DNA from: Acutalibacteraceae bacterium
Lineage (GTDB): Bacteria > Bacillota > Clostridia > Oscillospirales > Acutalibacteraceae
NCBI GenBank assembly: GCA_045596565.1
Contig: JAZOCQ010000154.1
Span: forward strand, 1-33,850
Reading direction: 5' to 3'
Length of the DNA stretch: 33,850 nucleotides
Shown: positions 1 through 33,850 of the stretch, piece after piece
How positions within the stretch are numbered: the first letter of the stretch is position 1
Layout of the letters: each line of letters opens with the position of its first letter
Notes under the pieces: generated by a model
Seen by the model: the letters and a program-made list of their open reading frames with translations, nothing else
Database searches by the model: none
What the model was told of the DNA's origin: nothing
Made by a program: the position numbers and the translations under genes

Positions 1-302
1 GCCAGCGCCACCTGTTCGGGGGTCAATTCAGACAAAATCGCAATACCGACTTTCGGTCCGACTCCCGACACAGTGGTGAGCATCTTGAAAGATGCCAATT
101 CATTTTTATCTGCAAAACCGAACAACTCCATCGCATCCTCACGGACGTTGAGCGTGGTATACAGCATCACTTCATTGCCCACAGCGGGCAGTTGTCTGGC
201 TGTGTTAAAGGTGATTTGACAAGCCATACCCAAACCGCCGCATTCTACCACCGCCAGTTTCGGTTCTACGTGGGTCAATTTACCGCGCACACTGTATATC
301 AT
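1..302 (-). CDS. ruvA: Holliday junction branch-migration protein RuvA, N-terminal ~100 aa (3' end runs off the window)
   Basis: My own reverse-strand translation from ATG 302-300 reads MIYSVRGKLTHVEPKLAVVECGGLGMACQITFNTARQLPAVGNEVMLYTTLNVREDAMELFGFADKNELASFKMLTTVSGVGPKVGIAILSELTPEQVALA. This fits the RuvA OB-fold plus the first helix-hairpin-helix (GVGPK). The start overlaps the ruvC stop (ATGA). It is absent from the ORF track because it is truncated at the window edge. Confidence 0.85.
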   Translation of the reverse strand, partial: MIYSVRGKLTHVEPKLAVVECGGLGMACQITFNTARQLPAVGNEVMLYTTLNVREDAMELFGFADKNELASFKMLTTVSGVGPKVGIAILSELTPEQVAL

Positions 303-814
303 ATCCTTTTCCCTCGCATTTCCAGCAAAGAATTTTTCACCGCCGAGCCGCCGTACTGTGCGTGGCAAATTGCCATCGCAAGCGCGTCAGCGGTATCGTC
401 GGGTTTAGGCACCGCTTTGAGCCGTAACAAACGGCGGGTCATTTCCATTACCTGCGGTTTTTGAGCTTGTCCGTAACCGGTAACGGCACTTTTCACCTGC
501 AACGGCGTGTACTCATAAAACGGCACGCCTCCCTGCTGTAACGCGAGCAAAATCACCCCGCGTGCCTGCGCTACCTCAATGGCAGTTTTCTGGTTGTTCT
601 GAAAATATAATTTCTCCACCGACGCCACGTCGGGATGATAGCGTTCGATAACCGCCGCAAGGTCGTTGTGAATTTTTTCCAGACGTGCCGGAAACGGCGT
701 TCCCGCCTTGGTAATAACGGCCCCGAAATCAATCGGTGAAAACCTGCCTCTCTCGTATTGAATGACACCCCAACCGACAATTGCATAGCCGGGGTCAATG
801 CCGAGAATGACCAT
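299..814 (-). CDS. ruvC: Crossover junction endodeoxyribonuclease RuvC
   Basis: Track ORF 299..832. I prefer the ATG at 814, which is preceded by GGGAGGTG. MVILGIDPGYAIVGWGVI at the N-terminus and DDTADALAMAICH near the C-terminus are the RuvC acidic catalytic motifs. It sits directly upstream of ruvA. Confidence 0.9.
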   Translation of the reverse strand: MVILGIDPGYAIVGWGVIQYERGRFSPIDFGAVITKAGTPFPARLEKIHNDLAAVIERYHPDVASVEKLYFQNNQKTAIEVAQARGVILLALQQGGVPFYEYTPLQVKSAVTGYGQAQKPQVMEMTRRLLRLKAVPKPDDTADALAMAICHAQYGGSAVKNSLLEMRGKRI

Positions 815-928
815 GTTTTCACCTCCCAACACTTTCGCATGGTACTATCTAAAACAGTATAACATATATCTGCAAAAAATGCAAAACTTTCCGTTAATTT
901 TCTTACATATTTTATAAAAAAATTATAG

Positions 929-957
929 TTGCCATAAAAGCTGTTTTCGTGTATACT
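929..957 (+). promoter_or_regulatory. Sigma-A-type promoter for the desulfurase/thiI operon
   Basis: TTGCCA (929-934), a 17-nt spacer, then TATACT (952-957), just upstream of the first CDS. Confidence 0.45.
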
Positions 958-967
958 GTACTTAATT

Positions 968-2146
968 ATGGATTATGGAGTTGTATGCTTGAAAATCATC
1001 TATTTAGACAACAGTGCTACCACCGCCGTGTGCCCGCAAGCGACACAAAAAGCGGTACATATGATGCAGGAATGTTACGGCAACCCCTCCTCTTTGCACC
1101 GTTTAGGATTTGAAGCGGAAAAAGAAATAAACGCCGCCAGAGAAACGGTTGCCTCTATGATGGGGGTGCCCGCCCGCGACGTATATTTCACTTCGGGCGG
1201 TACCGAGGCAAACAACACCGCTGTTTTGGGTGCCGCCAGAGCACTTGCACGGCGCGGCAAACACGTCGTCACCACCGCGGTGGAACATTCCTCGATTGCG
1301 GCAGCGTGCGACTTGCTGGAACAAGAAGGATTTGAAGTCACACGACTTATGCCCGACCAAAACGGCTGTATTACACCCGCGGCAATTGCCGCCGCTTGCC
1401 GAGAGGACACCATTTTGGTATCGGTAATGTTGGTCAATAACGAAACGGGCGCACGGTTCCATCCCGAACTGGCAGTCCCGCTCATTCGCAAACGCGCCCC
1501 GCTCGCTTTCATTCACTGCGATGCCGTACAAGCCGCGGGCAAACTGCCGTTATATGGCGCAAAGTGGCAACTGGATGCCATGACCGTTTCCGCGCATAAA
1601 CTGCACGGCCCGAAAGGTTGCGGTGCGTTATATTTGCGGCGCGGCGCACGGATGAAACCGTTACTGCTGGGTGGTAAACAACAAGACGGTGTGCGTCCCG
1701 GCACCGAGGCTACACCACTGATTGCCGCTTTCGGTGCAGCGGTACAAGCGCTGCCGCCCGTATCTGCACAAGCAGAACTTTTTAAGACCTTACAGGACCG
1801 TTTGGTACAGCGCTTAACAACGCTGGATGGCGTTGTACTGCATTTGCCGCAAGACGGCGTGCCGTATATCATACACTTGTCTGCGGTAGGATTGCGCAGT
1901 GAAACAGTGTTGCACTTCTTGTCCGAACGCAACATTTTCGTGTCCAGCGGTTCTGCTTGCGCGAAAGGTGCAAAAAGTCCGGTGCTAACCGCTATGGGTC
2001 TGCCCGCAGCGGAAATTGACAGCGCTATCCGCGTCAGCTTATGTCATACCAATACTGCAGAGGATATCGACGCCTTTGCCGATACCCTTGCGCTGGCTAT
2101 TCAATCTATTGCAAGAAAAAAAGGAGTTTCCGGTTATGAATCGTGA
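968..2146 (+). CDS. Cysteine desulfurase, class V aminotransferase (NifS/IscS/NifZ-like, ThiI-associated)
   Basis: IYLDNSATT near the N-terminus, SAHKLHGPKG (PLP-binding lysine) and SSGSACA (catalytic Cys loop). It shares an operon with thiI. The start is either ATG 968 or TTG 989, which lies 8 nt after GGAG at 977-980. Confidence 0.88.
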   Translation: MDYGVVCLKIIYLDNSATTAVCPQATQKAVHMMQECYGNPSSLHRLGFEAEKEINAARETVASMMGVPARDVYFTSGGTEANNTAVLGAARALARRGKHVVTTAVEHSSIAAACDLLEQEGFEVTRLMPDQNGCITPAAIAAACREDTILVSVMLVNNETGARFHPELAVPLIRKRAPLAFIHCDAVQAAGKLPLYGAKWQLDAMTVSAHKLHGPKGCGALYLRRGARMKPLLLGGKQQDGVRPGTEATPLIAAFGAAVQALPPVSAQAELFKTLQDRLVQRLTTLDGVVLHLPQDGVPYIIHLSAVGLRSETVLHFLSERNIFVSSGSACAKGAKSPVLTAMGLPAAEIDSAIRVSLCHTNTAEDIDAFADTLALAIQSIARKKGVSGYES

Positions 2147-3848
2147 TTTTGACAAAAGAGAATATTCCGAGACGGAACAAGACGTATGGGACTTGCTGAA
2201 AAAACCACAGGAAGAAACCGTACCGTCGGATACGCAATATCATGAACAAGAGCTCGATGAAAAATCGTTACCGAAATTACCAGATACCTTGGACGCCGAT
2301 TTCTCCGATGTGCCACTGATTTTTCCTTTGGATGACGAGCAACCGGATTATACGGAGTTGGAAGTGATTGCCCCGTCACAAGAGGATACCACTGCCAACC
2401 AAGAGGAACAGGACAAGCCTCGGACTTTCGGTGAACATTTGCGCCGGCTTTTTCCGTCTAAAACAGATAGCGTTACTGAAAAAATACGCAAATGCGTAGT
2501 TTTGGTCTGCTTGCCGCTATGCATTGTTTCCCTATGCTTTTTGAGTTTTTACATGGTCATTGAGCCAAAACAAGTAGAGAACAGTAACCAATACTATACA
2601 TCACTGTATACCGAACCAACGGACGATACAACCACTAACGCCAATAACTATCCCGACGGGATGCAACTGTCTTTCCGTCGGTTATACGACGTCAACCCCG
2701 ACATCGCGGGTTGGTTGACGTTTACATCCACCGATACAGATGCTTTTTTGGATATCAATCTGCCGGTGGTACATTGCAACAATAACAGTACGTATCTATC
2801 CCGCTCGTTCGACGGCAAAAGAAGTCGTTCCGGCACGCTGTTCTTTGATGCGAGCAACGTCATTTCCAAAGATGTCGATAACAAAGTCAGCATCATCTAC
2901 GGCCACAACATGACAAGCGGTGCGATGTTCGCGGGTTTGAACAAACTGGTAAACAATCTCTACCGCGCACGCGCCGCAACCAACATCTCTCTCAACACAC
3001 TGTACGGTAACCAATATTACCAGGTGTTTGCGGTATTTGTGTCTGATGAAGACGCTACAAATGACACCTATTTCCCCTATTTGCGCACCGCGTTCGGCTC
3101 AGAAGAAGAATTTCTCGATTATGTCAACAATTTACGTGCACGCTCTATGTATGATTATCCCGTCACCGTCAGCGGTGATGACCAACTGCTGATTTTATCC
3201 ACCTGCACCAATAAAAGTCAGGTGAAACTCAGCAACGGCAGATTGGTCATCGTGGCGCGACGCGTCAAAAAAGGCGAAAATTTGCTGATGAATACCAACA
3301 AAATCGTGCAAAATGAAGACGTGATTATGCCGTACGCTTGGTATGCCGCGCATCAACTGTCCCCCCACGCGTATTACACGGAAAAAGACTATATGTTGGG
3401 AGAAGAGGACAATGGTGTGACCACTCCTCCTCTGACCGACGACACTGACGCGGAAACTACCACCACCAAGGACTCTGACGATACGGAAAACACCTCCGGC
3501 AACAGAACAACAACCACAAAGAGAGGAAATAAAACCACCAGCATACCTTCCTACAGAACATCGGTGCGCAACAACCGTACCACCACTACTGCTTCTTCTA
3601 CTACTGCCGCTACTAACGGTAAGACCGTTGCCGCAAATTCTACAACGACAACGACTACTACAACCACTGCCGGCGAACAAACAACCCCCTCTGAACAACA
3701 AACGACTCCCACTGAACAAGAAGCAACTACAACTACCACCACAGAAGAACAAACCACTGCCGCCTCACAAGAAGAAACGACCACCTCAACAACTACAACC
3801 ACCACCGAAAGCGAAACTTTGCAAACAGAAGGGACTCCAGATGAGTAA
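2136..3848 (+). CDS. Class B sortase-like membrane protein with an acidic N-terminal region and a Thr-rich C-terminal tail
   Basis: Track ORF 2016..3848. I prefer ATG 2136 (MNRDFDK), which follows AAAGGAG and overlaps the desulfurase stop. There is one TM segment (CVVLVCLPLCIVSLCFLSFYMVI). SrtB-like motifs are NPDIAGWL, IIYGHNM (His codon 2904-2906), LSTCT (Cys codon 3204-3206) and GRLVIVARR (Arg codon 3240-3242). About 140 aa of T/E/Q-rich low complexity follow. Confidence 0.7.
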   Translation: MNRDFDKREYSETEQDVWDLLKKPQEETVPSDTQYHEQELDEKSLPKLPDTLDADFSDVPLIFPLDDEQPDYTELEVIAPSQEDTTANQEEQDKPRTFGEHLRRLFPSKTDSVTEKIRKCVVLVCLPLCIVSLCFLSFYMVIEPKQVENSNQYYTSLYTEPTDDTTTNANNYPDGMQLSFRRLYDVNPDIAGWLTFTSTDTDAFLDINLPVVHCNNNSTYLSRSFDGKRSRSGTLFFDASNVISKDVDNKVSIIYGHNMTSGAMFAGLNKLVNNLYRARAATNISLNTLYGNQYYQVFAVFVSDEDATNDTYFPYLRTAFGSEEEFLDYVNNLRARSMYDYPVTVSGDDQLLILSTCTNKSQVKLSNGRLVIVARRVKKGENLLMNTNKIVQNEDVIMPYAWYAAHQLSPHAYYTEKDYMLGEEDNGVTTPPLTDDTDAETTTTKDSDDTENTSGNRTTTTKRGNKTTSIPSYRTSVRNNRTTTTASSTTAATNGKTVAANSTTTTTTTTTAGEQTTPSEQQTTPTEQEATTTTTTEEQTTAASQEETTTSTTTTTTESETLQTEGTPDE

Positions 3849-5022
3849 TACTACTTTGAAAGAAATTTTACTGATAAAAAACGGAGAGTTGGCACTCAAA
3901 GGTTTAAACCGCGGTACTTTTGAAGCCGTTCTCGTGAAAAATCTGCGATATCGTCTGCGCAAACTCGGACAGTTTACCATCCGCAAAGCACAGTCCACCA
4001 TTTATATTGAGCCCACCACCCCCGACGCGGATTTGGATGCGGCTGTGGACGCGGTGTCCCGCGTGTTCGGCATTGCGGGATTTTCCCGCGCTTGCGTCAC
4101 CGAAAAAGATATGAACGCCATCGGAGAAGCCGCCATTGGGTATCTCGAAACCGAATTATACGGTGCTTCCACCTTTAAAGTAGAGTCCAAACGTGCCGAC
4201 AAAGCATTTCCCTTTACCTCTCCTGAAATCAGCCGCGAAATCGGCGGTAAAATTTTAGAACATTACCCGCATCTCCGTGTGGACGTGCACAACCCCGATA
4301 TTACGGTGTATGTGGAAATCCGTGATTTTGGCGCGTATGTGCACGCACCGCAACTACCCGGTGCGGGCGGTATGCCGGTAGGTACCGGCGGTAAATGCGG
4401 TATTCTCATTTCCGGCGGTATCGACTCTCCCGTCGCCGCTTATATGATGGCAAAACGCGGTATTGAACTGACCGGCATTCATTTCGCCTCTCCTCCGTAC
4501 ACCAGTGAACGCGCCGAGCAAAAGGTTATCGACCTTTTAAAACAGGTTTCCACCTATGCGGGACGTATTCCGTTGCATATCGTGCCGTTCACCCATATTC
4601 AAGAAGAAATCCAGCGTAATTGCCCCGAGGAATATTTCACGCTGATTATGCGGCGATTTATGATGCGGCTTGCCTGTCGTATCGCCAAAACACAAGGTTG
4701 CGGCGCACTTATCACGGGTGAAAGCGTCGGACAGGTCGCCAGCCAAACCATTCCCGCGCTCGCTTGTACCGATGCCGTCACCGACCTGCCGATGTTCCGT
4801 CCGGTTATTGGTATGGACAAAGAAGAAATCGTTCGTATTTCCCGTAAAATCGGCACGTTTGATATTTCCATTCAACCGTTTGAGGATTGCTGTACCGTAT
4901 TTACACCGCGCCACCCCTGCACACGTCCCAAGGTAGACGCCGTTGCCAAAGCGGAAAGCGTGTTAGACGTTGACGGATTGGTAGAGGAAGCGTTGGCAGA
5001 CGTGCGTGTTATAAGAATTTAA
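3841..5022 (+). CDS. thiI: tRNA 4-thiouridine(8) synthase ThiI (short form, no rhodanese domain)
   Basis: Track ORF 3628..5022. The real start is ATG 3841 (MSNTTLKEILLIKNGELALKG), which overlaps the upstream stop (ATGAGTAA). It has the THUMP-like N-terminal region and the PP-loop ILISGGIDSPVAAY. At 393 aa it is typical of Firmicute ThiI. Confidence 0.9.
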   Translation: MSNTTLKEILLIKNGELALKGLNRGTFEAVLVKNLRYRLRKLGQFTIRKAQSTIYIEPTTPDADLDAAVDAVSRVFGIAGFSRACVTEKDMNAIGEAAIGYLETELYGASTFKVESKRADKAFPFTSPEISREIGGKILEHYPHLRVDVHNPDITVYVEIRDFGAYVHAPQLPGAGGMPVGTGGKCGILISGGIDSPVAAYMMAKRGIELTGIHFASPPYTSERAEQKVIDLLKQVSTYAGRIPLHIVPFTHIQEEIQRNCPEEYFTLIMRRFMMRLACRIAKTQGCGALITGESVGQVASQTIPALACTDAVTDLPMFRPVIGMDKEEIVRISRKIGTFDISIQPFEDCCTVFTPRHPCTRPKVDAVAKAESVLDVDGLVEEALADVRVIRI

Positions 5023-5048
5023 CTATTTTCAGTGAAAGGAGAAGCAGT

Positions 5049-6788
5049 ATGGCACAAACAGTATCTGCTGTCATTCATCAAACCGCGCAAAAAGTGGTAG
5101 ACATTTTATGTGCAAAAACACTTACTATTTCCACAGCAGAATCCTGCACTGCCGGTCTACTGTCCGCCGCCATCACCGAGATAGCAGGCGCATCTGCCGT
5201 GTTCGGTTGCGGAATTGCGGCATATTCTCCCACTATTAAACAACAACTCTTAGAGGTGCCCGCCGCCATATTGGAAGCGCACGGCACTGTCAGTTCTGAA
5301 ACCGCCGCCGCTATGGCAGACGGTGTGCGCCGTAAAAGCGGCGCGGATATAGGCGTCGCCATCACCGGTGTAGCGGGCCCCGCGCCCAGCGAGGGAAAAC
5401 CCGTGGGCACAGTACACATTGCACTTGCCGACAAGCAGCGCGTTTGGCTGACGAGATTACCGGAACAAGAAGGCGTACAAACGCGCGACAACATTCGCAA
5501 CGCCGCCGTGTTGGCCGCTCTTACTTTGGTGTTACAATATGCAGAAAATTTCCCGCTGATGATGGCGGGCAGTATACCGATTGTGGCATCGGAAAAAGCA
5601 CAAGTGGTCATCCCCGAACAACCGGCTACCCATCAGCGCAAACGCTTTTTGGCCACCGTTTTGCCGTGGCAAGGCGACTCCTTCAAAGAGCGAGCGTTTA
5701 AAATGGGCGGCATTTTTGCCGCGCTGTGCGTATTGACAGGCATCGTATCCGGCGGATATCAACTGTTTTCAGAAAGCGGAAACCGCTCATTATACAGCGA
5801 CCTGCAAAATATGTATACCACCGAACAATCCCAAACACAAACGTCCTTTGACCCCCATACTATTCTTCCGCGTTTTTCCTCGTTGGCGCTGCAAAACGCC
5901 GACATAGGTGGTTGGATACGTATTGCCAATACCGGCATCAACTATCCCGTGATGAAAAACGCCGGCAGTAATTATTATGCTGACCACAATTTCCGTCAGC
6001 AGTCGTCTGCCTACGGCGTACCATACTTCGATACCAATAACCATTTGGGTGCTACCGATAAGCAGGACAAGGTTTTGGTCATCTATGGTAACAATACGGG
6101 AGACGGACAGATGTTCTCGGATTTACTGTCCTACCGCGAAGCCTCCTTTTTCAAAAAACACGCGGTAGTAGAAATGAGCACGTTGTATGCGGCTGAACAA
6201 TGGGAGCTGTTTGCCGTTATGGTCATCGACCCGCAAGAGGTCAACGCATTTCCGTTTAACCAAACCGCATTTGAAGACGAAACGGCGTTTACCGACCACA
6301 TTGCGGGAATCCGCAAACGTTCCTTATTCAACACCAACGTCACCGTCAATGCCGACGACCATCTGCTTGTATTGGTGACCCAAGCGGAAAAGACGTACGG
6401 ATTTGACGGCGCAACCTTTGTGGTAGTAGGTAAACGACTGAGTCAGTCGGATGCGGCGAGCGAAAAAGAAACCTTAACCGTCACCAAAAACCAAACGGTG
6501 ATTATGCCGCGCGCGTGGGTGCGAAATCAACAACACATCGTCACCAAGCACACCACCGCCACCGAGACGCAAAGCACCACTACCAATACACAAAGCACGA
6601 CCACCACTAAGGCAGAAACAACCACAAACCCCACCTCTGCCACCACCGATATGCAACCGTCAACCACTGACAGCAGTACCCCCACCGACGATACAACGAC
6701 CACGCAGGTTACTACCACCGTGGATACCACTATCGCACAATCGCAAGCAACCACAACCACGGTGGCCGACCTGTCAGACGATACATAA
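5049..6788 (+). CDS. Fusion protein: CinA C-terminal (PncC/NMN-deamidase-like) domain + TM segment + sortase-B-like domain lacking the catalytic triad + Thr-rich tail
   Basis: RBS AAAGGAG lies upstream. Residues ~1-165 match the CinA-C/PncC domain (TISTAESCTAGLLSAAITEIAGAS...GVAITGVAGPAPSEGKPVGTVHIAL). A TM segment follows (GGIFAALCVLTGIVSGGYQLF). The next region is paralogous to ORF 2136..3848 (NADIGGWIRIANTGINYPV, VLVIYGNNT, LLVLVTQA, TFVVVGKRL). The C-terminus is a T-rich tail. Confidence 0.7.
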   Translation: MAQTVSAVIHQTAQKVVDILCAKTLTISTAESCTAGLLSAAITEIAGASAVFGCGIAAYSPTIKQQLLEVPAAILEAHGTVSSETAAAMADGVRRKSGADIGVAITGVAGPAPSEGKPVGTVHIALADKQRVWLTRLPEQEGVQTRDNIRNAAVLAALTLVLQYAENFPLMMAGSIPIVASEKAQVVIPEQPATHQRKRFLATVLPWQGDSFKERAFKMGGIFAALCVLTGIVSGGYQLFSESGNRSLYSDLQNMYTTEQSQTQTSFDPHTILPRFSSLALQNADIGGWIRIANTGINYPVMKNAGSNYYADHNFRQQSSAYGVPYFDTNNHLGATDKQDKVLVIYGNNTGDGQMFSDLLSYREASFFKKHAVVEMSTLYAAEQWELFAVMVIDPQEVNAFPFNQTAFEDETAFTDHIAGIRKRSLFNTNVTVNADDHLLVLVTQAEKTYGFDGATFVVVGKRLSQSDAASEKETLTVTKNQTVIMPRAWVRNQQHIVTKHTTATETQSTTTNTQSTTTTKAETTTNPTSATTDMQPSTTDSSTPTDDTTTTQVTTTVDTTIAQSQATTTTVADLSDDT

Positions 6789-6791
6789 AAA

Positions 6792-6824
6792 AAAGCGGTT
6801 TCGCCGTTATGGCGAAACCGCTTT
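6792..6824. terminator. Bidirectional rho-independent terminator
   Basis: AAAGCGGTTTCGCC (6792-6805), loop GTTAT, GGCGAAACCGCTTT (6811-6824). A/T runs flank both sides. It lies between convergent genes. Confidence 0.8.
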
Positions 6825-6828
6825 ACAT

Positions 6829-7455
6829 TTATTCCGTTTTTTGTTTTTCCCAAGGAATGATGCACAGTGCTTCTGCTATCGGCTCTCGCATCCACAAGGA
6901 AGGTGTGATGCGCAATGTAAATCCATTACCTGCATTCGCCACACAATCCCCCATGGGTAATTTCGGTAACGCATAAGTCATCATCAACATCATGATGACA
7001 CCGCCGTGGGTGCAAATAACCGCCTCGGTATCTCCGCTGCGCATCAATTCTTCCACCACCGCCTCAAAAGCCGCGGTTACCCGCCCGCGAAACGCCTCGG
7101 TGGACTCGCCGCCCGGAATGGTTTGGCAAGTGCCCTCCATCCATTCCAAAAAAGCGGCGCTGTTTTTAAGTTGCGCAATACTTTTGCCTTCCCATTCGCC
7201 AAAATCACATTCGGTTAATCCTTCTACCACTTCCAATTGCGCTTGCGGATACAACACCTTCATCGTCTGCTTACAACGATTGAGCGGCGCAGTGAAAAAC
7301 CGTGCGGCACCGGGATATTCCATCTCTTCTTTTAGGGTTAAGAGTTCTTTTAACCCCTCCGGCGACAACGGTAAATCGGTGCGCCCTATGTATAACCCTT
7401 CTGCGTTCGCGGCGGTTTGTCCGTGGCGAATGAGGTGAATTTTGTAAGTTTTCAT
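6829..7455 (-). CDS. Histidine phosphatase family protein (phosphoglycerate mutase / CobC-like)
   Basis: The IHLIRHGQTAANAEG motif (RHG catalytic His) is followed by GRTDLPLSPEG. I prefer ATG 7455, which lies 8 nt after AGGAGG. Confidence 0.75.
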   Translation of the reverse strand: MKTYKIHLIRHGQTAANAEGLYIGRTDLPLSPEGLKELLTLKEEMEYPGAARFFTAPLNRCKQTMKVLYPQAQLEVVEGLTECDFGEWEGKSIAQLKNSAAFLEWMEGTCQTIPGGESTEAFRGRVTAAFEAVVEELMRSGDTEAVICTHGGVIMMLMMTYALPKLPMGDCVANAGNGFTLRITPSLWMREPIAEALCIIPWEKQKTE

Positions 7456-7488
7456 CAAAATTTCCTCCTAATTGTTGCAATTTGACGA

Positions 7489-7517
7489 TTTACAAATGGT
7501 ATCATTTGTTATATAAT
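7489..7517 (+). promoter_or_regulatory. Sigma-A-type promoter with an embedded palindrome (candidate operator) for the XRE regulator
   Basis: TTTACA (7489-7494), a 17-nt spacer, then TATAAT (7512-7517). The spacer carries ACAAAT-N6-ATTTGT (7493-7510). Confidence 0.45.
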
Positions 7518-7563
7518 AATTAAACTCACTGTAATTTTTTAAAAACCATTTGGAGGATTCCCC

Positions 7564-8256
7564 ATGAACAGTACATTCCCGCGGCTGATTACCCTTTTGC
7601 GTAAAGAGCAAGGTATCAGCCAGAAAAAAGCGTCTGCGGACCTCGGTATTTCGCAAGCGTTACTCTCCCACTACGAAAAAGGTATTCGGGAATGCGGTTT
7701 GAATTTTGTCGTGCGTGTCGCCGATTACTACGGCGTTTCTTGTGACTACCTACTGGGCCGCACCGCTGATAAAAGCGGCGCGATGATTGCAGTAGATGAT
7801 ATCCCGGAAAACGACCCCTCGATACAGGACAGCCGTTTAAGAGGCGGCGTACTGCCGGTTCTCAATAAAAAACTGGTTGTCAATTCTCTGCACATTCTAT
7901 TTGATATGTTGCAAAAATGCAACAACAAAGCACTCACTACCGATGTATCGACAGCACTCACCCTGACGGTATACGCACTGTTCAGACAAATCTATGCTGC
8001 CAACCCCAAAAATCCGTCCGCCATGTTTTCGGTGGATAAATACTTATTCCAATCTGCCGCTATTGCAGAAATCAGCAAATCCATCGCCCGCAGCGGTGAA
8101 TTGGCGCGTGGTAAGAACGTAAGCGGTCTGGAAGGCGTAAAAGCGGAGGACTTACCGGATATCCTTCCGGATGATATTGCACGGCAATATCCCATGTTCT
8201 CCACATCTCTGCTCAACTTGTTGCGCAACGCAGAAACCTATATGCAAGGACAATAA
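7564..8256 (+). CDS. XRE-family helix-turn-helix transcriptional regulator with an uncharacterised C-terminal domain
   Basis: RBS GGAGG lies upstream. The N-terminal sequence LRKEQGISQKKASADLGISQALLSHYEKGIRECGLNFVVRVADYYGVSCDYLLGRT is a typical Cro/C1-type HTH. Confidence 0.8.
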   Translation: MNSTFPRLITLLRKEQGISQKKASADLGISQALLSHYEKGIRECGLNFVVRVADYYGVSCDYLLGRTADKSGAMIAVDDIPENDPSIQDSRLRGGVLPVLNKKLVVNSLHILFDMLQKCNNKALTTDVSTALTLTVYALFRQIYAANPKNPSAMFSVDKYLFQSAAIAEISKSIARSGELARGKNVSGLEGVKAEDLPDILPDDIARQYPMFSTSLLNLLRNAETYMQGQ

Positions 8257-8265
8257 CGCATCTTT

Positions 8266-8291
8266 AAAAACTGCCGAAAGGCAGTTTTTTT
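8266..8291. terminator. Bidirectional rho-independent terminator
   Basis: AAAAACTGCC, loop GAAA, GGCAGTTTTT. It is followed by T-runs on both strands and lies between convergent genes. Confidence 0.8.
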
Positions 8292-8817
8292 ATGCTTTGT
8301 TTTCGCAAAAATGTGCAACGCCGTGCGCCATAAACGGTAGTACCAACATCACCAACGCATCAATGGCAAACAACGCCAACACGACCCACTTTTGCACCGA
8401 AAGTATGTATGCGCAAAATAATCCGGCCGCCACTGCTTGCAGTACGCCGGTCACCTGCAACAACACAATATCACTTTTCTTGCCGTAACTTGCCGCTACG
8501 GCTATCATGGGCAACGCCGCTTGCATACAAACCAACGTAGCCAGATACTCCGTCTGGAAACTACCAAAGACAGCTATGGCTACTAATAACAACGGTGAAG
8601 CGGCAAGCAAAAGTACCGTCAACACACGTGTAGCCACGCGCGCAGCCGTATATTTCCATAAAAAAACAGCCGGCAACGCCAACGCCACAGCCACTAACGC
8701 CAATAATAAAGATGTGATTTCCATCAGAGCAGACAGCGCTACCGTTATAAACGCAAATATTACCGTTGACTTTTTATACAACTCAATTGCTTCAGGTTTT
8801 TCTTTCCGCAGTGCCAT
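8290..8817 (-). CDS. Hypothetical polytopic membrane protein
   Basis: Track ORF 8290..8898. I prefer ATG 8817 after GGAGG (MALRKEKPEAIELYKKS). About 5 hydrophobic segments are visible. I recognised no family motif. Confidence 0.55.
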   Translation of the reverse strand: MALRKEKPEAIELYKKSTVIFAFITVALSALMEITSLLLALVAVALALPAVFLWKYTAARVATRVLTVLLLAASPLLLVAIAVFGSFQTEYLATLVCMQAALPMIAVAASYGKKSDIVLLQVTGVLQAVAAGLFCAYILSVQKWVVLALFAIDALVMLVLPFMAHGVAHFCENKA

Positions 8818-8870
8818 AACAACCTCCGAAACTTGTATTGCACATAGTATATCGTATTTTGTATCAAAAA

Positions 8871-9632
8871 TCAAGTAACACGCGTATGAATTGCCCACAC
8901 GTGCTTTTTCGTCGGCATAGTGGCATGACGACGAACACGCCGTATAATTTCAACACATACAGCAAAACGCGTAACCGAAAACGGTACGCCCGCCAACCAA
9001 AAACTACCAAAGTGTAAATGTAACAGTTGCCCGCTCCAACCTTTCGAGAGATAAAAACCACTAGAAATGGGAAAACCGCCCACTACTGCAGTTTCCAGTC
9101 GCCGCACGACAATCCACACCACTAACACACCCAGAACCGCCAATAAAATACCAATGCCCAAGAGCAACACTTTCACAACAGCTGTTTCTTCCCGCGCACC
9201 CCACGCTACTATAAACAGGGCCGGAAACAGTGCCGCCGCATACAACACGAAACGCCACACATCCCAACGGAGTTGGGATTTGATATGGGTGAGCGGATGC
9301 CGATAGACGCCAAAAAAACATTGCAGTAAGGTTCTGCCTTCCCACACAATATGCAAATTTTCCATCACACAGGTGTTTTGAGAGGGTGATGCCGTGAGCG
9401 TCGCGGCACGTTTTGCTGCTGCGTAATACCCCGCGTGTGCACAGGATACCAACACCCGATTGAAAAGCAAACTCCCACACAACAATGCCGTCTGCATGGT
9501 TGGCGTGAGCAGTACAAATCGCCGCACCAAAAATTCCACCGCTATCGGCAATAACCAACAAAGGTATGTCCACAACTGCATCACACAAATTTCCATACGA
9601 TGCGCTTTTGCAATCGCACAACTGCCCGCCAT
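8871..9632 (-). CDS. Hypothetical membrane protein
   Basis: Track ORF 8871..9707. The ATG at 9632 follows AGAGGGG. There are several hydrophobic segments (WLLPIAVEFLV, VLYAAALFPALFIVAW, LLLGIGILLAVLGVLVVWIVV). No motif was recognised and the start is uncertain. Confidence 0.45.
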   Translation of the reverse strand: MAGSCAIAKAHRMEICVMQLWTYLCWLLPIAVEFLVRRFVLLTPTMQTALLCGSLLFNRVLVSCAHAGYYAAAKRAATLTASPSQNTCVMENLHIVWEGRTLLQCFFGVYRHPLTHIKSQLRWDVWRFVLYAAALFPALFIVAWGAREETAVVKVLLLGIGILLAVLGVLVVWIVVRRLETAVVGGFPISSGFYLSKGWSGQLLHLHFGSFWLAGVPFSVTRFAVCVEIIRRVRRHATMPTKKHVWAIHTRVT

Positions 9633-9687
9633 ATACAACACCCCTCTTTCCATTACAGTATGGACAAAGAGGGGTATTTTTATCACG

Positions 9688-11004
9688 TTATACTCCCAGC
9701 TGTTCACGCAAGGTTGCTATACCATATAAAAACCAAATCACCTGTTCCGCATTACCGGCATCAATCGTTTTCCATGCATCGCCGTTTTTCTTCATTTTTT
9801 CCATATAAATGGTACCTTGATGGGTGCTGTTCAAAAACGAGAACGTGTCGTTAATATGGAACATATCCCCCGCCATCGCGGCGGCAGTAATATCCCAACC
9901 GACGCTTTTGCCCAGTATCCAATCTTTCACGGTACCGGAAGCACTGCATTCCACCGCGAGATACCCGCCGTTTTGGGTGCGTTGCCATAATTTTTCACGT
10001 GTATAGGCGGCAGTGTTTTGCAAAATTTGCGCATCCAATCCACTATACCCGCTCGCAAAGGCAGATAAGCATACCCAACTGACACCGTTTTCGGGGGTGG
10101 CATTGCCACCGTTAAAATACAGTTGCTCTAAGTATACCGTCTTGCCGTTCACTTCGCGGGTGAGGTTTTGTCGGATACCCGCCTGCAACTTATCCAATGT
10201 ACTTTGCCACAACACCATATCCACGTCTTTCCCGGTTTGCTTTGCGACCGCCACCATCTTTTCCAACGCCGCCGCTACAAAACTGTTGGTGAGAATATCG
10301 AAAACATCCACATAATCCGAGCCGTTATACAGTCTTGTATGGGTAAAACGGCGGTTGCGTACCAAACCTACATTCTCATAAAAATAGGTATCTGAGCAAA
10401 AAGCATCTGCTTCACGTTTCATCAATGCATACGTTTCGTCAAAATAGGCGGTGTCTTTACTTTTGAGAATATACAACGCCCATCCCAACACAAAATGTGC
10501 GCGTCCGTCTAATTCATCTTCGGTGCGCACGGTCGCGCGGTCGGCAGAAATGGTAAACGGTACGTATTGTAGGTTTTTCTCCTGCATAACGTCGGTGACA
10601 AAGCGCAGTGCTTTCCCCGCCGCAGCCGTTTCTCCCACCTTATCGGCCAAAATAGCAAATGCGCCGATAGACCGCACATATTCGCCCTTATACAATCCTG
10701 TCAGGGATTCCTGTAAAAAGCCATTTTCGGTCAATCGACCGAAAATGCTCTGATAACTGTCACGATATATATCCGCGACGTGGCTATCCTGCAACCGGGC
10801 ACGTACCGTATTTTCCACCGACCCCAAGGTCTTTACGGTCGTCGGCACGGTTGTGCTCGCAACAGTGGTGGTTGTCATTGTTGTGGTGGTAGCAGTGGTT
10901 GCGGTAACGCTCTGCTCAGTAACAGAAACACTATGTGTAGCAGACGGTACGGTACACCCGACTAACAATAACAAGCACAAACACAATGCTATAATTTTCG
11001 TCAT
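9688..11004 (-). CDS. Putative lipoprotein with a Thr-rich linker and a large uncharacterised extracytoplasmic domain
   Basis: The signal peptide carries a lipobox (MTKIIALCLCLLLLVGC). A linker TATTATTTTMTTTTVASTTVPTT follows, then a ~370-aa globular region. I cannot assign a family with confidence. Confidence 0.6.
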   Translation of the reverse strand: MTKIIALCLCLLLLVGCTVPSATHSVSVTEQSVTATTATTTTMTTTTVASTTVPTTVKTLGSVENTVRARLQDSHVADIYRDSYQSIFGRLTENGFLQESLTGLYKGEYVRSIGAFAILADKVGETAAAGKALRFVTDVMQEKNLQYVPFTISADRATVRTEDELDGRAHFVLGWALYILKSKDTAYFDETYALMKREADAFCSDTYFYENVGLVRNRRFTHTRLYNGSDYVDVFDILTNSFVAAALEKMVAVAKQTGKDVDMVLWQSTLDKLQAGIRQNLTREVNGKTVYLEQLYFNGGNATPENGVSWVCLSAFASGYSGLDAQILQNTAAYTREKLWQRTQNGGYLAVECSASGTVKDWILGKSVGWDITAAAMAGDMFHINDTFSFLNSTHQGTIYMEKMKKNGDAWKTIDAGNAEQVIWFLYGIATLREQLGV

Positions 11005-11026
11005 CCTGCGTCAACCCCTTTTAACG

Positions 11027-11058
11027 AAAACACCCGATGTCAAACGGCATCGGGTGTT
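11027..11058 (-). terminator. Rho-independent terminator downstream of uppP
   Basis: On the plus strand, AACACCCGATG (11029-11039) pairs with CATCGGGTGTT (11048-11058). A TTTTCGTT tract follows on the minus strand. Confidence 0.6.
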
Positions 11059-11065
11059 GTGTGTT

Positions 11066-11896
11066 TTACAGCCAGCCGCATGCCCAACAGAGCAAGACCA
11101 CCGCACCCAATACGATGCGATACCAACCAAACGGCTTGAAATCATTTTTCTGAATAAAGCGCATAAGGAAACGAATGACGAGAACCGAAACGATAAACGC
11201 CACCACGCTGCCTACCGCCAGCAACAGCCATTCCATCGTGGTAAAGGATAGACCGTCCATCACAAATTTGAGCACTTTCAATAAACTGGCGCCCAGCATC
11301 ACCGGTATCGCCATAAAGAAGGAAAACTCCGCCGCAATGGTGCGGGAAGCACCGACCAAAGTGGCACCCAAAATGGTGGAACCCGAACGGGAAGTGCCGG
11401 GAATTAAAGCCAGCATTTGAAAGGCGCCGATAGCAAAAGCGTGTTTATAGCTCATATCGGAAAGCGCGGTCACTTTTGCCTCACGACTGCGGGATTCCAT
11501 CCAAATGTACGCCACACCATATACCACCAGTGCCAGCGCAATCACCAACGGCACCGACAGTTTTTCGTCAATAATGTCATCCAGCAAAAGACCCGCAATG
11601 GCGGCGGGGATACTGGCGACCAATACTTTGGACCACAGCACCCACGTGTCTTTTTTCTCCACCGAGGTTTTTTTCGGCGAGAAAGGATTGAGTTTGTGGA
11701 AATACAACACCAATACCGCTAAAATCGAGCCGAGTTGGATAACCACCTTGAAAACATCAAAGAAATCCGCCGATACCTGCATTTTCCACACGGCATCCAG
11801 TAACAAAATGTGACCGGTACTGCTGATAGGTAACCACTCGGTGATACCTTGCAGTATACCCTGTACGACAGCCTTTAAAACCTCAATAAGCGCCAT
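11066..11896 (-). CDS. uppP: Undecaprenyl-diphosphate phosphatase (BacA/UppP)
   Basis: GITEWLPISSTGHILL and PGTSRSGSTILG are the two UppP signature motifs. The protein is 276 aa and polytopic. Confidence 0.92.
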   Translation of the reverse strand: MALIEVLKAVVQGILQGITEWLPISSTGHILLLDAVWKMQVSADFFDVFKVVIQLGSILAVLVLYFHKLNPFSPKKTSVEKKDTWVLWSKVLVASIPAAIAGLLLDDIIDEKLSVPLVIALALVVYGVAYIWMESRSREAKVTALSDMSYKHAFAIGAFQMLALIPGTSRSGSTILGATLVGASRTIAAEFSFFMAIPVMLGASLLKVLKFVMDGLSFTTMEWLLLAVGSVVAFIVSVLVIRFLMRFIQKNDFKPFGWYRIVLGAVVLLCWACGWL

Positions 11897-11913
11897 GCTG
11901 ACACCCTTTCTGC

Positions 11914-12135
11914 TTATAAATCAATCTCGTTGAGCAAATCACGCAGCAAAATGATTTCATCGGGGGACAACGTGACACCCTTACCCATCTTGCTGTGGTC
12001 GGGGGACCATTCGCGAATATCGTATTTGGGGGCGCGGTCGTTCCAGCTAATCAAGTTAACTTCTTTGGTCCAACCCTTAGCGGATTCGGACAGCACACCG
12101 CAGTTTTTTACAATTTCATACTTCAATTCGGGCAT
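11914..12135 (-). CDS. PC4-like ssDNA-binding protein (YdbC/DUF2128-type)
   Basis: Track ORF 11914..12174. I prefer ATG 12135 after AAGGAG. The sequence MPELKYEIVKNCGVLSESAKGWTKEVNLISWNDRAPKYDIREWSPDHSKMGKGVTLSPDE resembles the Lactococcus YdbC family from memory (GWTKE...FDIR.WSPDH.KMGKGITL). Confidence 0.6.
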   Translation of the reverse strand: MPELKYEIVKNCGVLSESAKGWTKEVNLISWNDRAPKYDIREWSPDHSKMGKGVTLSPDEIILLRDLLNEIDL

Positions 12136-12307
12136 ATGTAACAACTCCTTTATTTTACAGTCAAGTGTATGCAACGCTTGACATTTTTAACCCAATAACC
12201 AGTTGCCGATTGCATCCAGCAAGGCACCAATACCTCTCGAGGAGGCGCTTTGTCTTTCGGAACCGCCGCCTTTATACGTCGAAACCGCACGCGGTTTCAT
12301 TGGCGGC

Positions 12308-12970
12308 TTATCGAAAAAAGTGACGTTCGGTGTCTGAAGACACGCGATTGTCAAACCGATAAAACCATTCTGCCAGCGCGGCGGCATCCTTTTCATGTGC
12401 CGCAATCGCATCGTTTTGAATAGCGGCGGTACGCACACGCAGTTTTTCCAGTTCTGCGGAAAGTTGCGCCGTTACCTGTTGCACCTCCGATAAAGCGCGC
12501 TCGGTTTGCTTGCGGCTTTCGTCCATACGGGCATTGACGTTCTTTTTCACAAACGCCACCGCGTCACGGCTGTCTTCAAACATCTTTTTAAAAGTGTCCA
12601 GCTCACCCTGTTGCAATTGCAGTTGTCCTTTGAGCAATACGTTTTCATCCTGCAAACGCGCACATTCCTGCAATCGTTTTTGAGCATCCGCAAATTTTTC
12701 ACGCAGCGCTGTTACTTGCTCGTTTGCGGCATCCAATCGCGCAGTGGCATCTGTAAGCGCCGCTTGTACCGCATCGGCTTGTGCCGCTCGTTCACGCAAA
12801 GAAGCCGCCTCTTTTTCCAACGCGTCCTTCTCGCCGCGCAATACAGTCAGTTCTTCCTGCAACGTATTAACTTCCTCACAATGCGTGGTATGTAACGATT
12901 CTATATAATCTAAAACGTCCTCTTTTTTAAAGCCTCGGAATACTGTTTTGAAAAAACCGTTTTCTGCCAT
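12308..12970 (-). CDS. DivIVA-domain coiled-coil protein
   Basis: The N-terminal FKTVFRGFKKEDVLDYIESL matches the DivIVA motif (F..RGY..EEVD.FL). The remainder is a heptad-rich A/E/L/Q coiled coil. Confidence 0.75.
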   Translation of the reverse strand: MAENGFFKTVFRGFKKEDVLDYIESLHTTHCEEVNTLQEELTVLRGEKDALEKEAASLRERAAQADAVQAALTDATARLDAANEQVTALREKFADAQKRLQECARLQDENVLLKGQLQLQQGELDTFKKMFEDSRDAVAFVKKNVNARMDESRKQTERALSEVQQVTAQLSAELEKLRVRTAAIQNDAIAAHEKDAAALAEWFYRFDNRVSSDTERHFFR

Positions 12971-13063
12971 ATATGCATACAGTCCTTTCCTTTTGTATAT
13001 ACTATATTTTACTATAACACATATTTATAAAAAATAAAAGACTTTTTTGGAAATCATTTTTTA

Positions 13064-13091
13064 TTGACAAAAATGCGAAACATGATACAAT
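13064..13091 (+). promoter_or_regulatory. Sigma-A-type promoter for ssrA
   Basis: TTGACA (13064-13069), a 16-nt spacer, then TACAAT (13086-13091). It lies ~30 nt upstream of the mature tmRNA 5' end. Confidence 0.55.
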
Positions 13092-13120
13092 AGCGATGCA
13101 AGGTATCACACATTCTACAT

Positions 13121-13471
13121 GGGGTCGTAAAGGTTTCGACGGGGATTGTGAGGTACGGTAAGCGAGTAGCGGTGCGGGCCCGCTTTAAAACCTGCAAACT
13201 TTAAAATTAAACGACAACAATACTGTTGCTCTGGCAGCCTAATTAGGCCGCCCGTCTTTACCCGAAGTACCACGGTTGGGATAAAGGCGTCGACTAGTGG
13301 TGAACGTGAACGGGAAGGTGCCACCCTCCCCGTCACGACGTAGTGGCTACCGTAGCAAATAGCCTGCCTATCGGCGATTTGTGAGGGGAATTCCAAAAGA
13401 TGAGGCTGCACTCGGAGAAAGCTGTATCAAGTGGTTTTCGGACAGGGGTTCGACTCCCCTCGGCTCCACCA
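13121..13471 (+). ncRNA. ssrA: Transfer-messenger RNA (tmRNA, SsrA)
   Basis: The 5' end GGGGTCGTAAAGGTTTCGACGGGG and the 3' end GGACAGGGGTTCGACTCCCCTCGGCTCCACCA form the tRNA-Ala-like acceptor and T-arm. The internal tag frame ends GAC AAC AAT ACT GTT GCT CTG GCA GCC TAA (13213-13242), giving ...DNNTVALAA, a typical proteolysis tag. Confidence 0.95.
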
Positions 13472-13494
13472 AAACGCACACAGACGAACCCCAA

Positions 13495-13528
13495 GGGTTC
13501 GTACACAGTGGGTTGTGCTCCACCAAAA
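13495..13528 (+). repeat. Degenerate duplicate of the ssrA 3' end (possible att remnant)
   Basis: GCTCCACCAAAA at 13517-13528 exactly repeats 13463-13474, the tmRNA 3' terminus. GGGTTCG at 13495-13501 echoes the T-arm GGGTTCG at 13446-13452. Confidence 0.4.
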
Positions 13529-13562
13529 AATCGACAAGTTTCTATCGAAACTTGTCGATTTT
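13527..13562 (+). terminator. Rho-independent terminator downstream of ssrA
   Basis: AAAATCGACAAGTTTC (13527-13542), loop TATC, GAAACTTGTCGATTTT (13547-13562), followed by ACTTTTT. Confidence 0.8.
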
Positions 13563-13587
13563 ACTTTTTCGCTCTTCATTTTTCACT

Positions 13588-14211
13588 TCAAACGTATACG
13601 CCTCCACGGTATTTTCCCCAAACACTGCTCTCGATTTTGGGGTACCCTTTCAGCGAAACGGTATCCACCAGTATATCATCCGTATACTTATTAAAAGTGT
13701 GTAGGGTAACCGACTTTGCTCTGTAATTGATAAGTAAAGAAACCGCCTGTTCAAAATCAAACTGTCTGCACGCCAAATAGCATTTCCGTTTATCATATTC
13801 ACAAACACCGATATTTTCCCCTATTTTTACCTCTATCCAGCACAAATTACGCCGACCACGCTCATGGATGACAATGTCAGGACGAACATATTTCCCCATT
13901 TCGATAATTTCCAGCAAATCCGGTAATTCTTGCAAAAAAGACATTTGTCCACTGCCGTCATGCAAGTCAAACCGATACAAGCGATTATACTCAATTTCCG
14001 CAAACAGCAAGGGGTTTTCGGTTTGCTGTTGCAAGTAATACTCTACATAATTTGCCAACCGATGATTGATGGAGACCTCATGCACATCCCGTTCAAATAA
14101 GTATTCATCTCGCTCAAACAAGGCGGCAATCGCCGATATTAGACAAGCATTTGAGCAGTTGTTAAGCATATCCTCTTGCCGAAACCTACTGTATTTGAAA
14201 CAATTTTGCAT
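13588..14211 (-). CDS. Hypothetical protein with a PD-(D/E)xK nuclease-like motif
   Basis: Track ORF 13588..14412. I prefer ATG 14211 (MQNCFKY), preceded by a purine-rich AGAGGG. The stretch YVRPDIVIHERGRRNLCWIEVKIG fits a PD...(E)xK restriction-endonuclease-fold core. The region is AT-rich compared with its neighbours. Confidence 0.5.
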   Translation of the reverse strand: MQNCFKYSRFRQEDMLNNCSNACLISAIAALFERDEYLFERDVHEVSINHRLANYVEYYLQQQTENPLLFAEIEYNRLYRFDLHDGSGQMSFLQELPDLLEIIEMGKYVRPDIVIHERGRRNLCWIEVKIGENIGVCEYDKRKCYLACRQFDFEQAVSLLINYRAKSVTLHTFNKYTDDILVDTVSLKGYPKIESSVWGKYRGGVYV

Positions 14212-14224
14212 ACAAATACCCTCT

Positions 14225-14455
14225 TCATTCCAATCTATCTTCCAGTACATCCATAAACTGTGCCACCGCCAATTGTCCGCGGGTACAGTCCCACGCCAAC
14301 CGTCGCATCCATTTACGGTCGGTAGAGATATCACGCACCCGCAAACAACAATGTATCCCCCATAAGCGCAAACGATATGCTGCCATACCATAACAACAAA
14401 AAGTCGCACCATAATCGGTCACGATTTTTTCTTTTATCAACGTATATACAACCAT
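14225..14455 (-). CDS. Small hypothetical protein (76 aa)
   Basis: An internal ATG at 14455 of track ORF 14225..14539 is preceded by GAGG. It translates to MVVYTLIKEKIVTDYGATFCCYGMAAYRLRLWGIHCCLRVRDISTDRKWMRRLAWDCTRGQLAVAQFMDVLEDRLE. It ends 13 nt before the next gene. No family was assigned. Confidence 0.35.
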   Translation of the reverse strand: MVVYTLIKEKIVTDYGATFCCYGMAAYRLRLWGIHCCLRVRDISTDRKWMRRLAWDCTRGQLAVAQFMDVLEDRLE

Positions 14456-14589
14456 ATATACCTCTGTGTGTAGAAAAAGATTTTGTTGTGAATTACATTC
14501 ACTTTTATATATTGTAATACACATGTTTTGGTTTGTCAATGGGTGTTTTCAAAAAATAAGTATTTTTGTCGAAAATAGTATTTTGAAAT

Positions 14590-14623
14590 AAAAATCCCCG
14601 CCACAACTTTCGTTGTGACGGGG
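14590..14623 (-). terminator. Rho-independent terminator downstream of purC
   Basis: The minus strand reads CCCCGTCACAAC, loop GAAA, GTTGTGGCGGGG (one G-U pair), followed by ATTTTTATTT. Confidence 0.75.
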
Positions 14624-14635
14624 TGCTTGAATAGA

Positions 14636-15319
14636 TTATCTGTTGAGGATAAGGCGGGTGAGTTCCACCGGATCTACAATGGTATCGCCCTTATAGACGC
14701 GCATATTGCCGGAAGCGATTTCATCGATGAGGATAACCTCGCCGTTGTTATAGCCGAACTCGAATTTGATATCCCACAAATCCAAACCGATGGTTTTGAG
14801 GTCATCCGCAACAATTTTGGTGATTTTGAGGGTTTGTTCTTTCATGCTTTCAAACATTTCTGGGGTCATCACGCCCAGAGCGGCAAGACCTTCACCAGTA
14901 ACCAGCGGGTCACCTTTTTCATCATTTTTGAAAGTGCATTCCACATAGCCGCCTTCCAAAACGGTGCCGTCCTCGATATATTCACCGTAGCGGCGAATAA
15001 AGCTACCGGTAGCCACCAAACGGCAGATAACTTCCAAACCGTGACCGAACACGGTTGCAGGCAACACCTCCATGGTTGCATCGTCGATATTGGCATTGAC
15101 ATAATGCGTTTTGATACCCGCAGCTTTGAGCATTTCAAAATAGTAAACGGAAGTCTGCAAATTTGCCTTACCGATACCTTCAATAGTCAGTCCCACCGTG
15201 TTCTCGCCCGGGTCAAACACACCGTCTTTTCCGGTGCAATCATCCTTGAATTTCAACAACACGTTGCCATTATCCAAGCTGTACACATCTTTGGTTTTAC
15301 CGGTATATACTTTTTTCAT
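14636..15319 (-). CDS. purC: Phosphoribosylaminoimidazole-succinocarboxamide (SAICAR) synthase
   Basis: Track ORF 14636..15358. I prefer ATG 15319 ([15 protein letters not shown]). [18 protein letters not shown] and DIKFEFG...LIDEI are PurC hallmarks. Confidence 0.9.
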
Positions 15320-15356
15320 AACATCAGTACTTCCTTTCGAAACGAATATGATGTTC

Positions 15357-15385
15357 ATTTTACCGCTTTTACAAGCATTTGTAAA
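15357..15385 (-). promoter_or_regulatory. Candidate sigma-A promoter for purC
   Basis: The minus strand reads TTTACA, a 17-nt spacer, then TAAAAT. This leaves only a ~30-nt leader, which is too short for a purine riboswitch. Confidence 0.4.
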
Positions 15386-15436
15386 GTGTTTATAATAAAA
15401 AATTCAGAATTTCTTTGTATTTTTTGCCGATAAAAA

Positions 15437-15461
15437 ACCTCTCTGCTATGCACAGAGAGGT
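15437..15461 (-). terminator. Rho-independent terminator after the small membrane protein gene
   Basis: The minus strand reads ACCTCTCTG, a 7-nt loop, then CAGAGAGGT, followed by TTTTTTATCGG. Confidence 0.7.
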
Positions 15462-15470
15462 GTACCTGTT

Positions 15471-15647
15471 TTAAAAAAAGCCGGTGACGGTATCCACCAA
15501 ATCGCCCACCGAACGCAGGGCGCGTCCCATGTTGCGTTTTACGCTTTTATGATTGTCGTATAGATAATAACTGCCGATAGCCCCTGCCACACAGCCCAGA
15601 GCCATACCAATACCGACGCCTTTCGCCATTTTCATCATATTTTTCAT
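15471..15647 (-). CDS. Small hypothetical membrane-associated protein (58 aa)
   Basis: An internal ATG at 15647 of track ORF 15471..15878 is preceded by AAAGGAGG. It translates to MKNMMKMAKGVGIGMALGCVAGAIGSYYLYDNHKSVKRNMGRALRSVGDLVDTVTGFF, with one Gly-rich hydrophobic segment. Confidence 0.5.
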   Translation of the reverse strand: MKNMMKMAKGVGIGMALGCVAGAIGSYYLYDNHKSVKRNMGRALRSVGDLVDTVTGFF

Positions 15648-15705
15648 AACAGATGCCTCCTTTCCGGCATTAGTATGTGCTTCCAAAATACTTTTATGAG
15701 TTTGC

Positions 15706-15734
15706 TTGCTTTTTTTCAAGAAAAGTCGTATAAT
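15706..15734 (+). promoter_or_regulatory. Candidate sigma-A promoter for trmL
   Basis: TTGCTT (15706-15711), a 17-nt spacer, then TATAAT (15729-15734). Confidence 0.45.
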
Positions 15735-15768
15735 CACCAAATAGTATATGGTCAAGGAGGCGTTCCCC

Positions 15769-16269
15769 ATGTCCACCCTCAATATTGTTTTGGTAGAACC
15801 CGAAATTCCGCAAAATACCGGTAACATCAGCCGCACCTGTGCCGCCACCGGTGCACGGTTACACTTGGTAGAGCCCATGGGATTTAAAATTGACGATAAA
15901 AAATTAAAGCGCGCAGGTTTGGATTACTGGCATCTGTTGGATATCACGTATTACAAAAATTTAGATGATTTTTTCGAGAAAAATAAAGGACCTTTCTTTT
16001 ATTTTTCCACCAAAGCACAAAAAATTCATTCGGAAGTGTCCTACCCCGACGGCGCCTATCTGGTATTTGGCAAAGAAACCGCGGGATTGCCCGAACAATT
16101 ATTGCACGACAATCCGGAACAGTGTGTGCGACTGCCAATGATTGATAACGATAGCGCTCGCTCGTTAAATCTCTCCAACGCAGTGGCAGTGGGCGCTTAT
16201 GAAGTGTTGCGACAATGGAACTACCCCACCATGCGCACTATGGGAAAACTCACAAAATTCGATTGGTAA
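15769..16269 (+). CDS. trmL: tRNA (cytidine(34)/uridine(34)-2'-O)-methyltransferase TrmL (SpoU/TrmH family)
   Basis: I prefer ATG 15769 after AAGGAGG. LNIVLVEPEIPQNTGNISRTCAATGARLHLVEPMGF and the C-terminal LNLSNAVAVGAYE are TrmL/YibK motifs. The protein is 166 aa. Confidence 0.88.
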   Translation: MSTLNIVLVEPEIPQNTGNISRTCAATGARLHLVEPMGFKIDDKKLKRAGLDYWHLLDITYYKNLDDFFEKNKGPFFYFSTKAQKIHSEVSYPDGAYLVFGKETAGLPEQLLHDNPEQCVRLPMIDNDSARSLNLSNAVAVGAYEVLRQWNYPTMRTMGKLTKFDW

Positions 16270-16273
16270 CAAA

Positions 16274-16304
16274 AAAAGCCACAGAACAAAGTTCTGTGGC
16301 TTTT
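16274..16304. terminator. Bidirectional rho-independent terminator
   Basis: AAAAGCCACAGAAC, loop AAA, GTTCTGTGGCTTTT. It lies between the convergent trmL gene and the long minus-strand operon. Confidence 0.85.
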
Positions 16305-16307
16305 GCT

Positions 16308-17048
16308 TTACAACCATTCTAATGCCATTGCAATCGCATGTGCCTTTTCAATCGACTGTATGCCGCCTACTGATTTGGCAATATGTCTACCCGCCACATC
16401 AAAGTTCGGGCGTCTGTCAGTCAAGTTATGACAATCACTGCCAAAAATCACCGGGACTCCCTGCTCTATCCACCGACGTACCCGTTTACGGGCGGGTTTA
16501 AACAGCATATCCTCGGTATTCACCTGCACCAAAGCATCGGGAAAGGTATAGAGTTCCGCGAAATCTTCGTCACTGTAGTAAGCGGCATACCGCGGTAAAT
16601 GTGCAAATATCGGTTTGCATCCTTGTTCAAAACACACCGCTTCAATTTCTTCTATCATCCAATTATCCAGCTGTGCATACGGCATTTCGAGCAGCATATA
16701 TGCCGACTCGCCGATGCACAGTTTTTGAATATCACGCGCGGTGGACAACCCTTTTTCCAAGCGCACCTCTGCACCTATAACCAAGCGTGGCACATCTTCG
16801 GTGTATGCCGATTGCAATGTTTGCAAAGCGGCGTCCCGCCGCCCCAAAAAAGCAGCGGGTGTTTCTGCATGCGCAAAATAATGCGGGGTAAGTAACACCG
16901 TTTGCACACCGTATTTGCGCGACAGCGTCAGCATTTCAACTGCTTGCTGGACATCCCGCGCGCCGTCGTCCATGCCCGGTAAAATATGGGTATGGCAATC
17001 AATCTTCAGAGGATTCTTGTTTGCTCGTATACACATACTTATATCCAT
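16308..17048 (-). CDS. PHP-family protein-tyrosine phosphatase (CpsB/YwqE-like)
   Basis: IDCHTHILPGMDDGA matches the CpsB N-terminal metal motif. LLTPHY and GSDCHN also fit the family. The start is ATG 17048 or 17036, and both overlap the 3' end of the kinase gene. The longer track ORF start at 17237 is unlikely. Confidence 0.8.
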   Translation of the reverse strand: MDISMCIRANKNPLKIDCHTHILPGMDDGARDVQQAVEMLTLSRKYGVQTVLLTPHYFAHAETPAAFLGRRDAALQTLQSAYTEDVPRLVIGAEVRLEKGLSTARDIQKLCIGESAYMLLEMPYAQLDNWMIEEIEAVCFEQGCKPIFAHLPRYAAYYSDEDFAELYTFPDALVQVNTEDMLFKPARKRVRRWIEQGVPVIFGSDCHNLTDRRPNFDVAGRHIAKSVGGIQSIEKAHAIAMALEWL

Positions 17049-17742
17049 ACCGTTTTCTGTAATATTGCCGTTGTCCTTCCTCGGCTTCATAACGATAGTC
17101 ATTGATAATGACGCCAAGCAGATTGCCTTGCACGTTCTGCACTCTTTCGGTTGCTTCGCGCAAGTCGTCATAGGTAGTGCTATTATACCGGCTGAGCAAC
17201 ACCACGCCCGCCGCACGCGCCGCCAACACCAACGCATCGGTAACGACGTTCACGGGGGGCATATCTATAAACACATAATCATATTGTTCGGAAACCGTGT
17301 CGAGCAAAGTCGCCATACGATTAGAACCGAGCAATTCCGAAGGATTAGGCGGAATTGGACCGGACGGTATCAAATCCACGCCGGGCGCCACTTCCTTTTT
17401 CACGCACGCCTGCCAATCGTCCGGATTGGCCAAATAACGAGTCAAACCTTCTCCTTTGAGCACGTGGAACATACGATGCAAAGTGGGTTTGCGCAAATCG
17501 GCATCAATCAACAGCACCTTACTACCGGTCTGCGCCATCATCACGGCAAGGTTGCCGCAAACAGTGGATTTCCCAACGTTGGGTTCGGGAGACGATACGA
17601 TAATAATCTTCTTTTGAATGGGCGCAAGCGAGAACAATAAATTCGCGCGCAACTTTTTATAAGCTTCTACCACAAGGGCTACGTCATTTTTGGCATAAGA
17701 CAAATACGATTTGCCGGCTCGTTTTTTACGCATCATTTCCAT
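16999..17742 (-). CDS. Bacterial tyrosine kinase, cytoplasmic ATPase subunit (CpsD/CapB/PtkA-like BY-kinase)
   Basis: Walker A is SSPEPNVGKST, Walker A' is LLIDADLRKP and Walker B is YDYVFIDMPP. The C-terminal tyrosine cluster is YYRKRYGYKYVY. Confidence 0.88.
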   Translation of the reverse strand: MEMMRKKRAGKSYLSYAKNDVALVVEAYKKLRANLLFSLAPIQKKIIIVSSPEPNVGKSTVCGNLAVMMAQTGSKVLLIDADLRKPTLHRMFHVLKGEGLTRYLANPDDWQACVKKEVAPGVDLIPSGPIPPNPSELLGSNRMATLLDTVSEQYDYVFIDMPPVNVVTDALVLAARAAGVVLLSRYNSTTYDDLREATERVQNVQGNLLGVIINDYRYEAEEGQRQYYRKRYGYKYVYTSKQESSED

Positions 17743-18442
17743 CTCCCTTTTTACGTGGTTTTACAGATTGTTCAAAATGCGGCACAACACCCAGTACAGG
17801 CACCTTCAAATTCTCTTTGAGCGCCGCTGTGGTTTTAACGGTTTTGTCTGTCAGATGTCGCAGCAAAACATACCCCGCCGCCGCCGCCGCGCCAAGCAAA
17901 AATCCAAGCGTCGTCATACGCGATACGTTCGGTGAGGTTTTTGAACCGGGCGAAGCCTTGCCAATCACCTTTATCGAACCGGCGGACACGACGTCGTTAA
18001 GCACTTGCGGTGCCAGTTCTGCCATCGCATTGCACACTTCTGCTGCGAAATTCGGGTCATCTGCCACTACTTTAATGCGCATCATAGCCGTATTGGCAAT
18101 GCTGGATAATGAAATCATATCCGAAAGCTCTTGTGCCGTCACGGGACGACTGAGCAACGGCAATATTCTATCAATGGTGGAGCGATTTTTCAGCACGTCT
18201 ACATATGTCAACGACAACCATTCCGCCGTCAGCAGATTGTTGTACGAGATATTATCCCCCGTATCCTGCATAGCGTCGGTCAAACTGGACACATACATTG
18301 TCACGCTGGTAACATATTTTTCCTCCATCAGGAAATTGGCTGCCGCGCCTAAGAGAATGGCACCGATGACAGCAAATATCAATAGCAATTTCCACTTAGA
18401 AATCAGCAGTCTGTATATAACCTGCAAATCTAACTGTTGCAT
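17726..18442 (-). CDS. Wzz/CpsC-type transmembrane modulator of the BY-kinase
   Basis: I prefer ATG 18442 after GGAGG. An N-terminal TM (LLLIFAVIGAILLGAAANFL) and a C-terminal TM (TTLGFLLGAAAAAGYVLL) bracket a periplasm-like domain. It overlaps the downstream kinase gene. Confidence 0.8.
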   Translation of the reverse strand: MQQLDLQVIYRLLISKWKLLLIFAVIGAILLGAAANFLMEEKYVTSVTMYVSSLTDAMQDTGDNISYNNLLTAEWLSLTYVDVLKNRSTIDRILPLLSRPVTAQELSDMISLSSIANTAMMRIKVVADDPNFAAEVCNAMAELAPQVLNDVVSAGSIKVIGKASPGSKTSPNVSRMTTLGFLLGAAAAAGYVLLRHLTDKTVKTTAALKENLKVPVLGVVPHFEQSVKPRKKGDGNDA

Positions 18443-18473
18443 ATAAAACGCCTCCACACTTTGTTTTTAAATC

Positions 18474-18947
18474 TTATGCTTTATACTGACGACCGCCTTT
18501 ACGACGGCAAACTTTTACCAAATAATACAACGCAAACACCAACAACATGGCGGTGACACCACCCGCGGCATCCAACCATACGTCCGCAATAGCCGGACCA
18601 CGCGCAGAAAATATCTGGATGGTTTCATCCACAAAGCCTACCGTAAAAATGAAGCCGATAATGTTGGATATATCGCGTCTGACAAGCTTGTGCCCGCACA
18701 AATGATACAGCGTCAACTCTAATCCCAACACAAAAAACTCAGCAAAATGCGCCAGCTTTCGCACCGTATGCGAAGTGAGTTCCAGCGGTATACCAATCGT
18801 TTGCAAGATGTTTTGTAAAAACGTATGTACCGTACCGCTTTGATTGAGCGAAGTATTCTTCCCCACTATCGAGTGACTGAATATAAACAACACCGTAGCA
18901 ATTATCAGCACCAGTAGCAGGATGCGTCCCACTTTTTTCTTATTCAA
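18474..18947 (-). CDS. VanZ-family membrane protein
   Basis: RKLAHFAEFFVLGL and DETIQIFSARGPAIADVWLDAAGG are VanZ-like motifs. I prefer the TTG at 18947, which lies 6 nt after GAGGAGG and overlaps the ABC gene stop (TTGAATAA). Confidence 0.7.
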   Translation of the reverse strand: MNKKKVGRILLLVLIIATVLFIFSHSIVGKNTSLNQSGTVHTFLQNILQTIGIPLELTSHTVRKLAHFAEFFVLGLELTLYHLCGHKLVRRDISNIIGFIFTVGFVDETIQIFSARGPAIADVWLDAAGGVTAMLLVFALYYLVKVCRRKGGRQYKA

Positions 18948-20592
18948 AGGAATCCTCCTCAAATCTGCCGTCCTGTATGCGCAACACACGGTCGCAAACC
19001 GCAGTAGTAGCAGGGCGATGCGAAACATAGATACAAGTAGTATCCGGTAATGCTCGCAAGTTTGTCAAAACACGCTGTTCAGTTTCAGCATCCAATGCAG
19101 AGGTCGCCTCATCCAACAGCAATATCGGCGCACCGTATAACACGCCACGTGCGATAGACAGACGTTGCAACTGCCCGTCGGACAAACCCATACCTCTTTC
19201 ACCGAGCATCGTATCCAAGCCGTTGGGCAATTCACGGACAGTATCCGCAATTTCTGCCACTTCCATCGCTTGCCAGATTTCCGCATCAGTGGCATCTTCA
19301 CGGCACAACATCAAATTTTGCTTAATGGTACCCGAAAGCAAGAAATTCCCTTGCGGCACATACGAAAAATACCGTCTGGTATCCGCACCCACGGGTATTT
19401 CTCCCGCATTGGTTTCACATACTAAGTTGCCGCTTTCCGGCTCCAAAAAACCAAGCAACATTTTAAACAATGTACTTTTGCCGATACCGGAATGGCCGAT
19501 AATGGCAATCGACTCTCCCGCGCACACCGCAAAATTGGCATTTTGAAACACCATATCACGGTCATATGAAAAACTGATATTCGTCATTTTCAGGCTACGG
19601 AATTTTGCTGCGGGAGCAATCGCAACATGCGGTTCATCCGGCAAATTTTCCAGTTCCATCAGACGTTCCGCGGAAGAAAGCATATTGTAATACTGCGGCA
19701 TAATACCCGACATACTGCGAAACGGCATTTGCACCTGCTGTACAATCTGTAAAAATGCCATCAAGGTACCAAACGTAATCATACCGCTGGCCAAGCGCCA
19801 GGCACCCCACGCCAACGCAATGTAATAACAACCCGTAAACAACAGATACATCGCCATATTGGCAAAACTGCTGGCATAACTGCGTTTCATACGATATTTG
19901 TAATTTACGGATTGCAGATTACGCAAACGGCGGCGGATAAACGGCACCATTTGAAACGCCTGCACCACCATCCAATTTTCAATACTTTCCTGCATGAAAA
20001 AGCGCGTATCCCCCTCGGATTCTTGACAACGCCTGTGTAACTTCTTAAGTTTACCGCCGTATAGGCGACTGAACAGTAGAAGTATCACACCTACCGTCAG
20101 CGCCACAACCGTAAACAGTTTGTCCATTACCACCAACACGACCAGTGCGGCAATCAAGCGGGTAAACAGAGATACGATATGCGGAATCAAGCTTGCTACC
20201 GTACCGGCAGTCACCGAGACGTCACCCGTCAAGCGATGCAACACATCACCCGAGGTGTACGCACTCACCTGTTGCCATTTTTTGCGGTATAACGCCGTAA
20301 ACACCCGCTCTTTCATACGCATCTCTATACGGGTGATATTATACGCTTGCAACACATGGTTGAAAACACCGAACACCGCCTGCAACAAAACGATGCCGAC
20401 AAGCAACCCGCTCTGCGCCCACATATCACCCGGCATCTGTCCGGTAGCCATATCCACCACGCGCTGTGACACCAACGCAAACGCCACATAACTCAGTGAA
20501 ATTAACACACCCACTAAAGTCTGCACCGCAATGCCGCCCAAAGAGCGACGTGCAATTTGCCATATCCAATTGTGCGTTGTTGTTTGTTTCAT
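18940..20592 (-). CDS. ABC exporter, fused permease/ATPase (type I exporter, MsbA/McjD-like architecture)
   Basis: I prefer ATG 20592 (MKQTTTHNWIWQ). A six-TM N-terminal half is followed by Walker A GHSGIGKST, signature LSDGQLQRLSIARG and Walker B ILLLDEATSALD. Confidence 0.88.
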   Translation of the reverse strand: MKQTTTHNWIWQIARRSLGGIAVQTLVGVLISLSYVAFALVSQRVVDMATGQMPGDMWAQSGLLVGIVLLQAVFGVFNHVLQAYNITRIEMRMKERVFTALYRKKWQQVSAYTSGDVLHRLTGDVSVTAGTVASLIPHIVSLFTRLIAALVVLVVMDKLFTVVALTVGVILLLFSRLYGGKLKKLHRRCQESEGDTRFFMQESIENWMVVQAFQMVPFIRRRLRNLQSVNYKYRMKRSYASSFANMAMYLLFTGCYYIALAWGAWRLASGMITFGTLMAFLQIVQQVQMPFRSMSGIMPQYYNMLSSAERLMELENLPDEPHVAIAPAAKFRSLKMTNISFSYDRDMVFQNANFAVCAGESIAIIGHSGIGKSTLFKMLLGFLEPESGNLVCETNAGEIPVGADTRRYFSYVPQGNFLLSGTIKQNLMLCREDATDAEIWQAMEVAEIADTVRELPNGLDTMLGERGMGLSDGQLQRLSIARGVLYGAPILLLDEATSALDAETEQRVLTNLRALPDTTCIYVSHRPATTAVCDRVLRIQDGRFEEDSFE

Positions 20593-20594
20593 AT

Positions 20595-21089
20595 TCAAAC
20601 CTTTTTTGTGAACAGTTTGCGCAACGCATGTACAATACGCGCAGCAAATCGTCTCCCTTTCAAAATAAACGGACGCAACGGTAAAATTGCTATCCACAAT
20701 TTAACATACAACCGATAAAAGCGTGAACGGCAGGAAATATATTTCCCCTTGCGGTAAAAACCGGCGGCTACCGCAACCACAGCAGAGCAAGGTATCCCAT
20801 ATTCCTTTTCCCATTGTCCGTCTCCACACAATGTATACGAAGTAGCGCCCAAATCCACAATACGGTGCAATACAAACTGTCCGTTTGCACGACGGTATAA
20901 CGGCACATCCCCTATTTGCAAGGATTCCTTTTCCGCTTTTTGCAGTACCACCTGGTCACGCCGATGGCGTAACAACGGATACATACTGTTACCGGTAACG
21001 GTCAGCACCACCTGCGAACCTTGGGCCATACAACTCTCCATCACCGGAGACAGTTCTTCCAAACTACTGAGCACAACTTGAGGTGCCAC
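20595..21089 (-). CDS. S24/S26-family peptidase-like protein, Ser/His (SipW/ER-type) variant without an N-terminal membrane anchor
   Basis: The GTG start at 21089 lies 8 nt after GGAGG. GNSMYPLL holds the Ser (codon 20985-20987). IGDVPLYRRANGQFVLHRIV puts a His (codon 20865-20867) where bacterial SPase I has the general-base Lys. The N-terminus is not hydrophobic. Confidence 0.65.
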   Translation of the reverse strand: MAPQVVLSSLEELSPVMESCMAQGSQVVLTVTGNSMYPLLRHRRDQVVLQKAEKESLQIGDVPLYRRANGQFVLHRIVDLGATSYTLCGDGQWEKEYGIPCSAVVAVAAGFYRKGKYISCRSRFYRLYVKLWIAILPLRPFILKGRRFAARIVHALRKLFTKKV

Positions 21090-21092
21090 GGC

Positions 21093-21359
21093 TTATTCCT
21101 CCAAAATGCCGTTGTCGCGCAACGCTTGCACGAATGTTTCCACATCCTGCCGTGCGCGTTCTTCAGCCACATCATATTCCGCGAGCAATGCCGCCGTCAA
21201 AGCATTTACATCACTTTCTTTTGTCAGTTCTTCCCAAAGAAAAGCACCGGTTTCGTTCAACGTAATCATACAACGGAAATCCACCGTTTGTGCACCGACC
21301 GGTACCACGATATAATTTTCTCCGACAATTTTTAAAACAAATCCTTCTTTGAGTTTCAT
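21093..21359 (-). CDS. PqqD-family protein (RiPP recognition element-type peptide chaperone)
   Basis: ITLNETGAFLWEEL...LTAALLAEYDVAEERARQDVETFVQALRDNGIL fits the PqqD winged-helix pattern. I prefer ATG 21359, 9 nt after AAGGAGG, over ATG 21368. Confidence 0.75.
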   Translation of the reverse strand: MKLKEGFVLKIVGENYIVVPVGAQTVDFRCMITLNETGAFLWEELTKESDVNALTAALLAEYDVAEERARQDVETFVQALRDNGILEE

Positions 21360-21374
21360 ATCGGACATCCTCCT

Positions 21375-22241
21375 TTATTCGCCAAACAGAGCGTTGCGCG
21401 CCGTATAGGCAGCATCCTCTTCCATCGTACAGGTCATCACGTAAACCGGCACTCTCTGTGCCAATTCTATCATACGGTCGGCCAGAATTGACCCCACTTT
21501 AGCATCATGATACGGTTGCACTACCTGACTTTGCAGGTGACACATACTTTCCGTAAAATCCAGACGGCGCAACGCATTCTGCTCGCCGCGGGTGACGAAC
21601 ACCACTGCGTGCAACGGCACGTGCTTATTCAGATTTAAACTGGTCTTACCACTCCACGGCGTACCGTACATTTGAATGCCGTCTTTTTCAAAACGCAAAG
21701 CGGGTTTATCGTCGTTGATATGCTCCACGTCGTCGCCGAAACATTTTTTCCACAAACCCGTATGGGTAGATTTTCCTGTCCCTGACGGCGCTGAAAAAAT
21801 CACACCGCACCCTTTATACGCAATCGCCGAACCGTGCAACACCGCACCGCCCAGCACTGCCAATCTGCAAGCAAAATCAAAACCCGCATACGAATGTTCC
21901 CAATCACCCGCACGCAACCCTTCCAATTGGTCGCCTGCAATAACGGTATTCGTTTCGGAAAAATCCGGTTGATACACACAAGACTGAAACAACTTGTCCG
22001 GATTTTTATAATGCATATAATGGCAATACTTACCGTCCGGCAATTTCACAACCGTTACGTTGCGAAACCGCAATACCTCCTCGCCATGTGCAGGCTGTAT
22101 ATCTTCTGCGGTGGAAACGGTGATACGCATAGTAGCAGCGCTGTCCGCGGGTGCAAAATACGCGGGATATCTTTCATAGAAAAAAGCGACATCGCCCATC
22201 TCCATATCAATCGGCAGCCCTGCCACTAAAAGCCGTTGCAC
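21375..22241 (-). CDS. HPr-kinase-C-terminal-domain-like P-loop protein (HprK-related / lasso-peptide-kinase-like)
   Basis: LHGSAIAYKGCGVIFSAPSGTGKSTHTGLW resembles the HPrK/P C-domain P-loop region. It lacks the HPrK N-terminal domain. The probable start is GTG 22241, 7 nt after GGGAGG (the track uses GTG 22247). Confidence 0.65.
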   Translation of the reverse strand: MQRLLVAGLPIDMEMGDVAFFYERYPAYFAPADSAATMRITVSTAEDIQPAHGEEVLRFRNVTVVKLPDGKYCHYMHYKNPDKLFQSCVYQPDFSETNTVIAGDQLEGLRAGDWEHSYAGFDFACRLAVLGGAVLHGSAIAYKGCGVIFSAPSGTGKSTHTGLWKKCFGDDVEHINDDKPALRFEKDGIQMYGTPWSGKTSLNLNKHVPLHAVVFVTRGEQNALRRLDFTESMCHLQSQVVQPYHDAKVGSILADRMIELAQRVPVYVMTCTMEEDAAYTARNALFGE

Positions 22242-22278
22242 GCGCACACCTCCCTATTTTCCAGCATACACATAAATA

Positions 22279-22307
22279 ATTATATATACTTTAATATGAA
22301 TTGTCAA
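22279..22307 (-). promoter_or_regulatory. Consensus sigma-A promoter driving the HprK-like/PqqD/peptidase/ABC operon
   Basis: The minus strand reads TTGACA (22307-22302), an exact 17-nt spacer, then TATAAT (22284-22279). It sits immediately after the tRNA terminator. Confidence 0.65.
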
Positions 22308-22321
22308 TGAATAATGTGCAT

Positions 22322-22352
22322 GAAAAAAATCCAAGTCCACAGACTTGGATTT
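22322..22352 (-). terminator. Rho-independent terminator after tRNA-Gly
   Basis: The minus strand reads AAAAAATCCAAGTC, loop TGTG, GACTTGGATTTTTTT. Confidence 0.8.
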
Positions 22353-22354
22353 TT

Positions 22355-22428
22355 TGGAGCGGAAGACGGGAATCGAACCCGCATATTCAGCTTGGGAAGC
22401 TGACGTTCTGCCACTGAACTACTCCCGC
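22355..22428 (-). tRNA. tRNA-Gly (anticodon CCC)
   Basis: The reverse complement is GCGGGAGTAGTTCAGTGGCAGAACGTCAGCTTCCCAAGCTGAATATGCGGGTTCGATTCCCGTCTTCCGCTCCA. It folds as a 74-nt cloverleaf with a 7-bp acceptor, D-arm GTTC/GAAC, anticodon stem TCAGC/GCTGA with loop TTCCCAA, the GGTTCGATTCC T-loop and an encoded CCA. Confidence 0.93.
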
Positions 22429-22476
22429 ACATATACCGCCGACCATTCTACCACAACCGACGGCGAAATGCAAGCG

Positions 22477-22788
22477 TCAATTTACACCCGCCACTTTCTC
22501 GCGGCAGTAGGCACAGTAAGTATCCCATAAATATTGACGGCTTTGCTCCAACCCCTGTGCAGTCATGGGAAAACACTGCTGCTCCACAGATTGCGCAACC
22601 GTGCTGCAAAACAAGCCGTACCATACCGTTACCAACAGTTCACCCGTATCCTTTTGCGGCACAATTTTATAATTCATTTCCTTGTAACTGCCGGTGTACG
22701 GATTGCCCTGCTCAAAATAATACACTTTCGGATATGCAAACGCACCGTTTTCCAAGCGACTCACCTTCTTTGTCCGATATGTGCCCAT
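22477..22788 (-). CDS. Hypothetical protein (103 aa)
   Basis: The open frame has plausible composition (MGTYRTKKVSRLENGAFAYPKVYYFEQGNPYTGSYKEMNYKIVPQKDTGELLVTVWYG...YCAYCREK). No motif was recognised. Confidence 0.45.
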   Translation of the reverse strand: MGTYRTKKVSRLENGAFAYPKVYYFEQGNPYTGSYKEMNYKIVPQKDTGELLVTVWYGLFCSTVAQSVEQQCFPMTAQGLEQSRQYLWDTYCAYCREKVAGVN

Positions 22789-22853
22789 TGTAGCACACTC
22801 TGCATCAAAATAAAAGGCGTTTTTTGTAAATTTCGAAAATTCTTTTCACAAAC

Positions 22854-22889
22854 AAAACGCCGCACAGCCTGTCGACTGTACAGCGTTTT
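22854..22889 (-). terminator. Rho-independent terminator after the surface-protein gene
   Basis: A 12-bp stem (AACGCTGTACAG / CTGTGCGGCGTT, two G-U pairs on the minus strand) is followed by TTGTTTGTG. Confidence 0.65.
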
Positions 22890-22895
22890 TATTTG

Positions 22896-24377
22896 TTATA
22901 ACGGAATATCAATATCCGGGGCTTTTTGCTCTTTTAACGGGGCAGGGGCTTCCATTTCCGCATCAAAGAAATCCGGTTGTATAAACGATATTTCCGTCAT
23001 GAAGTCACTCACAACGTCGCTTTGGCGGGACTCATCAGATGATGTGGTTTTGGACTTTTTTGCCCTAGGACGATGCACGTACCGCACATACAGGAACACC
23101 GCACCGCCGATACAAAGCAAACCGATAACCAAGAAGGTAACTGCCCAACCCACAGCATGACCGGTTAAAGCGCCCAGAACGCTCCCTTTAATTCCCATCA
23201 CGACAACCGTTCCCACGGGATACATGGTTTCAAAACGGAAGAAGCCGTCTTTCGAGATGTGTGCATACACCGGTTTGGAAACGCCGTCCGCCGTTACCAC
23301 CGATACGGCAATGGTCTGCGCACCGCGCATGGCGTGCGGCATAGGCAACTGGATAACATACTCACCTTGTGCCACGTTAGAAACGTTATAAAAAACTGCA
23401 TCCTGCGCATCGCGAATTTGCAAAGATAAATCCAAAACCATACGCTCAATATTGGCAGCGTCAGCAAGCGATAATACCGCATCCTCCGTCATAGCGGCGG
23501 CAATCTGTTCATCCGTCACCGTTGCTTGCGAAATTTTTACGGACATCGCCAACCCACCGTTTATATCTCCGAGCATCCCGGCATAACATTCAGGTGTCAG
23601 CAACAATTTAGCGGTTTGTGCAAAATCATTTTGTTCCACTTTGAAAGCATCCAAAATACCGCTGTCAAAGGAAAAATCCACCGTCAGATGGGTTTCCTCT
23701 TTACCGGTGGTGCCGGTGGCGGTATACATTGTCAGCTTTTCAGTATTCTGCGTTTTTTTGGTTGTGGTTGTTACTTTGCCGGTGTAAACAGTGGTCATAC
23801 CGGCGGTTGTGGTCTGATTGTCGGTAGTAACAGTTCCCGTTGCAGTTGTAGTGGTAGTAGTGTTGCCACCCTTCTTGCCTACTGCTGCAGCCGCAGCCTT
23901 ATACGACACGTTGCCCACCAACGTCAATTCGCTGGAGCAATAAATGTACGTGTCATCCCGCGGAAATGCATATAAAAAAACGGCATATCCCTGCGCATCG
24001 GTAGTAACAGCGGGCATTTTAGTCGAACCGATTTGCAGCGACACGGGAACACCGACGGCAGGTGCGCCGGACGTGGTCATCAACCGTGCAGCAACTTTAC
24101 CGTCTTTTTCCATAATCACCAATTTCGTTTCCGCAGAGGTTATCCCACCGGGTGCATCCGCAGTGGTACCGTCTGTATCCGGGACGGATGTCGTGGTGCT
24201 CTCCTGTTTGGTGGTCGTGTCACCCGTATCCGTCGTGGTAGTAGCGATACCAACATCAGTGGTAGTAGTGTCAGTATCGGTTGTAGTGGTTGTAACGTCC
24301 TGCGCGAACACATTGACCGAGCCAAACACCGTGCACAGCAGCATCACCGCAACACAAACGACGATATATTTTTTCAT
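22896..24377 (-). CDS. Thr-rich cell-surface protein, type I membrane topology (signal peptide, two poly-Thr linkers, C-terminal TM anchor and cytoplasmic tail)
   Basis: I prefer ATG 24377 after AGGAAGG. The signal peptide is MKKYIVVCVAVMLLCTVFGSVNVFAQ. TTTTTDTDTTTTD and GGNTTTTTTATGTVTT linkers separate folded segments. The C-terminal TM WAVTFLVIGLLCIGGAVFLYV is followed by RYVHRPRAKKSK and a ~55-aa acidic tail. Confidence 0.7.
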   Translation of the reverse strand: MKKYIVVCVAVMLLCTVFGSVNVFAQDVTTTTTDTDTTTTDVGIATTTTDTGDTTTKQESTTTSVPDTDGTTADAPGGITSAETKLVIMEKDGKVAARLMTTSGAPAVGVPVSLQIGSTKMPAVTTDAQGYAVFLYAFPRDDTYIYCSSELTLVGNVSYKAAAAAVGKKGGNTTTTTTATGTVTTDNQTTTAGMTTVYTGKVTTTTKKTQNTEKLTMYTATGTTGKEETHLTVDFSFDSGILDAFKVEQNDFAQTAKLLLTPECYAGMLGDINGGLAMSVKISQATVTDEQIAAAMTEDAVLSLADAANIERMVLDLSLQIRDAQDAVFYNVSNVAQGEYVIQLPMPHAMRGAQTIAVSVVTADGVSKPVYAHISKDGFFRFETMYPVGTVVVMGIKGSVLGALTGHAVGWAVTFLVIGLLCIGGAVFLYVRYVHRPRAKKSKTTSSDESRQSDVVSDFMTEISFIQPDFFDAEMEAPAPLKEQKAPDIDIPL

Positions 24378-24473
24378 GCGTATATGCACCTTCCTGTCGA
24401 AAAATGAAACTTTTTTATTAGAATACCACATCGCAGCAAAAAAGTAAATAATAATATTTACAAACCGAGCCTA

Positions 24474-24502
24474 TTGATTATTCCACAAAAATCTTTTATA
24501 AT
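24474..24502 (+). promoter_or_regulatory. Candidate sigma-A promoter for mnmA-trmO
   Basis: TTGATT (24474-24479), a 17-nt spacer, then TATAAT (24497-24502). Confidence 0.5.
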
Positions 24503-24540
24503 GTTGACAAACAAATTCCAATTTGCAAAGGACGGGAACT

Positions 24541-25623
24541 ATGCAAGAAAAGGTTTTAGTTGCCATGAGCGGCGGTGTGGACAGCGCCATGACGGCTGCG
24601 TTGTTATTGGATGCCGGCTGTGAAGTTTTGGGTGCCACCATGCAACTGTATTGCGGTGAAAAAGATGAAAATGTATGCGGTTCCCGCAAAGATGCGGACG
24701 ATGCGGCGGCACTTGCCGCCACGCTCGGTTTTCCGCATGAAATCCTGCAACTGAGCAGGGATTTTGACCGTGAAGTGGTGCGCCGTTTCGCAGACGGATA
24801 CCTGTGCGGTGAAACGCCCAACCCTTGCATTGAATGTAACCGTTATATGAAATTCGGCCGTCTGATTGCACTGGCAAAAGCGCGCGGTTTTGATGCGATT
24901 GCCACCGGTCATTATGCCCGCGTGGAAAAGGACAAAAAAAGTGGACGGTTTTTATTAAAAAAAGCGGTAGATGCGTCCAAAGACCAGACATATGTGCTGT
25001 ATCATCTGACACAAGACCAACTGGCACATACACGGTTTCCGTTAGGCGAATACCATAAAAGCGAAATCCGTCAAATGGCGGCGGCACGCGGATTTTCCAT
25101 GGCGAGTAAACCCGATAGCCAGGATATTTGCTTTGTTCCCGACGGCAATTATGCCGCTTTCTTAAAACGATATACACATACGACCATTCCAAACGGCAAC
25201 TATCTGGATATAAACGGCAAAACACTGGGTATCCATAAAGGGCATATTCACTACACCATCGGTCAGCGAAAAGGACTGGGTGTAGCTTTCGGACAACCTA
25301 TGTATGTCATCGACAAAAACGCGGTGAGAAACACCGTCACACTCGGTACAAAAGAGCAATTGCCTTGTACCTCTTTATTTGCAGATGATGTCAACTGGAT
25401 TGCCATTGACAACCTCAAAGCACCCATACGGGTAACGGTCAAAACACGGTATCATCAACCCGAAACGCCCGCAACGGTATCTGCTGTGCAGGGTGGCGTT
25501 TTGGTGACATTGGATACGCCGCAGGTTGCAGCACCCGGACAAGCGGTGGTATTTTACGATGGTGACACCGTCGTAGGCGGCGGTACCATTCGTCGCATTC
25601 GACAAAAGGGGTGCGACAAATGA
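24541..25623 (+). CDS. mnmA: tRNA-specific 2-thiouridylase MnmA
   Basis: I prefer ATG 24541. The PP-loop is VLVAMSGGVDSAMTA. Also present are CIECNRYMKFG, ATGHYAR and DQTYVL. The protein is 360 aa. Confidence 0.92.
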   Translation: MQEKVLVAMSGGVDSAMTAALLLDAGCEVLGATMQLYCGEKDENVCGSRKDADDAAALAATLGFPHEILQLSRDFDREVVRRFADGYLCGETPNPCIECNRYMKFGRLIALAKARGFDAIATGHYARVEKDKKSGRFLLKKAVDASKDQTYVLYHLTQDQLAHTRFPLGEYHKSEIRQMAAARGFSMASKPDSQDICFVPDGNYAAFLKRYTHTTIPNGNYLDINGKTLGIHKGHIHYTIGQRKGLGVAFGQPMYVIDKNAVRNTVTLGTKEQLPCTSLFADDVNWIAIDNLKAPIRVTVKTRYHQPETPATVSAVQGGVLVTLDTPQVAAPGQAVVFYDGDTVVGGGTIRRIRQKGCDK

Positions 25624-26279
25624 AAAAAATCGCAATTATTCACACCGATTTTCCTGAAAAATTCGGTATCCCCCGCCAAAGCGGATTGGTGGACACCGAC
25701 GGCGTGATTGAATTTTTACCGCCCTATCGGGACGTGTCAGCGGTACGCGGTTTGGAAGGTTTTTCTCATATTTGGCTATTATGGGAATTTTCCGCCAATC
25801 CGCAAGGCGATTGGTCCCCCACCGTGCGCCCGCCACGGCTGGGCGGCAACACCCGCATGGGCGTGTTTGCCACCCGCTCACCCTTTCGTCCCAATCCTAT
25901 CGGTTTATCCTGTGTGGAGTTAAAAGGCATTGATTTGAAAGGGGAAAACGCACCGCGCCTGTTGGTGAACGGTGCGGATTTGATGGACGGTACGCCGATT
26001 TACGATATCAAACCGTATCTCCCCCACGCCGATTGCAAACCGGAAGCGAGCGGCGGTTTCGCACAACCGCTCACCGATTACGCTTTAAAAGTGGAAATCC
26101 CCTCCCATCTGCAAATCGAAAAGCGGGAAACATTGATACGCATTTTAGAACAAGACCCGCGCCCTTCCTATCACGATGATACCCGCACATACGGTATGTC
26201 GTTTGACGGCTATGAAATCAAATTTTATGTTGAAAACGGCACGCTGTTTGTCACCGATGCCAAAAGAGGAAAAAACTGA
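25620..26279 (+). CDS. trmO: tRNA (N6-threonylcarbamoyladenosine(37)-N6)-methyltransferase TrmO (TsaA/YaeB family)
   Basis: ATG 25620 overlaps the mnmA stop (ATGA). FGIPRQSG, GFSHIWLLWEF and GVFATRSPFRPNPIGLS are the TsaA-like beta-barrel motifs. Confidence 0.85.
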   Translation: MKKIAIIHTDFPEKFGIPRQSGLVDTDGVIEFLPPYRDVSAVRGLEGFSHIWLLWEFSANPQGDWSPTVRPPRLGGNTRMGVFATRSPFRPNPIGLSCVELKGIDLKGENAPRLLVNGADLMDGTPIYDIKPYLPHADCKPEASGGFAQPLTDYALKVEIPSHLQIEKRETLIRILEQDPRPSYHDDTRTYGMSFDGYEIKFYVENGTLFVTDAKRGKN

Positions 26280-26395
26280 TTTTTTTGAGAAAAACTAACA
26301 CTTATATCGTCACATTCTCTGCACACAATACCATTGCAAACGCAAAACCAAACAACCGCAAGGTTGAATTTAGTGTAATAGGAGTGTAAGAAATC

Positions 26396-26584
26396 ATGGC
26401 GAAAAGTGTTGTGCCCGAGGCTCGCGAAGGTCTCGACCGTTTCAAGATGGAAGCTGCCAGCGAAGTAGGCGTTAACTTGAAACAAGGTTATAACGGCGAC
26501 TTGACCGCTCGTCAGGCCGGTTCTATCGGCGGCCAGATGGTCAAAAAAATGATTCAGTCTTATGAGCAGAACAACCTGAAATAA
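26396..26584 (+). CDS. Alpha/beta-type small acid-soluble spore protein
   Basis: The 62-aa product is MAKSVVPEAREGLDRFKMEAASEVGVNLKQGYNGDLTARQAGSIGGQMVKKMIQ. It matches both conserved SASP blocks (K.E.A.E.GV and LT.R..G..GG.MVK). Confidence 0.9.
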   Translation: MAKSVVPEAREGLDRFKMEAASEVGVNLKQGYNGDLTARQAGSIGGQMVKKMIQSYEQNNLK

Positions 26585-26600
26585 GGTTTGCTCTAAATGA

Positions 26601-26634
26601 AAACAACCGGAAGGCAGCCGCCTTCCGGTTGTTT
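26601..26634. terminator. Bidirectional rho-independent terminator
   Basis: AAACAACCGGAAGGC, loop AGCC, GCCTTCCGGTTGTTT. It lies between the convergent SASP and U32 genes. Confidence 0.85.
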
Positions 26635-28698
26635 TTATTCCACGCCTTTTTTATACATACCGCGCGTAATGGGTTGTGTAGCGGGTGCCGCACAAAGCAA
26701 CTGTCCTAACACGACGGCAACCTCTTTTGCACTCTCATCCGTAAAGTGTAAAAACTGAAAAGTGTTTACGGGCAACTGTGCGGGGTTATCCAACCAATAC
26801 AGCGGTACGCTGTTGAGCAATTCACTGCAACGATTGGTGCACATCACCGGAAAACGCACGCGTTTGCGGTCAATCAATGTTGCGTGTCCTTTACAGGTTT
26901 CGCATTTTATTCCCGCCGCATTTTCGGGACAGTTGCGGGTGAGCATCAACGGCAATCTGCCGTAAGTCAGCACACCGCACGCACAAGCGGCGGTTTGCGT
27001 AAACCGCATTTGTGCAAACGATAATTCGGGAGAAACTACCATAGCGGATACGCCGTTTTCTGCATAAAACGCCGCCGATTCGCTGTTCATCACATTCATA
27101 CCAAATCCGCCAACCACCAAAAGTCCGCTCTCTTTGGCACATTCCATACCATTGACGTTATGACATAACACAAACGCGGCACCTGCCGCGCGGGCATTTT
27201 CAAGCGCTGTCTTCACCCGCGCCGTACCCTCGAACAAACCACGCGGAATTTCCACGCCGAAATCTCCTCGATGTGTTTTTGCTATGGTTTGCAACGTATC
27301 GAGCGGCGTAAACAGCGGTAAAATAACAGTCTCATCCACCAAAGCGTCGCTATATTGCTCAGTGGTTTGCAACCGCAACAACCGCGTATACGGAAATATC
27401 ACATTTGACGGTTTCGCGAGCGCAATATCACACACCCGCCGCCCAGGCACAGCCGCGCGACAGTGTTCCAATTTTTCCAACGCTTCACGGCGCAATGCAT
27501 TGAGCTGTGAAGCAGGTAACATCACATTCTCACCCAGTGAAACAGTAGCCGTAACCGCAAACGGCGTGCCGCCTGTTTTGGTGAGTTGCGCGATTGCTTT
27601 TTCGGAAGTAGTGGCAACCGTTCGCGCTCGCTGTGCAGATTCACCGCACACCTCTACGGTGTTCCCGTCAGCATCGATGACCGTCAACACGGTAGGTTGT
27701 TCCGCATGCGCTGTCAGATGCATCTCCACCGCCACTGTTTGCGGTTCTTTTTCATATAAACTTTCCAAGCGTTTGAGCACGGTGGTGGCGGCGATATCCT
27801 CTTGCCGTCTGACACCGAACATAGCCGTACCGCGTTTGGCGGTATAGTACCCATCGGTAAAACCCGAGCGGGAGAAAACCGCTTCCAAATCCTCTTGGAG
27901 TTGTGCGGGTACCGATTTTCCTGCCGCCGACGCGCGACAAGCGGTCACAGCGGCTGCCACATATTCGGGACGTTTCATCCTGCCTTCAATTTTAAAGGAA
28001 ACCACACCCGCTTGTGCCAAAGCCGGAATATGTTCAACGATACTTTGGTCTTTCAAACTCAGCGCATAGCCGTTGGTCAAATTATCACTGCCCTGCGCAG
28101 AAAACGGCAAACGGCACGGCTGTGCACACAATCCACGGTTACCGCTTCTGCCGCCCAAAGCGGCAGATAAATAGCATTGCCCCGACACACACATGCACAA
28201 AGCACCGTGCACAAACACTTCCAACTCACAACCAAGCCCCGCGCATGCTTTGATTTCTGACAAGGACATTTCGCGGGACAATACCACCCGTGAAAACCCG
28301 TTATCCCGCAAAAAACGCACGCCGTCCGGTGTGTGACAGGATAGTTGCGTAGAAGCGTGCAACGGCATATCGGGCAACACCGCGTGCAATACCCGCGCCA
28401 GGCCCACGTCCTGCACAATCAGCGCATCCACGCCAGCCGTTTGTGCGCGTTTTGCTACTGCAATCGCTTGTTCCAGTTCATTTTCACGGACAAGTGTATT
28501 AAGGGTTAAGTGCACCTGTACCCCACGAACATGACAATAGGCGACAGCACTGTCCAGTGCGTCGCCTGCAAAATTCTCAGCGTGTTGTCGTGCATTAAAG
28601 GCATCAGTGCCTAAATAAACAGCGGCAGCACCGCACCGTACCGCCGCCTGTAAAGCGCCCGCAGATCCCGCCGGCGCCAATATTTCAACATTTCTCAT
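26635..28698 (-). CDS. Peptidase U32 family protein (long RlhA/YdcP/TrhP-like form)
   Basis: The N-terminal VEILAPAGSAGALQAAVRCGAAAVYLG...FNAR and the Cys-rich central block (GALCMCVSGQCYLS...GNRGLCAQPCR) are U32 signatures. At 687 aa it includes a C-terminal extension. Confidence 0.8.
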   Translation of the reverse strand: MRNVEILAPAGSAGALQAAVRCGAAAVYLGTDAFNARQHAENFAGDALDSAVAYCHVRGVQVHLTLNTLVRENELEQAIAVAKRAQTAGVDALIVQDVGLARVLHAVLPDMPLHASTQLSCHTPDGVRFLRDNGFSRVVLSREMSLSEIKACAGLGCELEVFVHGALCMCVSGQCYLSAALGGRSGNRGLCAQPCRLPFSAQGSDNLTNGYALSLKDQSIVEHIPALAQAGVVSFKIEGRMKRPEYVAAAVTACRASAAGKSVPAQLQEDLEAVFSRSGFTDGYYTAKRGTAMFGVRRQEDIAATTVLKRLESLYEKEPQTVAVEMHLTAHAEQPTVLTVIDADGNTVEVCGESAQRARTVATTSEKAIAQLTKTGGTPFAVTATVSLGENVMLPASQLNALRREALEKLEHCRAAVPGRRVCDIALAKPSNVIFPYTRLLRLQTTEQYSDALVDETVILPLFTPLDTLQTIAKTHRGDFGVEIPRGLFEGTARVKTALENARAAGAAFVLCHNVNGMECAKESGLLVVGGFGMNVMNSESAAFYAENGVSAMVVSPELSFAQMRFTQTAACACGVLTYGRLPLMLTRNCPENAAGIKCETCKGHATLIDRKRVRFPVMCTNRCSELLNSVPLYWLDNPAQLPVNTFQFLHFTDESAKEVAVVLGQLLCAAPATQPITRGMYKKGVE

Positions 28699-29051
28699 GC
28701 ACGGTAAGCGAGCTGCTTTTTCAGTTCGTCCACCTCAGCGCGCAAACGCGTCGCCTCACGGCGTGCGGCATCCGCTTCCTGCCGCGCATGCGCATTTTCG
28801 GAAATAAAATCGCGCATCTGATCACGCAGATTATCCGCGGAATCGTTCGCTTTTTTTGCGGCATCCGCATTCATCAAAGCGGTGAGAATAGCCGCCTGCA
28901 CCAAGGTGATGCGGTCATTGCCATTCAAAAGGTTACGCATGGTCGTATCCACCTGTGCGCCCAATTCCTGCATATAGCCACCCGGCTCGTCGCTGGAAAT
29001 GGTATATTCCGAGCCACAGATGTTCAATTTGTATTTTTGAATCTCTGCCAT
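28695..29051 (-). CDS. zapA: Cell division protein ZapA
   Basis: I prefer ATG 29051 after AAAGGGGA. KLNICGSEYTISSDEPGGYMQELGAQVDTTMRNLL...LVQAAILTALMNADA is followed by a coiled-coil tail, matching the Firmicute ZapA pattern. The stop overlaps the U32 start. Confidence 0.75.
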   Translation of the reverse strand: MAEIQKYKLNICGSEYTISSDEPGGYMQELGAQVDTTMRNLLNGNDRITLVQAAILTALMNADAAKKANDSADNLRDQMRDFISENAHARQEADAARREATRLRAEVDELKKQLAYRA

Positions 29052-29085
29052 AGTATCGTCCCCTTTTGTCGAATTGTATACATTC

Positions 29086-29114
29086 ATATTACACAATCCC
29101 CTAAAAAAAGTCAA
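29086..29114 (-). promoter_or_regulatory. Candidate sigma-A promoter for zapA-U32
   Basis: The minus strand reads TTGACT (29114-29109), a 17-nt spacer, then TAATAT (29091-29086). Confidence 0.45.
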
Positions 29115-29152
29115 GCACTGTTTGTCTGCCGTTTTACCTTTCAATTTTCCTC

Positions 29153-29181
29153 TTGCATTTTCTGCCGAAATTGCATATAAT
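29153..29181 (+). promoter_or_regulatory. Candidate sigma-A promoter for the ABC-F gene
   Basis: TTGCAT (29153-29158), a 17-nt spacer, then TATAAT (29176-29181). Confidence 0.5.
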
Positions 29182-29214
29182 GTCATTTAAGTATGTTAAT
29201 AGCGAGGTTTTAGC

Positions 29215-30816
29215 ATGATTACAGTTTCAGATGTCAGCCTTACCTTTGGCGGGCAAAACTTATTTAAACACGTAGACTTAAAATTCGTTTCCGGTAACTG
29301 CTATGGCGTTATCGGCGCTAACGGCGCGGGAAAATCCACTTTTTTGCGTATTTTATCGGGTGAATTAGAGCCCTCGACGGGTGATGTATCCATCGACCCC
29401 CGCACCCGTATGTCCGTATTAAAACAGGACCACTACGCATACGACGAGTTCACCGTTTTAGATACCATTATGCAAGGTAACCCCCGCTTGTATGAAATCA
29501 TGCAGCAAAAAGACGCTTTGTATGCCAAGCCCGATTTCTCCGACGAGGACGGCGCGCTTGCGGCAGAACTGGAAGGCGAGTTTGCAGAACTGGGCGGCTG
29601 GGAAGCCGAAACCGAAGTCGCACAATTACTCGAAGGCCTTAGCATCGGTGATGAGCACATGTATGACGTAATGTCCACCCTGCCCACCCGCGAAAAGGTG
29701 AAAATCTTGCTCGCACGTGCGTTGTTTGGCCATCCCGACATCATCCTGCTGGACGAACCGACCAACCACTTGGACATTGATTCTATTCGTTGGCTGGAAG
29801 ACTTTCTGATGGATTATGAAGGTACCGTTATCGTGGTATCCCATGACCGTCACTTCCTCAATAACGTTTGTACGCATATCGTTGACGTCGATTACACCCA
29901 AATCAAAATCTACGTCGGTAACTACGATTTCTGGTATGCATCCAGCCAATTGATGCAAAAACTGTTGCGTGAACAAAACAAAAAGCGCGAAGATAAAATC
30001 AAAGAACTGCAAAGCTTTATCGAACGTTTCTCCGCTAATAAATCCAAATCCCGTCAAGCAACCTCCCGCCGTAAGTTATTGGAAAAACTGTCGGTGGAAG
30101 AAATGCCTGCTTCCTCCCGTCGCTATCCCTACGTCGGATTCCAGATGGAACGCGAACCGGGAAAAGAAATCCTTGCTGTCGAAAACCTTTCCAAAACCAT
30201 CGACGGCGTGAAAGTGCTGGATAACATTTCGTTCCGTATCAACAAAGGCGATAAGGTCGCGTTTGTGGGTCAGGACGAAATTGCCACCACCACCCTGTTC
30301 CAAATCATCACCGGTGAAATGGAACCGGACAGCGGCAGTTATAAATGGGGCGGCACCACCACCCAATCCTATTTCCCCAAAGACAACTCCGCCTATTTTG
30401 ACGGTATTAAATTACCCATCATCCAGTGGCTCAGCCAATATGCCACCGACACCACCGAAACCTACTTGCGCGGTTTCCTCGGTAAAATGCTGTTTTCCGG
30501 CGATGATGTATTAAAGCCGGTTGAAGTTTTGTCGGGTGGCGAAAAAGTGCGTTGCATGCTGTCCCGTATGATGATGTACTCGTCCAACGTACTGATACTG
30601 GACCAACCCACCAACCATCTCGATTTGGAATCCATCACCGCCGTCAACGACGGTTTGAGCGAATTTAAAGGCGTCGTGCTGTTCTCCTCTTACGATCACC
30701 AGTTCATTCAAACGGTGGCAAATCGTATTATGGAATTGGAAGACGGCAAACTGCTGGATAAAATGATGACCTACGACGATTTTCTGGAATTCAAATCCGC
30801 CAACAAACAAAAATAA
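29215..30816 (+). CDS. ABC-F family ATPase (two NBDs, no TMD; YbiT/YkpA-like translation factor)
   Basis: There are two Walker A motifs (GANGAGKST; a degenerate GQDEIATTT in NBD2), two signature motifs (LPTREKVKILLA; LSGGEKVRCML) and two Walker B motifs (ILLLDEPTNHLD; VLILDQPTNHLD). An inter-domain linker rich in K/R/E/Q separates the NBDs. The protein is 533 aa. Confidence 0.85.
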   Translation: MITVSDVSLTFGGQNLFKHVDLKFVSGNCYGVIGANGAGKSTFLRILSGELEPSTGDVSIDPRTRMSVLKQDHYAYDEFTVLDTIMQGNPRLYEIMQQKDALYAKPDFSDEDGALAAELEGEFAELGGWEAETEVAQLLEGLSIGDEHMYDVMSTLPTREKVKILLARALFGHPDIILLDEPTNHLDIDSIRWLEDFLMDYEGTVIVVSHDRHFLNNVCTHIVDVDYTQIKIYVGNYDFWYASSQLMQKLLREQNKKREDKIKELQSFIERFSANKSKSRQATSRRKLLEKLSVEEMPASSRRYPYVGFQMEREPGKEILAVENLSKTIDGVKVLDNISFRINKGDKVAFVGQDEIATTTLFQIITGEMEPDSGSYKWGGTTTQSYFPKDNSAYFDGIKLPIIQWLSQYATDTTETYLRGFLGKMLFSGDDVLKPVEVLSGGEKVRCMLSRMMMYSSNVLILDQPTNHLDLESITAVNDGLSEFKGVVLFSSYDHQFIQTVANRIMELEDGKLLDKMMTYDDFLEFKSANKQK

Positions 30817-30819
30817 TAG

Positions 30820-31128
30820 AAAACCCGCTCGTTTCGGAGCGCTCACATAGGGAGAAATCGGTTTTTCGCCAATATTTTCTCCGCCTCATTGTTGCCAAAC
30901 CTTGTAAGACATACAGTATGACTGCGGTTTGGCAACTTCGAGAACGAAAAAAATATTTTGGCTACAAAACTGCAAAGCACCTAAAATAAAAGAATTTTTG
31001 ATGGTAGAAAAGGCAAAAAGCGACGGTAACGCTGACGCGTACCGTGGCTTTTTAACGCATTATACCGCAAAAATTCATTATTTTAGGCGAATTATCCCTA
31101 TGTGAGTGCTCCGTTCGGAGCGGGTTTT
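30820..31128. repeat. 309-bp non-coding element bounded by ~34-nt inverted repeats (MITE-like insertion or large structured RNA)
   Basis: The left arm AAAACCCGCTCGTTTCGGAGCGCTCACATAGGGA (30820-30853) pairs with the right arm TCCCTATGTGAGTGCTCCGTTCGGAGCGGGTTTT (31095-31128). The inner 12 nt are perfectly complementary. Nested internal inverted repeats occur at 30890-30936 and at 30978-31000 paired with 31068-31088. No ORF of 60 aa or more lies inside. Confidence 0.6.
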
Positions 31129-31132
31129 GTTT

Positions 31133-32500
31133 TTATAAAAAGGAAGTCGCAATCCAAAAATAGATGGTCAACGACACCGCGTCCACGATGGTAGTGATAA
31201 ACGGACTTGCCATTACCGCGGGGTCAAAACCCACTTTTTTAGCGAGCAACGGCAAGGTGCATCCCACCAATTTGGCAATCACCACCGTCAGCAAAACGGT
31301 GACGCTGACTACCAATGCCACAGCAAGCGACACATCGCTTCCAAGTAACAAATTATCAAACAGAATAATTTTTACGAAATTCGCAGCAGCGAGAACAACA
31401 CCGCACAGCAGGGATACCCTGAGTTCTTTCCAAATAACGCGTATCGTATCCCGAAATGCGATTTCGCCGATTGCCAGACCGCGAATAACCGTCACCGAAG
31501 ACTGACTGCCGCTGTTACCGCCGGTACCCATTAACATAGGCATATACGCCACCAACGCCACCATGGACGATAAGGCGTTTTCAAAACCACTGATAATCAT
31601 ACCGGTAACCGTCGCAGACAGCATCAACAATATCAGCCACGGGATACGTTTGCAAAACGTTTCACCCACACCCGTTTTGAAATAGGAACGTTCGGTCGGC
31701 AAAACAGCCGCCATCTTTTCGATGTCTTCGGTGGTTTCCCTTTGGATGATGTCCACCACGTCATCGACGGTGATAATACCGACCAAGCGGTTTTCGCTGT
31801 CCACGACCGGCAACACAATTAAGTCGTATTTCACAAACAAGGCGGCAACCGATTCCTGGTCTTCGTGGGTCGTAGCGGAAATGATATTGGTTTCCATCAA
31901 ATCGCCTACGAGCTGTTGTTCATCCGCGAGTAACAGTTCTTTGACCGTGACGATACCTTTCAAATGGCGGCGACTGTCGGTAACGTAACAAGTATAAATC
32001 GTTTCTTTGTCAGGACCGGTTTTACGGATATACTGCAACGCCTCCGCTACTGTCATACCCGCCTTCAAATCCACAAATTCAGTGGTCAGTACACTGCCCG
32101 CACTGTCTTCGGGGTACTTGAGCAACTGGTTGATGATACGGCGGTCCGCCGGGTCGGTCATACGCAACACACGCTTGACCACACTGGCGGGCATTTCCTC
32201 TACTAAGTCAGCCGCATCATCCATATTCAGTTCGTCCATCACGAAACCCAGTTCCTTATCCGATAACACGCTGATAAGCATTTCCTGTGTTTCGGGTTCC
32301 ATGTAGGCAAACGCCTCTGCCGCTACCGCTTTGGGTAACAAGCGGAACACCACCAACGTCTGCTCACGGGTGAGTTCGTCAAACAGCAACGCAATGTCAA
32401 CTTCATTCATCGTTTCCAAAGCCGCATGCAGAGAATTAAATTTCTTTTCCTCTATCAATTCCAGCAAATTTTCCAGAATATCGCGCATATCTTCTGCCAT
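31133..32500 (-). CDS. mgtE: Magnesium transporter MgtE
   Basis: I prefer ATG 32500 after GGGAGG (MAEDMRDILENLLELIEEKKF). The MgtE N-domain and a tandem CBS pair (LKGIVTVKELL, LVGIITVDDVVD) are followed by a C-terminal 5-TM domain with GTGGNSGSQSS. Confidence 0.92.
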   Translation of the reverse strand: MAEDMRDILENLLELIEEKKFNSLHAALETMNEVDIALLFDELTREQTLVVFRLLPKAVAAEAFAYMEPETQEMLISVLSDKELGFVMDELNMDDAADLVEEMPASVVKRVLRMTDPADRRIINQLLKYPEDSAGSVLTTEFVDLKAGMTVAEALQYIRKTGPDKETIYTCYVTDSRRHLKGIVTVKELLLADEQQLVGDLMETNIISATTHEDQESVAALFVKYDLIVLPVVDSENRLVGIITVDDVVDIIQRETTEDIEKMAAVLPTERSYFKTGVGETFCKRIPWLILLMLSATVTGMIISGFENALSSMVALVAYMPMLMGTGGNSGSQSSVTVIRGLAIGEIAFRDTIRVIWKELRVSLLCGVVLAAANFVKIILFDNLLLGSDVSLAVALVVSVTVLLTVVIAKLVGCTLPLLAKKVGFDPAVMASPFITTIVDAVSLTIYFWIATSFL

Positions 32501-32508
32501 AAAAAATA

Positions 32509-32533
32509 ACCTCCCTTGAAAATTCAGGGAGGT
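32509..32533 (-). promoter_or_regulatory. Shine-Dalgarno-sequestering hairpin in the mgtE 5' leader
   Basis: The minus strand reads ACCTCCCTGAA, TTT, TCAAGGGAGGT. The 3' arm is the mgtE SD (GGGAGG, 9 nt before the ATG) and the 5' arm is a perfect anti-SD (CCTCCC). Confidence 0.55.
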
Positions 32534-32707
32534 CAATCCATGCAATGCCGAAAAAACCGCTCGTCAAGCGAGAGGGTAATAAAGGGTAAGACCGCCCTGT
32601 ATACGTTTGTAACAGCAACTTCGAGGTATGTCGCTCACGGTCTCACTTCCTTTTCTCCAAAATATGTATATAAAATAACATAAGTGCAAACAAAATGCAA
32701 TTATTTT

Positions 32708-33826
32708 TTACACAAAACTTTGTTCAGGGGTAATCACTGCATACAAATGACTGTCCACAGCGTGAATTTCACGTGCAATTTTTGCAGTCAGCATATCCTG
32801 CGACTTTTTCAGGTCGTGCGGGAATACCAAATCAAAAATTAAATTGGTGTGGGTATCCCCGTACACCACGCGAAAATCATGCAACGTTAACCGTTCATCC
32901 GTTTGTGCCACAATGGATTCTGCAAGCAAGCGCAATTCTTTGGTGCTTTCGTCGTCGGTGTCCACGGGGTCCATATGCATACAAGCAATAACGTGGAATT
33001 TTTCCATCAGCGCCCGCTCCGCCAAATCAATGGTGTCGTGGCTTTTCATAATATCTGCGGTGCAAGGCACCTCTGCATGCAACGATACGATGGTACGGCC
33101 GGGGCCGTAGTTGTGCACAATCAAATCATGAATGCCGATAATGCCTTCAAAAGACATCACCGTTTCAGTAATCCCTTTCACCAATTCAGGTTGCGGCGCT
33201 TGTCCGAGCAAGGGAGAAACGGCATCTTTGATGACCGAGAATCCCGACCACATTACAAACAGTGCTACCAGCAAACCGATATACCCGTCCACGGCCACGT
33301 GGAATTTCCACGAAATGAGCGAAGACACCAACACCAAAGCGGTGCAAATCACGTCATTGCGACTATCGGCAAAAGAGGCGAGCAACGCTTCCGACTGTAT
33401 CCGTTTACCGATATGCCGATAGAACAGTGCCATCCAGAGTTTGACCGCAATGGCAAGCACTAAAATACAAACGGTCACCCAGTTGACAGCGGGAAGCGTA
33501 GGGGCGATGATTTTAGAAACCGCAGATTTTCCAAGTTCAAAGCCCGCCACCAAAATGAGCGCCGCTACCGCCAAAGCGGAAAGGTATTCCATGCGCCCGT
33601 GCCCAAAGGGGTGCTCATCATCGGCAGGTGCGGCAGACAGTTTAAAACCTACTAACGTCACCACCGAAGAACCCGCATCCGAAAGATTATTGAATGCGTC
33701 GGCAATGATAGCGATACTTGCCGAAAAAATACCTATGAGCAGTTTTACCAAAAAGAGAAAAACGTTGCAAGCGATACCCACATTGCCTGCCAATCTGCCA
33801 AATGCATAGCGATTTCCCTCGTCCAA
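32708..33826 (-). CDS. Cation diffusion facilitator (CDF) family divalent-metal efflux transporter
   Basis: IADAFNNLSDAGSSVV and DDEHPFGHGRMEYL are CDF signature motifs in TM2 and TM3. Six TMs are followed by a C-terminal cytoplasmic domain. The protein is 372 aa. Confidence 0.88.
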   Translation of the reverse strand: MDEGNRYAFGRLAGNVGIACNVFLFLVKLLIGIFSASIAIIADAFNNLSDAGSSVVTLVGFKLSAAPADDEHPFGHGRMEYLSALAVAALILVAGFELGKSAVSKIIAPTLPAVNWVTVCILVLAIAVKLWMALFYRHIGKRIQSEALLASFADSRNDVICTALVLVSSLISWKFHVAVDGYIGLLVALFVMWSGFSVIKDAVSPLLGQAPQPELVKGITETVMSFEGIIGIHDLIVHNYGPGRTIVSLHAEVPCTADIMKSHDTIDLAERALMEKFHVIACMHMDPVDTDDESTKELRLLAESIVAQTDERLTLHDFRVVYGDTHTNLIFDLVFPHDLKKSQDMLTAKIAREIHAVDSHLYAVITPEQSFV

Positions 33827-33850
33827 TCTTTCGGGGTCTCGTATGCATAC

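What the first reader, a model, noticed from the sequence alone, without database searches (positions are those of the whole stretch)
5049..6788. Single ORF fusing a cytoplasmic CinA-C/PncC domain, through one TM helix, to an extracellular sortase-like domain that has lost His, Cys and Arg
Residues 1-165 are a CinA C-terminal (NMN-deamidase-type) domain. After a linker and one TM helix comes a domain clearly paralogous to the upstream sortase-like protein (NADIGGWIRI... against NPDIAGWLTF...).

At the three catalytic positions the paralogs differ as follows:
- His: IIYGHNM becomes VIYGNNT, with Asn at codon 6090-6092.
- Cys: LSTCT becomes LVTQA, with Gln at codon 6381-6383.
- Arg: GRLVIVARR becomes ATFVVVGKR, with Thr at codon 6414-6416.

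The frame stays open for 579 codons, so this does not look like a decaying pseudogene. A pseudo-sortase tethered to a cytoplasmic nucleotide-metabolism domain could be a sensor or scaffold, or a partner of the intact paralog. I know of no described CinA-sortase fusion, although I cannot search for one here.
Basis: partly seen in the sequence, partly recalled or inferred. Interest (0 to 1): 0.7.

Follow-up and report, generated by a model that had tools for sequence, protein, structure and literature searches.

The report
CinA enzyme fused to dead sortase
This gene really does encode a membrane protein with an intact-looking cytoplasmic CinA/PncC-type amidohydrolase domain joined to an outside-facing sortase B fold that has lost its catalytic residues. 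It belongs to a large, unstudied Clostridia family in which cinA and sortase-B-like genes are always neighbours or fused, which gives a testable lead on what CinA does.

Summary
ORF 5049-6788 (579 aa) has four parts:
- a CinA_C/PncC domain with every conserved active-site residue;
- one transmembrane helix;
- a class B sortase fold (TM-score 0.92 to S. aureus SrtB) with Asn, Gln and Thr in place of His, Cys and Arg, and no cysteine in the ectodomain;
- a disordered Thr-rich tail.

It is not an artefact or a pseudogene. More than 100 independent protein clusters share the architecture, and the dead domain is under strong purifying selection (dN/dS 0.08).

The wider context is new. Across Clostridia, a neighbourhood nifS-thiI-cinA-srtB-like(x1-3)-(SpoIID-like) occurs in three states:
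- unfused;
- CinA fused to an intact sortase, sometimes followed by a dead-sortase::SpoIID protein;
- as here, an intact SrtB-like gene (2136-3848) lies between nifS and thiI, and CinA is fused to the dead sortase.

All 8 loci of the third type keep the intact partner.

Best reading: the protein is a non-catalytic subunit of a membrane complex with the intact paralog, and it tethers an active CinA domain. This is inferred, not shown. I found no literature on it. I rate it a new variant of known kinds, of moderate to high interest.

The parts
929..957 (+). Promoter-like site (TTGCCA-17-TATACT) upstream of the four-gene unit
   Evidence: Consensus scan only, 10 of 12 matches. Weak evidence.
968..2146 (+). 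nifS/iscS-type cysteine desulfurase, first gene of the unit
   Evidence: Pfam Aminotran_5, E=8e-72. Conserved at this position in all related loci.
2136..3848 (+). Intact SrtB-like paralog of 570 aa: acidic disordered N-terminus, juxtamembrane motif, TM helix, sortase B domain with His/Cys/Arg (IIYGHNM, LSTCT, GRLVIVARR), C-terminal extension and Thr-rich tail. Proposed active partner.
   Evidence: TIGR03064 E=5.5e-41 and Pfam Sortase E=3e-10. The triad is retained in all orthologues. The start overlaps the nifS stop by 11 nt and the stop overlaps the thiI start by 11 nt.
3838..5022 (+). thiI (tRNA 4-thiouridine / thiamine sulfurtransferase)
   Evidence: Pfam ThiI_fer + THUMP + ThiI, E=8e-67.
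5035..5041 (+). Shine-Dalgarno sequence AAAGGAG, 7 nt before the ATG
   Evidence: Read directly from the sequence.
5049..6788 (+). The finding: CinA_C :: TM :: pseudo-sortase B :: Thr-rich tail, 579 aa
5049..5543 (+). Cytoplasmic CinA C-terminal / PncC-type amidohydrolase domain (residues 1-165). Ser32 is the codon at 5142-5144 and Lys64 the codon at 5238-5240.
   Evidence: PF02464 E=7.7e-49. Foldseek TMt 0.88-0.93 to 2a9s and 5kvk. All 17 most-conserved AtCinA positions, including the S31/K63 dyad (PMC5384747), are present at a +1 offset and invariant in the family. pLDDT about 95.
5544..5702 (+). Linker plus conserved cytoplasmic juxtamembrane motif (L-P-W-Q-G-D-S-F-K-E-R-A-F-K, residues 205-218, nt 5661-5702)
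   Evidence: The motif (L/F/I)-P-x-(K/R)-G-D...E..R-K is shared by active and dead modules across 153 sequences. Residues 185-198 have low pLDDT.
5703..5771 (+). Single transmembrane helix (residues about 219-241), N-in / C-out
   Evidence: Kyte-Doolittle peak 1.78, net charge +3 before and -3 after. AF2 predicts a continuous helix 212-262. It aligns with the strongly hydrophobic TM of the paralog. The topology is inferred, not shown.
5772..6539 (+). Extracytoplasmic pseudo-sortase B domain with a family-specific C-terminal extension (residues 242-497). Asn348 (6090-6092), Gln445 (6381-6383) and Thr456 (6414-6416) occupy the His, Cys and Arg positions. The extension motif N-Q-T-V-I-M-P-R-A-W-V spans residues 481-491 (nt 6489-6521).
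   Evidence: TIGR03064 E=6e-38, below cut-off. Foldseek versus 4lfd gives TMt 0.92 and E=2e-20. No Cys in the ectodomain. dN/dS 0.076 against the orthologue in L001. The extension motif is conserved in 140-144 of 153 modules.
6540..6785 (+). Disordered Thr-rich tail (44% Thr, 54% Ser+Thr)
   Evidence: Composition. pLDDT about 32. Long relatives carry a SpoIID-like domain of about 400 aa at this position.
6792..6824 (.). 15-bp G+C-rich hairpin that terminates the unit and also serves the convergent gene
   Evidence: Terminator scan on both strands.

Best explanation
**What the protein is (shown)**
The ORF encodes a real, conserved bitopic membrane protein.
- The N-terminal CinA_C/PncC-type Ser/Lys amidohydrolase domain is cytoplasmic. 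By sequence it looks catalytically competent.
- After one TM helix, the C-terminal part outside the membrane is a sortase B fold. It can no longer act as a cysteine transpeptidase, because it has no Cys, no His and no Arg at the catalytic positions.
- This dead domain has also lost two conserved sorting-signal contact residues.

**How it most likely works (inferred)**
- The dead sortase is a structural, non-catalytic subunit. It pairs with the intact SrtB-like paralog encoded two genes upstream in the same operon.
- Together they form a membrane complex that holds the CinA enzyme at the cytoplasmic face.
- In relatives the same complex also carries a SpoIID-like peptidoglycan-acting domain.

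**Likely origin (inferred)**
- The family derives from a conserved Clostridia neighbourhood, nifS-thiI-cinA-srtB-like(x1-3)-SpoIID-like.
- Gene fusions joined CinA to the active sortase in some lineages and to the dead sortase in this one.
- The window's lineage later lost the CinA N-terminal MoCF and KH domains and the C-terminal SpoIID-like domain.
For: **Real and under selection**
- 120 listed homologues (36-84% identity) share the architecture.
- At the His position, 117 of 120 have Asn. At the Cys position, 0 of 120 have Cys; Gln (86) or Asp (24) replaces it.
- dN/dS is 0.076 for the pseudo-sortase domain, 0.093 for CinA and 0.115 for the partner's sortase domain.
- The AF2 model has mean pLDDT 81.5. 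Both folds are confirmed by Foldseek.

**CinA domain looks active**
- All positions conserved in AtCinA are kept, including the S31/K63 dyad.

**Evidence for a partnership**
- The order nifS, intact SrtB-like, thiI, CinA::pseudoSrtB is kept in the window, L001, L002, L004, L005/6, L007/8, L011 and L096. The flanking genes differ between these loci.
- The reciprocal look-up from the partner family returns the same cassette.
- In L009 and L012, CinA is fused to an intact sortase and the next gene is a pseudoSrtB::SpoIID protein.
- In 8 further loci, cinA and 1-3 intact srtB-like genes are separate but adjacent.
- Both paralogs share a cytoplasmic juxtamembrane motif and an ectodomain C-terminal extension that crystallised SrtBs lack.
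- Start and stop codons overlap within the operon, and a single terminator follows it.

**Dead for sorting**
- The equivalents of SaSrtB N92 and L96 are conserved in 84 of 94 and 82 of 94 active modules. They are variable in the 55 dead modules.
Against: - No physical interaction was tested. I could not run a heterodimer prediction.
- The pairing rule is not universal in the wider family. L014 and L013 have CinA::SrtB(HCR) with no second sortase-like gene beside it.
- Deep nodes of the NJ tree are poorly supported, at 6-64%, so the order of fusion events is tentative.
- No protein with a classic sorting signal lies in the window, so even the partner's substrate is unknown.
- Conserved gene order alongside nifS-thiI could reflect operon inertia rather than a shared function.
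- NMN deamidase activity of the CinA domain is inferred from sequence only.
Confidence: 0.5

Rival explanations
1. Transmembrane sensor. The dead sortase fold binds an extracellular ligand, such as a peptide or a peptidoglycan fragment, and transmits this through the single TM helix to switch the cytoplasmic CinA amidohydrolase.
For: - The architecture resembles a receptor: ectodomain, one long helix 212-262, then an enzyme.
- CinA_C domains form compact dimers (PMC5384747), which would allow signalling through a dimer.
- The ectodomain is under strong purifying selection.
Against: - The linker between the CinA domain and the juxtamembrane motif is poorly conserved and has low confidence (residues 185-198). 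That is a poor conduit for allostery.
- In many relatives cinA and the sortase-like gene are separate genes, so covalent coupling is not required.
- The sorting-signal contact residues are degraded.
- This model does not explain why an intact paralog is always retained.
Confidence: 0.15
2. Pure anchor or localisation device. The TM helix and wall-associated ectodomain only position CinA at the membrane or at a particular cell-wall site, with no interaction with the intact paralog.
For: - CinA is fused to different members of the module family in different lineages. This suggests that membrane tethering itself matters.
- Long relatives carry a peptidoglycan-related SpoIID-like domain.
- From my own knowledge, not checked here: pneumococcal CinA was reported to be membrane-associated (Masure et al. 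1998).
Against: - A simple anchor would not need about 250 residues held at dN/dS 0.076.
- Nor would it need a conserved juxtamembrane motif and C-terminal extension shared with the active paralog.
- It does not explain the 8 of 8 co-occurrence with the partner.
Confidence: 0.2
3. Neo-enzyme. The Asn/Gln(Asp) residues in the old active site support a new chemistry, such as hydrolysis or binding-coupled catalysis on peptidoglycan.
For: - Asn is nearly invariant at the His position among close homologues (117 of 120). Gln or Asp is recurrent at the Cys position.
- The residues flanking the old active site (Y346, G347, N349, T444, L442) remain conserved.
Against: - Across the dead modules the replacements vary: N/K/S/Q/R/A at the His position and D/N/P/Q/T/G/E at the Cys position. 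Arg is kept in some and lost in others.
- That variation is not what a conserved new catalytic set would show.
Confidence: 0.07
4. Artefact or decay: an assembly or frameshift fusion of two genes, or a pseudogene that has not yet acquired stop codons.
For: None was found beyond the loss of the catalytic residues.
Against: - The same fusion appears in more than 100 clusters from independent NCBI, ENA, Logan and JGI assemblies, on contigs up to 440 kb.
- The region is under purifying selection.
- The AF2 model is confident.
- The Shine-Dalgarno site and terminator are placed correctly.
Confidence: 0.01

Closest known systems
Class B sortases (S. aureus SrtB 1ng5/4lfd, B. anthracis SrtB 2oqw, C. 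difficile SrtB 5gyj)
   Same: - Same fold: Foldseek TMt 0.86-0.92 at 24-27% identity.
- Same membrane-anchored, outward-facing arrangement.
- Conserved N-x-D-I-x-G-W, Y-P-V and Y-G-x-N scaffold motifs.
   Different: - His, Cys and Arg are replaced by Asn, Gln and Thr, and the ectodomain has no Cys.
- The N92 and L96 substrate-contact equivalents are degraded.
- It scores below the TIGR03064 cut-off and gives no Pfam Sortase hit.
- It has extra conserved elements: a cytoplasmic juxtamembrane motif and an N-x-x-x-x-M-P-x-x-W-Y C-terminal extension.
- It carries a 165-aa cytoplasmic enzyme at the N-terminus and a Thr-rich tail.
- No substrate with a sorting signal lies nearby.
CinA / PncC NMN deamidases (A. 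tumefaciens AtCinA 2a9s, T. thermophilus CinA 4ct8, S. mutans 6mr3)
   Same: - The CinA_C domain has the full conserved residue set, including the Ser/Lys dyad.
- Fold TMt 0.88-0.93 at 38-41% identity.
   Different: - Known CinA proteins are soluble. They are either CinA_C alone or MoCF-KH-CinA_C. This one lacks MoCF and KH and is fused to a TM helix and an ectodomain.
- Relatives keep the full-length CinA in the fusion.
Bacterial cell-envelope pseudoenzymes that partner active enzymes, such as degenerate LytM factors EnvC/NlpD activating amidases, or SpoIIQ (from established knowledge, not tested here)
   Same: A catalytically dead copy of an envelope enzyme fold, kept under selection and genetically linked to an active enzyme.
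   Different: - The fold family is different.
- The partner here is its own paralog.
- No interaction or activation has been shown.
- The dead copy also carries a cytoplasmic metabolic enzyme.
CinA::SrtB fusions with an intact triad, and pseudoSrtB::SpoIID proteins (e.g. P0155, P0186; the downstream genes in L009 and L012). They are uncharacterised and carry only automated annotation.
   Same: - Same module: juxtamembrane motif, TM helix, SrtB fold and C-terminal extension.
- Same operon context after nifS-thiI.
   Different: - In those loci CinA sits on the active sortase, and the dead sortase carries the SpoIID-like domain.
- In the window CinA sits on the dead sortase, and the SpoIID-like domain has been replaced by a Thr-rich tail.

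Membership tests
CinA C-terminal / PncC domain (PF02464, TIGR00199) | Profile match above the curated cut-off | tested here: met
   PF02464 scores 165.7 bits against 23.5. TIGR00199 scores 128.8 against 68.9.
CinA C-terminal / PncC domain (PF02464, TIGR00199) | Ser/Lys catalytic dyad and the conserved active-site set (AtCinA E30 S31 C32 T33 G35 G46 S48 Y58 K63 M88 T105 G106 A108 G109 P110 G120 R145) | tested here: met
   All positions are present at a +1 offset (E31 S32 C33 T34 G36 G47 S49 Y59 K64 M89 T106 G107 A109 G110 P111 G120 R146). They are invariant in the 55-sequence family alignment.
CinA C-terminal / PncC domain (PF02464, TIGR00199) | CinA_C three-dimensional fold | tested here: met
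   Foldseek TMt 0.88-0.93 and rmsd 1.2-1.7 to 2a9s, 5kvk and 6l19.
CinA C-terminal / PncC domain (PF02464, TIGR00199) | NMN to NaMN deamidase activity | not testable with these tools
   This needs an enzyme assay. Family members with other activities exist; NCBIfam lists a 2-oxo-tetronate isomerase model as a weaker hit.
Full-length CinA (NF001813 / TIGR00200: MoCF_biosynth + KH + CinA_C) | N-terminal COG1058/MoCF pyrophosphatase domain and KH domain | tested here: not met
   Only model positions 259-410 of 414 match, at 152 bits against a cut-off of 379. Relatives such as P0128 and P0155 do have all three domains.
Class B sortase (TIGR03064 / PF04203) | Profile match above the curated cut-off | tested here: not met
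   TIGR03064 scores 130.4 bits against 153.75. PF04203 gives no hit at E<=0.01.
Class B sortase (TIGR03064 / PF04203) | Sortase B beta-barrel fold | tested here: met
   TMt 0.92 to 4lfd and 0.90 to 2oqw. The domain has pLDDT of about 90.
Class B sortase (TIGR03064 / PF04203) | Catalytic Cys in the TLxTC motif | tested here: not met
   The sequence is LVTQA, with Gln445 (CAA). There is no Cys in residues 242-500, and 0 of 120 homologues have Cys at this column.
Class B sortase (TIGR03064 / PF04203) | Catalytic His (YGH motif) | tested here: not met
   The sequence is YGNN, with Asn348. 117 of 120 homologues have Asn here.
Class B sortase (TIGR03064 / PF04203) | Catalytic Arg on strand beta8 | tested here: not met
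   Thr456 occupies this position. Arg is retained in the more distant dead relatives.
Class B sortase (TIGR03064 / PF04203) | Sorting-signal contact residues (SaSrtB N92, L96, Y128, Y181 and others, per PMC5118464) | tested here: inconclusive
   Y128 and Y181 are kept as aromatics (Y346, F403). N92 becomes Ser307 and L96 becomes Ala311, and both positions vary across the dead modules. The mapping rests on a sequence alignment only.
Class B sortase (TIGR03064 / PF04203) | Membrane anchor with an extracytoplasmic catalytic domain | tested here: met
   One hydrophobic helix at 219-241, with a positive-inside charge bias and no N-terminal signal peptide. The topology is inferred.
Class B sortase (TIGR03064 / PF04203) | Cognate substrate with a C-terminal sorting signal encoded nearby | tested here: not met
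   None of the 100 ORFs of at least 100 aa in the window ends with a hydrophobic stretch followed by a basic tail. The rest of the genome was not available.

The most novel reading that the evidence does not exclude
In Clostridia, CinA may not be a free housekeeping NAD-salvage enzyme. It may be the cytoplasmic subunit of a transmembrane cell-wall machine built from sortase-B-like paralogs (one active, one dead) and a SpoIID-like peptidoglycan enzyme. In that case the dead sortase couples events on the two sides of the membrane. One possibility is that the Ser/Lys amidohydrolase acts on a lipid-linked wall precursor or a nucleotide signal that gates the outside transpeptidation. That would give CinA a cell-envelope function that decades of work on competence and DNA damage have missed.
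Probability: 0.12. Interest if true: 0.85.

Novelty: new variant of a known kind. Interest (0 to 1): 0.62.

Why it matters
- **CinA's role is unclear.** CinA is near-universal in bacteria, yet its physiological role is still uncertain. Proposals include NMN recycling, ADP-ribose and NAD-adduct pyrophosphatase activity, and competence. A lineage-wide genetic and physical link to membrane sortase-B-like proteins is an unexpected lead that can be tested directly.
- **No dead sortase has been described.** Sortases are treated as obligate Cys-His-Arg transpeptidases. I found no paper that describes a catalytically dead sortase fold kept under strong selection, or active/dead sortase pairs. If the pairing model holds, it adds a pseudoenzyme layer to sortase biology in abundant gut Clostridia (Acutalibacteraceae and Oscillospiraceae).
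- **Annotation consequence.** Automated pipelines label these proteins 'SrtB family sortase' or 'nicotinamide-nucleotide amidohydrolase family protein'. Each label is only half right.

Tried and rejected
- **Shifted triad:** rejected. The ectodomain has no Cys, and the structure and sequence alignments place Asn, Gln and Thr at the catalytic positions.
- **Assembly artefact or pseudogene:** rejected.
- **Recent local duplication of the upstream gene:** not supported. In the NJ tree the dead module groups with other dead modules, many of them SpoIID-linked. The upstream gene groups (96%) with its own orthologues, next to a CinA::SrtB(HCR) protein. Deep nodes are weak, however.
- **Sorting-signal substrate in the window:** none found.
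- **Riboswitch or other RNA regulator of the operon:** none found. Rfam detects only a tmRNA and a tRNA elsewhere in the window.
- **Strict rule that a dead sortase always accompanies an active one:** fails. The gene after the fusion in L014 is not sortase-like, and L013 has none either.
- **L003, from the genome scan:** an ordinary 222-aa SrtB next to a large surface protein. It is irrelevant here.
- **Metagenome scan:** most of the 80 loci were plain cinA genes. Only 8 were informative.
- **Literature searches:** searches for pseudo-sortase, CinA plus sortase, and SpoIID plus sortase B returned nothing relevant. My first literature query was badly designed, because 'cina' also matched cinacalcet.
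- **Second structure job and two remaining homology searches:** left unused, as they were not decisive.
Full report

Yes.

ORF and signals:
- The window has a single 579-codon ORF at 5049..6788 (+).
- AAAGGAG lies 7 nt upstream of the ATG.
- A 15-bp hairpin terminator at 6792-6824 follows the stop codon.

Domain matches:
- Pfam places a CinA domain at residues 11-164 (E=7.7e-49).
- NCBIfam places its PncC-domain model above cut-off. It places the class B sortase model TIGR03064 at residues 230-447 with E=6e-38, but at 130 bits this is below the 153.75-bit equivalog cut-off.
- Pfam's Sortase model does not hit at all.

Catalytic positions:
- They align with His130 and Arg233 of S. aureus SrtB, and Gln445 lies beside its Cys223, in HMMER alignments to solved structures; all three align exactly in a MAFFT alignment with SaSrtB added.
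- The window protein has no cysteine between residues 242 and 500.

Topology:
- One hydrophobic helix lies at about 219-241, with a +3/-3 charge bias, and there is no signal peptide. This predicts a cytoplasmic N-terminus and an external C-terminus.

**2. Structure**

An AlphaFold2 model built on a 55-sequence alignment has mean pLDDT 81.5. The CinA domain scores about 95 and the sortase-like domain about 90. Helix 212-262 is continuous through the membrane, and the tail 499-579 is disordered.

Foldseek against the PDB gave two sets of matches:
- The ectodomain matches class B sortases: 4lfd at TMt 0.92 and E=2e-20, and 2oqw at 0.90.
- The N-terminal domain matches single-domain CinA/PncC proteins at TMt 0.88-0.93.

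**3. Not an artefact and not decaying**

A search of 5.8 billion proteins returned 120 listed homologues at 36-84% identity. All carry CinA, and they come from independent NCBI, ENA, Logan and JGI assemblies.

In their alignment:
- the His column is Asn in 117 of 120;
- the Cys column is Gln (86) or Asp (24) and is never Cys;
- the Arg column is Thr in the close relatives but is retained as Arg in the distant ones.

Against the 84%-identical orthologue in an Acutalibacteraceae MAG (L001), dN/dS is 0.093 for CinA and 0.076 for the pseudo-sortase domain. The sortase domain of the intact upstream paralog gives 0.115. The dead domain is therefore at least as constrained as the live ones.

**4. The CinA half looks catalytically competent**

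A mutational study of A. tumefaciens CinA defines the most conserved family positions and supports an S31/K63 dyad (PMC5384747). All 17 positions are present in the window protein at a +1 offset (S32, K64 and the rest). They are invariant across the fusion family.

The protein lacks the MoCF pyrophosphatase and KH domains of full-length CinA. More distant members of the same fusion family retain them.

**5. Surroundings**

The gene is the last of a tight four-gene unit:
- nifS/iscS, 968-2146;
- an intact SrtB-like gene, 2136-3848;
- thiI, 3838-5022;
- the finding, 5049-6788.

The first two junctions have 11-nt start/stop overlaps. A promoter-like site lies at 929-957, and a single terminator follows the last gene.

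The upstream protein keeps IIYGHNM, LSTCT and GRLVIVARR. Its homology to the finding (E=9e-32) covers more than the sortase domain. It extends over a cytoplasmic juxtamembrane motif, the TM helix, a post-domain extension and a Thr-rich tail.

The rest of the window is ordinary chromosome: ruvC, uppP/bacA, capsule genes, mnmA, trmO, a U32 peptidase, an ABC-F protein, mgtE, a tmRNA and a tRNA.

**6. The wider family**

I searched 1.84 billion representatives exhaustively with the module alone (residues 196-500). This gave 139 hits at E<=1e-30.

Classifying the top 150 gave the following:
- 63 carry CinA_C.
- About 29 of those have an intact His/Cys/Arg triad.
- About 34 of those are degenerate.
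- At the His position the degenerate ones have N, K, S, Q, R or A. At the Cys position they have D, N, Q, T, G, E or P.

Many members, both active and dead, carry a C-terminal SpoIID-like domain of about 400 aa. That includes all the 1,100-1,200-aa CinA::pseudo-sortase proteins.

Gene-neighbourhood look-ups show three states of one conserved cluster.

| State | Gene order | Loci |
|---|---|---|
| i. Unfused | nifS-thiI-cinA-srtB-like(x1-3, all intact)-(SpoIID-like) | L016, L017, L024, L029, L046, L057, L067, L080 |
| ii. Type A | nifS-thiI-CinA::SrtB(intact), then a pseudoSrtB::SpoIID protein in L009 and L012, but not in L014 or L013 | L009, L012, L014, L013 |
| iii. Type B | nifS-SrtB(intact)-thiI-CinA::pseudoSrtB(::SpoIID) | window, L001, L002, L004, L005/6, L007/8, L011, L096 |

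All 8 type B loci keep the intact partner, although their flanking genes differ.

All 153 aligned modules share two hallmarks that crystallised SrtBs lack:
- a cytoplasmic (L/F/I)-P-x-(K/R)-G-D...E..R-K motif;
- an external N-x-x-(P/V)-(L/I)-(M/Y)-P-x-x-W-Y extension.

An NJ tree gave the following groupings:
- The dead modules group together, with SpoIID-linked ones at the base.
- The window-type short form is a 100%-supported derived subclade.
- The upstream partner family is a 96% clade. Its sister is a CinA::SrtB(HCR) protein.
- Deep nodes are weakly supported, so the order of events is tentative.

**7. How it most likely works**

Shown:
- The protein is a conserved bitopic fusion.
- The CinA active-site residues are intact.
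- The sortase fold lacks the triad.

Also, the SaSrtB sorting-signal contacts N92 and L96 (PMC5118464) are conserved in 84 of 94 and 82 of 94 active modules. They are variable in the 55 dead ones, and in the window protein they are Ser307 and Ala311. The dead domain therefore probably no longer binds a sorting signal in the canonical way.

Inferred:
- An intact paralog is always retained beside the dead one in this lineage.
- CinA is attached to the active member in some lineages, to the dead member in others, and is merely adjacent in the rest.

The most economical model from these two points is one membrane complex that contains CinA, an active SrtB-like enzyme and a dead SrtB-like subunit, ancestrally with a SpoIID-like peptidoglycan domain. 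I put this at about 0.5.

Rivals:
- a ligand sensor that controls CinA, 0.15;
- a pure anchor, 0.2;
- a neo-enzyme, 0.07, disfavoured by the variability of the replacement residues;
- an artefact or pseudogene, 0.01.

**8. Comparison with what is known**

The two halves belong to known kinds: the CinA_C/PncC family, where membership is met, and the class B sortase fold, where the fold is met but the catalytic and profile criteria are not. The protein should therefore not be filed as a sortase.

The nearest functional analogy is the envelope pseudoenzymes that partner active enzymes, such as the degenerate LytM factors. That analogy comes from my own knowledge and was not tested here.

Literature and annotation:
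- Full-text searches found no paper on pseudo-sortases, CinA-sortase fusions or SpoIID-sortase B links.
- A 2021 review of sortase roles mentions no inactive or fused forms.
- Database names are automated only: 'SrtB family sortase', 'nicotinamide-nucleotide amidohydrolase family protein' and 'class B sortase [Oscillospiraceae bacterium]'.
- Subscription-only literature and InterPro architecture tables could not be searched.

**9. Verdict**

- The feature is a new variant of known kinds and sits within a large undescribed family.
- The mechanistic model is comparative-genomic inference that awaits interaction and activity tests.
- Interest is 0.62.

Noticed in passing
window 2136-3848 (+): The intact SrtB-like paralog has an unusual build for a sortase. 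It has an acidic, disordered cytoplasmic N-terminus of about 115 aa with a short conserved opening motif (MNRDF..E.EQ.I..LLK, also present in L001, L002 and L007). It also has a Thr-rich tail of about 140 aa that ends in a recurring QTEGT motif (window, L001, L007). Its start and stop codons overlap nifS and thiI by 11 nt each.
   Followed up: partly
L016 6498-7937; L017 5652-7994; L029 408-2303: In three of the eight unfused relatives, cinA and the following srtB-like gene are in the same reading frame and separated by a single stop codon. Loss of that stop codon, or readthrough, would be enough to create a fusion. One in three is also what chance would give.
   Followed up: no
P0128, P0130, P0133, P0138, P0146, P0148, P0153, P0159, P0234; L096 9848-13303: Long relatives (1,100-1,200 aa) combine full-length CinA, a TM helix, a dead sortase and a SpoIID-like domain of about 400 aa in one chain. 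Pfam's SpoIID model detects the last domain in only one of them. Local iterative searches link all of them.
   Followed up: partly
window 13121-13471 (+): A tmRNA gene (Rfam 158 bits) with tag peptide DNNTVALAA.
   Followed up: no
window 22355-22428 (-): A tRNA-Gly (CCC) gene.
   Followed up: no
window 9688-11004 (-): A 438-aa predicted lipoprotein (MTKIIALCLCLLLLVGC lipobox) with a Thr-rich linker and no Pfam match. Thr-rich spacers appear to be a general feature of this organism's surface proteins.
   Followed up: no
window 24523-26279 (+) and 26635-28698 (-): More tRNA-modification genes lie in the same 33-kb window as nifS-thiI: mnmA, trmO and a U32 peptidase/collagenase-family protein.
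   Followed up: no
window 16308-18457 (-): A block of capsule or exopolysaccharide regulators: a CpsB/CapC-type phosphatase, a ParA/MinD-like tyrosine-kinase-type ATPase and a Wzz chain-length determinant.
   Followed up: no
window 8290-8898 (-) and 8871-9707 (-): Two overlapping ORFs for hydrophobic, multi-pass membrane proteins (202 and 278 aa) with no Pfam match. L001 has ORFs of 175 and 254 aa at the corresponding position.
   Followed up: no
L014 9990-10925: In one type A locus, the gene after CinA::SrtB(HCR) is not sortase-like. It encodes a 311-aa protein with a cytoplasmic domain and a C-terminal TM helix and has no Pfam hit. A Sm_multidrug_ex gene follows it, and the same gene family follows the cluster in L009.
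   Followed up: partly

Follow-up and report, generated by a model that had tools for sequence, protein, structure and literature searches.

The 33.8-kb window, the whole stretch of DNA analysed here, carries on its minus strand a cassette of four genes, namely a P-loop kinase (K), a PqqD-type RRE (B), an S26 peptidase (S) and an ABC exporter (D), together with their promoter. The cassette is bounded upstream by a tRNA gene and is followed by co-oriented VanZ and Cps genes:

22322..22428, minus strand: tRNA-Gly(CCC) and its terminator hairpin, the upstream boundary
22279..22307, minus strand: sigma-70-type promoter, perfect TTGACA-17-TATAAT (exact motif match)
21375..22241, minus strand: lppK-like kinase, P-loop protein with the PEPCK/HprK fold (Pfam ScmC family, PF27840)
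21093..21368, minus strand: lppB-like discrete RRE, PqqD family (PF05402, E = 1.4e-19)
20595..21089, minus strand: lppS-like leader peptidase, ER/archaeal-type S26 (TIGR02228)
18940..20592, minus strand: lppD-like MsbA-type fused ABC exporter (ABC_membrane + ABC_tran)
18474..18947, minus strand: VanZ-family membrane protein (VanZ profile match)
17726..18457, minus strand: Wzz/CpsC-type chain-length/BY-kinase modulator (PF02706; TIGR01006, E = 1.8e-28)
16999..17742, minus strand: CpsD-type tyrosine autokinase, or BY-kinase (TIGR01007, 175 bits, over the cut-off)
16308..17048, minus strand: CpsB-type PHP tyrosine phosphatase (PF19567, E = 1.6e-28)
16274..16304, minus strand: intrinsic terminator (14-bp stem and T-run, -22 kcal/mol, z = -5.9)

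The promoter (22307..22279) is the sole 12/12 match to TTGACA-17-TATAAT in the window, and no such match occurred in 100 dinucleotide-preserving shuffles, in agreement with the perfect promoter described in the original prediction. It lies just 3' of the tRNA-Gly(CCC) gene (22428..22355) and of a strong hairpin with a T-run (-16.5 kcal/mol, z = -5.8). The intergenic gaps, described as only 2-6 nt, measure 6, 3 and 2 nt. The start of the VanZ gene (TTG at 18947, with a GGAGG ribosome-binding site 7 nt ahead) overlaps the exporter stop (TAA, 18942..18940), and no terminator comparable to that at 16274..16304 was found on the same strand between 22279 and 16304. Because of the promoter, this overlap and the lone terminator past CpsB, the cassette and the VanZ-CpsC-CpsD-CpsB genes probably form a single eight-gene operon, whose end is probably marked by the terminator. 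Whether CpsB starts at 17048 or at 17036 is uncertain, and its first part overlaps the 3' end of cpsD; the PF19567 match begins at residue 79 of the long open reading frame.

The kinase reading frame opens at 22247, but the GTG at 22241, which sits 7 nt past a GGGAGG ribosome-binding site, is probably the better start. The protein displays the motif SAPSGTGKST. PF27840 ('ScmC') is recorded in Pfam for it and its relatives, TIGR04249 matches under its curated cut-off (E = 3e-4), and a profile search gave no match to PF07475. In the PDB, the predicted structure (pLDDT 92) is matched best by ATP-PEPCK along its full length and by HprK/P in the C-domain, and the kinase profile yielded no significant match among PDB sequences. 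Homologues populate 4,234 clusters; 24 of the homologues show no variation in the segments LHGS, SAPSGTGKSTH, NDDKP and GTPWSGK, which comprise the Walker A, His and DD motifs.

Among PDB sequences, the RRE is matched best by LppB (9x8z, E = 7e-4). The equivalents of LppB N33, Y60, D70 and F74 are kept, including the Asp hydrogen-bonded to the leader Tyr in LppB and the Asn and Phe by which the leader Pro is held.

The peptidase has no N-terminal transmembrane anchor and ends in a pair of basic amphipathic helices. It matches TIGR02228 (sigpep_I_arch) with E = 7e-8, under the curated cut-off, and Pfam S24 below threshold (E = 1.3e-3). Its predicted structure (pLDDT 89) is most similar in the PDB to human SEC11A/C, followed by SpsB and LexA. 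The motifs GNSMYP and LHRIV are present, and residues G33, S35, M36, P38, H75, R76, G89 and D90 are invariant across 30 homologues. The triad Ser35/His75/Asp90 corresponds to S29/H68/D93 of LppS, mutation of which abolishes cleavage (Popov et al., PMC13381572). The exporter lacks a peptidase domain, and its top NCBIfam matches are the MsbA-type models TIGR02203/TIGR02204. The four protein assignments originally proposed, the Ser/His S26 call among them, are confirmed.

The four genes form a genuine cassette for peptide maturation and export, and it is conserved. The kinase-PqqD-S26 triad recurs in 60 of 82 related loci, with the exporter also present in 29 of the 82, and the catalytic residues of the kinase and the peptidase are invariant in homologues of 39-91% identity. 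The eight-gene block is found in relatives at 84%, 63%, 53% and 46% identity, and without CpsB in one at 48%. Of the 82 loci, 16 have Wzz/CpsD/CpsB/VanZ modules adjoining the cassette, with at least four different gene orders, and VanZ stands beside it again in other arrangements; this recurrence is a new observation. The neighbouring genes also often encode SLH or other surface proteins.

The open reading frames of the window include no Asn-synthetase-like cyclase, transglutaminase-like B2 protease or radical-SAM enzyme, as first described, and no NTP_transf_5 protein. The lack of an evident precursor also stands: neither the window nor, in close relatives, the ±10 kb around the cassette yielded a precursor-like small open reading frame, and six related eight-gene loci have no cis precursor. 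The substrate would therefore have to be encoded elsewhere. Other relatives carry a family of YxxP-leader peptides (33-70 aa), newly observed here, whose gene lies directly upstream of the kinase, or of the RRE in one locus. In 15 loci, a reading frame of 33-65 aa with the consensus MKK.YEKP.hEh is located 180-290 nt upstream of K (of the RRE in that one locus), and in three further cases the peptide is again encoded directly upstream of K. The family comprises 259 unnamed clusters in the protein collection, and Y..P falls within the first 22 residues in all 120 clusters listed of the 259. In the window, tRNA-Gly(CCC) occupies the position of this gene. The conserved triad and the upstream peptide genes of relatives bear out the proposal of a system for peptide modification, processing and export.

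The closest described counterpart is the linear polyphosphorylated peptide (LPP) pathway, encoded by lppA-K-B-S-D-N clusters (Popov et al., Nat Commun 2026;17:6633, PMC13381572). These authors found and tested clusters with an HprK-like kinase, an RRE, an SpI-like peptidase, an MsbA-like exporter and an NTP transferase; the kinase polyphosphorylates a Ser close to the start of the core, and the peptidase, aided by the RRE, removes the leader (PMC13381572). LPP kinases are annotated with the TIGR04249/ScmC model, which the window kinase also matches, under the cut-off, and TIGR02203/TIGR02204 define the 'MsbA transporter' in Supplementary Data 2 of that study (PMC13381572). The window matches the core-defining models of the paper (TIGR04249, PF05402, TIGR02228 and TIGR02203/4), where PF05402 is assumed to be its RRE model. 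The two systems share the enzymes and the K-B-S-D order: a ScmC-model HprK-like kinase, a discrete PqqD RRE, an archaeal/ER-type SpI-like Ser/His/Asp peptidase and an MsbA-like exporter. They also share the YxxP leader motif, present in the precursors of the cassette's relatives, and both often occur within capsule or polysaccharide loci with a tyrosine autokinase.

By contrast, the S26 and RRE proteins of the window do not belong to SSN cluster 1, the characterised one, against which E is about 1e-8 for the S26 protein and ranges from 1e-6 to 1e-13 for the RRE. They are nearest to SSN cluster 4 (Dehalobacter, Anaerocolumna), with E = 1e-25 to 3e-29 (S26 3e-29), and the RRE is 40-43% identical to the 'RRE others' of that cluster, which Popov et al. 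list and leave unstudied (PMC13381572). The leader of the relatives, MKK.YEKP.hEh...NI[A/I/C][A/S/T], differs from the LPP leader YxxPxVLxHQxIxFETxxS, and an HMM of the latter detected none of the relatives' precursors. The host belongs to a Clostridia lineage rather than to Bacilli; the window copy lacks lppA and lppN, and it probably shares one operon with VanZ-CpsCDB. Contrary to the original prediction, the system is not undescribed in kind, although its clade differs from the characterised one.

The analogy with paeninodin/pseudomycoidin-type lasso clusters of Bacillota holds as well. In these, a PqqD-type B1 RRE binds a [Y/W]xxP leader, an HprK-like kinase phosphorylates a Ser, and an ABC exporter is present, often together with an NTP_transf_5 enzyme, but the window has neither macrolactam synthetase nor transglutaminase-like B2 and carries an S26 serine peptidase in place of B2, and its product would be linear. 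The SynChlorMet (SCM) cassette and HPr-rel-A systems (TIGR04248-04250, TIGR04352-04355), known from comparative genomics alone, also pair a ScmC/HprK-related P-loop protein with a PqqD-family protein. The window kinase, however, falls short of the ScmC equivalog cut-off (20 versus 125 bits), and the cassette has an S26 peptidase and an exporter rather than radical-SAM/SPASM partners or a second HprK-related kinase. The SipW/SEC11 ER-type signal peptidases share the fold and the motifs GxSMxP, HR and GD of the Ser-His-Asp site, but the window peptidase lacks their N-terminal membrane anchor, is tied to an RRE instead of Sec substrates, and scores far under the SipW cut-off (17 versus 190 bits).

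We consider it likely that the cassette is the K-B-S-D maturation and export core of an LPP-like ribosomal peptide pathway, in a sister clade of the LPP family. A mechanism is anticipated by homology with the experiments on the P. alginolyticus system. The PqqD-type RRE would bind a small precursor peptide at the YxxP motif of its leader, and the PEPCK/HprK-fold kinase would use ATP to phosphorylate a Ser near the leader-core junction, possibly several times. The RRE would then offer this junction to the Ser/His/Asp S26 peptidase, which, cytoplasmic and associated with the membrane, would cut after a small residue, and the linear product would be exported by the MsbA-like ABC protein. Ser polyphosphorylation is proposed by analogy, since the S26 and RRE proteins are only distantly related to those of the studied LPP cluster 1.

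The cassette could instead have acquired a new target, a protein or an envelope component in place of a dedicated small precursor. It might, for instance, process or phosphorylate some surface or regulatory protein belonging to the VanZ-CpsC-CpsD-CpsB module with which it is probably co-transcribed. This would account for the absent precursor gene in the window's clade, including the six eight-gene loci, and it fits the tight, probably translational coupling to VanZ, the single terminator after CpsB, the 16 loci with adjoining envelope genes and the frequent surface-protein neighbours. It is nevertheless rather unlikely: the YxxP-holding residues of the RRE are retained, the S26 and RRE proteins are 43-51% identical to those of loci with a small precursor, and some canonical LPP precursors are also encoded elsewhere in the genome (Popov et al., PMC13381572). 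Precursor-bearing clusters are themselves linked to Wzz/CpsD, and the envelope link therefore needs no different substrate.

Another reading is an evolutionary remnant, an LPP-like cluster that has lost its precursor and NTP transferase and no longer makes a product. Both genes are absent from the window, a tRNA gene stands at the precursor position, and LPP-type clusters have patchy histories rich in gain and loss (PMC13381572); however, the four reading frames are intact, the catalytic residues are invariant among the homologues of 39-91% identity, the eight-gene arrangement is retained where the kinase is only 46% identical, and the promoter is perfect and the ribosome-binding sites good, which makes decay very improbable. 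Least probable of all is that a complete lasso cluster of the paeninodin type, located at another site in the genome, uses the genes in trans as tailoring and export accessories. Firmicute lasso clusters typically contain HprK-like kinases, PqqD RREs and MsbA/McjD-like exporters, and LPP and lasso clusters often share a genome (PMC13381572). Yet no cyclase or B2 protease occurs in the window or among the conserved neighbour families of the 82 loci, the cassette has its own leader peptidase with a different fold, and the RRE scores 50 bits against an LPP RRE and only 20 against a lasso RRE of the same data set, two types that tell their precursors apart (Popov et al., PMC13381572).

As the likely core of an LPP-like pathway, the cassette belongs to a branch that is sister to characterised LPP, unstudied and common in gut Clostridia. 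Its probable co-transcription with VanZ-CpsC-CpsD-CpsB suggests that the peptide may have a role tied to cell-envelope or capsule control.

The cassette forms the first half of a compact series of genes on the minus strand, delimited by the following features:

22428..22355, minus strand: tRNA-Gly(CCC) gene, immediately 5' of the cassette promoter
between the tRNA and the promoter, minus strand: hairpin and T-run of the tRNA-Gly(CCC) gene (-16.5 kcal/mol, z = -5.8)
22307..22279, minus strand: promoter TTGACA-17-TATAAT, the sole exact match in the 33,850-base window (0 in 100 dinucleotide-preserving shuffles)
22247/22241..21375, minus strand: gene 1, P-loop kinase, 288-290 aa
21368..21093, minus strand: gene 2, PqqD-family RRE, 91 aa (PF05402, E = 1.4e-19)
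21089..20595, minus strand: gene 3, S26-like peptidase, 164 aa
20592..18940, minus strand: gene 4, ABC exporter, 550 aa
TTG 18947, minus strand: start of the VanZ gene, which overlaps the exporter stop and lies inside the last exporter codons (TTGAATAA), with a GGAGG ribosome-binding site 7 nt upstream
16304..16274, minus strand: terminator directly 3' of CpsB (-22 kcal/mol, z = -5.9), the sole strong one on this strand

The four cassette ORFs are spaced by 6, 3 and 2 nt, so that the promoter, the four genes and the gap sizes are exactly as originally predicted, and the assignments of gene 2 to the PqqD-type peptide-binding proteins, of gene 3 to the S26 peptidases and of gene 4 to the fused ABC exporters are all confirmed by the analyses described here. 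A longer, ATG-initiated VanZ ORF beginning at 19028 is probably not used. VanZ is followed, after short gaps or with overlaps, by genes for Wzz/CpsC, a CpsD tyrosine kinase and a CpsB phosphatase. Given the overlap of exporter and VanZ genes, the short gaps and the sole strong terminator after CpsB, we infer that a single eight-gene operon transcribed from the perfect promoter is the simplest reading. The other genes of the window are housekeeping genes (RuvC, IscS-like, ThiI, CinA, UppP, tmRNA, PurC, TrmL, MnmA, TrmO, U32 peptidase, ZapA, ABC-F, MgtE and CDF).

A peptide system of this kind was defined by Popov et al. (Nat Commun 2026;17:6633; PMC13381572), who described linear polyphosphorylated peptide (LPP) RiPPs in 2026 from about 126 clusters, mostly of Bacilli, found via an archaeal-type signal peptidase located beside lasso clusters and within capsular polysaccharide loci. 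LPP clusters encode, in order, the precursor LppA, the HprK-like LppK, the RRE LppB, the SpI-like LppS, the MsbA-like LppD and the NTP transferase LppN. Upon expression in B. subtilis, LppK put 1-4 phosphates on core Ser3 and LppS cut off the 27-residue leader after Thr-1, with the unphosphorylated precursor being a poor substrate and LppN being inactive in this heterologous host (PMC13381572). Cleavage by LppS requires LppB and is lost in the S29A, H68A and D93A variants, and the crystal structure of LppB with the leader (9x8z) has the leader Tyr held by Asp70 and the Pro by Asn33 and Phe74 (PMC13381572). Ser polyphosphorylation and RRE-dependent leader cleavage have been demonstrated for P. 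alginolyticus LppA only (PMC13381572). The original prediction, an undescribed system of peptide modification, processing and export, was correct as to the kind of system, but that kind has been described in the above work (PMC13381572).

Pfam PF27840 'ScmC' is on record for the window kinase and all its relatives. The local Pfam copy gave no match for the window kinase (none for PF07475, Hpr_kinase_C, at E < 0.01), and its sole NCBIfam match was TIGR04249 ScmC, at 20.1 bits against a cut-off of 125. In 24 homologues with 39-68% identity to the window protein, the motifs LHGS, FSAPSGTGKSTH, NDDKP and GTPWSGK show little or no variation. A fold search was needed because sequence profiles searched against the PDB gave no match for the kinase and only a weak one for the peptidase (SEC11C, E = 0.3). 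Along its entire length, the AlphaFold model of the kinase (pLDDT 92) matches ATP-dependent PEP carboxykinase, and its C-terminal half matches HPr kinase/phosphorylase (TM about 0.3-0.5), the whole being compact-PEPCK-like. The protein thus belongs to the PEPCK/HprK superfamily of P-loop kinases and has two domains. The earlier description of an HPr-kinase C-domain-like P-loop protein holds. A genuine HPr kinase/phosphorylase, which had been put forward as one finding that would speak against a peptide system, is ruled out by the lack of a PF07475 match, the PEPCK-like full-length fold and the confinement of HprK/P likeness to the C-domain. The kinase shares with LppK the TIGR04249/TIGR04352 class and the adjoining RRE; the 'HprK kinase' group of Popov et al. 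comprises TIGR04249, TIGR04352 and TIGR04355 (PMC13381572).

The best PDB sequence match of the window RRE is LppB itself (9x8z, E = 7e-4), with the lasso RRE PbaB1 just behind. An alignment to chain B of 9x8z reveals that the equivalents of LppB N33, Y60, D70 and F74 are identical in the window protein, which is therefore, like LppB, a discrete RRE with a Tyr-type pocket (N33, D70, F74). Its scores against LPP RREs are nevertheless low overall (32-50 bits).

The peptidase contains the motifs GNSMYP, LHRIV and GDG, and its residues S35, H75 and D90 are shared by all of 30 homologues; they correspond to S29, H68 and D93 of LppS. Peptidase_S24 and TIGR02228 (archaeal-type signal peptidase I; E = 7e-8) were matched below threshold. 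The best structural matches of the model (pLDDT 89) are the human catalytic subunits SEC11A/C, followed by SpsB and LexA. It displays a short soluble helix (residues 10-22) preceding the catalytic Ser35, has no membrane anchor at the N-terminus, unlike true signal peptidases, and ends in two long basic amphipathic helices. The protein is accordingly, as in LPP clusters, a SpI-like serine leader peptidase of the archaeal/ER type with a Ser/His/Asp triad. The housekeeping signal peptidase SipW is ruled out by the missing anchor and by a score of 16.9 bits for NF046067 against a cut-off of 190. Both the domain searches and the fold comparisons exclude that the cassette pairs a genuine HprK/P with a signal peptidase of the housekeeping type.

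The exporter is a fused ABC_membrane/ABC_tran protein that scores best in NCBIfam with the MsbA-type models TIGR02203 and TIGR02204, used by Popov et al. as well for the MsbA-like exporter. The core models in their domain tables are TIGR04249/TIGR04352 for the kinase, TIGR02228 for the peptidase and TIGR02203/4 for the exporter (PMC13381572), and these same models match the window proteins. By analogy, the cassette is expected to work like an LPP system.

A comparison with the sequence-similarity network (SSN) of Popov et al. places the cassette apart from the characterised LPP proteins. Cluster 1 is the only SSN cluster analysed in their text (PMC13381572), and its links to LppS homologues are drawn at E < 1e-23. 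The window S26 peptidase lies outside it, with 24-32% identity to four members and BLASTP E-values of 5e-5 to 6e-9, which are pairwise and only roughly comparable with the network; E-values on the same footing are 1e-18 for cluster 9 and 9e-25 to 3e-29 for cluster 4 (Dehalobacter, Anaerocolumna; 31-40% identity). The RRE likewise has 40-43% identity to cluster-4 RREs (sequences of Popov Supplementary Data 1), which are filed as 'RRE others' and for which no LPP precursor was determined (PMC13381572). A hidden Markov model (HMM) of nine published LPP leaders matched nothing in the window and nothing in some 90 related loci. Because cluster 4 is nearest for both S26 and RRE, and because of this lack of a leader match, the sequences place the cassette outside the characterised LPP family by the network and precursor criteria of Popov et al. 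Two elements of LPP clusters are missing: the leader YxxPxVLxHQxIxFETxxS (Px9Fx[T/A]) in or near the cluster, and the NTP transferase LppN, with no PF14907 among the window ORFs.

Kinase homologues form 4,234 clusters at E ≤ 1e-3. We fetched 80 loci from different species (Acutalibacteraceae, Oscillospiraceae, Clostridium pascui, two Paenibacillus species, Faecalimonas, Acetivibrio, Syntrophomonadaceae and Desulfitobacteriaceae), and counts refer to 82 non-redundant loci. Kinase, PqqD and S26 genes occur together in 60 of the 82 loci, and together with the exporter in 29. The PF14907 nucleotidyltransferase is found in 10/82 (the related locus L088 also carries it). There are two recurrent architectures. 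That of the window is kinase-RRE-S26-(exporter)-(NTP transferase); the other is RRE-(S26)-exporter, a secreted protein of about 315 aa, a small peptide, the kinase, an SLH protein, Wzz, CpsD and VanZ.

One genome can hold two systems. In Paenibacillus contaminans, a cluster-1 LPP cluster of the canonical type exists alongside a cassette like that of the window, which comes with its own peptide (L027), and the metagenome-assembled genome CAZMHL01 combines a window-type kinase gene (L007, short contig, 53% identity) with a peptide-bearing locus of the second architecture (L051). The kinase-PqqD-S26 genes of at least ten Acutalibacteraceae-type loci are located directly 3' of a co-oriented phage-like block, which comprises genes for an S24 repressor, a large terminase and a portal-like protein along with a conserved basic ORF of 45 aa (for example L001:369-7996 and L002:917-7872; also L010-L014, L020, L030, L031 and L040). 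Phage carriage was rejected: a single match was found in 2.9 million viral contigs, and the cassette itself is therefore not usually phage-borne.

The search for a co-occurring short peptide gene, suggested by the original prediction, was successful in the relatives. An ORF of 33-65 aa is located 180-290 nt upstream of the kinase gene in 15 loci (in L059, upstream of the RRE gene), and three further look-ups again found the peptide directly upstream of the kinase each time. The ORFs include:

L024, 9780-9881: YxxP-peptide ORF
L027, 9813-9914: YxxP-peptide ORF
L055, 9767-9931: YxxP-peptide ORF
L079, 5341-5523: YxxP-peptide ORF
11 other loci: YxxP-peptide ORFs
P0241-P0360: listed proteins of the peptide family

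The peptides share the N-terminus MKK.YEKP.hEh.EhEh..I (C. pascui example, MKKEYEAPVVEIEEYEISNIISTSGGVDTGEDF), and their YxxP motif corresponds to the signature that lasso-type RREs bind, [Y/W]xxPx[L/V/I]. Y..P falls within the first 22 residues in 120 of the 120 listed peptides, 66 of which end in Ser. Of two subgroups, one is short with acidic C-termini (…GEDF/GDEF), and the other, of about 60 aa, has a conserved ENIAA(V/L)(P)TTVYKG. Their profile matches 259 clusters in the protein collection (33-71 aa), all unnamed or 'hypothetical'; no family in Pfam or NCBIfam corresponds to them, and the HMM of published LPP leaders detects none.

The YxxP-peptide profile had no match in the window or in its close relatives L089 (84% kinase identity) and L090 (63%), and regex and HMM scans of the six frames of the window retrieved no YxxP leader. 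When ORFs of 18-95 aa in the surroundings of 85 loci were clustered without bias, the only groups to appear beyond the YxxP peptides were a phage-block ORF and a small membrane protein past the tRNA methyltransferase gene. The prediction that no small precursor ORF accompanies the cassette was upheld by all three approaches. Two candidates in the window were rejected. The peptide MGKYVRPDIVIHE at 13899 lies inside a 274-aa ORF. The second is an ORF of 92-103 aa upstream of the tRNA:

22477-22755, minus strand: small conserved protein, 92 aa from a TTG start, with an invariant FxYPK[VL]..F..GN.[YF]TGS.K N-terminus and no Pfam match

Its N-terminus (FxYPK[VL]...[YF]TGS) superficially resembles an LPP leader, but the LPP leader HMM did not match. 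The homologues align over their whole length, and some of the 97 representative relatives are repeated 7-13 times in tandem within proteins of 1,025 and 2,330 aa; the ORF is restricted to the narrow syntenic clade and is syntenic with the cassette in five loci. It was therefore rejected as a small folded protein.

Other ORFs of the window were also noted. The tmRNA gene (13121-13471, plus strand) is followed on the opposite strand by the 274-aa ORF (13588-14412), which matches no family, contains a PD..E.K-like motif (RPDIVIHE…IEVK) and may encode a nuclease belonging to an ssrA-integrated element. Between an HTH regulator gene and uppP lie three successive ORFs (8290-11004, minus strand; 202, 278 and 438 aa), which overlap and have no match in Pfam or NCBIfam. 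A 511-aa protein (22896-24431, minus strand) combines a signal peptide and a C-terminal membrane segment with long, Thr-rich stretches of low complexity and is weakly matched by surface-protein models; surface proteins (SLH, cohesin/Flg_new and secreted proteins of ~315 aa) flank the cassette in other lineages too.

The eight-gene block recurs in relatives with 84%, 63%, 53% and 46% kinase identity and, without CpsB, in one with 48%. Wzz/CpsD/CpsB/VanZ genes lie beside the cassette in 16 of the 82 loci, in at least four gene orders, and six of these 16 bear a precursor. This link parallels the association reported for Bacilli, in which LPP clusters co-localise with capsule loci and a tyrosine autokinase is among the genes (PMC13381572). 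The Wzz/CpsC-CpsD-CpsB trio of the window (16308-18457, minus strand) has no glycosyltransferase, flippase or polymerase gene nearby, and for this reason looks less like a capsule locus than like a stand-alone tyrosine-kinase module of the TkmA/PtkA/PtpZ type; the neighbouring gene, trmL, is on the opposite strand.

Based on the LPP system, the RRE would bind the YxxP leader, the kinase would phosphorylate a Ser near the leader-core junction, the RRE would present this junction to the S26 peptidase, and the exporter would release a linear phosphopeptide. The short peptides of the relatives have a conserved h-x-[S/A/T] tripeptide (NIIS, CICS, DIIA, NIAA), which appears to fit the -3/-1 rule for signal peptidase cleavage. 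Among the peptides of 33-49 aa, a Ser is found at +2 after the tripeptide (TS, ES, LS, MS), a pattern that seems to echo LppA, with its cut after FET and phospho-Ser3.

The conserved leader-binding residues and the full set of catalytic residues argue for a window precursor encoded elsewhere in the genome; the Supplementary table of Popov et al. also lists LPP precursors lying elsewhere in the genome (PMC13381572). Less likely, the cassette has been turned to a new purpose and acts on a protein or on an envelope component; less likely still, it is a remnant or serves a lasso cluster in trans. The macrolactam synthetase (Asn-synthetase-like C) and the B2 cysteine protease of paeninodin-type lasso clusters are absent from the window, and neither is among the conserved neighbour families of the 82 loci. 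As the original prediction held, no cyclase, B2 protease or radical-SAM enzyme is present among the remaining window genes, nor is NTP_transf_5. The SynChlorMet cassette (ScmC equivalog, ScmD and two radical-SAM/SPASM proteins) differs from the window, which has no radical-SAM gene and whose scores for TIGR04249 (given above) and TIGR04248 (23.6 bits against 100) fall short of the cut-offs.

The locus, which has neither precursor nor NTP transferase, is a sister-clade variant that probably shares an operon with BY-kinase genes. A more specific reading, which we regard as rather unlikely, is that in this Clostridia clade the core lost its cis precursor and was wired into one operon with the VanZ/Wzz/BY-kinase/phosphatase module, with an exported phosphopeptide (from a trans-encoded or non-canonical substrate) signalling to, or regulating, the tyrosine-kinase control of envelope polysaccharide. 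If true, this would be the first biological role for LPP-like RiPPs.

With its thousands of kinase homologue clusters, the sister family that this locus reveals in Clostridia of the gut and rumen is much larger than the LPP family as defined. The size of this family, its unannotated precursors, the many precursor-less cassettes and the recurrent coupling to Wzz/BY-kinase/VanZ are new. Many copies, including that of the window, have no adjoining precursor, which poses the puzzle of trans-encoded substrates and is a caution for genome-mining tools that require a precursor beside the enzymes. The system offers a tractable way into the role of linear phosphopeptides for the cell envelope.
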